A stretch of DNA of 64,000 bases. Origin: Gammaproteobacteria bacterium. Its GTDB lineage: Bacteria > Pseudomonadota > Gammaproteobacteria > Natronospirales > JAJUFS01. The stretch's first letter is position 1. Each line of letters opens with the position of its first letter. Location of the stretch: NCBI GenBank assembly GCA_033720895.1, contig JAWWBS010000002.1, positions 10,591 to 74,590 on the forward strand, in the 5' to 3' direction. Position numbers and translations under genes: made by a program. The notes beneath the pieces are model-generated. The model was given only the letters and a program-made list of their open reading frames with translations. It ran no database searches and was not told the origin of the DNA. Shown here piece after piece: positions 1 through 64,000 of the stretch.

Positions 1-649
1 CGTTGAACGAGGTCAGCATCGCGGTGTCGTTGTTGGCTTCCATCATGCGCTCGGCAATGCGCGAACGCAGGCGGGTCATCGGCACGCGACGCTCTTCACG
101 ACTGCCTCGCGCGGCCGGCGCTGCCGAACCGCTAGCCGCTGACGACTTGTCGGCCGGCTGGCTGCCGCCCTTGTCGCCACCGTTCTCCATGTAATCCAGC
201 ACATCGGCCTTGGTGAGGCGGCCGTCCTTGCCGGTACCCGAGATCTTCGACGGATCGAGGTCATGCTCTTCGACCAGGCGGCGAACCGACGGGCTCAATG
301 GCTTGTCGCCACCGCTCGACTTCTGCTCGCTCTTGCTCTCGCTCTTTTCCTGGCTGGCGGCAGGCTTGTCTTCCTTCTTGTCGCCATCAGAATCACCGGC
401 CGGAGCGCCTTCGCCCTCTTCGATCACGGCAATCACTTCATCGCTACCGACGGTCGAGCCATCCTCGGCCTTGATCGACTTCAGGACACCCGATGCCGGT
501 GCCGGGCACTCGAGCACGACCTTGTCGGTCTCGATGTCGACGAGGTTCTCGTCGCGCTCGACGTAATCGCCCTCTTTCTTGTGCCAGTTGACCAGCGTCG
601 CGTCGGCGACGGATTCCGGAAGTTGCGGAACCTTGACTTCGGTGCTCAT
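1..649 (-). CDS. sucB: Dihydrolipoyllysine-residue succinyltransferase (2-oxoglutarate dehydrogenase E2), N-terminal part; 3' end lies beyond the window edge
   Basis: The minus-strand frame is open from ATG at 649 to position 1, so it is absent from the ORF track (no in-window stop). My translation starts MSTEVKVPQLPESVADATLVNWHKKEGDYVERDENLVDIETDKVVLE (lipoyl domain with DIETDKV lipoyl-lysine motif). It continues with a charged Ala/Pro/Ser linker, an E3-binding-like LSPSVRRLVEEHDLD segment and RVPMTRLRSRIAERM. The start lies 2 nt after the sucA stop. Confidence 0.93.
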   Translation of the reverse strand, partial: MSTEVKVPQLPESVADATLVNWHKKEGDYVERDENLVDIETDKVVLECPAPASGVLKSIKAEDGSTVGSDEVIAVIEEGEGAPAGDSDGDKKEDKPAASQEKSESKSEQKSSGGDKPLSPSVRRLVEEHDLDPSKISGTGKDGRLTKADVLDYMENGGDKGGSQPADKSSAASGSAAPAARGSREERRVPMTRLRSRIAERMMEANNDTAMLTSFN

Positions 650-651
650 GA

Positions 652-3510
652 CTACTCCGTACCTGTTTTCTTGGATTTGTTGGAATTGGCAGTGTTGCGA
701 CCGCCATTCAATGCGTCATCAATCAATGCTTTCTGCTCTGCGACATGCATCTGGTAGTAACCAGCTGCCGTCGACGCCGCATGTTCGCGGCCTGCGTAGC
801 GCAGTTCGTGTTTCTTGCCGAGCCCACCCTGGAGGCGGTGACGAATCTGGTACCAGGCACCCTGGTTCATCGGCTCTTCCTGGCACCAGACGATGTCGGT
901 GGCATTCGAATACTTTGCCAGCTCTTCTGCGTATTCCTTCTCGGGGAAGGGATACAGCTGTTCGATGCGGACCAGAGCGACGTCGTCCAGCTCTTCATTG
1001 CGGCGCTCTTCCAGGAGGTCGTAATAGACCTTGCCGGAACAGAAGACCACCGTCTTGACCGACTTGGGCTTGATGTCGTCGATTTCCGGGATGATCAGGT
1101 GGAACTTGCCACCCGTCAGGTCCGACAGCGGCGAAACCGACTGCTTGTGGCGCAGCAGGCTCTTCGGCGTCATCACGATCAGCGGCTTGCGCAATTCGCG
1201 AACCATCTGCCGGCGCAGCATGTGGAACATCTGGGCCGGCGTGGTCGGTACGCAGACCTGCATGTTGTGCTGGGCACAAAGCTGCAGGTAGCGCTCGAGG
1301 CGCGCCGAGGAATGCTCGGGGCCTTGTCCTTCGTAACCGTGCGGCAGGAACATGACCAGGCCGCAGAGGCGGCCCCACTTGGCCTCGCCAGAAGACAGGA
1401 ACTGGTCGACCACAACCTGCGCCCCGTTTGCGAAGTCGCCGAACTGGGCTTCCCAGATCACCAGCGTGGTCGGATCAGCCGTGCAGTAACCGTATTCGAA
1501 ACCGAGCACCGCTTCTTCCGACAGCAGTGAATCCACTACCGTGAAACTGCGCTGGTCATCCGACAGGTGACGGAGCGGCACGTAGGTGCCGGCATCCTTC
1601 TGGTTGTGCCAGACCGCATGGCGGTGGAAAAAGGTACCGCGTCCGGAATCCTGGCCGACCAGGCGTACCGGGCTGCCGGAGGTCAGCAGCGATGCATAGG
1701 CCATTGTCTCGGCGAAACCCCAGTCCATGTCGATCTCGCCGGCCAGCATCTTGCGACGCCCCTCGACGATCTTTTCGACACGGCTGTGCAGTTCGACGTC
1801 GTCAGGGACATCGATGATGCGATCGCCGAGCTTCTTGACGTCGGATTTCTTGATGGTCGTGTCGACTTCGTCTTCCAGCGACTGGCGGAAATACTTCGAC
1901 CAGTCGACCGTGTATTCGTTGCCGATCATGCCGAGATGCGACTTGGCACGCGTCTGGCCCTCTTCCAGGCCGCCGCGATAGTCGTCCAGCATCTTCTTGA
2001 TCGCATCGCCGTCAACCACGCCCTCGCCTTCCAGCTGGTCGGCATAAATGCCACGCGTGGTTTTCTTGGCGCGAATGGTCTTGTACATGACCGGCTGGGT
2101 AGCCGAAGGCTCGTCGGCCTCGTTGTGACCATGACGGCGATAGCAGACGAGGTCGATTACCACGTCCTTGTGAAAGCGCTGGCGGTAATTCAATGCAATG
2201 CGCGTGGCATGGATGACCGCCTCGGGGTCGTCACCGTTCACGTGCAGGATAGGTGCCTCGAGCATCTTGGCAATGTCGGTGCAGTACGGCGTCGAGCGCG
2301 CATCGCGCGGGTCGGAAATCGTGAATCCGACCTGGTTGTTGCAGACAATATGAACCGTGCCGCCGGTGGCGAAACCTCTCGCCTGCGACAGCTGCAGCGT
2401 TTCCATGACCACGCCCTGGCCCGCAAAGGCGGCGTCGCCATGCACCAGGATCGGCATGACCTTTTCGCCATGCTTGTCGCAACGACGATCCTGGCGAGCA
2501 CGCACGGATCCTTCGACCACCGGATTGACGATCTCGAGATGCGACGGATTGAATGCCAGCGCGAGATGGACATTGCCACCTTCGGTCTTGATGTCGGACG
2601 AGAAGCCCTGGTGGTACTTCACATCACCCGAGCGATCTTCGTGGTTGTCATGTTTGCCTTCGAATTCGGAGAACAGCTCCGACGGGCTCTTGCCAAGCAC
2701 GTTGATCAGCACGTTCAGGCGACCGCGATGCGCCATGCCGACCACAATTTCTTCGACGCCCTGCTTGCCGCCCTGCTGGATCAGGTCGTTCAACATCGGA
2801 ATGAGGCTCTCGCCACCTTCCAGCGAAAATCGCTTCTGGCCCACGTAACGCGTATGCAGGTATTTTTCCATGCCCTCGGCAGCCGTCAGCTGCTCGAGCA
2901 GGTTGATCTTTTCGTCTTTCTGCAGGTCCGCCTTGCCACGACTGCCTTCGATCTGCTGCTTCAGCCAGCCGCGCTCTTCCGAGTTGGTGACATGCATGTA
3001 TTCGAAACCGATGGAACCGGTGTAGGTCTCGTCCAGCATGGAGACCAGGTCGCGCAGCTTCATGGTGGCATCACCGCCATCAGCAAGCGTGGCGAACTCG
3101 GTGTCCATGTCCGAATCGCCCAGGCCATGGAAGGCCGGGGTCAGGTCCGGAACGTCGGGCAGTTCGGTCAGGTCTAGCGGATCGGTCTTGGCACGCCGAT
3201 GACCGCGACCGCGATAGGCCTCGATCAGGCGCATCACCGAGGCCTGCTTGCGAATCAGGCTCTCATCGACACCACCACTGGCGGCCAGCCGTGGCTGCCG
3301 GGCGCGCGCGGCGAATTCCTGCTTGATGGGGCCGTGCGGAATGCCGCCGCCCTCGTGTCCCGCCGCCTCGAAGCCACGGAAATAATCCTGCCATTCGTCG
3401 GGCAGGCTGGAGGGATCAGCCAGGAAATGTTCGTAGAGTTCTTCCAGGTAGGCTGCATTGCCACCGGAAAAAAGGGAGGACTTCAATTGCTGTTCGTATG
3501 AGTCACTCAT
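652..3510 (-). CDS. sucA: 2-oxoglutarate dehydrogenase E1 component
   Basis: ORF 652..3591 carries SucA-type sequence over its full length (SSLFSGGNAAYLEELYEHFLADPSSLP..., thiamine-diphosphate E1 family). I place the start at the internal ATG at 3510 (MSDSYEQQLK), where similarity to SucA N-termini begins. sucB follows immediately. Confidence 0.95.
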   Translation of the reverse strand: MSDSYEQQLKSSLFSGGNAAYLEELYEHFLADPSSLPDEWQDYFRGFEAAGHEGGGIPHGPIKQEFAARARQPRLAASGGVDESLIRKQASVMRLIEAYRGRGHRRAKTDPLDLTELPDVPDLTPAFHGLGDSDMDTEFATLADGGDATMKLRDLVSMLDETYTGSIGFEYMHVTNSEERGWLKQQIEGSRGKADLQKDEKINLLEQLTAAEGMEKYLHTRYVGQKRFSLEGGESLIPMLNDLIQQGGKQGVEEIVVGMAHRGRLNVLINVLGKSPSELFSEFEGKHDNHEDRSGDVKYHQGFSSDIKTEGGNVHLALAFNPSHLEIVNPVVEGSVRARQDRRCDKHGEKVMPILVHGDAAFAGQGVVMETLQLSQARGFATGGTVHIVCNNQVGFTISDPRDARSTPYCTDIAKMLEAPILHVNGDDPEAVIHATRIALNYRQRFHKDVVIDLVCYRRHGHNEADEPSATQPVMYKTIRAKKTTRGIYADQLEGEGVVDGDAIKKMLDDYRGGLEEGQTRAKSHLGMIGNEYTVDWSKYFRQSLEDEVDTTIKKSDVKKLGDRIIDVPDDVELHSRVEKIVEGRRKMLAGEIDMDWGFAETMAYASLLTSGSPVRLVGQDSGRGTFFHRHAVWHNQKDAGTYVPLRHLSDDQRSFTVVDSLLSEEAVLGFEYGYCTADPTTLVIWEAQFGDFANGAQVVVDQFLSSGEAKWGRLCGLVMFLPHGYEGQGPEHSSARLERYLQLCAQHNMQVCVPTTPAQMFHMLRRQMVRELRKPLIVMTPKSLLRHKQSVSPLSDLTGGKFHLIIPEIDDIKPKSVKTVVFCSGKVYYDLLEERRNEELDDVALVRIEQLYPFPEKEYAEELAKYSNATDIVWCQEEPMNQGAWYQIRHRLQGGLGKKHELRYAGREHAASTAAGYYQMHVAEQKALIDDALNGGRNTANSNKSKKTGTE

Positions 3511-3938
3511 TGTGTTGTTATCAACGCCCTTCTTGGTCGCGGAATTGATGACGGTAACCCCTTGGTCGGGGCCCTGCAGTCGCCGCATCACCCAAGCCCT
3601 TGAATTTCGGGAACTTTTTCGACTTCAACGGCCGAAAGCGATCAATCCGGGGAAACGCTGTGATGACACGAGCAACAGGGCGGAAAGTTTAGCTGATCTG
3701 GCAGGAAGAAGAAACGCCGTTTCCGGAAAAAATCCAAGCATGGCGGGCATTTGAAGCGCATTATTGCCGGATGCCAAAGCTCGTCGACAGCACCTGGCAA
3801 CGCGGCGCGGCGATCACCGCCAGCCAGCCAGGCGCGAAAAGCCGAGAACGCCAGTGCTGGCGTTCACCTCATTTGGCGACATTTATCGCTTTTTGTCGAG
3901 ATATCGCTGATTTTAAGCGAATTTTCAACCAGCAAGAT

Positions 3939-4015
3939 TGGTGCCCCGGGCAGGAGTCGAACCTGCGACCTGTCGCTTAGGAGGCGACTGCTCTATCCAG
4001 CTGAGCTACCGGGGC
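3939..4015 (-). tRNA. tRNA-Arg, anticodon CCT
   Basis: The minus-strand 77-nt sequence GCCCCGGTAGCTCAGCTGGATAGAGCAGTCGCCTCCTAAGCGACAGGTCGCAGGTTCGACTCCTGCCCGGGGCACCA folds as a cloverleaf: 7-bp acceptor stem, D arm GCTC/GAGC, anticodon stem GTCGC/GCGAC with loop CTCCTAA, T arm GCAGG-TTCGACT-CCTGC, encoded CCA. Confidence 0.95.
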
Positions 4016-4080
4016 GATAGGCTCACAAGCCGCCGGATTGTAACCGAAAGACCCATCGGCCTCACCCCCGCCGTGGCGGG

Positions 4081-4713
4081 CTACCGGTAGAAATACTGCA
4101 AGGAGAAATTGAGGCTGTTGGACTGGAATTGCCCACCGGAAATCATTTCCTTGTATTCGATATTGACCCAGTATTCACGCGACAGGGCAAACTCCACTCC
4201 CCCGCCCAGCATGAAACCGTTGTCGTCAAACACATTGGCCGACTGCTTGCGCAGCCCGAAGACCAGGAACGGACGCCATTCCGTACGCCGATGGTCATAG
4301 ATTCTCGCGTAGGCATCGAGCAGGTAGTTCAGTTCCCGCTCGACCTCGTTGGTGCTGCCATCGTCGAAGATCTCGGTATCGCTGTCCGACGTTGCAATGC
4401 CAATGCGAAAATCGAGATCGATGAAGCGACCGAAACGGGAAGTCGCACCGACCTGGACATACTCGTGCTGCCACTTGAGGTTGGGCTCGAAAATTTCAAT
4501 TTCGAATTGCTCGCCACTCCAGTTCCGGTACGTTTCGGTCTTCCGCAGGGTCCTGCGCTCGTAGGCCAGGACGCCAGCGTGGTAGGTGAACGAAAAATCC
4601 GTCGTGGTCCGCTCGGTCGGATCGAAGAACTTGTCCTCGTCCGCCACGCTTTCAAGTGGCAGCAGCGTCAGCAGCAATACGCAGGCACACATGCTTTTCC
4701 AGTACATCGGCAT
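4081..4713 (-). CDS. Outer-membrane beta-barrel family protein (hypothetical)
   Basis: It has a signal peptide (MPMYWKSMCACVLLLTLLPLESVA), alternating hydrophobic/aromatic strand pattern and an aromatic-rich C-terminus (SLQYFYR). GGAGA lies 4 nt upstream of ATG 4713. Local GC is clearly lower (about 47% over 4081-4200) than the flanks. Confidence 0.6.
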   Translation of the reverse strand: MPMYWKSMCACVLLLTLLPLESVADEDKFFDPTERTTTDFSFTYHAGVLAYERRTLRKTETYRNWSGEQFEIEIFEPNLKWQHEYVQVGATSRFGRFIDLDFRIGIATSDSDTEIFDDGSTNEVERELNYLLDAYARIYDHRRTEWRPFLVFGLRKQSANVFDDNGFMLGGGVEFALSREYWVNIEYKEMISGGQFQSNSLNFSLQYFYR

Positions 4714-4951
4714 TTCGTCTCCAGGCCCCGCCCGCGGCAAAGGCGACTATCTGACAGGTACGGCATGGCGGAATCAAGATGCGATGCAGCAAGCTCAAGC
4801 GCGCCAGGTCCACCAGCCTGCATTCATGCAGGCACCTGCCAGCCGCAAGCCCCGGGCCAGTCTGCGCCCGGATTCCGCCATTCGACAGCCGGAGCACCGT
4901 GCAACATACTCGACATACTCGGTAATGCGTCATGCAGGAAGGTATGGGGTC

Positions 4952-5416
4952 ATGAAAGCAAGCATTCGCAACGCCAGGCCTGACGACCGCGACACGATCG
5001 TGCGCTTCAACCAGTTGCTGGCCAAGGAAACCGAGGACAAGGACATACCGGCCGCGGTGCTCGAACCCGGGGTGGGTGCCTTGTTGTCTGATCCGCACAA
5101 GGGCCGCTATTTCATCTACGAGGTCGATGGCAAGGCACTGGGCCAGACCATGATCACCTACGAATGGTCGGACTGGCGCAATGGCTGGTTCTGGTGGATC
5201 CAGAGCGTGTACGTCGACCGCTCGATTCGTGGCAGTGGCGCTTTTGGCGCACTGTATCGCCATATAAAAGAGCTGGCGGAAACCGAGCCAGACGTCTGCG
5301 GCATCCGGCTCTACGTGGAGAAGCAGAACGAACACGCAACCGCCGTCTACCTGGCGCTGGGCTTCCAGCACACCCACTACAACCTGCTGGAAGTGGACTT
5401 TCGCGCCACGGGCTGA
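4952..5416 (+). CDS. GNAT family N-acetyltransferase
   Basis: MKASIRNARPDDRDTIVRFNQLL... with an acetyl-CoA binding-type core (QSVYVDRSIRGSGAFGALYRHI) and C-terminal YLALGF. AGGAAGG SD-like sequence precedes ATG 4952. The long upstream extension of ORF 4586..5416 has no supporting signal. Confidence 0.8.
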   Translation: MKASIRNARPDDRDTIVRFNQLLAKETEDKDIPAAVLEPGVGALLSDPHKGRYFIYEVDGKALGQTMITYEWSDWRNGWFWWIQSVYVDRSIRGSGAFGALYRHIKELAETEPDVCGIRLYVEKQNEHATAVYLALGFQHTHYNLLEVDFRATG

Positions 5417-5445
5417 CGACGACATTCCCGAACAAGGAGAAAGAC

Positions 5446-5886
5446 ATGCTGGAAATTGGCAGCAAGGCCCCCGACTTCACCCTGCCCTCCGATCGTGATG
5501 GCGAGGTTTCACTCACCACGCTGCTGAAGAATGGTCCGGTCCTCCTGTATTTCTACCCGGCCGACTTCACGCCGGGATGCACCAAGGAAGCCTGCAACCT
5601 GCGTGACCAGTTCCCGCGCAGCCAGGCCAAGGGCATGAGCATTGCCGGGGTCAGCCCGCAGGGCCCGGCATCACATGCAAAATTCAGGGCCGAACACCAG
5701 TTGCCATTCATCCTCCTCTCGGATGAGGACAAGCGCGTGATCAAGGCCTACGATGCCAATGGCCCGCTGGGCATCGGCGTGCGACGCGTTACCTATCTCA
5801 TCGACCAGGATGGAACCATCAAGGATGCCGTACTTGCCGATTTCCGCATCGGCAAGCACAAGGCGTTTGTCGAATCACTGCTTTGA
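5446..5886 (+). CDS. bcp: Thioredoxin-dependent peroxiredoxin Bcp
   Basis: MLEIGSKAPDFTLPSDRDGEVSLTTLLKNGPVLLYFYPADFTPGCTKEAC carries the peroxiredoxin PxxxTxxC active site. AAGGAGA SD lies upstream of ATG 5446. Confidence 0.9.
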   Translation: MLEIGSKAPDFTLPSDRDGEVSLTTLLKNGPVLLYFYPADFTPGCTKEACNLRDQFPRSQAKGMSIAGVSPQGPASHAKFRAEHQLPFILLSDEDKRVIKAYDANGPLGIGVRRVTYLIDQDGTIKDAVLADFRIGKHKAFVESLL

Positions 5887-5894
5887 CAGCCTGA

Positions 5895-6308
5895 TCAGCC
5901 CAGCACGGTAACAACGATTCGGCGCCGGTGTGGCGCTGCCCGGTGTTCATAAAGGAACACGCCCTGCCAGGTGCCCAGCTTCAGGCGGCCCGCAGCAACC
6001 GGCACTACCAGTGACGATTCGGTCAGCATGGTCCTGATGTGCGCCGACATGTCATCGGGACCTTCGTCGCGATGCCGGAAGCGGGCATCGCCATCCGGCG
6101 CCAGGTCGGCCAGGACGGTCTCGATATCACCGCGCACGTCGGGATCGGCATTCTCGGTCAGCAGCAGCGAGGCACTGGTATGAAGGATGAACAACTGGCA
6201 GATACCCGTCTCGATGCCCGCATGCTCCAGTGCCGCGTTGACCCGCGCGGTGATGTCCTCGGTACCCCGGCCGCCGGTCTCGAACTCGATGATGTCCTGG
6301 AATGCCAT
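5895..6308 (-). CDS. YjbQ/UPF0047 family protein (secondary thiamine-phosphate synthase-like)
   Basis: A 137-aa protein with the characteristic LFILHTSASLLLTENADPDVRGD and AHIRTML...GRLKLGTWQGVFLYEHR motifs of the YjbQ family. Confidence 0.8.
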   Translation of the reverse strand: MAFQDIIEFETGGRGTEDITARVNAALEHAGIETGICQLFILHTSASLLLTENADPDVRGDIETVLADLAPDGDARFRHRDEGPDDMSAHIRTMLTESSLVVPVAAGRLKLGTWQGVFLYEHRAAPHRRRIVVTVLG

Positions 6309-6415
6309 GCCTGTTCCTCCCCTTGAGCGACCCTGCTCATGGTAGCGACAAGTCCTTGTTCTGCAAGGCCATAATCAGACCCCGCGCAGTGGGGGAAAAT
6401 TCACTTTTATATAGC

Positions 6416-6437
6416 TTCGATATAACGTTTCGATATA
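6416..6437. promoter_or_regulatory. Direct repeat TTCGATATA x2 (starts 6416 and 6429) in the AT-rich region upstream of padR; candidate operator/promoter
   Basis: Read directly: ...tatatagcTTCGATATAacgtTTCGATATAgtaaact..., 37-58 bp upstream of the padR ATG. A TATAGT -10-like hexamer lies at 6434..6439. Confidence 0.35.
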
Positions 6438-6473
6438 GTAAACTACCAGGCTTTCTCGCAACGAGACTGTTCC

Positions 6474-7040
6474 ATGGACGTCAAGACCCTCTGCCTGGGT
6501 GTGCTGACCGAAGGCGAAGCCTCCGGTTATGACATCAAGAAAACCTTCGAATGCACCTTCAGCCATTTTTTCGTGGCGGGTTTCGGCTCGATCTACCCGG
6601 CGCTGGCGGAATTGACCGAGAAAGGCCTGGTGACCTGTCGTGCGGAAGCCCAGGCAAGCAGGCCGGATCGCAAGGTCTATGCCATCACCGCTGCCGGCCG
6701 CGAGGTCTTCCAGCAATCCCTGGAAAGCACGCCACCACGCCACAAGATCCGCTCGGAATTCCTGGTGCTGCTGCATTTTGCGCACCGGCTTCCCGAGGAC
6801 CGGCTGCGCGCCATCATCGACGAGCGGCTGGGCGAACTGACACGCGACCTGTCCATGCTGGAACATCTGTTCGCCCAGCATGATCGCGGCGAATGGGACA
6901 TCGAGCCGGGGCAGCGCTTCGGTGCCGGCATGGCGCATGCGGCCATGAAAGCCAGCCGCGATTTCATCACTGAATACCGCCAGAATTTGCTGGAACAAAT
7001 CACGACCAGGGGCAGTCAGACATCTCGCAAGCGTGCCTGA
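6474..7040 (+). CDS. PadR family transcriptional regulator
   Basis: The N-terminal winged-helix region is typical of PadR (LGVLTEGEASGYDIKKTF...GSIYPALAELTEKGLV...RKVYAITAAGREVF). It sits first in a co-directional cluster with the MFP and RND genes. Confidence 0.85.
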   Translation: MDVKTLCLGVLTEGEASGYDIKKTFECTFSHFFVAGFGSIYPALAELTEKGLVTCRAEAQASRPDRKVYAITAAGREVFQQSLESTPPRHKIRSEFLVLLHFAHRLPEDRLRAIIDERLGELTRDLSMLEHLFAQHDRGEWDIEPGQRFGAGMAHAAMKASRDFITEYRQNLLEQITTRGSQTSRKRA

Positions 7041-7086
7041 CTACTCGCAATCAACTTTCTGAACGACAAGAGCAAGGAAAAGAAAC

Positions 7087-8205
7087 ATGTCGAGCAACAG
7101 CAACCGCAGCCCCTGGATCCTATCCGGCACCATCCTGCTGGCCATTGTCATCTGGATGAGTTCGGCGTTGTTCATGCCCGCCGAAGAATCCCCTGCGGCA
7201 GAAGGATCGACGGCCACGGCAGAGAAACCGTTGCAGGAAGTGCGGGTAACCGAGCAACAGGCGGAGCCGGTTGCGCGTTTCGTGACGGTTTATGGTCGCA
7301 GCGAACCGGCCCGCAGCGTGACCTTGAAAGCCGAAACCGCCGGCACGGTAACCGCTGTCAACGCCGAACGCGGCCTGCATGTCGAGACCGGCACCGCGCT
7401 GGTCACCATCGACACGCGTGACCGCCGCGAGCAGCTGCGTCGTGCCGAGGCCGATGTCGAGAAGGCCCGCATCCAGTATGACGCCGAAAAGCGCTTGCAG
7501 GGCGACAGCCTGTCGTCAGACGTGCGCATTGCCGAAGCCATGGCAGGACTGGAGGCGGCGAAAGCCGAGTTGAAACGCATCCGCATCGATCTCGACAAGA
7601 CCTCCATCAAGGCACCCTTCGCCGGCAGCCTGAATACGCGCATGGTGGAAGTGGGTGACTACGTGAAGGTGGCAGACCCTATTGGCGAATTCGTCGAGCT
7701 CGACACCCTGATCATCACCGGCAGCGTATCCGAGACCGAGCGCGCCAACCTCGAGGTCGGCAAGCAGGCCAGCGCCAGGTTGATTACCGGCCAGACTGCC
7801 AGCGGCAAGATCCGTTACATCGCCCCGGTCGCCGAGGAAACCACCCGTACGTTCCTGGTGGAGATCGAAGTGGATAACAGTGACCATGCCCTGCCTGCCG
7901 GCGTCACTGCGGAAATCGACCTGCCGATCGGCACGGGTCTCGCGCATCGCATTTCGCCTGCCATCCTGGCCCTGGACAAGAACGGTGATATCGGCGTCAA
8001 GGTTGTCGATGACAACGACCGCGTGCAGTTCATGCCCGTCACCGTCGTGAAGTCCACCGACAATGGCATCTGGATCGATGGCCTGGGAAGCAAGGCGCGC
8101 ATCATCACTGTCGGCCAGGGCTTCGTGCGCGACGGTGACCGGGTCAGGCCGGTCGTCGAGACGACCACACCGGCAGCAGCACTGGCTGGCAAGGGAGAGC
8201 AGTAA
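7087..8205 (+). CDS. Efflux RND transporter periplasmic adaptor (membrane fusion protein)
   Basis: It has an N-terminal TM anchor, a coiled-coil hairpin region (REQLRRAEADVEKARIQYDAEKRL...LEAAKAELKRIRIDLDKTSIKAPFAG) and lipoyl/beta-barrel MFP signatures. Its TAATG junction overlaps the RND permease start. Confidence 0.9.
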   Translation: MSSNSNRSPWILSGTILLAIVIWMSSALFMPAEESPAAEGSTATAEKPLQEVRVTEQQAEPVARFVTVYGRSEPARSVTLKAETAGTVTAVNAERGLHVETGTALVTIDTRDRREQLRRAEADVEKARIQYDAEKRLQGDSLSSDVRIAEAMAGLEAAKAELKRIRIDLDKTSIKAPFAGSLNTRMVEVGDYVKVADPIGEFVELDTLIITGSVSETERANLEVGKQASARLITGQTASGKIRYIAPVAEETTRTFLVEIEVDNSDHALPAGVTAEIDLPIGTGLAHRISPAILALDKNGDIGVKVVDDNDRVQFMPVTVVKSTDNGIWIDGLGSKARIITVGQGFVRDGDRVRPVVETTTPAAALAGKGEQ

Positions 8206-11200
8206 TGTCCGGACCGATTGCCACCATCCTGGCGCACTCGCGAACCGTGCTCTCGACCCTGGTGCTGATCCTGGTTGCCGGTTCGGTAACCTACGTCACC
8301 ATCCCGAAGGAAGCGGAACCCGACATCGACATTCCGGTCATCTACGTCAGCATGAAGCATGACGGAATTTCGCCCGAGGATGCAGAGCGCCTGCTGGTAC
8401 GGCCGATGGAACAGGAACTGCGTGCCATCGAGGGCCTGAAGGAAATGACAGCCGCCGCCTACGAGGGTGGTGCCAACGTAACGCTGGAGTTCGAGGCCGG
8501 CACGGTGGACACCGACCAGGCATTGCTCGACGTGCGCGAGAAGGTCGATGCGGCCAAGGCCAAGCTGCCACAGGAAACCGACGACCCGACGGTCAACGAA
8601 GTGAAGATTTCCAAGCAGGACCCGATGCTGGTGATCAACATCTCCGGCAAGGTTCCGGAACGCACGCTGGTCCGCATTGCCAAGGATCTCAAGGACAAGA
8701 TCGAGGGCGTTTCCGGCGTCCTCGAAGTCGATCTCTATGGTGACCGCGAGGAACTGCTGGAAGTGGTCGTCGATCCGCTCACCATCGAATCCTACGGCCT
8801 TGCACCGGAAGACATCTATCCGATCTTCTCCCGCAACAACCAGCTGGTCGCGGCGGGCAGTCTCAACAGCACCCTGGGACAGGCACCGGTGAAGGTGCCG
8901 GGTGTGTTCGAAGATCCGAATGACGTGCTCAACCTGCCCCTGAAAGTCAGCGGCGACCGTGTAGTCCGCTTCCGTGATGTTGCCAGCGTGCGCCGCACCT
9001 ACAAGGATGCGACCAGCTACGCCCGCATCAACGGTGAACCGGCCATCGGCCTGGAAGTCGTCAAGCGCGCGGGCGAGAACATCATCGAAACGGTCGAGGC
9101 CGTGCGCGCCATCGTGTCCGACGAAAGCCAGATGTGGCCGCCCGGCATCGAGGTCACCTACTCGCGTGACAAGTCGGATGACATTCGCAACATGCTGACC
9201 GACCTGCAGAACAACGTGCTGTCTGCCGTATTGCTGGTTGTCATCGTGATCATCGGCATTCTTGGCGCCCGCACGGCCAGCCTGGTCGGCATCGCCATTC
9301 CCGGCTCCTTCCTCGCCGGACTCATGTGGCTCGGCGCGTCCGGCATCACCGTCAATATCGTGGTGCTGTTCTCGCTGATCATGGCAGTCGGCATGCTGGT
9401 CGATGGCGCAATCGTCGTCACCGAGTACGCCGACCGCAAGATGGCCGAAGGCATGGATCGCAAGGGTGCCTATGCGGCCGCTTCGCAACGCATGGGCTGG
9501 CCGATCATCACCTCCACCATCACCACCCTGGCGGCCTTCGCACCGCTGGTCTTCTGGCCCGGGATGGTCGGGCAGTTCATGGGATACCTGCCGATCACCC
9601 TGATCGCCACGCTGGCCTCCTCCCTGCTGATGGCATTGATCTTCGTGCCGACGCTCGGCTCGATTTACGGCAAGGCAGGCTCCATGAACGAAGTCACACG
9701 TTCACGCCTTGCAGCAGCAGAAACCGGCGACATTCATGCCGTCGGTGGCTTTACCGGCTGGTACATCGGCGTGCTGGAAAAGGCATTGCATGCGCCTGGC
9801 CGCATTCTCGTTTTTTCCACGATGGCCCTGGTTGTCATCTTCCTGGCTTACGGCCAGTTCGGTCGCGGCACGGAGTTCTTCCCGAACGTGGAGCCGGAAG
9901 TGGCCTGGGTGAACATCTACGCTCGCGGCGACCTGTCGGTGGATGAAATGGACGTGCTGGTCGGCGAAGCGGAACAGCGCATTCTCGGCATGGAAGAATT
10001 TGCCTCGGTCTATACCCGCGTCGGTGGCGGCGGTGGCGGTGGCGGACAAAGCAACCGCGAAGACAAGATCGGCCAGATCAGTCTCAAGCTGGTCGACTGG
10101 GAACTGCGCCGCCCGGCCGCCGAGATCATGGAGGAGATTCGCCAGCGAACCAATGACCTGAGCGGCATTGAAATCGAAACCACCACGCCAAATGCGGGCC
10201 CGGGCCAGGGCAAGCCCATCCAGTTGCAGGTCTCGTCGCGCTTCCCGGAACGTCTCGACGAAGCCGCCGACAATCTGCGCGCCGCCATGGCCGACATCGA
10301 CGGCATGCGCGACATCGAGGATTCGAGACCGTTGCCGGGCATCGAGTGGCGCATCAAGGTCGACCGTGCGATGGCAGCACGCTTCGGTGCGGATGTGGCC
10401 ACGGTGGGTGGCGTGGTGCAGTTCGTCACCAACGGGATCAAGGTCGGTGAATATCGACCAGACGACTCCGATGACGAGATCGACATCCGCGTGCGCTTTC
10501 CGCTTGCCGAGCGCAACCTCGATCAGCTGGACATGCTGCGCATCCCGACCAACCAGGGCAATGTGCCGATCGCAAATTTCGTGACGCGCGAGGCAGGCCA
10601 GAAGGTCGGCACCATCAAGCGCGCCGACATGCGGCGCACGGTCACCATCATGGCAGACCATGCGCCGGACACCCTGTCCTCCGAGCTGGTCGAAGAACTG
10701 CGCAACAGCCTGAGCGCCGATGACATTCCGCCCGGCGTGGAAGTGGAATTCAAGGGTGAGGACGAGGAGCAGGCCGAGGCACAGGCGTTCCTTGGCAAGG
10801 CCTTTGGCATAGCGCTGTTCGTGATCGCCATCGTGCTGGTCACGCAGTTCAACAGCTTCTACCAGGCCTTCCTGATCCTGACTGCCATCATCTTCTCCAC
10901 GGGCGGCGTGTTCCTCGGTCACCTGTTGATGAACAAGCCCTTCGGCATCGTGATGAGCGGTATCGGCGTGATCGCGCTGGCCGGTATCGTGGTCAACAAC
11001 AACATCGTGTTGATCGACACCTATAACGTGCTCCGGAAGTCCGGCATGGAGGCCATGGAAGCCGTGCTGCGAACCGGTGCCCAGCGACTGCGGCCGGTGC
11101 TGCTGACCACGGTAACCACCATCCTCGGCCTGATGCCGATGGTGCTCGGCGTGAACATCGACCTCATTGGTCGGCACATCAGCATCGGCGGCCCGTCAAC

Positions 11201-11375
11201 ACAGTGGTGGATCCAGTTGTCCTCGGCGGTCGCGGGCGGACTGTTCTTCGCTACGCTCCTGACCCTGATCGTCACGCCATCCCTGCTGATGATCCAGGCG
11301 AAGTACGAAGACCGGAAGCATGCCCGTCGTCAGGAACGCCTGGCGCGCAGCGAAACCGCATACCGGGGCGCCTGA
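8205..11375 (+). CDS. Efflux RND transporter permease (AcrB/AcrD/AcrF family)
   Basis: A 1056-aa protein with two-fold 6-TM plus large periplasmic loop architecture and a typical N-terminus (...TIPKEAEPDIDIPVIYVSM...). It contains an unusual Gly8 tract (RVGGGGGGGGQSN). Confidence 0.93.
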   Translation: MSGPIATILAHSRTVLSTLVLILVAGSVTYVTIPKEAEPDIDIPVIYVSMKHDGISPEDAERLLVRPMEQELRAIEGLKEMTAAAYEGGANVTLEFEAGTVDTDQALLDVREKVDAAKAKLPQETDDPTVNEVKISKQDPMLVINISGKVPERTLVRIAKDLKDKIEGVSGVLEVDLYGDREELLEVVVDPLTIESYGLAPEDIYPIFSRNNQLVAAGSLNSTLGQAPVKVPGVFEDPNDVLNLPLKVSGDRVVRFRDVASVRRTYKDATSYARINGEPAIGLEVVKRAGENIIETVEAVRAIVSDESQMWPPGIEVTYSRDKSDDIRNMLTDLQNNVLSAVLLVVIVIIGILGARTASLVGIAIPGSFLAGLMWLGASGITVNIVVLFSLIMAVGMLVDGAIVVTEYADRKMAEGMDRKGAYAAASQRMGWPIITSTITTLAAFAPLVFWPGMVGQFMGYLPITLIATLASSLLMALIFVPTLGSIYGKAGSMNEVTRSRLAAAETGDIHAVGGFTGWYIGVLEKALHAPGRILVFSTMALVVIFLAYGQFGRGTEFFPNVEPEVAWVNIYARGDLSVDEMDVLVGEAEQRILGMEEFASVYTRVGGGGGGGGQSNREDKIGQISLKLVDWELRRPAAEIMEEIRQRTNDLSGIEIETTTPNAGPGQGKPIQLQVSSRFPERLDEAADNLRAAMADIDGMRDIEDSRPLPGIEWRIKVDRAMAARFGADVATVGGVVQFVTNGIKVGEYRPDDSDDEIDIRVRFPLAERNLDQLDMLRIPTNQGNVPIANFVTREAGQKVGTIKRADMRRTVTIMADHAPDTLSSELVEELRNSLSADDIPPGVEVEFKGEDEEQAEAQAFLGKAFGIALFVIAIVLVTQFNSFYQAFLILTAIIFSTGGVFLGHLLMNKPFGIVMSGIGVIALAGIVVNNNIVLIDTYNVLRKSGMEAMEAVLRTGAQRLRPVLLTTVTTILGLMPMVLGVNIDLIGRHISIGGPSTQWWIQLSSAVAGGLFFATLLTLIVTPSLLMIQAKYEDRKHARRQERLARSETAYRGA

Positions 11376-11410
11376 CGGTTATTGAATCCGGATGAAGCAA
11401 CAACTCCGGG

Positions 11411-11443
11411 GCCGCGGTACCGTGAAGGTACCGCGGCTTTTTT
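11411..11443 (+). terminator. Rho-independent terminator after the RND gene
   Basis: GCCGCGGTACC-gtgaa-GGTACCGCGGC is a perfect 11-bp stem followed by TTTTTT. Confidence 0.85.
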
Positions 11444-11643
11444 GCATCCATGCCTGCACGGCAGCAACCGTTCATCGGCTGCCAGCTTGCGGTTGGCAAC
11501 ATCCGGGAAAATTTCTGTTGATTTCGCTCCGGCCAGCAACTATATAGCGCTCAAGGAAGACATGTTTCTTCCGATGTGCTCGCCGGGATCCGCTTCCGGT
11601 GCGCGCTGGTCTGACGCACTACCTGGCGTATGAGGACAATGCG

Positions 11644-11859
11644 ATGGGTGTCAGTAGAGATGAAGACCTGGATGACTTCGACCTGGAGGGCAGCGACGAC
11701 GAGTTCGATGCCATCGAAGCCAGCCTTGAAAAACGGCATGCCCGCAAGCCTGGCAAGACGCGGACCCGGACCGCTGCCTGGCAATCGGTCGAGGATTACC
11801 TCGAGAACAAGCGACTGCGCAGCCAGTTGAGCGACGTCTTCGACGACGACTGGCAGTAG
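11644..11859 (+). CDS. Small acidic protein (71 aa), hypothetical
   Basis: GAGGA SD lies 7 nt upstream of ATG 11644. The sequence is MGVSRDEDLDDFDLEGSDDEFDAIEASLEKRHARKPGKTRTRTAAWQSVEDYLENKRLRSQLSDVFDDDWQ. The acidic N-terminus, basic centre and EDYLExKRLRxxL tail remind me of small PA3496-like gammaproteobacterial proteins, but this is from memory only. Confidence 0.5.
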   Translation: MGVSRDEDLDDFDLEGSDDEFDAIEASLEKRHARKPGKTRTRTAAWQSVEDYLENKRLRSQLSDVFDDDWQ

Positions 11860-11965
11860 CTCGCTTCGAACTTGCCCACCCTGCGCTGCCGGCCCTGCCG
11901 GCAGTTGCGGATCTGTCTCCCCTCGATTCTTGCAAGACTGCATTCATCGCCATGAGAATTCCTGC

Positions 11966-14900
11966 TCAATGAAAGTCCCTGGAGCGAGTCGCCAGGCGGC
12001 CCAGCCATTCGCTGCGATCTTCGAGATTCCCCGCAATGACATGCAGCACATCCCCCTGCCGCTGCAACTGACCGTCAACCACCAGCAAGCGTGACTGCAG
12101 CATCACCTTGCGCTGTTGCTCGGCCAGCTTGCGCCAGATGATGAGATTCACCTGCCCGGTCTCGTCTTCCAGGGTCATGAAAGTCACGCCCTTGGCGGTG
12201 CTCGGCCGCTGGCGATTGATCACGATGCCGGCAACGCGCACCGGCATGTCCGTCGGCAGCTTCCAGAGCTCGGCAGCGGAACGGCAACGTGCCTCGAGCA
12301 GTCGGGCGCGCAACAAGGCCAGTGGATGCCGCCCCAGGGTCAGGCCTAGCTGGGCATAATCCTGCACGATGTTCTGGCCCTCGGTGGGTGCTGCAAGCAT
12401 GGGCAGTGCCTCGGCGAACTCGGGCTCGCGGATCAAGGGCATCGGTGCTTCCACGCCCGCGACGTTCCAGAAGGCGCGATGTCGGTGCCCGCCGAGCGAG
12501 CGCAAGGCATCGGCTGCGGCCAATGCCTCCAGGGCCTGGCGCGACAAGCCGGCACGACGCGCGAGATCATTGACGCTTTGGAACACCCGGTCACGTCGCG
12601 CGGCCACCAGGCGCTCGGCCGACTCGACATCCAGCGAACGTACGCGGGACAGTCCGAGCCGCACTGCCGGCTCGCGGTCCTGTTCACTGTCGGCCTGCCG
12701 TTCCAGGGTTGAATCCCAGTCACTGCACTGAACGTCCACCGGCAGGATGTTCACGCCATGTCGTTGCGCATCCTGCACCAGTTGCGCTGGTGCATAGAAA
12801 CCCATTGGCTGGCTGTTCAACAGGGCAGCACAGAAGGCAGCCGGCTCATGGCATTTCAACCAGGCCGAGACATACACCAGCAAGGCGAAGCTGGCTGAAT
12901 GCGACTCGGGGAAGCCGTATTCGCCAAAGCCCTGAAGCTGCCGGTAGATCTGCTCGGCAAACGCCTCGCTGTAACCACGATCGCGCATGCCGTCCAGCAG
13001 CCGCTCGCGAAACGGCTCGATGCCACCACGCTTGCGCCAGGCTGCCATCGCCCGCCGCAGGCGGTCGGCTTCGCCCGGCGTGAAGCCCGCAGCCACGACC
13101 GCCAGTTGCATGGCCTGTTCCTGGAAGATCGGCACCCCCAGGGTACGTTCCAGCACGTGTCGCACGGCATCGCTGGGATAGGACACTGTCTCTTCGCCGC
13201 AGCGCCGCCGCAGGTAGGGATGCACCATGTCGCCCTGGATGGGCCCGGGGCGCACGATAGCCACCTCGATCACGAGATCATAGAAACAGGCTGGCCTGAG
13301 TCGCGGCAGCATCGCCATCTGCGCACGCGACTCGATCTGGAACACGCCCATCGTGTCGGCCTGCTGGATCATGGCATAGGTATCCGGGTCCTCCGCCGGC
13401 ACGGTCGCAAGACTGTACTCACTGCCACGCCAGTTGTTCACCATGTCCAGCGCGCGCCGGATCGCCGTCAGCATGCCGAGCGCCAGCACGTCGACCTTCA
13501 AAAGCCCCAGTGACTCCAAGTCATCCTTGTCCCACTGGATGACGGTGCGTTCCGCCATGCTGGCATTTTCCACCGGCACCAGTTCGTCAAGACTGTTGCG
13601 CGCAATCACGAAACCACCGACGTGCTGGGAAAGGTGTCGCGGGAAACCCAGCAACTGGTCGACCAGCACGCAAAGCCGGTGGATTACCGGGTTGGCCGGA
13701 TCAAGCCCCGCGCTTTCGATGCGCTCGGCCACCTGCTTGCGACCATCCCACCACTGGAAGGCACGTGCCAGGTTTTCCACCTGCGCACTCGCAAGACCCA
13801 GCGCCTTGCCGACATCACGTACCGCACTGCGCGGTCGGTAGGTAATCACTGTCGCTGCCAGTGCCGCTCGCTCGCGACCATACTTTGCATAGATGTACTG
13901 GATGACTTCCTCGCGGCGCTCGTGCTCGAAATCGACATCGATATCAGGCGGTTCGTCGCGCTCCTTGGAAATGAAACGCTCGAACACCAGTGACATGCGT
14001 GCCGGGTCGACCTCGGTAATGCCGAGACAGAAACACACGGCCGAATTCGCTGCCGAACCACGACCCTGGCAGAGAATGTCGCGCGAACGTGCAAAGGCCA
14101 CCACGTCATGCACCGTCAGGAAAAAGGGTTCATAACGCATTTCGGCAATCAGCCGGAGTTCATGCTCGACTTGCCGCTGCACGCTATCGGGCGCACCCTG
14201 CGGCCAGCGCTGCTTCATGCCCTGCCGGGTCAGTTGCTGCAAATGCGAAGTTGGCGTTTCACCGGCCGGCACCAGTTCTTCCGGGTATTCGTAACGCAGC
14301 TCGTCCAGCCGGAAAGTGCAGCTTGCTGCCAGCCGCAGGCTTTCCTCGCGCCAGGTCGAAGGATAGATGCGGGCAATCCGTTCTCGCGAACGCAGGTGTC
14401 GCTCGCCATTCGGATTGAGATGGTAGCCGGCGATCGCCAGCGGCAGGCGCAGGCGTATTGCCGTCAGGGTGTCCTGCAGGGCACGCCGCCCGCGCACGTG
14501 CATCTGCACGCCACCGCAAGCCACGATGGGCAGGTGCAGCTGCATTGCCGCCTGTTCGAGCTGGGCGAAGCGCGCCTGGCGTTCGTCGCTGCCGAACCAC
14601 TCCGCAACCAGCCTTGCACGTTCGCCAAAGCAGCCCTTGAGCCACTGGCCTGTTGCCACATCGATGATGTCGCCCGGGATCCACAGCACCCAGCAACCCG
14701 GCAAGCCATCTGCCAGGTCTTCTTGGTGCAGGAGATAGTCGCCCTTGTCGGCTGCGCGCCGGCCGCGCGTGATGACCCGGCACAGGCTGTTGTAACCCTC
14801 CCGGTCCCGGGCCAGCACCACCAGGGTCGGACCCTCTTCGAGCCGGAACTCGGCGCCGATGAGCAGCTTGATGCCATGTTCGCGGGCCGCCTCCCAGGCA

Positions 14901-15055
14901 CGCACGACACCAGCCACGGAGCATTCATCCGTGATCGCCAGGGCCTGGTAGCCCAGTGCGGCCGCCTGTGCCACCAGCTCCTCCGGATGCGAGGCGCCCT
15001 TCAGGAAAGTGAAGTTCGAGAGGCAGTGCAGCTCGGCGTACCCGGGCGCACTCAT
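11966..15055 (-). CDS. dnaE2: Error-prone DNA polymerase (DnaE2/ImuC)
   Basis: MSAPGYAELHCLSNFTFLKGASHPEELV is the typical DnaE2 PHP-domain start, followed by a Pol III alpha core and a C-terminal OB fold. ATG 15055 forms an ATGA overlap with the imuB stop. Confidence 0.95.
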   Translation of the reverse strand: MSAPGYAELHCLSNFTFLKGASHPEELVAQAAALGYQALAITDECSVAGVVRAWEAAREHGIKLLIGAEFRLEEGPTLVVLARDREGYNSLCRVITRGRRAADKGDYLLHQEDLADGLPGCWVLWIPGDIIDVATGQWLKGCFGERARLVAEWFGSDERQARFAQLEQAAMQLHLPIVACGGVQMHVRGRRALQDTLTAIRLRLPLAIAGYHLNPNGERHLRSRERIARIYPSTWREESLRLAASCTFRLDELRYEYPEELVPAGETPTSHLQQLTRQGMKQRWPQGAPDSVQRQVEHELRLIAEMRYEPFFLTVHDVVAFARSRDILCQGRGSAANSAVCFCLGITEVDPARMSLVFERFISKERDEPPDIDVDFEHERREEVIQYIYAKYGRERAALAATVITYRPRSAVRDVGKALGLASAQVENLARAFQWWDGRKQVAERIESAGLDPANPVIHRLCVLVDQLLGFPRHLSQHVGGFVIARNSLDELVPVENASMAERTVIQWDKDDLESLGLLKVDVLALGMLTAIRRALDMVNNWRGSEYSLATVPAEDPDTYAMIQQADTMGVFQIESRAQMAMLPRLRPACFYDLVIEVAIVRPGPIQGDMVHPYLRRRCGEETVSYPSDAVRHVLERTLGVPIFQEQAMQLAVVAAGFTPGEADRLRRAMAAWRKRGGIEPFRERLLDGMRDRGYSEAFAEQIYRQLQGFGEYGFPESHSASFALLVYVSAWLKCHEPAAFCAALLNSQPMGFYAPAQLVQDAQRHGVNILPVDVQCSDWDSTLERQADSEQDREPAVRLGLSRVRSLDVESAERLVAARRDRVFQSVNDLARRAGLSRQALEALAAADALRSLGGHRHRAFWNVAGVEAPMPLIREPEFAEALPMLAAPTEGQNIVQDYAQLGLTLGRHPLALLRARLLEARCRSAAELWKLPTDMPVRVAGIVINRQRPSTAKGVTFMTLEDETGQVNLIIWRKLAEQQRKVMLQSRLLVVDGQLQRQGDVLHVIAGNLEDRSEWLGRLATRSRDFH

Positions 15056-16626
15056 GCAAAGAAACCCTGCAACCACCATTGCCGGTCCCGACGGTCACGA
15101 AAGATCCACAGCAGGCTGCCCGCCCGGGTGCGGGCACGGAAATAATCCCGTTGCACATCCGTGCCATCCCACCAGCCTGACTCGATGCGCTCGGGCCCTG
15201 CCAGCAGCTCGAGCGCCCCCTGGTAGCAGGGCGAGCCGGCACGCAGGACCAGTCGCTCGGGTTCAGGCAGCAACCAGGCCGGTCGTCGCGGCAATGACGG
15301 CGCAAGGTCGACGTCCGCACCACCCGGTTCGACAAAGTGCCAGGCCAGCTCGGGGCGATGGTCGGCACGAGATGACAGGCCCTGCACGGCATCATGTCCC
15401 AGGCGAGCTCGCAGCAGTTCCACCAGCGCCAGCCGTTGCTGCTGGCGCTGCCAGTTCGGGAACAGGCTGGCAGCTTCGCCAGCGAAGCTCTCCAGCGACA
15501 AGGCCTCGAGGCTGATACTGCGCACGGGTTGCTCGAGCCGGAGGTTCTCCAGTTGCTGTTCCAGCAGTGCCCGCATGCGAGCAAGCGAACGCAGTCGACG
15601 GGCAAAGCCAACGGTGAACGATTGCTCGCTGCGATCACGCAACAGCAAGGTGAACCTCAATCCACGCACGCCTTGCTGGGTGACATGCAGATACGTGGCG
15701 AGTTCCTCCAGCAGGTGCATGGCAGGATGCAACAGCACAGGGGCATCACTGATTTCGTAGACGAGATCGAGCCGCGATCGGAATCGAGCCGGCAAGGACA
15801 GGCTTGTGCGCAGGTCTGGCTGGCGGCCAAGCGCCTGGTCCAGCATCGCGAGAGAGGATTTCCCGAAACGCCGGGCAAAGGCATCACGCGGCAGGCGCAA
15901 GGCATCGGCCACCCGCTGCACACCCATGCGCTGCAGGCGCTGTTGCAAGGCGAGAGGAAGATCCGTGGCCGCCAGCGGCAGGCACCCGAGCTTGCCCGGC
16001 AAGGCCTCGCTGGAACCCAGCAGCACACCGTCATGCACCCGGGACAACCAGCGCGCCGCCCGCGGTGTCGGCGCCATCGCCAGGCTGGCTTTGACGCCCA
16101 GTTCATCCAGCCCCTGCCGGACCCGGCGCAACAACGCGCGGCCGCCACCGAACAGGCGCAGCGAACCGCGCACTTCCAGCAACAGACCCGCACCATCGAG
16201 TGCCACCTGCGACGTGAAGCGATGCGCCCACCAGGCCAGCCGCCGCAACCACACGGCTTCGCGTGCAGCATCGCGATCCTGCACGGCAAGATCGGGCAGC
16301 AGGCTCCAGGCCGCTGCCAGGCTCATGCCGGGCACGACACCCGCCGACTCGGCCATGGCATTCACGGCCACGACCGTCACGGTACTGCCCTGCTCTTCGA
16401 TTACGGCCTGCGCTGTTTCCGCCAACGCAGCCTGGTGAAACACCTGCAGGGGCAAGGATTCGAGCTCGATGGCCAGCCACAGGTCGCGGCGCAATCGTTT
16501 CGTGTCAGCCCGCTGTGACGGACGCAGCGGCGCGCTGGCCGGGCGCGTACTGGCGACACGGGCCTCGGGAAAAAGGCTTTGCTGCGCAGGCAACGAAGAC
16601 CGCCTGTCATCAAGGGATGGCGCCAT
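15052..16626 (-). CDS. imuB: ImuB, Y-family polymerase-like protein of the mutagenesis cassette
   Basis: The conserved ImuB N-terminal region begins at ...DLWLAIELESLPLQVF, followed by a Y-family-like fold. The first ~46 codons after ATG 16626 have no ImuB-like character, so the true start may be further downstream. Confidence 0.85.
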   Translation of the reverse strand: MAPSLDDRRSSLPAQQSLFPEARVASTRPASAPLRPSQRADTKRLRRDLWLAIELESLPLQVFHQAALAETAQAVIEEQGSTVTVVAVNAMAESAGVVPGMSLAAAWSLLPDLAVQDRDAAREAVWLRRLAWWAHRFTSQVALDGAGLLLEVRGSLRLFGGGRALLRRVRQGLDELGVKASLAMAPTPRAARWLSRVHDGVLLGSSEALPGKLGCLPLAATDLPLALQQRLQRMGVQRVADALRLPRDAFARRFGKSSLAMLDQALGRQPDLRTSLSLPARFRSRLDLVYEISDAPVLLHPAMHLLEELATYLHVTQQGVRGLRFTLLLRDRSEQSFTVGFARRLRSLARMRALLEQQLENLRLEQPVRSISLEALSLESFAGEAASLFPNWQRQQQRLALVELLRARLGHDAVQGLSSRADHRPELAWHFVEPGGADVDLAPSLPRRPAWLLPEPERLVLRAGSPCYQGALELLAGPERIESGWWDGTDVQRDYFRARTRAGSLLWIFRDRRDRQWWLQGFFA

Positions 16627-16843
16627 GCCAACCTCCTCAAGGAACAGGAGTCAGGCAAGCTTCTTCAAGAGGATCCGGCGATCGGACAAACGCGGCAGGC
16701 ATAAGAAGGCCCGGTGCCGATACGACCCTGAGCGTCGGTTGGGAGGATCGCTTCTACAAGCCGTAAAACCGTAGAAAGCATCGCCTGGGTCGCATGTTGG
16801 GGCACCGGGCCCGAACCTGATCATGTTGTTGACCGGGAAGGTC

Positions 16844-17515
16844 TCACGGCAGGCGGATACCGCTCACCGGCCGGCCGCCTCGACACTTCAGCAGGCTGAT
16901 GACCTGCCCGGTGTCGTCGCTGCTGTCGATGCGCAGGCGTATGGCCGCTGGTGATGACTGGCGGGCCTGGCGCAGCGAGCGGAACAGGAACCCGAGAGCG
17001 TCACCCTCGGCTGCGGCCAGTTGCAAGCGCCGCATCGTTCGATCATCGCCATCGTCTATCCAGGCCAGAACGGCATCTGCATCACCGGACCTGAGCGCCT
17101 GCTCTGTCGACCAGAGCACGGTGCGCCGGCTTTCCTTCCGGGTCTCTTGCTTGTCTCGTCGTGGTGACACCAGCAAAAGACGATCCAGGTCGAAACCTGC
17201 CTGCGCAAGCGCCGGAGCGAATGGAACAAACGGTGGTGAAACCCACACTATCCATCCCGCTTCCCGATCTACCGATGCGGTGATTCCAGCACCCTCGGCG
17301 GGTGCGAAACCAGTCAGCGTCGGCAGGATCAATTTTAGCTCACCCACTCCCGGGTTTGTGCTTAGAATTTCTACCAGCGCGCCTCGCGGCCAACCTCCGT
17401 TCGGAAGAACCTTGTCTAACTCCTTGATATTACTAGGTATTACACTTTGTCCTGAAAAATCCTGCCGACCAGCGCCTCGCCAGACACCCGGCAGACTGTC
17501 CAGTAACTCTGACAT
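16844..17515 (-). CDS. imuA: ImuA, translesion-synthesis associated (RecA/SulA-like) protein
   Basis: SNIKELDKVLPNGGWPRGALVEILSTNPGVGELKLILP is the hallmark ImuA motif. The start lies 1 nt after the lexA stop. Confidence 0.88.
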   Translation of the reverse strand: MSELLDSLPGVWRGAGRQDFSGQSVIPSNIKELDKVLPNGGWPRGALVEILSTNPGVGELKLILPTLTGFAPAEGAGITASVDREAGWIVWVSPPFVPFAPALAQAGFDLDRLLLVSPRRDKQETRKESRRTVLWSTEQALRSGDADAVLAWIDDGDDRTMRRLQLAAAEGDALGFLFRSLRQARQSSPAAIRLRIDSSDDTGQVISLLKCRGGRPVSGIRLP

Positions 17516-17516
17516 A

Positions 17517-18125
17517 TCACTGCAAGTAACCGTTCCGGATCACGCCAACAACCACCCCTTCGATCACCATGGACTGGTGCTTCAAATCCAGGTGGATGGG
17601 CTCGAAATCGGGGTTCTCCGGCAACAGCCAGACCTCGCTGCCCTGCTGGCGATAGCGCTTGACCGTCACTTCATCGTCATTAAGCCTGGCGACGATGATC
17701 TGGCCGTTGCGCACATCCGGGGAGCGGTGCACGGCCAGCAAGTCGCCATCGAGAATCCCGGCATCCCGCATGGACATGCCCTTGACGGTCAGGAGGTAGT
17801 GCGCCTTGGGCTGGAACAGGCCGGGGTCCATGCGGTAATGCCGCTCGATGTTCTGCTCGGCCAGGATGGGGTGACCCGCCGCAACGCGACCCACCACTGG
17901 CAGTCCCTGGTCTTCCTCCACCAGCCGGATGCCACGGGAGGCGCCCGCGACCAGCTCGATCACGCCCTTGCGCGCCAAGGCCCGCAGGTGCTCTTCGGCA
18001 GAGTTGGCCGACTTGAAACCCAGCGCCTGGGCAATCTCGGCCCGGGTCGGCGGCATGCCGGTCTCGTCAATGGTGTCGCGAATCAACTCCAGGATCTCGG
18101 CCTGGCGCTCGGTCAATGTGGTCAT
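17517..18125 (-). CDS. lexA: LexA repressor
   Basis: [59 protein letters not shown]...VAAG (cleavage site A-G)...GMSM...VTVKR (Ser/Lys dyad context). It aligns by eye along its whole length with E. coli LexA. Confidence 0.96.
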
Positions 18126-18164
18126 GTGAACCTCCACCCCTCGGGGCTGTGTATCCATCCATTA

Positions 18165-18180
18165 CTGTGTATGTATACAG
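18165..18180. promoter_or_regulatory. LexA (SOS) box CTGT-N8-ACAG overlapping the lexA promoter
   Basis: taCTGTgtatgtatACAGta lies 40-55 bp upstream of the lexA ATG. On the coding strand, TTGATA (18195..18200) plus a 17-nt spacer plus TATACA (18172..18177) gives a sigma70-like promoter whose -10 lies inside the box. Confidence 0.85.
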
Positions 18181-18260
18181 TACCGGATATGGGGTATCAA
18201 CCACATTTTCAGGAAAAGAATAAACCTCAGTAAAATCAATACCTTGAGAAGCAGCCAGGC

Positions 18261-18290
18261 AAAAAGAAACCGGCCAGCGGCCGGTTTCTT
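18261..18290 (-). terminator. Rho-independent terminator after the IalB-family gene
   Basis: On the minus strand, AAGAAACCGGCC-gctg-GGCCGGTTTCTT is followed by TTTTG. Confidence 0.8.
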
Positions 18291-18311
18291 CAAGGGCGTT
18301 GGTACTGCGCC

Positions 18312-18854
18312 TTACTGGCGAGACTTGTCCAATTCGTTCATGCCCTTGCTGACACCCTTGAGCGAGACCGGCAGCGCAATCGGGCGACGCTGCGGATCCA
18401 TGAACGTCACCTTGGCCTCGGCGCCCTTCATCAAGGCGTCAACGAATTCCGGCTCCATGGCGACCGATGCGACACAACCGCCCGAATCGCAGCGATCGTA
18501 AGGAATGCGCACATTCGGGTGGCCCTCCACCTCGATCAACAAACCGGGCTTCAGCAGCACACCGATGGGCGTGGTCAGGACCATCAACGGCAGCTCGTTC
18601 TCGGGCACGTAACCAATGCGGGTCATCAGCAACTGCTGAGGCTTGGCATCCTCCGCTGCATTCTCGCCACCCGGGATGACCGAAGCCACCTGGTAAAGCG
18701 TACAGGATTCCATCGTTTCGCCCTCGGCGACTTCCGCCTTGTTGCAGACAAACGACCAGTCACCATAGTTGTCACGACGGGTTTCGGCCGCAAATGCCGA
18801 ACCTACTACCGCTACCGACAGCGAGGCCGCCGCCAACCACTTTGCATACCGCAT
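18312..18854 (-). CDS. Invasion-associated locus B (IalB) family periplasmic protein
   Basis: It has a signal peptide (MRYAKWLAAASLSVAVVGSAFA) and IalB-type motifs (YGDWSFVCNK...ESCTLYQ; two-domain repeat with C..GGC). Confidence 0.75.
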   Translation of the reverse strand: MRYAKWLAAASLSVAVVGSAFAAETRRDNYGDWSFVCNKAEVAEGETMESCTLYQVASVIPGGENAAEDAKPQQLLMTRIGYVPENELPLMVLTTPIGVLLKPGLLIEVEGHPNVRIPYDRCDSGGCVASVAMEPEFVDALMKGAEAKVTFMDPQRRPIALPVSLKGVSKGMNELDKSRQ

Positions 18855-19017
18855 GTGAATCTCCTTTTTGACCAGTCCCCTGCGGGACTGCTTGTCACTG
18901 TATGCCCGCGAGCACGGGCAAGTTGCATCTCATTTTGCTGGCAGGCCGCGTCAAGTCAACGCCGCTGCACAATCTCCACGGCTTCTCGACAATCGCCCAT
19001 GGAGCCAGCCAGGTGGC

Positions 19018-20385
19018 TCAACACTCCGGCACGTTCACCGCCAGGCCACCCAGCGAGGTTTCCTTGTAGATGGACTGCATGTCGCGCCCGGTCTGGCGCA
19101 TGGTCGAAATGACCTGGTCCAGCGATACCTTGTGCTGGCCGTCACCGCGCCGCGCCATGCGGGCGGCATTGATCGCTTTCAGGGCACCCATGGCATTGCG
19201 CTCGATACAGGGAATCTGCACCAGCCCGGCCACCGGGTCGCAGGTCAGGCCCAGGTTGTGCTCCATGCCGATTTCGGCCGCGTTCTCGATCTGCTCGTTG
19301 CTGCCCTTGAGGGCCGCCATCAAACCACCCGCCGCCATGGAACAGGCCACGCCGACCTCGCCCTGGCAGCCCATCTCGGCACCCGAGATGCCGGCATTCT
19401 TCTTGTACAACGTGCCGATTGCACCGGCCGTCAGCAGGAACCGCAGGATGCCCTCGTCATCCGCACCATCGATGAACTGCACGTAATAGCGCAGCACGGC
19501 GGGGATGATACCGGCCGCACCGTTGGTCGGCGCGGTCACGATGCGACCACCGGCCGCGTTCTCTTCATTCACCGCCAGCGCAAACAGGTTTACCCAGTCC
19601 AGGATGTCCATGTTGTCCTTGCCGGCATCGGCCTGCAGGTCGCGGTAAAGCTTCGGCGCGCGGCGTTGCACCTCCAGGCCGCCCGGCAGGACGCCTTCTT
19701 CGCGCATGCCGCGCTCGATGCAGGCATCCATCACCTTCCAGATATGCAACAGCTCGCTGCGGACCTGGTCTTCATCGCGCCAGGCCAGCTCGTTCTTCAG
19801 CACCAGCTCGTGAATCGCCAGGTCTTCCCGGCGACAGGCGGCCAGCAAACCTTCCGCGGTACTGAAATCATGCGGCACCGGCCGGGAGGCCTTGGTCGAG
19901 CCGTCACCCTCGTCGTCCGCACGCACGATGAAGCCACCACCGATGGAAAAGTACTCCATCGAGTAGAGCTCCGTGTCGTTGCCATCAAATGCAGTAAGAC
20001 GCATCCCGTTGGAATGGCGATCGAGGAATTCATGCTTGATGAACAGCAGTTGCATGTCGCGATCGAAATCGATCTTGTGCTTGCCCAGCAGCTCGATTGC
20101 TTCTGACTCGGCGATATCCTGCAGGGTCGGCTCGATGGTGTCGGGATCGATGGTGTCCGGCGCCGCGCCTGTCAGGCCGAGCAGTACGGCCTTGTCGGTG
20201 CCATGGCCGACGCCAGTCAGTGCCAGCGAACCATACAGCTGGGTGACGACAGCGGTCGCTTTCTCCAGCAGGCCCTGCTTTTCGAGTTCCAGCACGAAAT
20301 CACGCGCGGCCCGCATCGGACCGACGGTGTGCGAGCTGGACGGGCCGACGCCTACCTTGAACATTTCGAACACGCTGATCGACAT
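19018..20385 (-). CDS. sdaA: L-serine ammonia-lyase (iron-sulfur dependent, single-chain form)
   Basis: [27 protein letters not shown] is the hallmark SdaA N-terminus. The ORF carries the full 455-aa alpha+beta domain organisation. Confidence 0.95.
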
Positions 20386-20491
20386 GCGCTCTCCAATCTC
20401 CGAATGAATACAGGCCGGGTCGAAACCCGGCCTGCTTATCCTAGCTTACTTCTTCCAGCCTGCTTCCGGTCGCGGTGACCGGCAGCCAGCC

Positions 20492-23400
20492 CTAACCTTC
20501 TTCACCCAGCGACAGCAGGCTCGCATTGCCGCCCACGGCTGCGGTGTTGATGGTCAGCGTCCGCTCGTTGGCGAAGCGCAGCATGTAGTGCGGACCGCCC
20601 GCCTTCGGACCGGTACCGGAAAGACCCATGCCACCGAAAGGCTGCACGCCGACCACCGCACCCACCTGGTTGCGATTGATGTAGGCATTGCCGACCTGCA
20701 CCTTGCGCTGGATGTAATCTGCTTCGGAGTCGATGCGCGAATGCACGCCCAGCGTCAGGCCGAAACCGGTGCGGTTCACTTCGTCGATGACCTTGTCCAG
20801 GTCCTTCGCCTTGTACCGAATGACATGCAGGATCGGGCCGAAGTTTTCTTCTGCCACCTCGTCCAGGCTCGGGATCTCGATGGCAATCGGTGCAACGTAT
20901 GTGCCGTGCTTCGCAAATTCGGGCAGTTCGCACTTGCCGATGATCTTGAACTTCGAGGCCATGTCGTCTGCGTGCTTCTGCAGCGATTCCTGCGCCGCCT
21001 TGTCGATCACTGGGCCGACATCGGTCGTCAGCAGGCCGGGATCACCCACGGTCATGGTCTTCATGTACCCGGCAAGTACGTCGATGACGCGATCGGCAAT
21101 TTCTTCCTGGACGTACAGCGCGCGCAGTGCGGAACAACGCTGGCCCGCCGACAGGAAAGCCGACTGCACGACATCCGGCACCACCTGCTCCGGCAGCGCG
21201 GAAGAATCCACGATCATGGCGTTCTGGCCGCCGGTCTCGGCGATCAGCGTCGGGATCAGGCCGTCACGCGCAGCCAGCGTCTGGTTGATGACCTTGCCGG
21301 TGCCGGTGGAACCGGTGAACGCAACGCCCGCAACACGCTCGTCGGCCACACCGTGCTTGCCCAGCACAGAACCACGGCATGGCAGGAAGTGCAGCACGTC
21401 ACCGGGCACACCGGCTTCATGCAGCAATTCGACAGCCAGCGAGCCGATCAGGCAGACCTGGTCGGCCGGCTTGGAAATGACGGCGTTGCCGGCAGCCAGT
21501 GCGGCCGTGATCTGGCCGGTGAAGATGGCCAGCGGGAAATTCCAGGGAGAAATGGCAATGAATACGCCCTTGCCCTGCAGGCGCAAGGTATTCGATTCGC
21601 CCGTCGGGCCCGGCAGCTGCATCGGCTCGCCGAAATCCTTTTCGCAACGCATGGCATAAAAACGCAGGAAGTCGACTGCTTCGCGAACCTCGGCAATGCC
21701 ATCTGCAATCGACTTGCCGGCCTCGCGGGTACACAGCGCCATGAACTCGGCAGTGTGCTCTTCGTACAGATCCGCCGCCTTGCGCAGGATGGCAGCCCGC
21801 TCGGCAGCCGGCGTCCGATCCCACTTCGGCTGCGCCTTGTGCGCAATGCCGATCGCTTCCTTGATTTCCTTTTCACCCGCATGGATCACATCGCCGACAT
21901 GGCGACGGTTGTCCATCGGGTCCAGCGAGGGCTGGCTGTCGCCATTGATCTTCTTGCCACCGATGACCGGCTGCGCAACGCGCGGCTTGGCCAGAGCGTC
22001 TTCCATGTCGGCCTTGAGCTGTTTCATCTCGGAAATGTCGGCCATGTTGATGCCGCGCGAATTGACACGATCATGGCCGGCAAACGTGTAGATGTCGCGC
22101 GGCAGCGGGATACGGGTATGCGGGATGTGTTCCAGCTTGTCGACCTCGGCCACCGGGTCGGACGCGATGTCCTCGACTGCAATCTTCTCGTCGACAATGC
22201 GGTTCACGAAAGAGGTGTTGGCACCGTTCTCAAGCAGGCGGCGCACCAGGTACGGCAACAGTTCCTTGTGCGCACCGACCGGGGCATAGACCCGGCAGGC
22301 AATACCCAGCTTCTCGGCTGGCACGATTTCGCCATACAGCTCTTCGCCCATGCCGTGCAGGCGCTGGAACTCGAAGTCGCGACGATCGCCGATCATTTCC
22401 AGGATCGAGGCAACAGTATGCGCATTGTGCGTCGCGAACTGCGGATACAGCGCATCGCCTGCTTCGATCATCTTGCGTGCGCAGGCCAGGTAGGAAACAT
22501 CCGTATTGCACTTGCGGGTAAACACCGGGTAGCCGTGCTCGCCATTGACCTGGTAGTTCTTGATTTCGGTGTCCCAGTAAGCACCCTTGACCAGGCGCAC
22601 CGGAATGCGACGACCGACATCCTTGCTCAGGTGGATCAGCCATTCGACGAGGCGCAGGCAGCGCTTCTGGTAGGCCTGGATGGCCAGGCCGAACCCTTCC
22701 CAGCCTTCCAGCGATGACGAACGGTAGACGGCTTCGATGATGTCGAGCGAAATGTCCAGGCGCTCGGCCTCCTCGGCGTCGACTGTCAGTGCGATGTCAT
22801 GCTTTTTCGCACGCTCGGCCAGCGACAGCAGCTTGGGCACCATTTCATCCAGTACCTGCTCGCGGCGTGCAAGCTCGTAACGCGGATGCAGTGCGGAAAG
22901 CTTGACGGAGATCGACGGTGCGGAGAACACATCGAAGCCTTCGCCCTTGTTTTTGCCGATGGAATCGATGGCATCGGAATAGGCCTGGAAATACTTCTCG
23001 GCGTCGGCATAGGTCAGTGCTGCTTCGCCCAGCATGTCGAAGGAATGGCGGTAATCGCGATGCTCCTTCGAGGTCGAGCGCTTCATGGCTTCCTTGATGG
23101 TGCGTCCCATCACGAACTGGAAACCCATGATGCGCATGGCCTGGCGCATGGCAGTGCGAACCATCGGCTCGCCCAGGCGCTGGATGGCCTTGTCCATGAT
23201 GCTGCCAGCACTGTCTTCGTCGCGCTCGTTCAGCTTGAGCATCTTGCCGGTCAGCATCAGGCCCCAGGTCGAGGCATTCACGAACAGCGAGCTGGACTTG
23301 CCAAGATGTTCCTTCCACTTGCCGTCGCGCATCTTGTCCTGGATAAGCTTGTCGGCCGTGTCTGCATCCGGCACGCGAATCAGCGCTTCGGCCAGGCACA

Positions 23401-23695
23401 TCAGCACCATGCCTTCCTTCGAGGACAGGTCGTACTGCTGCAGGAACGCTTCGATGCCACCCTTGCCGGAGGAATTCTTTCGCACTGCCCGTACCAGGTC
23501 CTCGGCACGCATCTTGATGCTGCGGCGACGATCATCGGACAGCCGGGCAATTTCCATCAGCTCGCCGACAACAGCGGTCTCGTCGGCCAGGAAATAGTCG
23601 TTCATTCGAGCGCGGAGCTCGGAAAGTCCGGGGCCCTGGTCGGCATAAATAACGGGGGTCACTTCGCGGGTCATCGTGTCGCGCGCGGTAGCCAT
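20492..23695 (-). CDS. putA: Bifunctional proline dehydrogenase / L-glutamate-gamma-semialdehyde dehydrogenase PutA (form without the N-terminal DNA-binding domain)
   Basis: It has a PRODH barrel region (LLQQYDLSSKEGMVLMCLAEALIRVPD...) followed by an aldehyde dehydrogenase domain (FTGSTGTGKVINQ..., ETGGQNAMIVDSSA, EEIFGPIL-like ENFGPILHV). I place the start at the internal ATG 23695 (MATARD). Confidence 0.93.
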   Translation of the reverse strand: MATARDTMTREVTPVIYADQGPGLSELRARMNDYFLADETAVVGELMEIARLSDDRRRSIKMRAEDLVRAVRKNSSGKGGIEAFLQQYDLSSKEGMVLMCLAEALIRVPDADTADKLIQDKMRDGKWKEHLGKSSSLFVNASTWGLMLTGKMLKLNERDEDSAGSIMDKAIQRLGEPMVRTAMRQAMRIMGFQFVMGRTIKEAMKRSTSKEHRDYRHSFDMLGEAALTYADAEKYFQAYSDAIDSIGKNKGEGFDVFSAPSISVKLSALHPRYELARREQVLDEMVPKLLSLAERAKKHDIALTVDAEEAERLDISLDIIEAVYRSSSLEGWEGFGLAIQAYQKRCLRLVEWLIHLSKDVGRRIPVRLVKGAYWDTEIKNYQVNGEHGYPVFTRKCNTDVSYLACARKMIEAGDALYPQFATHNAHTVASILEMIGDRRDFEFQRLHGMGEELYGEIVPAEKLGIACRVYAPVGAHKELLPYLVRRLLENGANTSFVNRIVDEKIAVEDIASDPVAEVDKLEHIPHTRIPLPRDIYTFAGHDRVNSRGINMADISEMKQLKADMEDALAKPRVAQPVIGGKKINGDSQPSLDPMDNRRHVGDVIHAGEKEIKEAIGIAHKAQPKWDRTPAAERAAILRKAADLYEEHTAEFMALCTREAGKSIADGIAEVREAVDFLRFYAMRCEKDFGEPMQLPGPTGESNTLRLQGKGVFIAISPWNFPLAIFTGQITAALAAGNAVISKPADQVCLIGSLAVELLHEAGVPGDVLHFLPCRGSVLGKHGVADERVAGVAFTGSTGTGKVINQTLAARDGLIPTLIAETGGQNAMIVDSSALPEQVVPDVVQSAFLSAGQRCSALRALYVQEEIADRVIDVLAGYMKTMTVGDPGLLTTDVGPVIDKAAQESLQKHADDMASKFKIIGKCELPEFAKHGTYVAPIAIEIPSLDEVAEENFGPILHVIRYKAKDLDKVIDEVNRTGFGLTLGVHSRIDSEADYIQRKVQVGNAYINRNQVGAVVGVQPFGGMGLSGTGPKAGGPHYMLRFANERTLTINTAAVGGNASLLSLGEEG

Positions 23696-23832
23696 GTTTA
23701 CTCCCGAATCTGCACTCACGTGCATGGTGCTGTGTGGAGCCCGGGCCTCGGTCCGAGGTGGGCAGTAAAGTCGGACATTTTACCGTATTGGTGGCGGCAA
23801 ATCATCGTTTCACGGGCTTGAAAAGAGCAACA

Positions 23833-23865
23833 AAAAGGCGGTGCCGAAAACCGGCAACCGCCTTT
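23833..23865 (-). terminator. Rho-independent terminator after icd
   Basis: On the minus strand, AAAGGCGGTTGCCGG-tttt-CGGCACCGCCTTT (one bulge) is followed by TTTG, 22 nt after the icd stop. Confidence 0.75.
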
Positions 23866-23886
23866 CAATACAGCAAGTTACGCGTC

Positions 23887-25128
<1,242 letters not shown>

Positions 25129-25275
25129 TGAATCTTCTCCAGTTCTACTGAAATGAATTCGGGTCTCGCCGAAGCTCGGCCACACCGGCCGGGGCGAGAA
25201 AGCGCCGCATTATAACGGATTGGGGAGGCTGGCGCCTGCTGCGCAGCCGAAAGCGATCAGGACAGCGTTCGCCTG

Positions 25276-25743
25276 TCAGGCACCCTGGCTGCCGGGCAGC
25301 GCGGTACTGGCGAGTGGCGGCCGTTCCCCGTGGTCCCGGAACCGGAGGAAGTCTTCGATAATGCGCTGGTGATCGAAAGCCAGCGGTGGTGGCTCGGCCG
25401 GGTCGAAAATCCCGGCATTCGCCGCATCATCACCGGCAGAGGCCTGCCCCCAGGCTTCGCCGAGAAAAACCACGGAACAGGTATGGCCTCGCGGATCCCG
25501 CGCTGGATCCGAATAGACCCCCAGCAAGGCCGTCAACGTCACCGCCAGGCCGGTTTCTTCGAAGGCCTCGCGCACGGCCGCCTGCTCGATCGTTTCGCCC
25601 ACGTCGACAAAGCCACCGGGCAAGGCCCAGCCCAGCGGTTCGTGGCGACGTTCGATCAACACGATACGGCCAGGGTGATCATTCATCTGGATGATCACAT
25701 CGACGGTCAACAAGGGCGTTTCGGGTCTGAGCATGCCAGTCAC
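25276..25743 (-). CDS. NUDIX hydrolase (ADP-ribose pyrophosphatase-like)
   Basis: The Nudix box GGFVDVGETIEQAAVREAFEETGL fits GX5EX7REUXEEXGU. It lies 43 nt downstream of, and co-directional with, the PLP decarboxylase gene. Confidence 0.85.
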   Translation of the reverse strand: MTGMLRPETPLLTVDVIIQMNDHPGRIVLIERRHEPLGWALPGGFVDVGETIEQAAVREAFEETGLAVTLTALLGVYSDPARDPRGHTCSVVFLGEAWGQASAGDDAANAGIFDPAEPPPLAFDHQRIIEDFLRFRDHGERPPLASTALPGSQGA

Positions 25744-25786
25744 GTGCGCGGATTCCGTTCCACCATCACATCGTCATTCGCACCAG

Positions 25787-27157
25787 TCAACCAGCGCGCT
25801 CGGCAGCACAGCGCAGCATGGCGGCAAGCGACTGTTCGACGTCCTCATCGGTTGTCGCCCAGGAGCAGACACTGATACGCATCGCGACCCTTTCCTTCCA
25901 GACGGTGCCCGCGCACCAGCAGGTACCATCGACCTGGATGGCCTCGATCACCGCGCGCGTACTGGCATCATCGCCGAAAGACACCAGCACCTGGTTGAGC
26001 ACGACATCGGCGAGGATTTCGTAACCTGCATCGGCAAGGCCCTGGGCAAAACGCCTGGCCTGGCGGCAATTGCGGGAAAACAGCTCGGCAAGCCCCTCCC
26101 GACCAAGGTGACGCATTGCCGCCCAGACTTCGACACCACGTGCCCGACGGGACAGCTCCGGCGCGTAGTGCCAGGGCTCGCGGCCCTCGGCCTGCACCAG
26201 GTATGCCGCCTCGCCTGCCAGTGCCGCACGCAGTTGCTGCGCATCACGCACGAACACCAGGCCACTGTCATAAGGCACGTTCAACCACTTGTGCGCGTCG
26301 GTCGCCCAGGAATCCGCCTTCTCCATACCCTCGGCCAGGGGCATCAGCTCCGGGCAGGCACGAGCCCAAAGGCCGAATGCCGCATCGACATGCACCCATG
26401 CACCGCTCCCGGCCAGGCGGTCGCAAACCTCGCCCACGGGATCAAAGGAACCGGTATTGACGTTGCCGGCCTGCAGGCAGACCAGTGTCGGGCCCTCGAC
26501 GTCCGGCAAGCCATCGACCCGGAAACGTCCCTGATCGTCGGTTGGCACGCGCTGCACGCGTTGGCTGCCGAGGCCAAGAATGCTCAAGGCCTTCTGGATA
26601 CTGGCGTGGTATTCGTCGCCGACAATGACGGTAATCGGTGGCGCCCCGTAAAGGCCCTGCTTCTCGACATTCCACCCTTCCCGCTCCAGCAAGGCATGAC
26701 GAGCGGCAGCCAGGGCGCACATGTTGGCAACCGTTGCACCACTGACAAAGCCGACACCCGTCCCCGCCGGCAGTCCGAGCACATCGACCAGCCAGCCTTC
26801 CGCAACATCCTCGAGGGCTGCCGCCACCGGCGAAGTGATGTTCAAGCCGGCATTCTGGTCCCAGCCGGCGGCCAGCATGTTGGCCGCCGTGGCGACTGGC
26901 AGGCTGCCGCCAATCACGAAACCGTAGTAGCGACCACCGGCATTGGCCATGGTCGCCGGGCTGCCATGTCGATCCAGCTCGGCCAGCACTTCTCCAGCGG
27001 GCACGCCGGTTGATGCCAATGGGGCATGGAAATTCGCCAGGCCTTGCAGCCCCGCAGCATCAGGAGATGCCCGCCGGGTTTCAAGCCCATCCAGGTAAGC
27101 TGCTACTCGGGCGCTGGCATCCTGCAACAGCTTTTGACGTGCGGCTCGATCAGTCAT
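25787..27157 (-). CDS. Pyridoxal-phosphate-dependent (group II-like) decarboxylase family protein
   Basis: It has fold-type I PLP enzyme features: FVSGATVANMCALAAAR, HVDAAFG, and the PLP-lysine context SWATDAHKWLNVPYDSG. Confidence 0.75.
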   Translation of the reverse strand: MTDRAARQKLLQDASARVAAYLDGLETRRASPDAAGLQGLANFHAPLASTGVPAGEVLAELDRHGSPATMANAGGRYYGFVIGGSLPVATAANMLAAGWDQNAGLNITSPVAAALEDVAEGWLVDVLGLPAGTGVGFVSGATVANMCALAAARHALLEREGWNVEKQGLYGAPPITVIVGDEYHASIQKALSILGLGSQRVQRVPTDDQGRFRVDGLPDVEGPTLVCLQAGNVNTGSFDPVGEVCDRLAGSGAWVHVDAAFGLWARACPELMPLAEGMEKADSWATDAHKWLNVPYDSGLVFVRDAQQLRAALAGEAAYLVQAEGREPWHYAPELSRRARGVEVWAAMRHLGREGLAELFSRNCRQARRFAQGLADAGYEILADVVLNQVLVSFGDDASTRAVIEAIQVDGTCWCAGTVWKERVAMRISVCSWATTDEDVEQSLAAMLRCAAERAG

Positions 27158-27302
27158 GAATCATGCCTCTTCCCTTGACCAGGCTGCCGGAACGGCAGCA
27201 GGAACATCATATCGGACATGCGCCGATCGTCATCGGTTCAGCTCGATGGCGATGCAGCATGGATCGCATTATCCTCCCATTCGTATCCGATACGGGAGAA
27301 GG

Positions 27303-27764
27303 ATGATGAATTCCCTGACATTCAGGCACGCGCGCCAGGAGGACCTGGCGACCCTGGTTGCGATGCTGGCGGATGACGAGCTCGGCGCACAGCGGGAGGA
27401 TTTCCGCTTGCCGCTGCCTGAGAGCTACCTGGAAAGTTTCTCGGCGATTGATCGCGATGCCAACAACGAACTGCTTGTGGCACTGCATGGCGATGACATC
27501 ATCGGCATGCTGCAGCTGACTTTCATCCCCTACCTGACCTACCAGGGTGGCTGGCGCTGCCTGGTCGAAGGCGTGCGCATCAGCAAGGAACACCGCGGCA
27601 AGGGCTTCGGTCGACAGCTTTTCCTGTGGGCCATTGACCGCGCCCGGGAGCGGCACTGTCACCTGGTACAACTGACCACGGACAAGCAGCGCCCGGACGC
27701 GCTGGGCTTTTACCAGGACCTGGGTTTCAAGGCTTCGCACGAAGGCATGAAGCTTCATCTGTGA
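27303..27764 (+). CDS. GNAT family N-acetyltransferase
   Basis: MMNSLTFRHARQEDLATLVAMLADD... with a CoA-binding core (VEGVRISKEHRGKGFGRQLFLWAIDRA) and FYQDLGF. GGGAGAAGG SD lies upstream of ATG 27303. It is divergent from the decarboxylase gene. Confidence 0.8.
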   Translation: MMNSLTFRHARQEDLATLVAMLADDELGAQREDFRLPLPESYLESFSAIDRDANNELLVALHGDDIIGMLQLTFIPYLTYQGGWRCLVEGVRISKEHRGKGFGRQLFLWAIDRARERHCHLVQLTTDKQRPDALGFYQDLGFKASHEGMKLHL

Positions 27765-27774
27765 AGAGTGCTTT

Positions 27775-30072
27775 TCAGTGCTTCAGGCTCGTGATGCTGC
27801 GCCGGGCATGCACGGACCTGTTCAGCATGAACTGATCGATCTCCTCCAGCGGCACGGCTCGTCCGAACAGGAAGCCCTGCAGCTCGTCACAGCCAATATC
27901 CTCCAGCTGGCGCTGGTGGCGCTCGATTTCGACACCTTCCGCAACAATGACCATGTCCATGCTCCTGGCCATGGCGACAATGGCATGAATGACCGAGCGG
28001 GCCTGTGGCTGGTCCATCTCATGCACGAAAAATCGGTCCACCTTGATGCAACCGACGGGGAATCGACACAGGTAGCTGAGCGAAGAGTAGCCGGTCCCGA
28101 AATCATCAAGAGCGATCTCGACACCCAGCTTGCGAAGTTCCGCGAGATTCTTGATGACCATTGGCTGGCTGTCGAGCAACAGGGTCTCGGTAATCTCGAT
28201 ACGCAAGAGGCGCGCATCCAGTCCGCTTGCATCGAGAATATCCCTGAGTTCCCAGATGAAACCCGGCGCCCGGACTTGGTCTGCGCTGACATTGATGGAA
28301 ATGTGAAATGAACGGCCATAGCGCGCATTCAATGACACGATGTCTCGACAGGCGCGCTCCAGGACCCACAGGCCGATGGCTTCCATCTGTCCTGTCTCCT
28401 CGGCATGACTGACGAAGCTGTCGGGCGACAGCAAACCGGATGTCGGGTGCTGCCAACGCAGCAATGCCTCGAAACCGCGCACCTCGCCGGAACCTGCGAT
28501 GACGATCGGCTGGTAGTGGAGTCGAAATTCGTCACGCTCGACGGCATGCCGCAGATCGCTTTCCAGTGCCAGCCGCTCGCGAGTGCCGACCAGCATCCCG
28601 GGATCGTACTGTACGGCCCGGCATCGCCCGGCACCCTTGGCCCGGTACATGGCAATGTCCGCCTGCTCGAGGATATGCAGGGCATCCACATCCTCGCCGG
28701 CAACCTTGCGAATGCCGATACTCGCGGAAATCTTGATCGCCAGATCGTCAACCAGGAATTCCTTGTCCAGCAATGCCAGGACCTGCTCGGCAATGCCCTG
28801 GCTATCCACGCTCCCCAGTCCGAGCTTGACCGCCAGGGCAAACTCGTCACCACCGAGGCGTGCGAGCGGCTCATTCGAGTCAACGACCGTCGCCAGGCGC
28901 TGCGCGGTTTCCCGGATGAGTCGATCCCCTATCGAATGGCCGAATGAATCATTGATCTTCTTGAAATAGTCCAGGTCGATGAAAAACACGGCGAAACTGG
29001 CAGTCCGGTCTGCTGCCATCATTGTCCCGAGTCGCTCCAGGAAGCAGGCGCGATTCAGCAGGCCCGTCAGGGGATCGAAGCTGGCGAGAAATCGCAGCCG
29101 CTCTTCCGAAGCACGCTGCTCCGTGATATCGGAAAACATCATCACGATGTCCGGCGACCGATCGAACATGGATGGGCTCAATACCACGTGCATGTGCGCG
29201 AGGAACTGCTCGCCACCCTTTCGACACCGCCAGGCCTCGCCCTCCCAGGCCCCTTCGCTGCGTACCCGCTTGCCGATTTTCCTGCAGAACTGGCTGTTGT
29301 CCGGATCCAGGCACAAGACATTCATCGGCTTGTTGACGACGTCCCTCGCATGGAAGCCGGTAATCCGGGTGAAGTTGCGATTGATCTGCTTGACGCACAT
29401 GCGACTGTCGAGGATGGCAACGGCATCATGCGTTCCTTCCATGACCTGGGCCGCACGCGTATAACGCTCCAGCCGCAACATCTCCTCGGTGACATCCTTG
29501 CAGGTACCAACGAAGCGATACCTGCGATCACCCTGCAGCCGTTCGCGATCCCGGAGCAGAACAGTCCTGGCGCGCCAGCGGATCCAGCGCAGGCGTGATT
29601 CGACAAGCGGTCCGCAGGCAACCCGCAGGGTCAGGTCGATCGAACGCACGGACTTGAAATCGTAACCGCTCAACAGCGCCTTGACCGATTGCCTGTCTGC
29701 CGGACGAATAAAACGCAGTGACTCGACAAGTGGCTGCGAGACAGGATCCGGGCCAAAGCCGAGATGTTGCAGCAGCCCGGCCGGCAAGTGGACCTGCCAG
29801 CCGGCATCCAGCTCCCACAGCCACTCGCCCGACCCCCACAGGGCGAGCCGCAGCTTGGCTTCGCTCTCCTCAAGCTCGGCCTGGCGCGCCTGCCGGCGGT
29901 GCTGCCGTTGTCGCGCCACGCTCGACGCAACCAGGGCAAGGATCAGCAGGCCGACGACCAGGCCTGCGTGCAGGATGTCCTCGGGACGGACCGGTGTGGC
30001 GGACAGGGCAGAGGGAATGAAAAGGGGGCGAGCAATATTCATGCGGGGCCGTGCTCTGGAAATCGACTGCAT
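27775..30072 (-). CDS. Membrane-anchored PAS/GGDEF/EAL c-di-GMP signalling protein
   Basis: It has an N-terminal TM segment (LHAGLVVGLLILALVASSVA), PAS-like regions, a GGDEF domain (RLGGDEFALAV) and an EAL domain (GFEALLRW...DDFGTGYSSLSYL). ATG 30042 is an alternative start. Confidence 0.88.
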   Translation of the reverse strand: MQSISRARPRMNIARPLFIPSALSATPVRPEDILHAGLVVGLLILALVASSVARQRQHRRQARQAELEESEAKLRLALWGSGEWLWELDAGWQVHLPAGLLQHLGFGPDPVSQPLVESLRFIRPADRQSVKALLSGYDFKSVRSIDLTLRVACGPLVESRLRWIRWRARTVLLRDRERLQGDRRYRFVGTCKDVTEEMLRLERYTRAAQVMEGTHDAVAILDSRMCVKQINRNFTRITGFHARDVVNKPMNVLCLDPDNSQFCRKIGKRVRSEGAWEGEAWRCRKGGEQFLAHMHVVLSPSMFDRSPDIVMMFSDITEQRASEERLRFLASFDPLTGLLNRACFLERLGTMMAADRTASFAVFFIDLDYFKKINDSFGHSIGDRLIRETAQRLATVVDSNEPLARLGGDEFALAVKLGLGSVDSQGIAEQVLALLDKEFLVDDLAIKISASIGIRKVAGEDVDALHILEQADIAMYRAKGAGRCRAVQYDPGMLVGTRERLALESDLRHAVERDEFRLHYQPIVIAGSGEVRGFEALLRWQHPTSGLLSPDSFVSHAEETGQMEAIGLWVLERACRDIVSLNARYGRSFHISINVSADQVRAPGFIWELRDILDASGLDARLLRIEITETLLLDSQPMVIKNLAELRKLGVEIALDDFGTGYSSLSYLCRFPVGCIKVDRFFVHEMDQPQARSVIHAIVAMARSMDMVIVAEGVEIERHQRQLEDIGCDELQGFLFGRAVPLEEIDQFMLNRSVHARRSITSLKH

Positions 30073-30184
30073 CCAGCCTAGGCGCTGCCTCCGAGATGAA
30101 ACCTAGGAAAACTACTGAATGAATTCGCTGCGTACCTGAGTTCCACACCCCAAAAGCGGATACCGTGTCACGCCCGTGAAGGCG

Positions 30185-30586
30185 TCAATCGCCCTGCCCT
30201 GTTTTCCACCGCATGAGCCGCTTGCGATCATGCTTGTCCGGCTTGCCCGCCGTCCGGGGCATGGACTGATTCAACAGCTTGCGTTGCTCTGCCAGCATTT
30301 CCCGCTTGTCGCGACTCGAAGGGTCCTCGCGATAGAGCGCCCGCGCCACACTGGCGGGCCCACGCTGTTCCGACAGGTCAAGCACTTCAACCACGAAATG
30401 CTCCTGGCCACGTGTGATATCCAGCCATTCACCAACCATGATGTTGCGCGCCGGCTTGGCACGTTCGCCCGCGACATGCACCTTGCCGCCACGAATGGCC
30501 TCCTGGGCCAGCTTGCGAGTCTTGAAAAAGCGCGCCGCCCAGAGCCATTTGTCCAGGCGAACCTTGGGTGAAATCCCTGCAGTCAT
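30185..30586 (-). CDS. hslR: Ribosome-associated heat shock protein Hsp15 (S4 RNA-binding domain)
   Basis: VRLDKWLWAARFFKTRKLAQEAIRGGKVHVAG... aligns with E. coli HslR. I use ATG 30586 (MTAGISPK). Confidence 0.88.
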   Translation of the reverse strand: MTAGISPKVRLDKWLWAARFFKTRKLAQEAIRGGKVHVAGERAKPARNIMVGEWLDITRGQEHFVVEVLDLSEQRGPASVARALYREDPSSRDKREMLAEQRKLLNQSMPRTAGKPDKHDRKRLMRWKTGQGD

Positions 30587-30629
30587 GGGAGGAAATATAT
30601 CAAACAAAGGGCGCGGAACGCGGCGCGCA

Positions 30630-31199
30630 TCAGGGAGAAATCGAGGCCGTGTCCTCTGTGCGGCCGGCAATCAGCTTGCTGCGCAGTCCGGGCGCGTTGG
30701 TGTCCGGATCCAGCCAGATACCGAAAAATGCCCTGCCAAAGGCCGGATCATCGACCGCACCGATGAAATCGCCATTCCAGTAGAAGTGGCTTTGCTCGCC
30801 AGGCAGGTGCACGCCCGTGAGCTGGTCACCCTCGGTCACATCCGGAAACAGCGCGAGCATGCTGGCGTGCCAGCTCGCTTGCTGCTCGGCCGAACCGGCG
30901 CCGATGTCCTTGATCTCGTCCAGCGATCGATCCGCAATGGCCTTGCCCTCGAAATCGCGCTCGTATTTCAGCACCAGGACATGAACGGCATCCGGAGCAT
31001 ACTCGCCCTCTTGCGCCCACAGCGCCGCAATGTAGACGTCCCAGAACAGCACGTTGTAGTCATCCGAACCACTCAAGGCCAGCTCGGGAAACTGCTTGAA
31101 AACTTCTTCCGGGGGCGCTGGCGCCGCGCCGTCCGCGAGCACGGGCATGGCCAGCAAAGCCAATAGAATGCCTGAGACCAGGGGGCTTGCGCGTCGCAT
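30630..31199 (-). CDS. Chalcone isomerase-like family periplasmic protein (hypothetical)
   Basis: It has a signal peptide ([22 protein letters not shown]). The body ([23 protein letters not shown]...[22 protein letters not shown]) resembles the bacterial chalcone-isomerase-like domain family. The long N-terminal extension of ORF 30630..31502 is rejected. Confidence 0.55.
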
Positions 31200-31350
31200 G
31201 AGTGCACTCCTCTCCATATGGGCCTTTATTATACATGACTTGTACATCAGACCCGCAAGCAGGGGCGACAGCGCCTCGGATAGCGGCCCCCGCCCTGCTA
31301 TAATCCGCCCTCGACCCGCCTCTAAACCCGCTTGGCACAAGGAGATTCCA

Positions 31351-32550
31351 GTGACAAATGCCTTTATTTCGCAGCTTCGGGACGAAATCCAGGAACTGAA
31401 AGACAGCGGCCTGTACAAGCAGGAGCGCGTCATCACCTCGCAGCAGCAGGCGGATATCGACGTGGCTGACGGCAGCCATGTCATCAATTTCTGTGCCAAC
31501 AACTACCTCGGCCTGGCCAATCACCCCGACCTGATCAAGGCGGGCCGGGATGGCCTGGACAAGTGGGGCTATGGCATGGCCTCGGTGCGCTTCATCTGCG
31601 GCACCCAGGAAGTGCACAAGCAGCTGGAAAAGAAGATTTCCGATTTCCTCGGCATGGAAGACACGATCCTCTACGCCGCCTGCTTCGATGCCAACGGTGG
31701 TCTCTTCGAGCCGCTGCTCGGCCCCGAGGACGCCATCATTTCCGACGAACTGAATCACGCCTCGATCATCGATGGCGTGCGCCTCTGCAAGGCCATGCGC
31801 TTTCGTTACAAGAACAACGACATGGCCGATCTCGAGGCCAAGCTGAAGGAAGCACGTGAAAAAGGTGCGCGCCACATCATGATCGTCACCGACGCGGTGT
31901 TCTCGATGGATGGTTACATTGCCGACCTGAAATCCATCTGCGACCTGGCGGACAAGTACGATGCCATGACGATGATGGACGACTGCCACGGCGTCGGCTT
32001 CATGGGTGACAACGGCAAAGGCACGCACGAGCATTGCGATGTCATGGGTCGCATCGACATCATTACCGGCACCCTGGGCAAGGCACTGGGCGGTGCATCC
32101 GGCGGTTACACCTCCGGCAAGAAGGAAGTCATCGACTGGCTGCGAAACCGTTCGCGCCCCTACCTCTTTTCCAACACCCTGGCGCCGGTCATTGCCGAGG
32201 CCTCGCTGAAGGTTCTCGACATGCTGGGCGGCGCCGAAGGCAAGGCGATGCGCCAGAAGCTCGATGGCAATGCGAAACGTTTCCGCTCGGGCATGGAAGC
32301 ACTCGGCTTCGACCTGCTGCCGGGCGAACACCCGATCATCCCGGTCATGCTGGGCGACGCCAAGCTCGCCTCGCAGATGGCTGACGAACTCCTGAAGGAA
32401 GGCATTTACGTCATCGGCTTCTCCTTCCCGGTCGTGCCGAAGGGCAAGGCGCGCATCCGCACGCAGATGTCGGCGGCACACGATCCCGAACACATCGACA
32501 AGGCGATCGAAGCCTTCGGCAAGGTCGGCAAGAAGCTCGGCATCATTTAA
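31351..32550 (+). CDS. kbl: Glycine C-acetyltransferase (2-amino-3-ketobutyrate CoA ligase)
   Basis: It is near-collinear with E. coli Kbl ([60 protein letters not shown]). The start is GTG at 31351, preceded by AAGGAG. Confidence 0.95.
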
Positions 32551-32574
32551 TCGACTACCTGGAGACTCAGTTCA

Positions 32575-33600
32575 ATGAAGGCTCTCGTCAAAGCAAAGGC
32601 AGAAGAAGGCATCTGGATGGAAGACGTGCCGATGCCGGAGTTCGGTCACAACGACCTGCTGATTCGTGTCAAGAAGACCGCGATCTGCGGCACCGACATC
32701 CACATCTACAACTGGGACGAGTGGGCGCAGAACACGATTCCGGTGCCGATGGTGGTCGGCCACGAGTTCGCTGGTGAAGTCGTGGACATGGGTTCCGAAG
32801 TGAAAGGCTTCGACATCGGTGACCGCGTATCCGGTGAAGGCCACATCACCTGCGGCCATTGCCGCAACTGCCGCGCCGGCCAGCGCCATCTCTGCGAGAA
32901 CACCGTCGGCGTCGGCGTGAACCGCCCGGGCTGCTTCGCGGAGTACCTGGTCATCCCGGCCTTCAATGCGTTCAAGCTGCCCGACTCGATCAGCGACGAC
33001 ATTGCCGCGTTTCTCGACCCCTTCGGTAACGCCACGCACACCGCACTGTCTTTCGACCTGGTCGGCGAAGACGTCCTCATCACTGGCGCCGGACCGATCG
33101 GCATCATGGCCGTTGCGATCGCGAAACACGCGGGGGCGCGCCATGTCGTTATTACCGACGTGAATGACTATCGCCTGAAGCTCGCCAGCAAGATGGGCGC
33201 CACCCGGGCGGTGGATGTTTCGAAGGAAAAGATTCGCGACGTCATGAAGGAGCTCCACATGACGGAAGGCTTCGATGTCGGCCTGGAGATGTCCGGCGTG
33301 CCTTCGGCATTCAAGGACATGCTTGCCACCATGCGTCATGGCGGCAAGGTCGCCCTGCTCGGCATACCGCCGAAGGACACGGTCATCGACTGGAACGATG
33401 TCATCTTCAAGGGACTGGAGCTGAAAGGCATCTACGGCCGAGAGATGTTCGAAACCTGGTACAAGATGGCGGCCATGCTGGAATCCGGCCTGGACATCAG
33501 CCCGGTACTGACCAACGTGCTGAAGGTCGATGACTTCCAGCAAGGTTTCGACACCATGCGCTCCGGAAAATCCGGCAAAGTCGTGCTGGACTGGACCTGA
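32575..33600 (+). CDS. tdh: L-threonine 3-dehydrogenase
   Basis: [52 protein letters not shown]...[11 protein letters not shown] is a zinc-dependent MDR dehydrogenase matching Tdh. It follows kbl as in the classical kbl-tdh operon. Confidence 0.95.
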
Positions 33601-33626
33601 ATCCGGCAAGCCCCAGGAGAGACATC

Positions 33627-34916
33627 ATGAGAGCAGTGCTGCGAATTTCCATCCTGACCGGCCTGGTCACCATCTTGGCGAGCTGCGTGGTCAACCCGGT
33701 CACCGGCGAGCGCGATCTCGGCCTGGTTTCCGCTGCACAGGAAGTGCAGATCGGCCAGGAAAACTACATCCCGACCCAGCAGATGCAAGGGGGGCAGTAC
33801 GTCGTCGATCCGGCCCTGGCCGACTACGTGTCCCGTGTAGGCCAGCGGGTTGCCGCAAAGTCACCGCGCAACCTCCCATACGAATTTGTCGTGTTGAACA
33901 ATGACGTGCCGAACGCCTGGGCGCTGCCTGGCGGCAAGATCGCGGTGAACCGCGGCCTGCTGGTCGAACTCGACAACGAAGCGGAGCTGGCCGCCGTGCT
34001 GGGACACGAGGTCGTGCATGCGGCTGCACGCCATTCGGCGCAGCAGATGGAACGCGGCATGCTGCTGCAACTCGGTGTGGTCGCCGTCGGTGTCGCATCC
34101 AATGATTCGGACTACGCAGCACTCGCCGTCGGCGCCGGCCTGCTTGGCGCCCAGCTGATTTCAACGCGTTATGGCCGCGAAGCGGAACTGGAATCCGACA
34201 AGTACGGCATGCAGTACCTGTGGGAAGCCGGCTACGACGCGGATGCCGCCGTATCCTTGCAGGAAACCTTCGTCAGGCTGTCGGAGGGCCGCAACAGCGA
34301 CTGGTTGAGCGGGCTGTTTGCCTCGCATCCGCCGTCCAGCGAGCGCGTGGAAAAGAATCGCATGACGGCGGCACAGCTTCCCGATGGCGGTCGCCTGAAC
34401 CGCGCCGAATACCAGCGCGCCATTGCCTCCATCAAGCGCGACCAGCCAGCCTACGACGCTTTCAACCAGGCGCTAGCCGCGCTGAAGGATGACCGGCCGG
34501 GCGATGCCGAGACGCTGGCGCGCCAGGCAGTGCAGATCCAGCCGCGGGAAGCGAAGTTCCACAGCCTGATGGCAACGTTGAAGCTGAAGGAAAATGCCGG
34601 CCAGCAGGCAAGGGTGTACCTCGATCGTTCCATCGAGCTGAATCCCGCCCTGTTCGAAACCCGCCTGCAACGCGGCCTGCTGCTGCTGGACGGCAACGAG
34701 TTGAATGCCGCACGCATCGACCTCGAAGCCGCCAACACATTGCTGCCCACGGCATCCGCCTACGAAGGCCTGGGTGACATTGCGGTGAAGCAGAACCGTC
34801 GCGACGATGCCATCGAGGCCTACCGGGTGGCGGCGACATCCGATTCGGAAGTCGGCAAGCGGGCAGCGCGCAAGCTGGCCGAGCTTGAGGGCACGGCTGG
34901 CGCCGGCCAGCCGTAG
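33627..34916 (+). CDS. M48 family metalloprotease lipoprotein with C-terminal TPR region (BepA/LoiP-like)
   Basis: It has a lipobox (VTILASC), an HEVVHAAARH zinc motif, a downstream E...SD..G motif, and TPR-like helices at the C-terminus. Confidence 0.82.
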   Translation: MRAVLRISILTGLVTILASCVVNPVTGERDLGLVSAAQEVQIGQENYIPTQQMQGGQYVVDPALADYVSRVGQRVAAKSPRNLPYEFVVLNNDVPNAWALPGGKIAVNRGLLVELDNEAELAAVLGHEVVHAAARHSAQQMERGMLLQLGVVAVGVASNDSDYAALAVGAGLLGAQLISTRYGREAELESDKYGMQYLWEAGYDADAAVSLQETFVRLSEGRNSDWLSGLFASHPPSSERVEKNRMTAAQLPDGGRLNRAEYQRAIASIKRDQPAYDAFNQALAALKDDRPGDAETLARQAVQIQPREAKFHSLMATLKLKENAGQQARVYLDRSIELNPALFETRLQRGLLLLDGNELNAARIDLEAANTLLPTASAYEGLGDIAVKQNRRDDAIEAYRVAATSDSEVGKRAARKLAELEGTAGAGQP

Positions 34917-34919
34917 GAA

Positions 34920-35843
34920 TCAGTCAAGGCGCCGGCGCTGCCAGTCGCTGAACTGGTAGATACCGAGACCGAAGATGACCAGCGCCACGCCCGACCACAC
35001 GGTAGGCGGCAGGCGCTCGGCATTGAACCATTGCCCCACCAGCAAGCCGGTGATCGGCGTGACCAGCGTGATCAGGGACAGCTGGATGGCAGACACCCGT
35101 CGCAGCATCCAGAAATACAACAGGAAGCCCATCACCGATCCCATCGCGCCAAGATAGAGAATCGACCAGATGGCCCGCGTCGTCGGTTCGGCGGGAATCG
35201 GCATGCCAGCGACCAGCCAGGCAAGCACGCAGAAGACCGCGGCGACAATCACGCCGCCCGACGTCATCGCCAGCGACCCGACCTGCATGCTGAGCCGTTT
35301 CAGCGTCACCACCGTGCCGGACTGCAGGGTCATCGCGCCCAGCACGGCCGCAAATCCCAGCCATGCACGGTCAGCCACCGCATCGCCACTGCCAAAAATC
35401 AGGTACAGCCCGGCAACGCCGAGCAACACGCCGATCACGCCCAGCAAGGTCATGCGTTCGTTTTCCAGGATCAGCAAGGACCACAGTGCGGTCATGATCG
35501 GGGTCAGGCCGAACAGCACCGCAATGAGGCCGGAGGGTACGAACTGTGCACCCCAGTAGACCAGCATCATGCTGGCAAACATGTTGAGACCGAGAATGAG
35601 GGATGCCAGCAAGGCATCGCGACTGCGCAAGCCGCCGACACCCGTGAACAGCAGGACCACCCCGAAAATGATGGCGCCAATGACAAAACGCGACGCCAGC
35701 GAAAAGACCGGGCCGGCACCTACCGAACTCCACTGGATGGCCAGCGGCGTGGTACTCCAGATGAGCACGACGGTCAGCCAGGCGCCAGCCAGTGTCGGCC
35801 TGGACGCGGGCTCTGCCACTGTTGCTGTCACGGCAGGCTGCAA
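34920..35843 (-). CDS. DMT superfamily (EamA-like) transporter
   Basis: A 307-aa protein with about 10 predicted TM helices in the two-EamA-repeat pattern. Confidence 0.8.
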   Translation of the reverse strand: MQPAVTATVAEPASRPTLAGAWLTVVLIWSTTPLAIQWSSVGAGPVFSLASRFVIGAIIFGVVLLFTGVGGLRSRDALLASLILGLNMFASMMLVYWGAQFVPSGLIAVLFGLTPIMTALWSLLILENERMTLLGVIGVLLGVAGLYLIFGSGDAVADRAWLGFAAVLGAMTLQSGTVVTLKRLSMQVGSLAMTSGGVIVAAVFCVLAWLVAGMPIPAEPTTRAIWSILYLGAMGSVMGFLLYFWMLRRVSAIQLSLITLVTPITGLLVGQWFNAERLPPTVWSGVALVIFGLGIYQFSDWQRRRLD

Positions 35844-37690
35844 AAGCAGGTGGCGTACAGGCCGCGCGGATCGGACTGGAACCGTGCCATGCGCTCGAGG
35901 TCGGCACGCATCGCCCGCACGGCCGGCAGGCCCATCAGGGTACGCTGCACACTGTCACGCTGTTGCAGTGAAGGTGCGGTCGTGTTGAATGCGTTGATCA
36001 GGAACTGGTCGACCATCGACAATTCCGGCTCGACAAACTGAGTGGCATAATCCGACATGCCGGCCAGTTCCGCGGCAGCAGCGACGGCCTCGTCAAGCGT
36101 GCCGCTCGCATCGACCAATCCGAGCTCGATGGCCGTCTCACCCGACCAGACACGACCGCGTGCAATGCGATCGACTTCTTCGACAGCAATGCCGCGATTG
36201 TTCGACACCTCGGTAATGAACTGCTGGTACAGGTCGTCAACCGAAGCCTGCAAGGTCCGCTTCACGTTGTCGCTGAGATCGCGGTCGAGACGCAATGCCC
36301 CGGCGAAGGACGTGGTGCCGACGCCGTCGGTGTAAACACCATACTTGCCGAGCGTCTGCTCGAAGGTCGGCACCATGGCCACGACGCCGATAGAACCGGT
36401 GATTGTCGTCGGCTGGGCGAAAATGCGGTCTGCCGTCATGCTGATCCAGTAACCACCGGAGGCTGCCGCGGTACCCATGGACACCACCAGGGGCTTGCCC
36501 GCCGCCTGTGTCCGGATCAGTTCCGCCTGGATCAGGTCTGACGCAAAGGCGCTCCCGCCACCGGAGTTGACGCGCAGCACGACCGCTTTCACATCCGGGT
36601 TCTCACGGGCATTCCGGATGTCACGAATGAGCCGCTCTGCGGCAATGACGCCCGGCGGCTGGTCACCCATCACGATGTCGCCCTCGGCAACCACCACGGC
36701 CACCTTGGGCTTGCGCATCTCCTGGAATGCCTGGGCCGCGCGCTGCGCTTCGATGTATTCCCGGTAGCCCACCTGGGGGATATCGGCTTCCACGCCGCCA
36801 GGCAGGGACATCAGTTCGGCGACGCGCATCTTCATCTGGCCGCGTTCCAGCAAGCCATCGACCAGGCCATGGTCCCTCGCAAGCTCGGCAAAATCGCCCT
36901 GCTCGCCACTGGCCAGTGATTCGATGTAGGCATCCACTTCACCCGACGACAGCTCACGGGCTGCTTCAACGCTGCCGGTATAGTTCTCCCACAGGCTGGT
37001 CAACCAGACGAGATTCGCTTCGCGCGCTTCGGGTGACATGTCGTTGCGAACGTAAGGTTCGCCAAAGGACTTGAATTCGCCAGCATGGAAGACATTCCAT
37101 TCGACCTCGAACCGTGCAAGCAGGTCCTTGTAGTAATTGCGGTAGGCACCGTAGCCACGCAGGAACACCATCCCCATCGGGTGGAGGTAGACCTCGTCGG
37201 CTTCCGCAGCGACGCGGTAGGAAAGCTGGTCGTAGGAATCACCGATGGCCACCACGGGCTTGTCGCTGTTGCGGAATATCCGCACCGCAGCAGCGATCTC
37301 GTCATACATCGCCGGACCGCCACCCCCCATGGAATCGAAATCGAGCGCCAGCAAGTCGATGCGCGGATCATTTGCCGCCTGCTTGATCGCATCGGTCAGG
37401 TCCCGCATGCGCACCTGCGGGACGCCGTCGCCCAGTGCCTCTGACAGCGCGCGCTCGACGGGCTCGCCACTGAACTCCTCGACCAGCAAACCCTCCGGCG
37501 CGATCACCAGGGCCGACCCGTCTGCGACAACCATGGGCGGCTCCTCCGCCATCAGCCCGGCGACCGCCAAGAACAACAGCAGCAGGAACATCATGAAAAC
37601 CAGGAACAGCGTGTTCAGCACGATGCTTCGAATCGTATCGAGCACCTTCACGAACTGTCGGAATGGGGATTCAACAGTAGCCACGTTCAC
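35828..37690 (-). CDS. sppA: Signal peptide peptidase SppA, 67K type
   Basis: A 620-aa protein with an N-terminal TM segment and tandem ClpP/crotonase-like S49 domains (RVNSGGGSAFASDLI...; SMGTAAASGGYWISM). Confidence 0.9.
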   Translation of the reverse strand: MNVATVESPFRQFVKVLDTIRSIVLNTLFLVFMMFLLLLFLAVAGLMAEEPPMVVADGSALVIAPEGLLVEEFSGEPVERALSEALGDGVPQVRMRDLTDAIKQAANDPRIDLLALDFDSMGGGGPAMYDEIAAAVRIFRNSDKPVVAIGDSYDQLSYRVAAEADEVYLHPMGMVFLRGYGAYRNYYKDLLARFEVEWNVFHAGEFKSFGEPYVRNDMSPEAREANLVWLTSLWENYTGSVEAARELSSGEVDAYIESLASGEQGDFAELARDHGLVDGLLERGQMKMRVAELMSLPGGVEADIPQVGYREYIEAQRAAQAFQEMRKPKVAVVVAEGDIVMGDQPPGVIAAERLIRDIRNARENPDVKAVVLRVNSGGGSAFASDLIQAELIRTQAAGKPLVVSMGTAAASGGYWISMTADRIFAQPTTITGSIGVVAMVPTFEQTLGKYGVYTDGVGTTSFAGALRLDRDLSDNVKRTLQASVDDLYQQFITEVSNNRGIAVEEVDRIARGRVWSGETAIELGLVDASGTLDEAVAAAAELAGMSDYATQFVEPELSMVDQFLINAFNTTAPSLQQRDSVQRTLMGLPAVRAMRADLERMARFQSDPRGLYATCFCSLP

Positions 37691-37708
37691 CTTCCATTAT
37701 CGAAAACA

Positions 37709-38815
37709 TCAATCCGCCTTGCGGTAGGAAATGCGGTAGACCAGGTCCGCGGCATCATCCGAAACCAGCAAGGCACCGTCCGGCATCACCAGCACGTCGA
37801 CCGGCCGCCCGGAAGCGCTCTGCCCCTGCAACCAGCCTGCCGCAAAAACCGTTACCTTGGCCTTGCCCTTGTCGCGATCGAAATCCGGATCCGCCAGCAC
37901 GACCTGGTAACCGATCTTTTCCGAACGGTTCCAGGAACCATGCTCGGCAATGAATATCTTGCCGTGGTACTCCGTCGGAAACTGCCCGCCATCATAGAAC
38001 GCCATGCCCAGGGGTGCGACATGCGGACCGAGCAAGGCGGCCGGCGCACGATAATCTTCACAGTTCGCGTTTCGCCCGTACTCCGGATCGGGCAGGTCTC
38101 CCTGGTGGCAATACGGAAAACCGAAATGCTGGCCGACTTCACTGAGGTGATTCAGCTCGCAGGACGGCAGGTCATCGCCCATCCAGTCACGACCGTTGTC
38201 GGTAAACCAGAGGTCGCCGGTGGCGGGGTCGAAATCGAAGCCGACGGAATTGCGAACACCACGCGCCACGACTTCCACCTCGCTGCCATCCGGCCGCATG
38301 CGTTCGATGTGGCCGAAGCCAGGTTCCTCGCAGACATTGCAGGGCACGCCGATCGACAGGTACAACAGGCCATCCGGGCCGAAATCGATAAAGCGCCAGC
38401 CATGGTGATCGTCGTCAGGCAGGTCGTCACGAACGACCTTGTAACGTTGCGCGCCATCACGACGCATGGCCTCCTCCCTGCCAATGCGAAGAATGCGCTG
38501 GTTCTCGGCCACGAATAGCGCACCCTCGTGCCAGGCAACGCCATTTGGCATGTCCAGGCCTTCGAGAACGACCCAGCGTTCGTCAGCCCGGTCATCACCA
38601 TCCGTATCACGCAGGCCCCACACCTTGTCACCGGCACGATTGCCGACGAACACCGCACCGTCATCCGAGAGCGCAAGTGACCGGGCATTGGGAACCTCGG
38701 CGTATACCGATATCTCGAAGCCGTCCGGCAGGCGGATATCGTCGAGTGGCACTGCTCCGGCCGGCTGGCCGTACGCGGCCATGGCGACCACCATTGTCAG
38801 CAACGCTGCTTTCAT
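37709..38815 (-). CDS. PQQ-dependent sugar (glucose/sorbosone) dehydrogenase family protein
   Basis: It has a signal peptide from ATG 38815 (MKAALLTMVVAMAAYGQPAGA). Beta-propeller GSDH-type motifs are present (LPDGF, GLDMPNGVAW, HHGWRFIDFGPDGLLYLSIG, RNSVGFDFDP.TGDLWFTDNGRD). The start is uncertain (38887 is the alternative). Confidence 0.8.
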   Translation of the reverse strand: MKAALLTMVVAMAAYGQPAGAVPLDDIRLPDGFEISVYAEVPNARSLALSDDGAVFVGNRAGDKVWGLRDTDGDDRADERWVVLEGLDMPNGVAWHEGALFVAENQRILRIGREEAMRRDGAQRYKVVRDDLPDDDHHGWRFIDFGPDGLLYLSIGVPCNVCEEPGFGHIERMRPDGSEVEVVARGVRNSVGFDFDPATGDLWFTDNGRDWMGDDLPSCELNHLSEVGQHFGFPYCHQGDLPDPEYGRNANCEDYRAPAALLGPHVAPLGMAFYDGGQFPTEYHGKIFIAEHGSWNRSEKIGYQVVLADPDFDRDKGKAKVTVFAAGWLQGQSASGRPVDVLVMPDGALLVSDDAADLVYRISYRKAD

Positions 38816-38901
38816 GCGCGGAATTCCGGTAGCGGGAAGGACACGCCTGAAACGGTATCGAAGGCGTGCCGACAGCGCAAACTGCATTTAAGACGCAGTG
38901 C

Positions 38902-38936
38902 AAAAAAAACACCCCGAGCGTATCGAACTCGGGGTG
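38902..38936 (-). terminator. Rho-independent terminator after ahpD
   Basis: On the minus strand, CACCCCGAG-ttcgatacg-CTCGGGGTG is followed by TTTTTTTT. Confidence 0.9.
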
Positions 38937-39032
38937 AAATGCGTCGCTCTGGCAGGGAAACCAGGGGCATTGCGACGCAGCTGCAGCCCGGCCGGGGAAT
39001 GGGCAGGTGGCCGGGCTGCGCGGGGACGGTAC

Positions 39033-39593
39033 TCAGGCAGCCTGTCGGTCTGCCTCGGCATCACCGCCGGCGGCTTCGATGGCGGTGGCTGCAGCGTGCA
39101 GCACGGCCGCGATGCGCACCGCGCTCTGGATGCCCTCGGCCGAAACGTCATGCTTGCGCAGGACCTTTTCATGCGACTCGATGCACATGCCACAGCCGTT
39201 GATGGCGGAAACTGCGATGCTCATCAGCTCGAAGCTGGCCTTGTCCACGCCAGGATTCTGCATGGCATTCATGCGCAGGCGAGCCGGCAGCTTGGCGTAC
39301 TCGTCATTTCCGACGAGGTGCAGGAAACGGTAGTAGACATTGTTCATGCCCATCAGCGCTGCCGCAGTTCGTGCCGAGTCGATTTCTTCGGCCGACAGCG
39401 TTTCACTGACCGCCTCCTCGGTAGCTGCTGTCAGGGCCGCGTTACGCGCGGCGAAGGCGGATGCCAGCGTGACCAGAGCGATCTGTTTTTCATCCAGCCC
39501 CGGGGCACCCGAGTCCTTCAACACCGACGAAACATTCAGGCGGATGTCCTTGGCAAAGCCAGGAACAAGACTCTTGATCGGATCGATATTCAT
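39033..39593 (-). CDS. ahpD: Alkyl hydroperoxide reductase AhpD (carboxymuconolactone decarboxylase family)
   Basis: MNIDPIKSLVPGFAKDIRLNVSSVL... with the AhpD catalytic CxxC-containing motif INGCGMCIESHE. GGAGA SD is present. It lies downstream of ahpC. Confidence 0.9.
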   Translation of the reverse strand: MNIDPIKSLVPGFAKDIRLNVSSVLKDSGAPGLDEKQIALVTLASAFAARNAALTAATEEAVSETLSAEEIDSARTAAALMGMNNVYYRFLHLVGNDEYAKLPARLRMNAMQNPGVDKASFELMSIAVSAINGCGMCIESHEKVLRKHDVSAEGIQSAVRIAAVLHAAATAIEAAGGDAEADRQAA

Positions 39594-39748
39594 GCGTGAA
39601 TCTCCTTTTCTGTGCGGCCTTCAGCCAGTTCGATAAACACGACTTCAGCGACGGCCGGCGGCTTTCGAAGTGGTTTCTTCTTGGCCAGGGCCGGTGACGA
39701 CAAGGTCGTCACCAGCATCACGGCCATCACCAACGTCATGGGCTTCAT
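39590..39748 (-). CDS. Candidate small protein (52 aa) with an N-terminal hydrophobic segment, between ahpC and ahpD
   Basis: The ATG lies 10 nt after the ahpC stop, and its TGA overlaps the ahpD ATG (ATGA). The sequence is MKPMTLVMAVMLVTTLSSPALAKKKPLRKPPAVAEVVFIELAEGRTEKEIHA. GC3 is high in the first 30 codons. No obvious SD, and no homology that I recognise. Confidence 0.4.
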   Translation of the reverse strand: MKPMTLVMAVMLVTTLSSPALAKKKPLRKPPAVAEVVFIELAEGRTEKEIHA

Positions 39749-39758
39749 GCGAACGGCC

Positions 39759-40298
39759 TCAGGCGGCTTCGAGGGTGTCGTCACCCTGCGTCCAGTTGCA
39801 CGGGCACAGCTCGTCCGTCTGCAGGGCATCAAGGACACGCAGCACTTCGTCCGGGTTGCGACCGACATTCATGTCGGTGACCATGGCGAAGCGGATGATG
39901 TTGTCCGGATCGACGATGAAGGTGGCACGCTTGGCGACGCCCTCTTCCTCGTCAAGGATGCCGAGACCGCTGGACAGCTTGCGATTGACATCAGCCAGCA
40001 ACGGGAACGGCAGGTCCTTCAGTTCTTCCTTGTCCTTCCGCCAGGCCATGTGCACGAACTCGTTGTCGACACTGGCACCGAGAACCTGGGCATCACGATC
40101 GGCAAAGTCTTCGTTCAGCTTGCCGAATGCCGCGATCTCGGTCGGGCAGACAAAGGTGAAGTCCTTGGGATAGAAAAAGACGACCTTCCACTTGCCGGGA
40201 TAGGACTCGTGGGTGACCTCCTCGAAGGCCTTGTCCATATCGGTCGACACGGTCGCGGTGGTCTTGAACTCGGGGAACTTGTCTCCAACGGTCAACAT
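39759..40298 (-). CDS. ahpC: Peroxiredoxin AhpC (AhpC/TSA family, AhpD-coupled type)
   Basis: MLTVGDKFPEFKTTA...WKVVFFYPKDFTFVCPTEI (peroxidatic Cys) ...DELCPCNW (resolving Cys region). AAGGAG lies 8 nt upstream of ATG 40298. Confidence 0.93.
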   Translation of the reverse strand: MLTVGDKFPEFKTTATVSTDMDKAFEEVTHESYPGKWKVVFFYPKDFTFVCPTEIAAFGKLNEDFADRDAQVLGASVDNEFVHMAWRKDKEELKDLPFPLLADVNRKLSSGLGILDEEEGVAKRATFIVDPDNIIRFAMVTDMNVGRNPDEVLRVLDALQTDELCPCNWTQGDDTLEAA

Positions 40299-40392
40299 GT
40301 TCATTACTCCTTGAGTGTGGGTTTGCGTTTCAACGGTCGCCATTGAAACGCAGCAGCACTTATAGGTCTAATGAATTGTTATTTCCGCATTG

Positions 40393-40407
40393 ATAGCTTT
40401 ATTCTAT
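40393..40407. promoter_or_regulatory. LysR/OxyR-type ATAG-N7-CTAT motif in the AT-rich ahpC upstream region
   Basis: ATAGctttattCTAT was read directly. A second, imperfect copy (ATAGgtctaatGAAT, 40362..40376) lies 31 bp away. A TATAAG -10-like hexamer on the ahpC strand overlaps the second copy. Confidence 0.4.
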
Positions 40408-40423
40408 TTTTCAATAAAAACAG

Positions 40424-41764
40424 TTAGTTAAGAGATTCCTCAAGTCGGTTTCGAATCTCCGGCAGCCAGTGCAGGTGTTCCGGCTTCATCAGGCAGGAGC
40501 GCAGCAAGGTGATGCTGTCGCTATTCCACTCCAGTTGCGGCCACCAGGGTTCGATCAGCGCCCGCGGGAAACGCGCGACGGCAATATGCAGGTCCTGCTT
40601 CGCCGCGGCTTCGAAAATTGCCTGGCTGCGAGCCGAGACCGAAGCACTGTCTCCACCCTTTTCTGCAAAGAGAATGATATCCAGCTCCGGCGGCATGAAG
40701 GTCTGCCAGTGTTCGGACTGTGCAAGATCCCCATGCAATTGATGCGCGGCGGTCAGGCAACGATCGAGATCGTTGGCAAACTCGCCACCTCGCTCGGGCG
40801 GCAGCAACTGGTGCGTTGCCCACAGCGCAACGGCAGCAGCACCGGCGCGCGAACACTCCAGCGAAATCTCGCCGAGGTGCAGTTCGTCGGACGAGAAATA
40901 GGTGTACGGGGAATCATGGGCGTAGTGACGGCCCACTTTCGGATCGCGGAACAGGATGCAGCCGCAGCCGTAGGGCTGCAGGCCATGCTTGTGCGGATCG
41001 ATGACGACCGAGTCCGCTTCGCGGATCATGCCGTAGGCCATGACCGCTTTCTCCGACAGGCCTTCCGCCAGCATGAAGTAACCGCCGTAGGCCGAATCGA
41101 CGTGGACGCGCACGCCGTGCTCGCGTGCCAGCCGGATAATGTCGACCAGCGGATCGACCGCACCGGCCGCGGTGGTGCCGAGTGTCGCGACGATGGTGGA
41201 AACCCCGCCCTGCTTCAGCCGTTGTTCCAATGCGTCCATGTCCATGCGCGCAAAGCGATCGACCGGGACGGATTCGAACGGCAGGCGCAACACGCCGGAA
41301 ATTCTCGAGTGGGTGTAGTGCGCTTGCTCGGAAGCCAGGATGACACCTTCGCGTTCCTGACCCGCGACATAAAGCGCTTCCAGGTTCGCCATGGTGCCAC
41401 CCGAGGTCAGGTGGCCAAGGTGCTGCTCGCCAAAACCGAACATGCCAGCCAGTTCCGCAACCACTTCCTTTTCCATTGCCGAGGATGCGCGACCGCCATC
41501 GAGCGCGTGGTTGTTCGGATTGATGAAGGTAGCCAGCCAGTAGGCGAGCTGCGCGACGGGGTGCGGCGGCTTGAGCATCTGCCCGGCATAGAGCGGATGA
41601 CCATAGGGGAAGTTGTCATGCAGCCGTTCGGCCGTGCGGCCGAGTACATCCTTGATCGCGTCCCAGTCCGGTGCCGAGTCATCGGCGGGCAGGTTGGAAT
41701 AGCCGGCAGCGAGTTTCGCTACGGCGTCTTCGATCAGCGGGAAACGCTCGCGATCAAACCACAT
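40424..41764 (-). CDS. Pyridoxal-phosphate-dependent group II decarboxylase family protein
   Basis: HLTSGGTMANLEALYVAG, HVDSAYGG and the PLP-lysine context SVVIDPHKHGLQPYGCGCILFRD are present. It lies 25 nt downstream of dctM on the same strand. Confidence 0.8.
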   Translation of the reverse strand: MWFDRERFPLIEDAVAKLAAGYSNLPADDSAPDWDAIKDVLGRTAERLHDNFPYGHPLYAGQMLKPPHPVAQLAYWLATFINPNNHALDGGRASSAMEKEVVAELAGMFGFGEQHLGHLTSGGTMANLEALYVAGQEREGVILASEQAHYTHSRISGVLRLPFESVPVDRFARMDMDALEQRLKQGGVSTIVATLGTTAAGAVDPLVDIIRLAREHGVRVHVDSAYGGYFMLAEGLSEKAVMAYGMIREADSVVIDPHKHGLQPYGCGCILFRDPKVGRHYAHDSPYTYFSSDELHLGEISLECSRAGAAAVALWATHQLLPPERGGEFANDLDRCLTAAHQLHGDLAQSEHWQTFMPPELDIILFAEKGGDSASVSARSQAIFEAAAKQDLHIAVARFPRALIEPWWPQLEWNSDSITLLRSCLMKPEHLHWLPEIRNRLEESLN

Positions 41765-41789
41765 GGGGAGGCCTCTTCTTGTCCGGCCC

Positions 41790-43070
41790 CTACTCTACCA
41801 GCGTCATCGACAGGGAAGGAACATAGGTGATGACCAATACCGAGATCAGCAGGATCGCCAGGAACGGCAGCGTTGCCTTGTAGAGCAACGTGACCGGCTT
41901 GTCGAAACGGAAGCTGGCAATGAACAGGTTCAAGCCGACGGGCGGCGTGGAATAACCCAGCTGCATGTTGGCCAGGAAGATGATGCCGAGATGCACCGGA
42001 TGAATGCCGTACTGCACGGCAATCGGCAGGATCAGCGGCACGATCAGCACGATGGCCGAGAAGATGTCGAGCATCGCACCCAGCAGCAACAGGAACACGT
42101 TCAACAGCAGCAGGAATGCCAGCGGGCTCTCCACCCAGCCACTGATGGTATTGAACAGCTGCTGCGGCACACCGGCATCGATCATGTAATTCGTCGAGGC
42201 GAGCGACACGCCAAGAATGACCAGCACGCCCCCAACCAGCACCATGGACTCGCGCATGATGCGCGGCAGGTCGGCAAGGGAAATCTCCCGAAGGATGAAC
42301 ACCTCGACCAGGATGACGTAAACCGCCGTGACAGCAGCTGCTTCGGAGACAGCAAAATATCCGGAATAGATGCCACCGAGCACGATGAACGGCAACGGCA
42401 GTTCCCACTTGGATTCATTCAATGCCGCCTTCATTTTCGACCACTCGAATCTCTCCAGCGGCATGTCGTTGGCACGGTTCACCCACAGCGCGTAAGCGGA
42501 GAGCATGAACAGCATCAGCAGGCCCGGGAAGATGCCAGCCAGGAAAAGGTCATCGATGGATACCGACTCGCCGACATTCACCTGCTGCGCGACAATGCCG
42601 TACAGAATCAGCGGCAAGGACGGTGCAAACAGCAGGCCGAGGCTGCCGGATGTCGTGATCAGGCCGAGGTTGAACTTCTCCGGGTACCCGGCCTGGTTCA
42701 ATGCCGGGTAGAGCAGTGCGCCCAGCGCGATGATGGTGACACCGGAGGCGCCGGTGAACGCAGTGAAGAACGCACAGGCACCCAATGCAACGATCGCAAG
42801 ACCACCGGGCATCCAGCCGAGCATGCCACGCGTCATGCGCACCAGTCGGCCCGGCGCACCGGATTCGCTGAGGAGATAACCTGCAAATGTGAAAAGGGGA
42901 ATCGCAACAAGAATCGGCATTTCGGCAATGCGGAATATCTCGATACCCATGACCGAGAGGTCGATGTCTTCCTGGTAGAAAGACCACATGGCACTGCCAG
43001 CGATCACCGCGAAAAGCGGCGCGCCGAAAAGCGCAAGCAACAGCAGCAACAGCAGGATGACAATTGTCAT
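41790..43070 (-). CDS. dctM: TRAP transporter large permease subunit
   Basis: A 426-aa polytopic membrane protein with a DctM-type sequence (MTIVILLLLLLLALFGAPLFAVIAGSAMW...). It forms an ATGA overlap with dctQ. Confidence 0.9.
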   Translation of the reverse strand: MTIVILLLLLLLALFGAPLFAVIAGSAMWSFYQEDIDLSVMGIEIFRIAEMPILVAIPLFTFAGYLLSESGAPGRLVRMTRGMLGWMPGGLAIVALGACAFFTAFTGASGVTIIALGALLYPALNQAGYPEKFNLGLITTSGSLGLLFAPSLPLILYGIVAQQVNVGESVSIDDLFLAGIFPGLLMLFMLSAYALWVNRANDMPLERFEWSKMKAALNESKWELPLPFIVLGGIYSGYFAVSEAAAVTAVYVILVEVFILREISLADLPRIMRESMVLVGGVLVILGVSLASTNYMIDAGVPQQLFNTISGWVESPLAFLLLLNVFLLLLGAMLDIFSAIVLIVPLILPIAVQYGIHPVHLGIIFLANMQLGYSTPPVGLNLFIASFRFDKPVTLLYKATLPFLAILLISVLVITYVPSLSMTLVE

Positions 43071-43576
43071 TGCGCATCTCCTGCCGATTGCGGGGAAAGC
43101 AACTCGACCAGTCGCTCGACAGCCAGCACGAGATAGCGCCAGGCGATCAGGCCGAAACCGACGGGCAGGATCGCCTGCCACATCCATATGGGCAGCCCCG
43201 CCAGCTCGACGTCACTCCAGGTGAATTCGTCACGCACGAACTGGTAGCAATACCAGGCCAGCAAGGAACAGATAATGAAGGTGAAGAGCGCCACCACCAT
43301 CTGCAAGACGGCAAGCGCGCGACCCTTGAGAATGCGCGACAACACATCGATGGCGATATGCTTGTTTTCGCGCGATGCCGCAACGGCACCCAGCATGCCG
43401 ACCCAGAGCACCAGCACCTTCAGCATGGGGTCGGCCCAGGCAAAGCCGAAGTCGAAAACGTTGCGCAACAGGATCTGCCCTGCCGACAACAGGATGAGGC
43501 TGCCCAGCATCAATGCCAGCAGCGCATTCTCCAGCCAGCGACCGCCTCGGTCAGCCCGTTCAAGCCAGGTTTTCAT
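43067..43576 (-). CDS. dctQ: TRAP transporter small permease subunit
   Basis: A 4-TM DctQ-like protein. I prefer ATG 43576 (AAGGA upstream). The ORF could instead begin at GTG 43603, directly after the dctP stop. Confidence 0.85.
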   Translation of the reverse strand: MKTWLERADRGGRWLENALLALMLGSLILLSAGQILLRNVFDFGFAWADPMLKVLVLWVGMLGAVAASRENKHIAIDVLSRILKGRALAVLQMVVALFTFIICSLLAWYCYQFVRDEFTWSDVELAGLPIWMWQAILPVGFGLIAWRYLVLAVERLVELLSPQSAGDAQ

Positions 43577-43603
43577 CCGTCCTTGCATGTTGGCAAAGAT
43601 CAC

Positions 43604-44617
43604 TCAGTGGGAAGCCTGGCCGCCATTGCGCTTCTCTTCGAGAAGATCGTAAACGCGGTTGGTCAGCTCGACGGAAAACTCGCCCTCGGCTGCCAGCTGG
43701 CGGCTGACCTTTTCCGAAGTCGTACGCCATTCTTCCAGGCCGGCATCGGTCGGCTCGACGAATTCGATACCCTGGCCCTTCAATGCTTCATGCGCCGAGT
43801 TGTTGTCCTTTCGATTCTGCTGGTTGAGCGCTGCAAACAGTCGCTCCAGTTCGTCACGCACGACCTTACTGTCGGCATCGCTGAGCTGCGCATAACGCTT
43901 CTTGTCGATGGCGAATACACCCATCAGGTACATCAACGGTTCGTCCGTCATGTACTGCACACGGGTGTGCCACTGGAAGGCGATGGCACCCAGCGGTGAT
44001 GCGCCGATTGCCGAGACCAGGCCAGTCTGCAAGCCGGTCATCACGTCCGTGATCGGCAAGGTGACCGGGGACACGCCCAGTGCACTCAGGACGTCATAGG
44101 AGATCTTGTCTCCTTCCGGCACCCAGGACTTCTCGCCATCGAGATCGGCTGCGGAACGAATCGGCGACTTGGACATGATCTTGGCAAAGCCCCCATCGGC
44201 AAAACCGAAGGTGACGAATCCCGCATCTTCCAGGCCTGCTTTCAGCACCGGGTCGAGTTTGTCTCGGACATAATCGACTTCGTCGTGGCTGCGGAACGCA
44301 AACGGCAATGAATAGACGAGGATGTCCGGATAGACCTCGGCGATGCCGCCTGCCGTGAACGCTGCGCCATGCAACTGGCCGATGCGAATCTTCCGGAGCA
44401 CGCTCTTGTCATTGCCCATGACACCGCCCGGGTAGAACTTGAATTTCACACGACCGTCCGTCGCATTGGCAATCACTTCTGCCGACTTGCGCATCTCGAC
44501 CATCCAGGACGAGCCGTCAGGAGCCAGCGTGGCAATCTTGAACGTGGTTTCACCGGCATGGGCCGGCAGAACAAAGGCGGCTGCCAGCAGCAGCCCGGAA
44601 ATGACAAAACGCTTCAA
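43604..44617 (-). CDS. dctP: TRAP transporter substrate-binding protein (DctP family; TatP-like partner of TatT)
   Basis: It has a TTG start with GGAGA SD, a signal peptide (MKRFVISGLLLAAAFVLPAHA) and a DctP-type periplasmic binding fold sequence. Confidence 0.88.
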   Translation of the reverse strand: MKRFVISGLLLAAAFVLPAHAGETTFKIATLAPDGSSWMVEMRKSAEVIANATDGRVKFKFYPGGVMGNDKSVLRKIRIGQLHGAAFTAGGIAEVYPDILVYSLPFAFRSHDEVDYVRDKLDPVLKAGLEDAGFVTFGFADGGFAKIMSKSPIRSAADLDGEKSWVPEGDKISYDVLSALGVSPVTLPITDVMTGLQTGLVSAIGASPLGAIAFQWHTRVQYMTDEPLMYLMGVFAIDKKRYAQLSDADSKVVRDELERLFAALNQQNRKDNNSAHEALKGQGIEFVEPTDAGLEEWRTTSEKVSRQLAAEGEFSVELTNRVYDLLEEKRNGGQASH

Positions 44618-44677
44618 GGTGATTCTCCGCTCTGAATTCAGGATGGCAGCGCCACGGCCTGGCCAGCCACAAGGTAA

Positions 44678-45526
44678 TTAGAAATAGTCATCTGCCGAGG
44701 CAAGAAGTTCCCGGGCCTGCTGCTTGGCCATGACATTCAGCAGGGTCTGGCCTTCGGCATTTACATCCGCCTCGAGCACGTCGTTCAAGAGGCGATCATG
44801 CAACTCGCGATCGAATACCAGGCGGGCATAGCTCTCTGCCATCGCCACCTTGGCGCCTAGGTTGGTACCACCGGACATGTCGATGGCCCGCTCGAAATGC
44901 TTGCGAGCCTCCTCCGGCTTGCCGCCCAGCGCAGGCGGGCGAACGGTCAGCAGCATGCCCATGTACTGGTGGGCCGTTCCCTGCTCCCAGGTTTCGTCTA
45001 TTCGCAGCACCGTCTTCAGCAGTTCCTCGACGCGTGGCAGGTCGGCAACCGCAGACCAGTCGGTGGAATGCGCCCGGATCCAGACCAGCCAGCTCTGCGC
45101 CAGGGTGCCGAGAAACGGCAGGTCATCCTCGTCATCACGTTCGGCGAGTCGACGTGTCAGCTCGGGGAACGCCATCTTGTCCAGGCCACACAGCTCGTCC
45201 TCGTACTCGCACAGCGCACGGCGAGCGTAATCATAGGACCGGTCCGACAGGCGCATGGCACGCTCGGTGTCCGTGATGAAAATGCCGGTGTACGCCGCGT
45301 ACAGGCTGGCGCCGACACGCAGGCTGTCCTCGTCGTCCGGATCGCCGGTAATGAAACTGTCCACCAGTACCAGGTAGGCCGGCGCAGCATCCTGCACCAC
45401 GCCCGGATCATCATGGTTCAGGATGGCACGCGACAGGTTGTCCGTGGCACCACTGACCAGGCTGGCGCAGCCACTGCCCAGCAGGGTGACCAGCGGCAAC
45501 AGCAACATGAAAATCCGTTCTCTCAT
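44678..45526 (-). CDS. tatT: TRAP-transporter-associated TPR lipoprotein TatT
   Basis: It has a lipobox (LLGSGC). The body matches my recollection of the TatT family (..NHDDPGVVQDAAPAYLVLVDSFI..; C-terminal LLNDVLEADVNAEGQTLLNVMAKQQARELL). It lies immediately upstream of dctPQM. Confidence 0.8.
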   Translation of the reverse strand: MRERIFMLLLPLVTLLGSGCASLVSGATDNLSRAILNHDDPGVVQDAAPAYLVLVDSFITGDPDDEDSLRVGASLYAAYTGIFITDTERAMRLSDRSYDYARRALCEYEDELCGLDKMAFPELTRRLAERDDEDDLPFLGTLAQSWLVWIRAHSTDWSAVADLPRVEELLKTVLRIDETWEQGTAHQYMGMLLTVRPPALGGKPEEARKHFERAIDMSGGTNLGAKVAMAESYARLVFDRELHDRLLNDVLEADVNAEGQTLLNVMAKQQARELLASADDYF

Positions 45527-47494
45527 CTATCGCTCCGTCAGCGGCGACTGCGGCAGGCCACGGGATTCGGTCCCGCGCTCCAGCAGCTCGACCTGCTGCA
45601 AGTGATTCCGCAGGACCGCCTTGCGGCCCGGGTCGCGTGTGGCATTCAACAAACCCTGGAACTGCACCCGCGCATCGCCGTACAGCCCTGCTTTTACCAT
45701 TTCCTCGCCAGCCCTGAACTTCGACGTCTGCGCCCAGGGATCGGCCGCATAGGGATCAAACAGCAGTGCGGACCTCAGGTATTCCCGCGCGGCATCGGCA
45801 TGACGGCCCATTGCACTGAGCGAATCCGCGATCCAGTAGTGTAGTTCCCGCCGCGCCTGTTCCGAAGCCTCAAGCATGGACAATTGGTGAAAGAAGCGCA
45901 GCGCGGCGGCGTGTCGACCGAGGGTCTGGAGGTCGAACACGACCTGCAGGACCCGATCGCGATCCAGCGTGTACTCGCCGCTGGCGCGTCCGCCAAACAG
46001 GGTCTGCAAGGCATCGATACCGGCATCGATCGCGCCGCCCAGCAGCAGCACGCGCGCCCGGCGCAAATGCCATTCCACCGGGTCGGTCTCCTCCGGCGCC
46101 TGCTCGAGGCCGCGTACCAGCTTCGACGCCAGCGGAATGTCGGGAATTGCCAGCACGTGATTGACCAGCAGGTAACGAACAGCGGGCGGAATGCTGTCAG
46201 GCGTCGGGAAATGCTCCGAATCGAGATACAGCGCCTGCATCAGCTTGCCGCCACTGGGGACCCGCTGGTCCAGCAACGAGGCCAGCTGCCAGTGGGCAAT
46301 GTCGGCCTGGTCTTCTCGAAAAGCCTGGCGTGCAACGACGGCAAACAGGGCTCTCGCCTGGACGGGACTCTTGTCATAGCGATTGGACGCCGCCAGGAAC
46401 CAGGCCTCGTCCTCGCCCACGATCAACTGCTCCTGGTTGCCGAGACGCTCGCCATACTTCACGTAGGCATCCCACAAGGCGTCGGCATTGATCTCGATGA
46501 TCGGTGCTACGCCCGGCTCCGGTGAAAGGATCAGGCCACGTTCGAGTGCCGCGATTCGTGCTTCGCGACTGTTGAGCATGTCTGCAGCTTCCGCTGCCAC
46601 TGCCCAGGCCTCGCGGCGCAGTCCTTCCTTGATGTTCTTGTCCACGCCAAGCGAGACCGCCTGCTCGACGATCTTCTCCGGGGGTGTCGCGCCGGACCAC
46701 AACTTGCCGATCATGCGCAGTACCTGCGCATTCTGCGTATTGACGTCTTGCAGCAGTGCGACGGCCTCCTCGGGTGCCATGACCCGCAACGCAAGTCGCG
46801 CACGCTCGATGGTCCAGTCGTCATCCTGCAATTCGTAATCCTGCTGGTAACGCTGGATGGCCATGCGCGCCTCGTCGAGCAGGTCGGCTTGCTCATAGGC
46901 GCGGATCAGCAAACGCTGCCAGCCCATGCGCTCGGCCGTCGACAGCTGGCTGTCACTCCAGATCAGTCCCCGCAGGACGGGAATGGCTTCTTCGCCACGC
47001 TGACCGGCAACCAGCGCGGTAGCCAGTACCGATTGCGTCCAGCGCTGGTCCAGCAAGGACAGTGTCGATGGCAGCTCGCCGGAGAGATGCGCGATCAGTC
47101 GTTCCCAACGGCCACCCCGGCGCAGTATTTCCACCCGCAAGCGCTCGAAATTGCGCCAGGCTTCCGGATCCTTGTCGTAACTGGCCTGCGCCTCACCCAG
47201 CAGGTCTAGCGCAAGCTCCGGCGCACCGGCCATGGTCAGGCGCTGGATTTCTTCGATGGTGTCGGATGCGAACTGAGGTTCCGGCGGGGCTGCTTCGACA
47301 AGCTCCACCGCATCATCCCCGACCGTGATGTCACCATCGACAGCGTCAGCGACCTCGCCCTCGTCCGGCAGCGTGTTCGTGTCGGGCTGGCTGCTTATCG
47401 GGAAGGTTTCGGTACCGCCAGTCGCTGACGGCTCGCCACCCGCCGCAGGGGCAGCCAGCAAGACCAGGAGAAGGGAAGTGAATATCGGCTTCAT
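45527..47494 (-). CDS. Secreted ~655-aa all-helical (TPR-like) protein, unknown function
   Basis: It has a signal peptide (MKPIFTSLLLVLLAAPAAG), an acidic Pro/Thr-rich linker, then ~550 aa of helix-repeat-like sequence. Its stop TAG abuts the tatT ATG (TAGATG). I recognise no family. Confidence 0.6.
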   Translation of the reverse strand: MKPIFTSLLLVLLAAPAAGGEPSATGGTETFPISSQPDTNTLPDEGEVADAVDGDITVGDDAVELVEAAPPEPQFASDTIEEIQRLTMAGAPELALDLLGEAQASYDKDPEAWRNFERLRVEILRRGGRWERLIAHLSGELPSTLSLLDQRWTQSVLATALVAGQRGEEAIPVLRGLIWSDSQLSTAERMGWQRLLIRAYEQADLLDEARMAIQRYQQDYELQDDDWTIERARLALRVMAPEEAVALLQDVNTQNAQVLRMIGKLWSGATPPEKIVEQAVSLGVDKNIKEGLRREAWAVAAEAADMLNSREARIAALERGLILSPEPGVAPIIEINADALWDAYVKYGERLGNQEQLIVGEDEAWFLAASNRYDKSPVQARALFAVVARQAFREDQADIAHWQLASLLDQRVPSGGKLMQALYLDSEHFPTPDSIPPAVRYLLVNHVLAIPDIPLASKLVRGLEQAPEETDPVEWHLRRARVLLLGGAIDAGIDALQTLFGGRASGEYTLDRDRVLQVVFDLQTLGRHAAALRFFHQLSMLEASEQARRELHYWIADSLSAMGRHADAAREYLRSALLFDPYAADPWAQTSKFRAGEEMVKAGLYGDARVQFQGLLNATRDPGRKAVLRNHLQQVELLERGTESRGLPQSPLTER

Positions 47495-47499
47495 GATGC

Positions 47500-47532
47500 A
47501 AAAATGGCGGGCCCCGGAAAGGTCCCGCCATT
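47500..47532 (-). terminator. Rho-independent terminator after rplS
   Basis: On the minus strand, AATGGCGGG-acctttccgggg-CCCGCCATT is followed by TTTG. It ends 5 nt before the ATG of the 655-aa gene. Confidence 0.75.
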
Positions 47533-47598
47533 CTAACGGTTCAGGTCGCTTGCCTGCATCCGGCAACTTTCGAGCGAAAGCCGGCCGAATGCAGTCGA

Positions 47599-47943
<345 letters not shown>

Positions 47944-48007
47944 CGTCTTTCACCTGTTAAGACAAATGTAAATTCGAGTTCGAGTCGCAGCCCTGTCATG
48001 TCCAACG

Positions 48008-48766
48008 CTACTGCGAGTCCGAATCCTGCCTGCCGCGCTCCCGAATGAACTGCTTCAGCAACTCGGCCTGTTCGTCATCCAGCTCGACTGCATCCAGCAA
48101 GTCGGGCCTTCTTTGCCAGGTCCGCCCCAGCGATTGCTGCAATCGCCAGCGCCGGATCTCGGCGTGATTGCCGTCCAGCAGCACCTGCGGGACGCGTCGA
48201 CCGTCGATTTCCTCCGGTCGCGTGTAGTGCGGGCAATCCAGCCAGCCCTGCACGAATGAATCTTCTTCTGCCGAGTCCGCATCACCCAGCGCACCGGGGA
48301 GCAGTCTCGTGATTGCATCGATCAGTACCATCGCCGGCAACTCGCCGCCCGACAGCACGTAATCCCCGATCGATACTTCTTCGTCCACTTCGGCATCGAT
48401 GAAACGCTCATCGATCCCTTCGTAGCGCCCGGCGATCAACACCAGGCCCGGCTCCCTTGCCAGTTCTTCCGCGCGGCGCTGGGTCAGCGGCCGTCCCTGC
48501 GGACTCAGGCAGATGGTCCGGTAACGCTTGCCGGCACTGGCCCTGGCGTCGTGCACCGCTTCCGTCAACGGCTCGACCTTCATGACCATGCCTGGCCCGC
48601 CCCCGTAAGGACGGTCATCCACCGTGCGGTGCTTGTCCGTCGTGTAATCACGAGGGTTCCAGGCCCGCACGTCGAGCAAGCCCTTGTCGGCCGCCCGGCC
48701 GGTAACGCCAAAGGCCGTTACCGCTTCGAACATCTCCGGAAACAGGCTGATCACGTCTATGCGCAT
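48008..48766 (-). CDS. trmD: tRNA (guanine37-N1)-methyltransferase
   Basis: [25 protein letters not shown]...[13 protein letters not shown]...[10 protein letters not shown]...[20 protein letters not shown] aligns with E. coli TrmD. Confidence 0.96.
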
Positions 48767-48768
48767 GA

Positions 48769-49317
48769 TCAGAACTCCGGATCCCAATCGACGGTAACCA
48801 GGCCACCCTCGATATCGACTTCCTTGACCACCTGCTCGCGAATGAAGGGCACCAGCCGCTCCTTTCGCTTGCCGCCATCAACTGCCTCGTGAACCACCAT
48901 GACATCGTTCGAACCGGTTTCGACCATGTGACTGATCGTGCCCAGCTCGACACCGTCGGTGGTCCTGACGGCCAGCCCTTCCAGGTCGGCCCAGTACACC
49001 TCGCCCTGCTTCGGCGGCGGCAACTGCGAGCGCCAGATGGCGATCGGTGCGCCCCTGAGCATGGCCGCGGCATCGCGGTCTTCGATGCCTTCCAGGCTGG
49101 CGACGACGGTCTTGCCCTGGCGCTTGCCGGACAACACCTTCATCTCCTGCCATTCCCCTCGCACGCAAACCTGCCAGGGGCTGTAGTTGACGATGTTTTC
49201 GCGCGGCTTGGTCTCGGAATACACCTTGACCCAGCCCTTGACGCCGAAAACGCCGGATATCCGGCCCAGTTCCACACGCTGCTCTTCGCTGCGTGCTGCG
49301 TGACGCGCCTTACTCAT
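48769..49317 (-). CDS. rimM: Ribosome maturation factor RimM
   Basis: [20 protein letters not shown]...[10 protein letters not shown]...[11 protein letters not shown]...[27 protein letters not shown] aligns with RimM. The start is ATG 49317. Confidence 0.93.
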
Positions 49318-49384
49318 CAACAAGTATCGCCTTGCAGTGTGTTCCCGCGTCACGAGGCTCCGGCAAGCCGGAGCCAAAGGTGAC

Positions 49385-49627
49385 TCAGGCTGCCGACTTC
49401 TTCAGCAGCTTGGAAACGCGATCAGAGGCCTTGGCACCCTTGCTGATCCAGTGCTGCGCACGTTCTGCATCAAGACGCAGTTCTTCTTCACCACCGACAG
49501 CCATCGGGTTGAAGAAGCCCAGGCGCTCGATGTAGCGGCCATCACGCTTGTTGCGGCTGTCAGTCACCACGATGTGGTAGAACGGGCGCTTCTTCGCGCC
49601 ACCGCGCGCCAATCGAATCGTTACCAT
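49385..49627 (-). CDS. rpsP: 30S ribosomal protein S16
   Basis: [41 protein letters not shown] is canonical S16. Confidence 0.97.
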
Positions 49628-49698
49628 GAGTCGTTATTACCTCGGTTTTCCAATGAGCATGCGAGGGCGCATCTGCCCCTCGCAAATGTAAACGGCGC

Positions 49699-49726
49699 AT
49701 TTTACGGGAATTTCAGGAAATGTGAA
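49699..49726 (-). promoter_or_regulatory. Candidate sigma70 promoter of the rpsP operon
   Basis: On the minus strand, TTCACA (49721..49726) plus 16 nt plus TAAAAT (49699..49704). It is followed by a 5' leader hairpin GCGAGGG-gcagatgcg-CCCTCGC. Confidence 0.35.
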
Positions 49727-49784
49727 GGGTTTCAAGCCACTTAAAGCCCATTATTCCGGGCTATTTTCAGGCTTTGCGCCGCCC

Positions 49785-51155
49785 TCAGAAGCCGGGAAAG
49801 CCGCCGCCCATGCCACCGCCGGGCCCACCCATGCCACGCATCATCTTCTTCAGGCCGCCCTTTTGCATCTTTTTCATCATTTTCTGCATCTGGGTGAACT
49901 GCTTCAGCAGGCGGTTCACGTCCTGCACCTGCAGGCCTGAGCCCGCGGCAATCCTGCGTTTCCGGGAGCCATTGATGACATCCGGCCGGCGTCGCTCCTT
50001 CGGTGTCATGGAATTGATGATGGCCCGCTGGCGGCGGATTTCCCGCTCGGCATGGTCCATCTGATCCTTGCCTTTCGCGAGTTTCGCCCCGCCCGGCAGC
50101 TTTTCCATCAGGCCGGCCATGCCGCCCATGCTTTCCATCTGGGCCAGCTGCTGGCTGAAATCGGCGAGATCGAAGCCCTTGCCCGATTTCAGCTTTTTCG
50201 CCAGTTTCTGGGCCTGGTCCTGGTCGACCTTGTCCTGCACGTCCTCGACCAGGCTCAGGACATCGCCCATGCCGAGGATGCGCGACGCCACCCGCTCCGG
50301 ATCGAAGGGTTCCAGTCGCTCGGTCTTCTCGCCCGTGCCGAGGAACTTGATCGGCGCGCCGGTGATGCTGCGCGCCGACAGGGCCGCGCCACCACGAGCG
50401 TCACCATCTGCCTTGGTCAGCACGATGCCGGACAGCGGCAGCGCCTCGCCAAACGCGGCGGCCGTCTTCGCCGCATCCTGGCCGGTCATGGCATCGACAA
50501 CGAACAGGGTTTCAGCCGGATCGGTAGCCGCATGAATGGCCCTGATCTCGGCCATCATGGCCTCGTCCACGGTGGTCCGGCCAGCGGTATCGAGGATCAG
50601 GGTGTCGTATCCCTGCTTTCTTGCCGCTGCCACCGCCGCTTCGGCAATGGCAACCGGCGCGGTGTTCGAATCCGCCTTGAAGAATCCGGCCGCAACATCC
50701 CCGGACAGCCGTTCCAGCTGGTCCATTGCCGCCGGTCGATACACGTCGAGGCTGGCCAGCATGACCTTGCGCTTGTCCTTTTCCTGGAAGCGACGCGCCA
50801 TCTTGGCCGCCGAGGTGGTCTTGCCCGCACCTTGCAGGCCGGCCAGCAGGATCACGACCGGCGGCTGGCGGCGGAAATCGATCGGCGCGGCCTCGCCCAT
50901 CACCCGCACCAGCTCCTCGTGCACGATCTTTACCAGCACCTGGCCAGGCTTGAGGCTCTTGATCAGCTCCGCGCCGACCGCACGTTCCTTGACCCCCGAG
51001 ATGAAGTCCTTGACCACCGGCAGCGCGACGTCAGCCTCCAGCAGTGCCATGCGAATCTCGCGCAGCCCGGACTTGATGTTGTCATCGGTCAGGCGGCCCT
51101 TGCCACGCAGGCCGTCGAGCACGCCGCCAAGTCGATCGGAGAGATTCTGGAACAT
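49785..51155 (-). CDS. ffh: Signal recognition particle protein Ffh
   Basis: MFQNLSDRLGGVLDGLRGKGRLTDDNIK...GLQGAGKTTSAAK...DTAGR... are present, with a Met-rich M domain at the C-terminus. Confidence 0.97.
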   Translation of the reverse strand: MFQNLSDRLGGVLDGLRGKGRLTDDNIKSGLREIRMALLEADVALPVVKDFISGVKERAVGAELIKSLKPGQVLVKIVHEELVRVMGEAAPIDFRRQPPVVILLAGLQGAGKTTSAAKMARRFQEKDKRKVMLASLDVYRPAAMDQLERLSGDVAAGFFKADSNTAPVAIAEAAVAAARKQGYDTLILDTAGRTTVDEAMMAEIRAIHAATDPAETLFVVDAMTGQDAAKTAAAFGEALPLSGIVLTKADGDARGGAALSARSITGAPIKFLGTGEKTERLEPFDPERVASRILGMGDVLSLVEDVQDKVDQDQAQKLAKKLKSGKGFDLADFSQQLAQMESMGGMAGLMEKLPGGAKLAKGKDQMDHAEREIRRQRAIINSMTPKERRRPDVINGSRKRRIAAGSGLQVQDVNRLLKQFTQMQKMMKKMQKGGLKKMMRGMGGPGGGMGGGFPGF

Positions 51156-51208
51156 TCAGTTGTTTACCGCGGTGGATTGGAAAGGTCGGAGAGTATAAAG
51201 GCGCTGGC

Positions 51209-51976
51209 TCAGAAGTTGAACGTCTCGCCACCCATGAGGCGGTGCACGCGTCGCTCAGGAATGGCCTCCTCGATCTCGGAGAAAATCTGGTCCTCGGCGC
51301 CAGGCTTGAGATGGGTGATCCAGATATCCGGGTCGTGCTTCAGTTTCTTGAGGTCCGATGCAAGGGTCCGGGGGCAGTAATGCCTCGCCAGCCAGGCCAG
51401 CTCTTCATTGCGATTCCCGAAGGCTGTCTCGATCACGAGCAAATCCAGCCGGGGCAGCGCATTCAGGGCAGCCCAGAGGGTTTCATTGGATGCCGTGTCA
51501 CCGCTGAAGGCGAACACCTTGCCCTCGCTTTCGACAATGAAGCCCAGTCCCGGCACGGTATGGTTGACGTCGAATGACGTCAGCTTGCGCCCGCCGATGT
51601 CACGCAATGCGCCGACGGCCAGGTCATTCAATTGCAGGACCGGCTGTTCGGCGGTGGGCAGCATGGTGAAATCGGGCCACAGGATCCAGTTGAAGATGTG
51701 TTCGCGGATGGCCGTGAGGGTTTCCCGGCGAGCATGCACCTGCAAGGGGTCGTCAAGGCGTGCCTCGAAGACCGAATCGATCAACAACGGCAAGCCTGCC
51801 GTGTGATCAAGATGGGAGTGCGTCACGAAAACGTGCTTGATTGACTGCATCGCTTGCTGATCGAGATCCCCGATACCTGTTCCGGTATCTATGAGGATGT
51901 CGTCATCGATCAGGATCGACGTCGTGCGTAACCCGGCTCCAATCCCCCCACTGCAGCCGAGAATCTTGACCTGCAT
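51209..51976 (-). CDS. Class II 3',5'-cyclic-nucleotide phosphodiesterase-like MBL-fold hydrolase
   Basis: MQVKILGCSGG...VFVTHSHLDHTAGLPLLIDS is close to the class-II PDE signature HxHLDHxxG. No signal peptide, and 255 aa. Confidence 0.7.
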   Translation of the reverse strand: MQVKILGCSGGIGAGLRTTSILIDDDILIDTGTGIGDLDQQAMQSIKHVFVTHSHLDHTAGLPLLIDSVFEARLDDPLQVHARRETLTAIREHIFNWILWPDFTMLPTAEQPVLQLNDLAVGALRDIGGRKLTSFDVNHTVPGLGFIVESEGKVFAFSGDTASNETLWAALNALPRLDLLVIETAFGNRNEELAWLARHYCPRTLASDLKKLKHDPDIWITHLKPGAEDQIFSEIEEAIPERRVHRLMGGETFNF

Positions 51977-52165
51977 GTGTCATTTTCCCCGCGGTCTGTT
52001 GCCATGCTGACCGTTCACGGCATGTTAGCACAGGGTCCGGCTTTACCAAGCCCGGTCCCGGGGACGACATTGCCCGGCAGGCACTTCACCGGCAACCATG
52101 CCTGTGCCATCATCGGGAACACCTGAAAACACTGCGCTCGCGGGCGATTACCCCAAGGAGACACC

Positions 52166-52981
52166 TTGCAGAACTGGTTGATCCCTTTTGCCATGGCAGC
52201 CTACCTGTTCGCCTCCGGATGGCTGTTCTTTCGCGCTCGACGCGGGCTGACCGCTGCCGCTGTATCGCGCTGGCCGGCCATGTTCGCAGCGGCGCTGGCC
52301 GTACTTGCCCATGCGCTTGCCCTGCGAGCAGCCATCTACCAGCCTGGCGGCCTGAACCTGCAGCTGGGAATCGTCTTTTCCCTGATGGCCTGGCAGATCG
52401 GCCTGCTGACCCTGCTGGGCTCCATCCAGCGCGGCACTGCCAACCTGGGCATTGCCCTCTACCCCTTGCTGGGCCTGGCGGTATTGCCATTGGCGTCGCC
52501 CGCGCAGCCCGCCAACCTGATCCAGCATGCGAGCTGGCAGCTGGAAGCCCATATCCTGCTGTCGGTGCTGGCCTACGGCCTGCTGGCGCTGGCCGCGTTC
52601 CAGGCCATCCTGCTGTGGCTGCAGGAGCGTCGCCTGCGCGCGCACCAACCCGGTGGGCTGATCCGCGCCCTGCCGCCACTGACCATCATGGAAAGCCTGC
52701 TTTTCCAGACACTGGCCGCGGGCTTTGCCCTGCTGTCGCTGGCGCTGTTCAGCGGCCTGTTGTTCATCGAAGACCTTTTTGCGCAGCACCTCGCCCACAA
52801 GACGGTGCTATCCATTCTCGCCTGGGTCGTGTTCGCAACCTTGCTGTGGGGCCGCTGGCAGTTTGGCTGGCGCGGCCGCACCGCCATCCGCTGGACCCTG
52901 TCAGGCTTCACCTTGCTGGTGCTGGCCTATTTCGGCAGCCGCGTGGTGCTGGAGCTGATCCTCGGCAAGAGCTGGTCCTGA
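52166..52981 (+). CDS. Cytochrome c assembly (CcsA-like) family inner-membrane protein, YpjD-like
   Basis: It has a TTG start with AAGGAG upstream, about 8 TM helices, and a position near ffh as for E. coli ypjD. Confidence 0.75.
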   Translation: MQNWLIPFAMAAYLFASGWLFFRARRGLTAAAVSRWPAMFAAALAVLAHALALRAAIYQPGGLNLQLGIVFSLMAWQIGLLTLLGSIQRGTANLGIALYPLLGLAVLPLASPAQPANLIQHASWQLEAHILLSVLAYGLLALAAFQAILLWLQERRLRAHQPGGLIRALPPLTIMESLLFQTLAAGFALLSLALFSGLLFIEDLFAQHLAHKTVLSILAWVVFATLLWGRWQFGWRGRTAIRWTLSGFTLLVLAYFGSRVVLELILGKSWS

Positions 52982-53075
52982 GCCGCTGACTCGGCCTGCC
53001 GCTTGACACGGGCCATGCAAGTCGCGAGACAATGAACGTCCGCGGCAGTGCCGCACCCGAGGAGGCCTTCCCGGC

Positions 53076-54347
53076 TTGGATGACTTACCCATAAGCGCCA
53101 TGATTGGCGCGCTTGTCGTATTGCTGGTGCTCTCCGGATTCTTCTCCGGCTCGGAAACGGGCCTGATGACCCTCAATCGCTATCGCCTGCGTACCCGTGC
53201 CAAGGCAGGCTCGCGGGCAGCGAGACTGACCGAGAAACTGCTCGAGCGTCCCGACAGGCTGCTGGGCCTTATCCTGTTCGGCAACAACCTCGTGAACATT
53301 GCGGCCTCGGTCCTGAGCGGCGTCATTGCCATGCGCCTCTACGGCGAGAATGCCCTCGCGGCCGTACCCTTCGTGCTGACGCCGATCGTGCTGATTTTCT
53401 CGGAACTGCTGCCAAAGACCTTTGCCGTGCTCCGGCCAGAGCGTGTCGCCCTGCCCTCGGCTTATGTCTACTACCCGCTGCTGAAACTTTTCGGCTGGCT
53501 GATCTGGCTGCTGAATGCCCTGTCGAATGCCGTGCTGCGACTGTTCGGCCTGTCGCCGGAGAACGGCGAAGATCATTCTTTGTCGGGCGAAGAGCTGCGC
53601 ACGGTGCTGCTGGAAGCCGGCACCCTCATCCCGAAGGCCCACCGCGACATGCTGCTGCGGATCCTGGAACTGGAACAGGCCACGGTCGAAGACATCATGG
53701 TGCCGCGTGCGGAGATCCAGGGCATCGACCTGGCTGACGACTGGACCGACATCAAGGAGCAGCTGTTCCGCAGCCAGCATACCCGCCTGCCGGTGTACGA
53801 GGAGACCATCGACAACGTCATCGGCATCCTGCACCTGCGAAGGGTGTTCGCCGCGTCTGCGCGTGACGAATTCGACCGCGACACATTGCGTGAATTGCTG
53901 ACCGAGCCCTACTTCATCCCGGAAGCCACGCCCTTGCACAGGCAATTGCTGGCCTTCCAGGACCAGCATCGCCGGGTCGGACTGGTGGTGGACGAGTACG
54001 GCGACATCCAGGGCCTGGCGACCCTGGAAGACATCCTCGAGGAAATCGTTGGCGAGTTCACTTCCGATCCGCTGGCGATGAGCCGCGACCTGACGCCCGA
54101 TGGCGAAGGTGCCTACATCGTTGCCGGCACGGTGCCCTTGCGATTGCTCAATCGCGCGCTGGGCTGGGAGCTGCCCACCGACGGACCGAAGACCCTGAAC
54201 GGCCTGATCCTGGAAACCCTGGAAACCATACCGCAGCCGAACACGAGTGTGCTGCTGGACGGCTACCCGGTGGAAATCGTGCAGACCTCTCGCAATGCCG
54301 TGCGCACGGTCCGCGTCAGGCCCGCCAGCGAAGAAAGCGAGACCTGA
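53076..54347 (+). CDS. HlyC/CorC family transporter (DUF21-CBS pair-CorC_HlyC), YfjD-like
   Basis: It has N-terminal 4-TM DUF21 (LSGFFSGSETGLMTLNRYRL), CBS pair (VEDIMVPRAEI...) and a C-terminal CorC/HlyC transporter-associated domain. Confidence 0.88.
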   Translation: MDDLPISAMIGALVVLLVLSGFFSGSETGLMTLNRYRLRTRAKAGSRAARLTEKLLERPDRLLGLILFGNNLVNIAASVLSGVIAMRLYGENALAAVPFVLTPIVLIFSELLPKTFAVLRPERVALPSAYVYYPLLKLFGWLIWLLNALSNAVLRLFGLSPENGEDHSLSGEELRTVLLEAGTLIPKAHRDMLLRILELEQATVEDIMVPRAEIQGIDLADDWTDIKEQLFRSQHTRLPVYEETIDNVIGILHLRRVFAASARDEFDRDTLRELLTEPYFIPEATPLHRQLLAFQDQHRRVGLVVDEYGDIQGLATLEDILEEIVGEFTSDPLAMSRDLTPDGEGAYIVAGTVPLRLLNRALGWELPTDGPKTLNGLILETLETIPQPNTSVLLDGYPVEIVQTSRNAVRTVRVRPASEESET

Positions 54348-54357
54348 TCTTCACCGC

Positions 54358-55719
54358 TCATTCGTATGCGGCGCGAATGGCCTGTTCCAGGCGCTGCACC
54401 GGCACGATCTCCAACCCATCGACTTTCAAACTGCGCGCCACGTTGCCCTTGGGCACGATGGCACGCTTGAAACCATGCTTCGCGGCTTCGTGCAGGCGCT
54501 CTTCGCCGTTGTAGACAGGTCGCACTTCTCCCGCCAGTCCCACCTCGCCGAACACGATCAAGCCGGTGCCCAGGGGTTTGTCGCGCAGGCTGGAAAGCGC
54601 CGCCAGCAACACCGGCAGGTCCGCCGCCGTTTCTGCAACGCGCAAACCGCCGACCACATTGACGAACACGTCCTGGTCGAACATGCCGACGCCACCATGG
54701 CGATGCATGACGGCCAGCAACATCGACAGTCGATTCTGCTCCATGCCGACAGCGACACGACGCGGGTTGCCAAGGTGCGACGTGTCGACCAGGGCCTGCA
54801 CCTCGACCAGCAATGGCCGGGAGCCTTCTCGTGTCACGGTCACGGCGCTGCCCGACACCGGTTCGTCATGCTTGGAAAGAAAGATCGCGGAAGGATTTTT
54901 CACTTCCTTCAGGCCGCCATCCATCATTACGAACACGCCCAGCTCGTTGACCGCACCAAAGCGATTCTTCACGGCCCGAATGACGCGATAACGCGAGCCG
55001 GCATCGTTCTCGAAATAGAGCACCGTATCGACCATGTGTTCCAGAACGCGCGGTCCGGCAATGACGCCTTCCTTGGTGACGTGCCCCACCAGGAACACCG
55101 CAATGCCGGTCTGCTTGGCCAGTCGCACCAGTTGCGCGGCCGTCTCGCGCAATTGCGCCACGGCACCGGGGGCCGACTGCAAGGCGTCGGTGTGAATGGT
55201 CTGGATGGAATCGACAATCAACACGCCCGGCTGCTCGCGACGAGCCACGGCGTTGATCGCTTCGACATTGGTTTCGGCCAGCAGCGACAGGCCGGCCGAT
55301 GGCACGCCAAGGCGACGCGCCCGCAGCCCCACCTGCTTGAGGGATTCCTCGCCGGTGACATACAGCACGTCCAGCTTTTCACTGAGCGTCGCCGCTGCCT
55401 GCATCAGCAGGGTCGATTTGCCGATGCCGGGATCGCCACCGATCAGGGTGACCGAACCGGACACCAGGCCGCCGCCCAGCACGCGGTCCAGCTCGCCGAT
55501 GCCGGTCTCGGTACGGGCCTCCTCGTCGATGGCCACTTCCTTCAGGCTCTGGGTCGCCGGTGCTTCGCCGGCCCAGCCCACGCTTCGACCAGGCGTGGAT
55601 TTCTCGACAATGGATTCGACCAGGGTGTCCCATTCATTGCAGGCGCTGCACTGCCCGGACCACTGCGGAAACTCGGCCCCGCAAGACTGGCAGGTATAGC
55701 GTTTCTTGGCCTTTGCCAT
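54358..55719 (-). CDS. radA: DNA repair protein RadA (Sms)
   Basis: MAKAKKRYTCQSCGAEFPQWSGQCSACNEWDTL (zinc finger), Walker A GGDPGIGKSTLL, KNRFG motif and a Lon-like C-terminal domain are present. Confidence 0.96.
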   Translation of the reverse strand: MAKAKKRYTCQSCGAEFPQWSGQCSACNEWDTLVESIVEKSTPGRSVGWAGEAPATQSLKEVAIDEEARTETGIGELDRVLGGGLVSGSVTLIGGDPGIGKSTLLMQAAATLSEKLDVLYVTGEESLKQVGLRARRLGVPSAGLSLLAETNVEAINAVARREQPGVLIVDSIQTIHTDALQSAPGAVAQLRETAAQLVRLAKQTGIAVFLVGHVTKEGVIAGPRVLEHMVDTVLYFENDAGSRYRVIRAVKNRFGAVNELGVFVMMDGGLKEVKNPSAIFLSKHDEPVSGSAVTVTREGSRPLLVEVQALVDTSHLGNPRRVAVGMEQNRLSMLLAVMHRHGGVGMFDQDVFVNVVGGLRVAETAADLPVLLAALSSLRDKPLGTGLIVFGEVGLAGEVRPVYNGEERLHEAAKHGFKRAIVPKGNVARSLKVDGLEIVPVQRLEQAIRAAYE

Positions 55720-55845
55720 GGTGGCTGGATTCCCTTCTATGATGGCTGTGCTCGGAACGCCCGGATGGTAGCACGCTGGCGTTTGCCTTTGACCGGGGGT
55801 CGGGTAGACTGGCTCAAACAACACCAATAAAAACGGGGGTTTGCG

Positions 55846-58605
55846 GTGTCTGGAAAAGGGGGCTTCTGGACCAGTGACTGGTTTTTCGGTCTGGTCTTTT
55901 CACTGCTGTTCTTCCTGCTCGCCTATGGCATCTACGCCGAAGCGTTCTCGCGCATGGAAACGGCCAGCTACGACATGGGCATGCGCATGTCCGGCGCTGC
56001 ACCCAGCGACCGTATCGCCGTCATCGAAATCGACGATGCCAGCATCGAGTTGATCGGCCGCTGGCCATGGCCACGCTCCGTGCATGCCGACATGATCGAC
56101 AAGCTGGCCGCCGGCGGCGCCAAGGTGATTGGCAGCACCGTGCTCTTCTCGGAAGCCCAGTCCGACCCCGGCCTGCAATACATCGACGACCTCGCCCGTT
56201 TCTACGACAGTTCCGCCCTCGGTGCAGAAGCCCCGCTGCCGGAACCCGAGCCGGTTGAAGACATGCCGGCGGACGACATGGCCATCGCCGCAGGCGAGGA
56301 GGCCGTCACTGGCGAGGACATGCCGGCCGAAGCGGACCAGCCTGAAACGACCAGGCCCGCCGCGGCAGACGAAGAAAGGCTTGCCGACGCCGCCGAAGGC
56401 GACGTCCTGGGAGATGGCGACATCCCGGCCATCATTTACCAGACCCCGGAAGAAGTCGTCTCTGCCCTGCTCGAATTGCGGATCCGCATGGCGACCGCCG
56501 ACGATGTGCTGGACACGGACAAGCAGCTGGCCGCCAGCATAGCCAACGCCGGCAATGTCATCCTTCCGATGACCCTGACCGAACCGAACCCGATCGGCCG
56601 CCCGGATGCCGAGCTGCAGCCATGGCTGCTGGCCAATGCGATCATGAATGTGTCGGCCTCGGAGCTGGCGGTGGACCCGCTCAGCTACGGTGCCATCCAG
56701 CCGCCGATCCCGGCGCTGGCCGAATCCTCGGCAGGCCTCGGTCACATCCTGATCATTCCCGACGTGGATGGTGCGCTGCGGTTCGAACCGCTGGCCGTTC
56801 AATACGACGGCCTGCTGTTCCCGTCCTTTTCCCTCGCTGTCGCCGCACAAAGCCTGAACCTGACGCCGGGCGACATGGAGGTGGTGCTGGGCCGAGGCGT
56901 CAATCTTGGCAACCTGCAGATCGGCACCACGCCCGAGCTGCTGATGTACAACTACTATTACGCCTCCGACAACAAGGACAGCTTCGACCACTATTCCTTC
57001 ACCGATGTCTGGCAGGGCGTCGTGCCGGTCGAGCGCTTCAAGGACAAGATCGTGTTGATCGGAGCGACCGCGCTGGGCGTCGGCGACTCCTTCCCGACGC
57101 CGGTGGCGCCGAACATGGCGCCGGTCACCACCGTCGCACACACGATTTCCGCCATTCTCAAGGAAGATTTCTTTACGCGTCCCGACTGGGCGCTGTATGC
57201 CGAGCTCGGCACCTTCCTGCTGCTGGCGCTCTATCTCATTGCCATCCTGCCGCGCCTGCGTCCCGGCATGGCCGCGCTGGCATCGCTCGGCCTGCTGGTT
57301 GCGATTCTCGTAGCGGAATTCTCGCTGCTGACTGGCTCTTCCATGTGGCTGCGCCTGACGGTGCCGGTCATGTTCCTGGTCTCCGGGCACCTGCTGATCA
57401 CCATCAAGCAGTTCCGCGTCACCGACCGCATCCGCTTGAAGTCGGAAGCAGAAGGTGCGGAGAGCAACAAGATGCTCGGCCTTGCGTTCCAGCAGCAAGG
57501 CCAGCTCGACATGGCCTTCGACAAATTCCGCAAGTGCCCGATGGACGATTCGGTCATGGACGCGCTTTACAACCTCGCGCTGGACTACGAGCGCAAGCGC
57601 CAGTTCAACAAGGCCGGCTCGGTTTATTCACACATGGCCGAACACAATCCGAACTACAAGGATCTGCAGAAGCGCATGAAGCGCTCTCAGGCCATGGAAG
57701 AAACCATCATGCTGGGTGGTTCCAGCGGCGGTCATCCGGGCGGCACCCTGATGCTCGATGGCGACGAAATGCAGAAGCCGATGCTCGGCCGCTACCAGGT
57801 GGAGCAGGAGCTCGGCAAGGGCGCCATGGGCATCGTCTACGGTGGCCGTGACCCGAAGATCAACCGAGTCGTGGCGATCAAGACCATGGCGCTGTCGCAG
57901 GAGTTCGAGGCCGACGAACTGGATGAAGTGAAGGAGCGCTTCTTCCGGGAAGCGGAAACGGCCGGGCGACTGAACCACCCCTACATCGTGACGATCTACG
58001 ATGCCGGCGAAGAACACGACCTTGCCTACATCGCCATGGAATTCCTGAAGGGCAAGGACCTGGTGCCGCACACCAAGGCGGACAACCTGCTCCCGGCCAG
58101 GCAGGTCTGCGACATGATGGCCAACGCTGCCGAAGCACTGGCCTATGCGCACAGCAATGGCGTGGTGCATCGCGACATCAAGCCAGCGAACATCATGTAC
58201 AACCCCGAAGACAAGTCGATGAAGCTGACCGATTTCGGCATTGCCCGAATTACCGACAGCTCCAAGACCAAGACCGGCATGGTGCTGGGCACCCCCTCCT
58301 ACATGTCGCCCGAGCAGCTCGCCGGCCAGAAGGTCGATGGCCGCTCCGACCTGTTCTCGCTGGGCGTGACTTTCTACCAGCTGCTGTCAGGACAACTGCC
58401 CTTCCGGGCCGACTCCATGGCTGCGCTGATGTACAAGATCACCAACGAAGAGCATGCACCGGTAAGCCTGGTCCAACCGGACCTGCCGGCCTGCCTGGAT
58501 GCTATTATCAACAAGGCACTCGACAAGAATGTCGACAACCGCTACCAGAATGGTAACGAAATGGCCGCCGAGATCCGGGCCTGTGCAGGTCAGTTGCCGG
58601 GCTGA
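55846..58605 (+). CDS. CHASE2 sensor domain / TPR-like linker / C-terminal Hanks-type Ser/Thr protein kinase
   Basis: The start is GTG. It has an N-terminal TM segment and CHASE2 signature (DRIAVIEIDDASIELIGRWPWPRSVHADMIDKL..GAKVIGSTVLFSE) and a block of 3 TM helices (~aa 450-525). A TPR-like segment follows (LGLAFQQQGQLDMAFDKF...YNLALDYERK). The kinase domain has all catalytic motifs (GKGAMGIVY, VAIK, HRDIKPAN, DFG, SYMSPE). Confidence 0.88.
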   Translation: MSGKGGFWTSDWFFGLVFSLLFFLLAYGIYAEAFSRMETASYDMGMRMSGAAPSDRIAVIEIDDASIELIGRWPWPRSVHADMIDKLAAGGAKVIGSTVLFSEAQSDPGLQYIDDLARFYDSSALGAEAPLPEPEPVEDMPADDMAIAAGEEAVTGEDMPAEADQPETTRPAAADEERLADAAEGDVLGDGDIPAIIYQTPEEVVSALLELRIRMATADDVLDTDKQLAASIANAGNVILPMTLTEPNPIGRPDAELQPWLLANAIMNVSASELAVDPLSYGAIQPPIPALAESSAGLGHILIIPDVDGALRFEPLAVQYDGLLFPSFSLAVAAQSLNLTPGDMEVVLGRGVNLGNLQIGTTPELLMYNYYYASDNKDSFDHYSFTDVWQGVVPVERFKDKIVLIGATALGVGDSFPTPVAPNMAPVTTVAHTISAILKEDFFTRPDWALYAELGTFLLLALYLIAILPRLRPGMAALASLGLLVAILVAEFSLLTGSSMWLRLTVPVMFLVSGHLLITIKQFRVTDRIRLKSEAEGAESNKMLGLAFQQQGQLDMAFDKFRKCPMDDSVMDALYNLALDYERKRQFNKAGSVYSHMAEHNPNYKDLQKRMKRSQAMEETIMLGGSSGGHPGGTLMLDGDEMQKPMLGRYQVEQELGKGAMGIVYGGRDPKINRVVAIKTMALSQEFEADELDEVKERFFREAETAGRLNHPYIVTIYDAGEEHDLAYIAMEFLKGKDLVPHTKADNLLPARQVCDMMANAAEALAYAHSNGVVHRDIKPANIMYNPEDKSMKLTDFGIARITDSSKTKTGMVLGTPSYMSPEQLAGQKVDGRSDLFSLGVTFYQLLSGQLPFRADSMAALMYKITNEEHAPVSLVQPDLPACLDAIINKALDKNVDNRYQNGNEMAAEIRACAGQLPG

Positions 58606-58629
58606 TTGCCCGCGGATAGGGATAGGGAC

Positions 58630-59451
58630 ATGAGCTTCAAAGGAAAACTCCAATTCGTGGGCCTGACCGATACCGGACGCGTCCGCTCGCATAACGAAGA
58701 CGCCATCGGCACCGAGATCGAAATCGGCCTGGTGGTGCTCGCCGACGGCATGGGCGGTTACAAGGCCGGTGAAGTCGCCAGCGCCATGGCCGTCGAGACC
58801 ATTACCGAAACCGTCAGCAAGGGCTTGAAAACAGCGCGCAAACAGAAGGTCGGCGAGTCCGGCTATGCCGCCGAGACCCTGCTGCTGAGGAAGGCCGTCG
58901 AAGCGGCCAATGCCCGGATCCACAACACGGCCAAGGACAATCCGCAGTGCGAAGGCATGGGCACCACCGTCGTGACCTGCCTCTACTATGACAATCGCGT
59001 CTCGATCGCCCATGTTGGCGATTCGCGCCTGTACCGGGTCCGCGGGGACCGATTCGAACAGGTCACTCTCGATCACTCCCTGCTGCAGGAACTGGTATCC
59101 CGGGGGTTCTACACGCCCGAGGAGGCCCGGAAATCACTGAACAAGAACCTGGTCACCCGGGCGCTGGGTATCGAACCCACGGTCAAGGTGGACGTCCAGG
59201 AAGACGTCGTGCTGCAGGGCGAGATCCAGTTGCTCTGCTCCGACGGCCTTTCCGACATGGTCGAGGACGAGGATATTCACTTAACTATCAGCACCTTTAG
59301 TGCTAATCTTGACACAGCGGCTCAACAGTTGGTCAGGATGGCAAATGATAACGGCGGGCGTGACAACGTCTCCGTGGTGCTTACCAAAGCGCTGAAGTCT
59401 TACGGGGACAAACAAGGCTTCTTCAACCGATTCATGGACTGGTTCGCCTGA
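58630..59451 (+). CDS. PP2C-family Ser/Thr protein phosphatase (Stp1-like)
   Basis: TDTGRVRSHNEDA, LADGMGG, GTTVV, AHVGDSRLY, LLCSDGL and GGRDNVSVV are the metal-binding PPM motifs. The start is ATG 58630, 25 nt after the kinase stop. Confidence 0.9.
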   Translation: MSFKGKLQFVGLTDTGRVRSHNEDAIGTEIEIGLVVLADGMGGYKAGEVASAMAVETITETVSKGLKTARKQKVGESGYAAETLLLRKAVEAANARIHNTAKDNPQCEGMGTTVVTCLYYDNRVSIAHVGDSRLYRVRGDRFEQVTLDHSLLQELVSRGFYTPEEARKSLNKNLVTRALGIEPTVKVDVQEDVVLQGEIQLLCSDGLSDMVEDEDIHLTISTFSANLDTAAQQLVRMANDNGGRDNVSVVLTKALKSYGDKQGFFNRFMDWFA

Positions 59452-59477
59452 CACATCACCGGTATTGAGGGCAGGAA

Positions 59478-60197
59478 ATGGGAAAGTTAATCCTGAGTTT
59501 GGACGGGGCCGTACTGGCCGAGTACGAGATGGACAAGGAACGGTTCACCATTGGCCGCCTCGCCGACAATGACATCCATGTCGACAACATGGCCGTCAGC
59601 GGACACCATGCGCTGATCATCAACATCCTGAATGATTCCTTCCTGGAAGACCTGAACAGCACCAACGGCACTTACGTCAACGGCAAGCTGATCAAGAAGC
59701 ACGCCCTACAGGACGGCGACACCATCACCATCGGCAAGCATGCTCTCAAGTACGTCAACGAAGCTGCGTCCGCTGTTGGCGGCGGCGATGACGACGACGA
59801 GGATGATTTCGAAAAGACGATGATCATCCGTCCGGGAGCGAAGTCCGGTGGACCGAGCCTCGACAGTGTCAACAAGGCAGTCGAAGGTGCCGGCGGCGCA
59901 CCGGTCAACCCGGACGCCCAGAAGGGTCTGCCGAAAGCCAAGCTGCAGGTTCTGTCCGGCGCCTTTGCCGGCAAGGAACTGGAATTGAACAAGGCCTTGA
60001 CCACGCTGGGTCGCCCTGGCGTGCAGGTTGCTGCCATCACCCGTCGTGCCGATGGTTTCTTCGTTGTGCCGGTCGAGGGTGATTCGGGCAAGCCACCAAC
60101 CGTCAACGACCAGGAAGTCGGCAAGGAAGGCAAGAAGCTGGCACACAACGACGTTATCGAACTGGCCGGCGTGAAGATGGGCTTTTTCGAAATCTGA
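59478..60197 (+). CDS. FHA domain protein (canonical N-terminal FHA, acidic linker, degenerate FHA-like C-terminal domain)
   Basis: The N-terminal part carries the FHA G-R...S..H...N-G signature (FTIGRLADNDIHVDNMAVSGHHALI...DLNSTNGTYVNG). The linker is GGGDDDDEDD. The C-terminal part (LTTLGRPGVQVAAITRR...TVNDQEV) keeps GR but lacks SxxH. Confidence 0.85.
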   Translation: MGKLILSLDGAVLAEYEMDKERFTIGRLADNDIHVDNMAVSGHHALIINILNDSFLEDLNSTNGTYVNGKLIKKHALQDGDTITIGKHALKYVNEAASAVGGGDDDDEDDFEKTMIIRPGAKSGGPSLDSVNKAVEGAGGAPVNPDAQKGLPKAKLQVLSGAFAGKELELNKALTTLGRPGVQVAAITRRADGFFVVPVEGDSGKPPTVNDQEVGKEGKKLAHNDVIELAGVKMGFFEI

Positions 60198-60221
60198 TCT
60201 TTGCCATTGCACAGACACGAG

Positions 60222-60253
60222 AAAGCCGGGCAATGCCCGGCTTTTCTTTTTCC
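60222..60253 (+). terminator. Rho-independent terminator after the FHA gene
   Basis: AAAGCCGGGC-aat-GCCCGGCTTT is followed by TCTTTTTCC. Confidence 0.85.
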
Positions 60254-60269
60254 AGCTGGCCTGGCTTCC

Positions 60270-61349
60270 CTACTCGCCCTGCAGGGTGAAATCGACGCGC
60301 TGCGTGACCCCGCACAGCAGCTCGTAGGGAATCGTGCCGGCGGCAACAGCAATCTCCTCGACGGGCAGGCCTCGACCCCAGAGCACCACCTCATCACCTT
60401 CCTGTGCATCCGGCTGGCTGTCCAGGTCCACGGCGATCATGTCCATGCTGACTCGGCCGATCAGCGGCACGCGCTGGCCGTTGACCAGCACCGGCGTGCC
60501 GTTGCCAGCGTGTCTCGGATACCCATCGCCATAGCCGATAGCCGCGATGCCATAACGCTTCGGCTTGTCTGCCGTGAACCGGCCGCCATAACCGATGCTT
60601 TCCCCGGCCGCCATCTGCTTGACCGCGATCAGCTCGGTCGAGACGGTCATCACCGGCCGCAGGTTCTGCTCCGTGCCGTTCTCGTCGATGATCGGGCTGA
60701 CGCCATACAGTGACACGCCGGGACGCACCCAGTCAGCGTGCGACGCGGGAAAGGCCAGGGTGCCTGCGGAGTTGGCGATGCTGAGCTCGCCACCGAGGTG
60801 TTCGGTGGCCTCGCGAAACAGTTCGATCTGGGCGGAGGTTGCCGCCTCGTCCAGGTCATCGGCCTTGGCGAGATGGGTCATCAGGCGTGGCGTGCCCGCA
60901 ACGGCATTCGAGTCGAGAACACGCTGCCACGCGGCAGGAAATTCATCCAGCTTGAAACCGAGGCGGTTCATTCCGGTATCGAGCTTCACCCAGATCGGCA
61001 GGCGCGAGCCGGAATAGGCTTCCAGCCAGGCAAGCTGGCGCTGCGTGTGGACGACCAGTTCGAAGCCGGCTTCCGCCGCGAGGGAAATTTCTTCCGGGGC
61101 GAAAGCCCCCTCCAGCAGCAACACCGGCGTATCGACACCGGCGGCACGGATGCGTCGAGCCTCATCAAGGCTCGCGACGGCAAAGAGTTCGGCTTCCGGC
61201 AAGGCACGCACCACGGCTTCGAGACCATGGCCATAGGCATTCGCCTTGACCACGGCCATGACGCGCGCACCATCGGCACGCTGGCTCAATACCTGGAAAT
61301 TGTGGCGGAGCGCATCGAGATCGATGACCGCGCTGGTTGCCCTGGTCAT
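60270..61349 (-). CDS. alr: Alanine racemase
   Basis: AVVKANAYGHG (PLP-lysine motif) and the C-terminal YELLCGV..RV are present. It forms an ATGA overlap with the dnaB stop. Confidence 0.95.
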   Translation of the reverse strand: MTRATSAVIDLDALRHNFQVLSQRADGARVMAVVKANAYGHGLEAVVRALPEAELFAVASLDEARRIRAAGVDTPVLLLEGAFAPEEISLAAEAGFELVVHTQRQLAWLEAYSGSRLPIWVKLDTGMNRLGFKLDEFPAAWQRVLDSNAVAGTPRLMTHLAKADDLDEAATSAQIELFREATEHLGGELSIANSAGTLAFPASHADWVRPGVSLYGVSPIIDENGTEQNLRPVMTVSTELIAVKQMAAGESIGYGGRFTADKPKRYGIAAIGYGDGYPRHAGNGTPVLVNGQRVPLIGRVSMDMIAVDLDSQPDAQEGDEVVLWGRGLPVEEIAVAAGTIPYELLCGVTQRVDFTLQGE

Positions 61350-62743
61350 GCGTCCGGTGCGTCCCCCATGAAGGCATCGCTGGCAAGGTTTTCAAACCGG
61401 GTGAACTGGCCAAGGAAGGCGGCGCGCACCATGCCGATCGGGCCGTTACGCTGCTTGCCGATGATGACCTCGGCCGTACCCTTGAACGGGCTTTCCTCGT
61501 TGTAAACCTCGTCGCGATAGATGAAGACGATCAAGTCGGCGTCCTGCTCGATGGCGCCCGATTCGCGCAGGTCAGACATGATCGGACGCTTGTCCGGGCG
61601 CTGCTCAAGGCCACGGTTCAGCTGCGACAGTGCGATCACCGGTACGCTGAGTTCCTTGGCGAGCGCTTTCAGGCCGCGTGAAATTTCGGAAATTTCGGTC
61701 GCACGGTTTTCCTTGGTCCCCGCGACCTGCATCAGCTGCAGGTAGTCGACCACGATCATGCCAAGGCCGTGCTCGCGCTTCAGGCGACGCGCGCGGGCGC
61801 GCATTTCCGTGGGCGTGAGTGCCGGCGTGTCGTCAATGAAGATCGGCGCCTCGGACATCAGTGTCACGGCCGAGGTGATCCGCGGCCAATCTTCTTCATC
61901 CAGCTTGCCGGTGCGCACCTTGCCCTGGTTGATGCGACCCAGCGAGGAAATCATTCGCAAGGCCAGCTGGTCGCCTGGCATTTCCATCGAGAACACCGCA
62001 ACCGGCACCTTTTCGCGGATGGCAGCGTGCTCGACCATGTTCATTGCGAAAGAGGTCTTGCCCATGGAGGGGCGACCCGCAACGATGACCAGGTCGCCAG
62101 GCTGAAGCCCGGCTGTCTTCTCATCGAAACTGGTCAGGCCGGTCGGGATGCCCGTGATGTGGCTGTCGGAATTGAACAGCTCGTCGATGCGGTCGACCGC
62201 CTTGGTCAGCAGCTTGCGTATGCCGGTAAACCCCTGCTGCGCGCGCGTTCCCTTCTCGGCAATTTCGAAAACACGCTGCTCGGCAAACTCCAGGATCTCG
62301 GCCGGCGTGCGCCCTTCCGGCGTGTGAGCCGTGGAGGCAATCTCGTTACCCGTCCGGATCAGCTGCCGCAACACAGAGCGCTCGCGCACGATATCGGCAT
62401 AGTGACGGACATTGGCCGAACCTGGCGCGTCCTTTGCAAGGGCGCCAATGTAGGCCATGCCCCCCGCCTCTTCGAGCTTGCCGGACTGCTCCAGCTGCTC
62501 GCTGACAGTAATGGCATCGGCCGGCTTGTCTGCTTCGCGCAGCGCGGCAATGGCACCAAAAATCAATCGGTGATCATGGCGGTAGAAATCATGCGCGCCG
62601 AGCCGGTCGGCAATCTGGTCCCAGCTGGAATTGTCCAGCATCAGCCCGCCGATGACGGACTGCTCGGCCTCGACAGAGTGTGGCGGTACTTTCAGCTGGT
62701 CTGTCGAGCGGCCTTGCTCGACACTGGTGATGGCATTGGCCAT
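61346..62743 (-). CDS. dnaB: Replicative DNA helicase DnaB
   Basis: PPHSVEAEQSVIGGLMLD, Walker A AGRPSMGKTSFAMN, IVVDYLQLM and IALSQLNR are present. Confidence 0.97.
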   Translation of the reverse strand: MANAITSVEQGRSTDQLKVPPHSVEAEQSVIGGLMLDNSSWDQIADRLGAHDFYRHDHRLIFGAIAALREADKPADAITVSEQLEQSGKLEEAGGMAYIGALAKDAPGSANVRHYADIVRERSVLRQLIRTGNEIASTAHTPEGRTPAEILEFAEQRVFEIAEKGTRAQQGFTGIRKLLTKAVDRIDELFNSDSHITGIPTGLTSFDEKTAGLQPGDLVIVAGRPSMGKTSFAMNMVEHAAIREKVPVAVFSMEMPGDQLALRMISSLGRINQGKVRTGKLDEEDWPRITSAVTLMSEAPIFIDDTPALTPTEMRARARRLKREHGLGMIVVDYLQLMQVAGTKENRATEISEISRGLKALAKELSVPVIALSQLNRGLEQRPDKRPIMSDLRESGAIEQDADLIVFIYRDEVYNEESPFKGTAEVIIGKQRNGPIGMVRAAFLGQFTRFENLASDAFMGDAPDA

Positions 62744-62808
62744 GGAATCCCCCTAGAAACCGACCATTTATCCTACCGCCAAGCGCCCCCGGGGAGAATG
62801 GCAGAGCC

Positions 62809-62817
62809 TGTGGATAA
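62809..62817 (-). promoter_or_regulatory. Consensus DnaA box TTATCCACA upstream of dnaB
   Basis: Plus-strand tgtggataa equals TTATCCACA on the dnaB strand, 66-74 nt upstream of the dnaB ATG. Confidence 0.45.
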
Positions 62818-62833
62818 CTGGTGGAAAACAACA

Positions 62834-62865
62834 AAAAAGGCCGATCCGCCCGGACCGGCCTTTTT
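62834..62865 (-). terminator. Rho-independent terminator after rplI
   Basis: On the minus strand, AAAAAGGCCG-gtccgggcggat-CGGCCTTTTT is followed by TG. It is preceded by a second hairpin, GAGCCGCCGG-att-CCGGCGGGCTC. Confidence 0.8.
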
Positions 62866-62917
62866 CACATCTTGCGAGCCCGCCGGAATCCGGCGGCTCC
62901 CTCGACTCAAGCGAGAA

Positions 62918-63367
62918 TCACTCCTCGCCGACGATCACGACCTTGATGGTCGCATTGACGTCGGAGTGCAGGTGGATCTCGATCTCATGCTCGCCGGCCA
63001 TGCGCAGCGGGCCTTCCGGCATGCGCACTTCCTTGCGCTCCAGCTCGACGCCAGCCTTGGTGACCGCATCGGCGATGTCGACCGTACCGATCGAACCGAA
63101 CAGCTTGCCTTCCGAGCCAGCCTTGGAGGTGATCTCCACGCTCATGCCTTCGAGCTTGTCAGCACGAGCCTGGGCAGCGGCCAGCTCTTCAGCCAGCTGC
63201 TTCTCCAGTTCGGCGCGACGCGCCTCGAACTCGGCAACATTTTCCGGCGTTGCCGGCTTGGCGAGACCCTGCGGCAGCAGGTAATTGCGGCCATAGCCCG
63301 GCTTGACGGTGACCTTGTCACCCAGGTTGCCGAGGTTGTCGACCTTGGTCAGCAGAATTACTTCCAT
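62918..63367 (-). CDS. rplI: 50S ribosomal protein L9
   Basis: [36 protein letters not shown] is canonical L9. Confidence 0.96.
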
Positions 63368-63396
63368 CGTCATTCACCCGTGTTTACAGATTGCAT

Positions 63397-64000
63397 TCAT
63401 TCACCGCCCCGTCGAGACGCCAGTCGCGTTCGCAGGTCGGTCCAGTTATCCAGGGCGCCGATGGTCACCATGACCAGGACCACCAGCCCCGTCAGCGGCA
63501 GGCTGAGCAAATACACCAGCCAGAGTACCGCAACATTCAATTTCAGCAGCTTGACTGCGCCATGCAGCAAGGCAAAACCCTGCAACAACAGGGGCACCGC
63601 CATCACCAGCCCGACCAGGTTGGCAAAGGCATCCGGCCAGTAGGCCGAAACACCCAACGCCAGGCCCGCGAGCATGGCATAGGGTCGCCCCATCCTGAAG
63701 GCCCTGAAATCCTGGCCAAAACCGCCGGGATTCCATGCCACCGCCTGCCAGAAACGCGCCAGCAACAAGGCCAGTGCGATGCTCAGGGTGGCCGAGGCCG
63801 CCAGCATGGCCGGCATTACCCTCGCCATGTCCGCCACTTCCGCGGCGGTCAGCTCGCGACCATCGCGCATTTGCGCCAGGGTCGGCAAGACGACGTCCTC
63901 CACCAGCTGGCGCATCGCCTCGAGTGGCGCATCGGCCATCAACAGCCAACCGGCACCCGCAGCGCCGACCATGGCCACAAGCGCCTGCATGGCCAGTGGC
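63397..64000 (-). CDS. DUF2232-like polytopic membrane protein; 5' end lies beyond the window edge
   Basis: The frame is open to position 64000. The sequence is hydrophobic and multi-TM (..LLLARFWQAVAWNPGGFGQDFRAFRMG..). Its position immediately upstream of rplI matches the DUF2232 gene often found between rpsR and rplI. Confidence 0.6.
   Translation of the reverse strand, partial: PLAMQALVAMVGAAGAGWLLMADAPLEAMRQLVEDVVLPTLAQMRDGRELTAAEVADMARVMPAMLAASATLSIALALLLARFWQAVAWNPGGFGQDFRAFRMGRPYAMLAGLALGVSAYWPDAFANLVGLVMAVPLLLQGFALLHGAVKLLKLNVAVLWLVYLLSLPLTGLVVLVMVTIGALDNWTDLRTRLASRRGGE

Follow-up and report, generated by a model that had tools for sequence, protein, structure and literature searches.

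Three genes lying between radA and alr-dnaB in a 64-kb stretch of gammaproteobacterial DNA (hereafter the window, meaning the whole 64,000 nucleotides analysed) belong to a large, uncharacterised cassette family whose members occur in hundreds of species of Beta- and Gammaproteobacteria. On balance we consider it probable that they form a conserved accessory receptor-kinase cassette, a Ser/Thr phospho-relay in which the tandem-FHA adaptor probably sends its output to cyclic-nucleotide signalling and not to type VI secretion (T6SS).

All three genes read on the plus strand and comprise a kinase gene (55846-58605; GTG start, 919 aa), a PP2C phosphatase gene (58630-59451; ATG start, 273 aa) and an FHA gene (59478-60197; 239 aa), and the public gene prediction for the source contig, made independently, lists the same products of 919, 273 and 239 aa. 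The mechanical open reading frame of the PP2C gene begins upstream, at TTG 58606. Only 24 nt (58606-58629, with AGGGA preceding the PP2C ATG) and 26 nt (59452-59477) separate the genes, and the operon is closed on the same strand by an intrinsic terminator (60221-60255), whose stem-loop at 60221-60245 pairs 11 bp, 7 of them GC, around a 3-nt loop and leads into the T-run CTTTTTCC. The co-directional arrangement, short gaps and terminator described in the first-pass annotation are therefore borne out by the reading frames, the independent gene call and the stem. Upstream, 126 bp (55720-55845) separate the kinase gene from the divergent radA, which starts on the minus strand at ATG 55719, and presumably hold the operon promoter; no sigma-70 consensus was found in this region, and a G-rich, RBS-like ACGGGGG lies 6 nt ahead of the kinase GTG. 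The flanking genes radA, alr, dnaB and rplI were confirmed, which upholds the annotated placement, and alr is convergent to the triad with the terminator in between. The gene content supports a set of writer, eraser and reader, that is, kinase, phosphatase and phospho-reader.

The kinase, for which an identical protein exists in public records, is a receptor with its sensor first. As a CHASE2 receptor we count a protein whose PF05226 match lies between an N-terminal transmembrane (TM) helix and a C-terminal TM block, and here the Pfam CHASE2 match (186.2 bits against a cutoff of 26.3, E=1.1e-54) spans aa 23-460 on a 257-position profile. Hydropathy placed TM1 at aa 13-31 (55882-55938; Kyte-Doolittle, 19-residue window, score 2.16) and a block of three TM helices at aa 450-468, 477-495 and 500-520 (57193-57405), positions that put the CHASE2 domain (aa 32-449; 55939-57192) outside the cell and the kinase domain inside it, so that Pfam and hydropathy agree on the topology proposed at first pass. 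Within the sensor, an acidic insert at about aa 105-215, rich in Pro, Ala, Glu and Asp (29 D+E and 5 K+R in 111 aa), is lineage-variable and unconserved across an alignment of 80 kinases. The cytoplasmic linker at aa 536-608 (57451-57669) has a weak MamA-like match, and we call it TPR-like because its TPR_2 match (22.7 bits, aa 572-604) falls under the cutoff of 27. After it comes a conserved E-T620-x-x-L623-G-G, with T620 kept in at least 90% and L623 in at least 98% of 80 orthologues, which we regard as a candidate pT-x-x-L docking site. The PknB-like catalytic domain (aa 650-899; 57793-58542; Pfam Pkinase PF00069, 187.5 bits against a cutoff of 31.7, E=4e-55) is Hanks-type by our definition, which asks for a G-loop, the VAIK lysine, a catalytic HRDxKxxN, DFG and an APE-type motif. 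Each was located (GKGAMG at 657, VAIK at 676-679 with K679, HRDIKPAN at 775-782, DFG at 796-798 and SPE at 821-823) and is invariant in a 12-sequence alignment, so the motifs are all intact, as had been claimed.

CHASE2 Ser/Thr kinases are known from cyanobacteria (PMC2176072) and share with this kinase an N-terminal CHASE2 and a C-terminal kinase domain; the present family differs in being proteobacterial, in its fixed operon with PP2C and tandem-FHA genes and in its recurrent linkage to a CHASE2 cyclase. The literature searched yielded no description of a proteobacterial operon of CHASE2 kinase, PP2C and tandem-FHA protein linked to a CHASE2 cyclase.

The 273-aa product is, judged by its profile matches, a PP2C Ser/Thr phosphatase of the Stp1/IreP family. 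It scores 252.4 bits with NCBIfam NF033484, above the equivalog cutoff of 230, and matches Pfam PP2C_2 (53.7 bits) and PP2C (45.3 bits), with the metal-binding motifs NED, DGMGG, SDGLSD and RDN legible in the translation.

The FHA protein pairs a canonical FHA domain with a degenerate second one, as the first-pass annotation had suggested. Its N-terminal domain (aa 1-95; 59478-59762) matches Pfam FHA PF00498 at aa 24-86 (84.5 bits against a cutoff of 20.7, E=7.2e-24) and qualifies as an FHA domain through the pThr-binding residues R27, S41, H44 and N63, which are invariant among 33 sequences. By pLDDT, a disordered acidic linker follows (aa 96-150; 59763-59927), with values below 50 at aa 98-148. 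In it lies the conserved motif F-E-K-T114-M-I-I-R-P-G (59808-59837), in which T114 and M115 are each kept by at least 98% of 59 orthologues and F111, E112 and I117 are invariant in the 33-sequence FHA alignment; from this conservation we infer a candidate phospho-acceptor and FHA ligand. The C-terminal half (aa 151-239; 59928-60197) stays below threshold in sequence searches (Pfam FHA E=0.19, 12.6 bits against 20.7; YscD-type E=0.002), and hhalign aligned the N and C halves of the protein at E=4e-4. The AlphaFold model of aa 146-239 has a pLDDT of 83.5, and Foldseek matched it in the PDB to FHA domains only (GarA E=9e-6, TM 0.76-0.80). On this model, the C-terminal half is a second FHA fold. 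It lacks the SxxH motif, and betaproteobacterial orthologues have Lys or Gln in place of its Arg179; with its pThr pocket degenerate, this second fold probably acts independently of phosphorylation.

The regulatory module of Rv1747, which is fused to an ABC transporter, likewise has a pair of FHA domains with a disordered, phosphorylatable linker between them. PDB entry 6ccd is among the structural matches of the FHA protein model, and we take the likeness to lie in the tandem FHA folds, the disordered Thr-bearing linker and the Hanks kinase partner. Unlike Rv1747, the adaptor here stands alone and its second domain is without pThr-binding residues.

Joined together, these features suggest the following mechanism. 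An extracytoplasmic cue would act on CHASE2, whose ligand is unknown in general (PMC10581220), and change kinase activity; the kinase would autophosphorylate at activation-loop T808/T810, and possibly also at the conserved T620-x-x-L. The N-terminal FHA domain of the adaptor would dock on a phosphothreonine, and the adaptor would itself be phosphorylated, most plausibly at the near-invariant linker T114-M-I-I, a pT-x-x-I type FHA ligand. Self-binding or oligomerisation might then switch the adaptor, the phospho-independent second FHA fold would hold or release a target, and PP2C would reset the system. The phospho-sites and the adaptor switch are drawn here from conservation and known FHA preferences.

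The cassette is widespread. Kinase relatives among proteins number 2717 at E<=1e-10, and the full-length matches, 50-76% identical, all carry CHASE2 and Pkinase. Contigs drawn from one genome per species separately hold at least 589 stretches that match the kinase. We compared 80 loci, chosen as the best matches to the query kinase and not as a random sample: PP2C adjoins the kinase in 67 of them, and the order kinase-PP2C-FHA is kept, on the same strand and with short gaps, in at least 58. These triads occupy at least four unrelated housekeeping contexts, namely between radA and alr-dnaB, beside sucCD/TerC, at dnaQ-rnhA-mltD, and between rne-rluC-sppA and rlmD-cysM. Comparison with relatives thus qualifies the earlier description of an orphan module at a repair/replication locus: the term orphan holds for this lineage's locus but not elsewhere, where the module is a conserved cassette often near cyclic-nucleotide genes, and the radA site is one context of several rather than a constant one. 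Because the cassette sits in other housekeeping contexts too, we found no functional meaning in the repair/replication placement and take its proximity to radA, alr and dnaB as incidental.

What the triad acts on is suggested by its neighbours in other lineages. At least one cyclic-nucleotide gene, with domains assigned by Pfam, lies within 10 kb in 38 of the 58 triad loci, and the individual counts are 35 for a cyclase domain, 32 for GAF-HD-GYP, 31 for MBL/PDEase_II, 22 for cNMP-binding/rhodanese and 21 for a GAF-T2SSE ATPase. The set comprises a paralogous CHASE2 adenylate/guanylate (class III) cyclase together with a class-II-PDE-like MBL hydrolase, a cNMP-binding/rhodanese protein, a GAF-PilB-like ATPase and a GAF-HD-GYP protein; a pilin gene also occurs in these clusters. 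The linkage occurs in Betaproteobacteria and several gammaproteobacterial clades and survives varied gene orders and orientations (L071, L043, L005, L008, L023, L027 and L040). There is no tight linkage in 20 of the 58 triad loci, this whole lineage included, and the linked loci are phylogenetically clustered, which implies few independent linkage events. Taken as a candidate output, this neighbourhood makes cyclic-nucleotide signalling the most likely target class of the triad as far as gene context goes. A related case is Bdellovibrio DgcB (FHA-GGDEF; PDB 6hbz, 6hc1), a structural match for both FHA domains here, where Ser/Thr phosphorylation is linked through an FHA domain to second-messenger metabolism; DgcB carries its FHA domain on the same polypeptide as the cyclase and uses c-di-GMP as messenger, whereas here the adaptor is separate and the proposed coupling comes from gene neighbourhoods.

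In the 64-kb window, the sole member of this set is an MBL-fold gene resembling class-II cAMP phosphodiesterases (51209-51976, minus strand), 4 kb upstream of the triad; cyclase, cNMP-binding, GAF-ATPase and GAF-HD-GYP genes were not found there. Its product has Pfam matches to Lactamase_B_2 and to PDEase_II (40.7 bits, cutoff 23.7) and a weak Apyc1-type match, and is 49% identical to the MBL protein encoded just after the CHASE2 cyclase in L071. A functional link between this gene and the triad is doubtful, since the ffh-MBL-ypjD synteny occurs equally with or without the triad and the adjacency is thus triad-independent: among 27 metagenome loci whose flank on the radA side extends for at least 9 kb, the triad is present in 13, a tandem-FHA paralogue alone in 5 and neither in 9. 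A sixth paralogue-only locus (L145) has a shorter flank and stands outside the 27. At the same radA locus, L111 carries a paralogous tandem-FHA protein with a C-terminal PilZ domain, which we count towards the proposed cyclic-nucleotide link.

A different output, which we judge unlikely, would have the triad regulate the envelope or growth in the manner of PknB/Stp/FhaA-FhaB, with CHASE2 reporting envelope state, the FHA adaptor controlling proteins of peptidoglycan or division and the cyclic-nucleotide neighbours being incidental. The M. tuberculosis PknB-PstP-FhaA/FhaB system does share a PknB-like domain with PP2C and FHA partners in one operon. PknB (1o6y, E=3e-56) is the best solved relative of the kinase domain, Stk1/PknB is the best NCBIfam match of the kinase (303.6 bits), the phosphatase passes the Stp1/IreP cutoff, and FhaB/FipA (NF049868) is the best NCBIfam match of the FHA protein; furthermore, alr adjoins the triad here, and a gene read from its translation as MltD-like lies near it in another context. 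However, the kinase falls below the cutoff of 450 for the PknB/Stk1 PASTA model NF033483, which it matches solely over the catalytic domain (aa 646-914), and it has no PASTA repeats; PknB carries these C-terminally, where the present kinase has an N-terminal periplasmic CHASE2 sensor. The FHA protein, at 64.8 bits, likewise falls short of the FhaB cutoff of 125, and it has two FHA folds. In contrast to the mycobacterial operon, this one has no cell-wall synthesis genes. The neighbouring alr is convergent, beyond the terminator and missing from other triad contexts, and pbpA, rodA, ftsW and division genes are not recurrent beside the cassette.

Less probable still is that the FHA protein works as a GarA/OdhI-like switch, inhibiting a TCA enzyme such as 2-oxoglutarate dehydrogenase unless phosphorylated. 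FHA domains of these actinobacterial proteins are the best PDB matches of the full-length model and the closest structural matches for both of its FHA domains, and the likeness extends to being a small FHA protein that stands alone and bears, outside the domain, a conserved Thr motif that might fold back on it. As for metabolic genes, sucC and sucD flank the kinase in many betaproteobacterial loci, and sucA and sucB, read from their translations, lie at 2-3591 of the window. Yet the protein reaches 48.4 bits against the cutoff of 200 for the OdhI/GarA model NF041660, its candidate phospho-site lies in the central linker and not in an N-terminal ETTS tail, and it has an extra degenerate FHA fold. 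The sucCD adjacency is confined to one lineage and looks like backbone synteny, the order DUF2889-sucC-sucD being common in Betaproteobacteria, and sucAB in the window is 52 kb distant.

That the triad is a T6SS threonine-phosphorylation switch with its secretion system encoded elsewhere in the genome is very improbable, and membership of the cassette in a T6SS is accordingly disfavoured. The known pathway of PpkA, PppA and Fha1/TagH (PMC5995506) shares with the triad a Hanks kinase, a PP2C phosphatase and an FHA reader encoded together in a proteobacterium, and some public annotations name FHA orthologues a 'predicted component of type VI protein secretion system'. The match of the FHA protein to TagH (TIGR03354) is weak, at 42.2 bits against a cutoff of 120.25, and this short, tandem protein of 239 aa compares with a TagH profile of about 420 positions. 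The kinase topology is inverted as well, in that PpkA-type kinases have an N-terminal kinase and a periplasmic C-terminal domain. No T6SS genes were recognised in the 64-kb window, in which the ORF list was read, Pfam was run on ten large ORFs, precomputed Pfam matches covered 10 kb on either side of the kinase and the remaining smaller ORFs were assessed by reading only; nor were any found among the annotated recurrent neighbour families of the 80 loci, where several smaller recurrent clusters are unannotated. Within that scope, the earlier remark that no such genes are nearby stands.

Equally hard to credit is a role in anti-phage defence as a PD-T4-6 or MADS kinase. The matches (up to 304 bits with PADLOC PD-T4-6 models, 228 bits with mad6, and a partial NCBIfam MAD6 match of 151.9 bits against a cutoff of 460) are confined to the generic catalytic domain (aa 646-915), no PADLOC model matches the FHA or MBL protein and the match of PP2C is marginal, the kinase has a periplasmic sensor domain and housekeeping neighbours, and the cassette, unlike defence islands, keeps at least 50% identity across two classes in stable housekeeping synteny.

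Analysis of window positions 55846-60197 revealed a compact run of three co-directional forward-strand genes: a Ser/Thr kinase gene with a GTG start (55846-58605, +; 919 aa), a PP2C gene (58630-59451, +; 273 aa) whose conserved ATG start follows AGGGA (the mechanical ORF opens at a TTG at 58606), and a gene for a tandem-FHA protein (59478-60197, +; 239 aa). Gene calling done independently on the public contig from which the window comes (ENA ERZ28654253 scaffold_2) yields the same three products. The intergenic gaps are 24 and 26 nt, and a terminator-like hairpin (60221-60245; 11-bp stem with 7 GC pairs, 3-nt loop, then a T-run) lies 24 nt past the FHA stop codon, within the 72-nt convergent gap to alr, such that the layout described in the first-pass annotation, with closely spaced genes and a closing terminator, was borne out in full. 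On the other side, radA, whose true start is the ATG at 55719, diverges from the kinase gene across 126 bp, and a promoter scan of 55600-60400, including this upstream region, found no sigma-70 consensus. The GC content of the triad is an unremarkable 0.58-0.65.

The first gene is predicted to encode an intact, sensor-first receptor kinase, with Pfam CHASE2 at aa 23-460 (186 bits), Pfam Pkinase at aa 650-899 (187.5 bits) and, between them, a single TPR repeat (aa 572-604) that falls below threshold (22.7 bits against a cutoff of 27). Hydropathy places one transmembrane helix at aa 13-31 and three more within aa 450-520, a pattern from which we infer an inside N-terminus, CHASE2 outside, and the linker and kinase domain inside; Pfam and hydropathy thus agree with the topology first proposed (periplasmic CHASE2, three-helix block, C-terminal kinase). 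The catalytic motifs, also called intact at first reading, were all located (G-loop, K679, HRDIKPAN, DFG and SPE) and are invariant across a 12-sequence alignment. CHASE2 carries a 111-aa acidic, Pro/Ala-rich insert (29 D+E versus 5 K+R) that is not conserved among orthologues, and the stretch linking the TPR-like region to the kinase domain contains an E-T620-x-x-L623-G-G motif, with conservation of 90% or more at T620 and 98% or more at L623. The phosphatase, judged from its translation, is a bona fide PP2C, passing the NCBI Stp1/IreP equivalog cutoff (252.4 versus 230 bits) with readable metal-binding motifs.

The adaptor pairs a canonical FHA domain (aa 1-95; 84.5 bits; R27, S41, H44 and N63 invariant) with a C-terminal domain (aa 151-239) that is conserved as strongly as the N-terminal one ('KALTTLGRPGVQVAAITRR') and whose sequence is suggestive at best (Pfam FHA E=0.19, YscD-type E=0.002; hhalign of the N half against the C half, 35% probability, E=4e-4). 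For the whole protein AF2 gave a middling model (pLDDT 68), in which aa 98-148 form a disordered linker. Modelling the C-terminal domain alone settled its predicted fold as FHA: this model, for which the alignment was shallow (16 sequences, 65-91% identical), reached pLDDT 83.5 and pTM 0.74, and every PDB structure that it matched was an FHA domain (GarA at E=9e-6, followed by OdhI, YscD and DgcB; TM 0.70-0.80). The domain lacks the SxxH motif, and betaproteobacterial orthologues have Gly-Lys or Gly-Gln in place of its Gly-Arg, which argues for an FHA fold whose phosphothreonine pocket is degenerate, much as the first-pass annotation had it. Within the linker, the motif F-E-K-T114-M-I-I-R-P-G has T114 and M115 conserved at 98% or more across 59 orthologues. 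Many FHA domains have an established preference for pT-x-x-(I/L), and both the T114 motif and the T620 motif of the kinase would fit it.

To place the triad in its family, we searched for relatives of the kinase, which revealed 2717 proteins at E<=1e-10, with CHASE2 plus Pkinase in every full-length match at 50-76% identity among the matches listed. In one-genome-per-species contigs, relatives occur in at least 589 stretches, from unclassified Gammaproteobacteria, Nevskiales, Natronospirales, Thiotrichaceae, Rhodocyclaceae, Burkholderiales, Nitrosomonadales and Usitatibacteraceae. Among the 80 loci that matched the query best (tblastn, with genes called by our own heuristic of longest ORF with GC3 weighting, then grouped by single-linkage clustering), PP2C follows the kinase in 67 and is itself followed by a tandem-FHA gene in at least 58, with constant strand and order and short gaps, showing operon organisation and deep conservation. 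We found the cassette on four or more unrelated backbones: the window's own radA / triad / alr-dnaB-rplI; a betaproteobacterial context adjoining DUF2889-like/sucC/sucD/TerC; a gammaproteobacterial context adjoining dnaQ-rnhA and an MltD-like gene; and rne-rluC-HAD-SppA / triad / rlmD-cysM-TonB receptor-hybrid histidine kinase. No type VI gene appeared among those recurrent neighbour families of these loci that we annotated, nor was any recognised in the window across its larger ORFs, a reading of the full ORF list and precomputed annotation of the 10 kb on either side of the kinase. The spread over four unrelated backbones and the lack of type VI genes among the annotated neighbours argue for a self-contained accessory unit, and we regard the triad as very probably a real instance of a conserved, T6SS-independent cassette of CHASE2 kinase, PP2C and tandem FHA. 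The original observation that no type VI secretion genes lie alongside therefore stands, but the location between radA and alr-dnaB is only one of several, and we detect no functional meaning in its proximity to genes for DNA repair and replication.

In some Burkholderiales and Usitatibacter loci the kinase lacks its PP2C and FHA partners, and in seven loci from these groups (L035, L045-L047, L067, L069 and L076) the lone CHASE2 kinase directly precedes the DUF2889-like gene and sucC-sucD. Separately, one Sterolibacterium MAG (JBAYVU01) carries a full kinase-PP2C-FHA-cyclase-MBL cluster on each of two contigs (L029 and L080), reflecting genuine duplication or else a mixed bin.

In the working model that we favour, with some confidence as a whole, CHASE2 would sense an extracytoplasmic cue and the kinase would autophosphorylate, whereupon the N-terminal FHA domain would dock on a phosphothreonine, for which pT620 is the candidate. 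The adaptor would then be phosphorylated at T114 and switch, either by binding itself in the manner of GarA and OdhI or by oligomerising in the manner of the Rv1747 module, while the second FHA fold may hold the target and PP2C would reset the system. For CHASE2 no ligand is known (PMC10581220).

Evaluating what the switch might act on, we found that gene neighbourhoods point to cyclic nucleotides. Downstream of the triad on the betaproteobacterial backbone, co-directional genes are led by a ~745-aa protein with CHASE2 and a class III cyclase, accompanied by an MBL/PDEase_II orthologue of a window gene (49% identity), often by a cNMP-binding and rhodanese protein, and further by a GAF-MshEN-T2SSE (PilB-like) ATPase, a GAF-HD/HD_5 (HD-GYP-type) protein and, in six loci, a type IV pilin. 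This conserved cluster spans, for example, L071:14494-22548 and L018:14386-22258 and recurs in about 20 other betaproteobacterial loci. To our knowledge, a GAF-regulated PilB-type ATPase is unstudied. On the dnaQ-rnhA backbone the triad is preceded by cNMP-binding/rhodanese and GAF-HD-GYP genes and followed by the CHASE2 cyclase, and individual loci vary further, with a convergent MBL-cyclase pair after the triad (L005), a convergent cyclase (L008), a cyclase 6 kb off (L023) or GAF-HD-GYP directly 3' of the FHA gene (L027). Across the 80 loci a cyclase domain occurs in 35, GAF-HD-GYP in 32, MBL/PDEase_II in 31, cNMP-binding/rhodanese in 22 and the GAF-T2SSE ATPase in 21, and at least one gene of these five types lies within 10 kb in 38 of 58 triad loci, counts that come from best matches to the query and from linked loci that are phylogenetically clustered. 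Because the linkage survives rearrangements, it argues for selection.

The window itself, over its 64 kb, has no cyclase, cNMP-binding, GAF-ATPase or GAF-HD-GYP gene. Its MBL-fold protein (51209-51976, -; 255 aa), wedged between ffh and ypjD, has a class-II cAMP-phosphodiesterase signature and a weak match to Apyc1, an anti-Pycsar cyclic-nucleotide hydrolase. We downgraded this gene, 4 kb upstream, as a local functional partner, since ffh-MBL-ypjD is stable with or without the triad. In a reciprocal scan of metagenome contigs with an MBL alignment, the best 80 relatives were almost all in ffh-MBL-ypjD order, ffh adjoining in 40 of the 43 loci that were 8 kb or longer. Where at least 9 kb was available on the radA side (27 loci), 13 had the triad, nine had neither, and five had, between radA and corC, nothing but a tandem-FHA paralogue. 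The ffh-MBL adjacency is thus triad-independent backbone synteny and gives no evidence for local coupling.

Paralogous tandem-FHA proteins of this kind, without kinase and PP2C, were seen in L100, L111, L129, L137 (6688-7383, -), L145, whose shorter flank places it outside the 27, and L150, and are 26-31% identical to the window's FHA protein over its full length. The L111 paralogue (6258-7268, -) ends in a PilZ domain (Pfam 59.9 bits), a fusion that links this tandem-FHA scaffold with the sensing of cyclic (di)nucleotides and does support the wider cyclic-nucleotide idea.

Of the possible target classes, comparative genomics most favours the metabolism or effectors of cAMP/cGMP, and cyclic-nucleotide signalling may be the output of the triad, a proposal we rate as serious though somewhat short of probable. 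More speculatively, and doubtful in its full form, the CHASE2 kinase and its paralogous CHASE2 adenylate/guanylate cyclase could make up a dual-output sensor pair, in which the adaptor, switched at its linker threonine, gates the cyclase or phosphodiesterase and, by way of the GAF effectors (PilB-like ATPase and GAF-HD-GYP) and the pilin, controls type IV pilus-type surface behaviour. If so, it would be an undescribed pathway from Ser/Thr phosphorylation through cyclic nucleotides to pili, common to many Beta- and Gammaproteobacteria, with the window holding its stripped-down core.

Other outputs fare less well. Envelope or growth control of the PknB type is rather unlikely; the nearest solved relative of the kinase is M. 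tuberculosis PknB (E=3e-56), and kinase/PP2C/FHA triads are well known in Actinobacteria, as in the PknB operon. A metabolic switch resembling GarA, the system that lends the self-binding model for T114, is a good deal less probable again. Kinase/PP2C/FHA triads do serve in T6SS control (PMC5995506), but we rejected membership of such a system on the score against TagH, the T6SS FHA model, on the kinase topology and on the annotated gene neighbourhoods, and the same three lines make a type VI switch working in trans very improbable. An anti-phage kinase is just as improbable, the PADLOC matches being generic and confined to the catalytic domain.

The architecture of CHASE2 plus kinase has been described in cyanobacterial surveys (PMC2176072, PMC2877116). 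Our search of the literature on CHASE2 with FHA, PP2C, Hanks kinases, pili or PilZ returned domain surveys and no study of the cassette, and we found no published description of a fixed proteobacterial cassette with a tandem-FHA adaptor, of its Thr motifs, or of the linkage to a CHASE2 cyclase and GAF/cNMP proteins. We know of hardly any work on proteobacterial kinase/PP2C/FHA triads outside T6SS. The family is large, strongly conserved and compact, with near-invariant adaptor motifs that are directly testable, and the linkage to a CHASE2 cyclase and cNMP effectors offers a concrete hypothesis of cross-talk between Ser/Thr phosphorylation and cyclic nucleotides in environmental bacteria; were the cyclic-nucleotide link not real, the triad would be one more orphan sensor kinase operon.

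The immediate surroundings are housekeeping genes, with rplS-trmD-rimM-rpsP-ffh, the MBL gene, a ypjD-like gene, CNNM/CorC and radA upstream and alr, dnaB, rplI, rpsR and rpsF downstream. Other large ORFs in the window encode an AcrB-type pump, PutA, SppA, parts of a TRAP transporter, a PAS-GGDEF-EAL protein (27775-30072, -; 765 aa), a second-messenger enzyme unlinked to the triad, and a DnaE2 (1037 aa) and ImuB-like (524 aa, IMS family) pair (11966-16626, -) that forms an error-prone polymerase (SOS mutagenesis) cassette. A 679-aa protein (45527-47566, -; cluster C33) has no Pfam match at E<=1e-4 and is kept beside rplS in six related loci. Scanned against Rfam and for tRNAs, the window yielded solely a tRNA-Arg(CCT) (3939-4015, -), which is followed, within 3939-5900, by about 2 kb containing only short, odd-looking ORFs that could be an integration remnant or poorly coding DNA.
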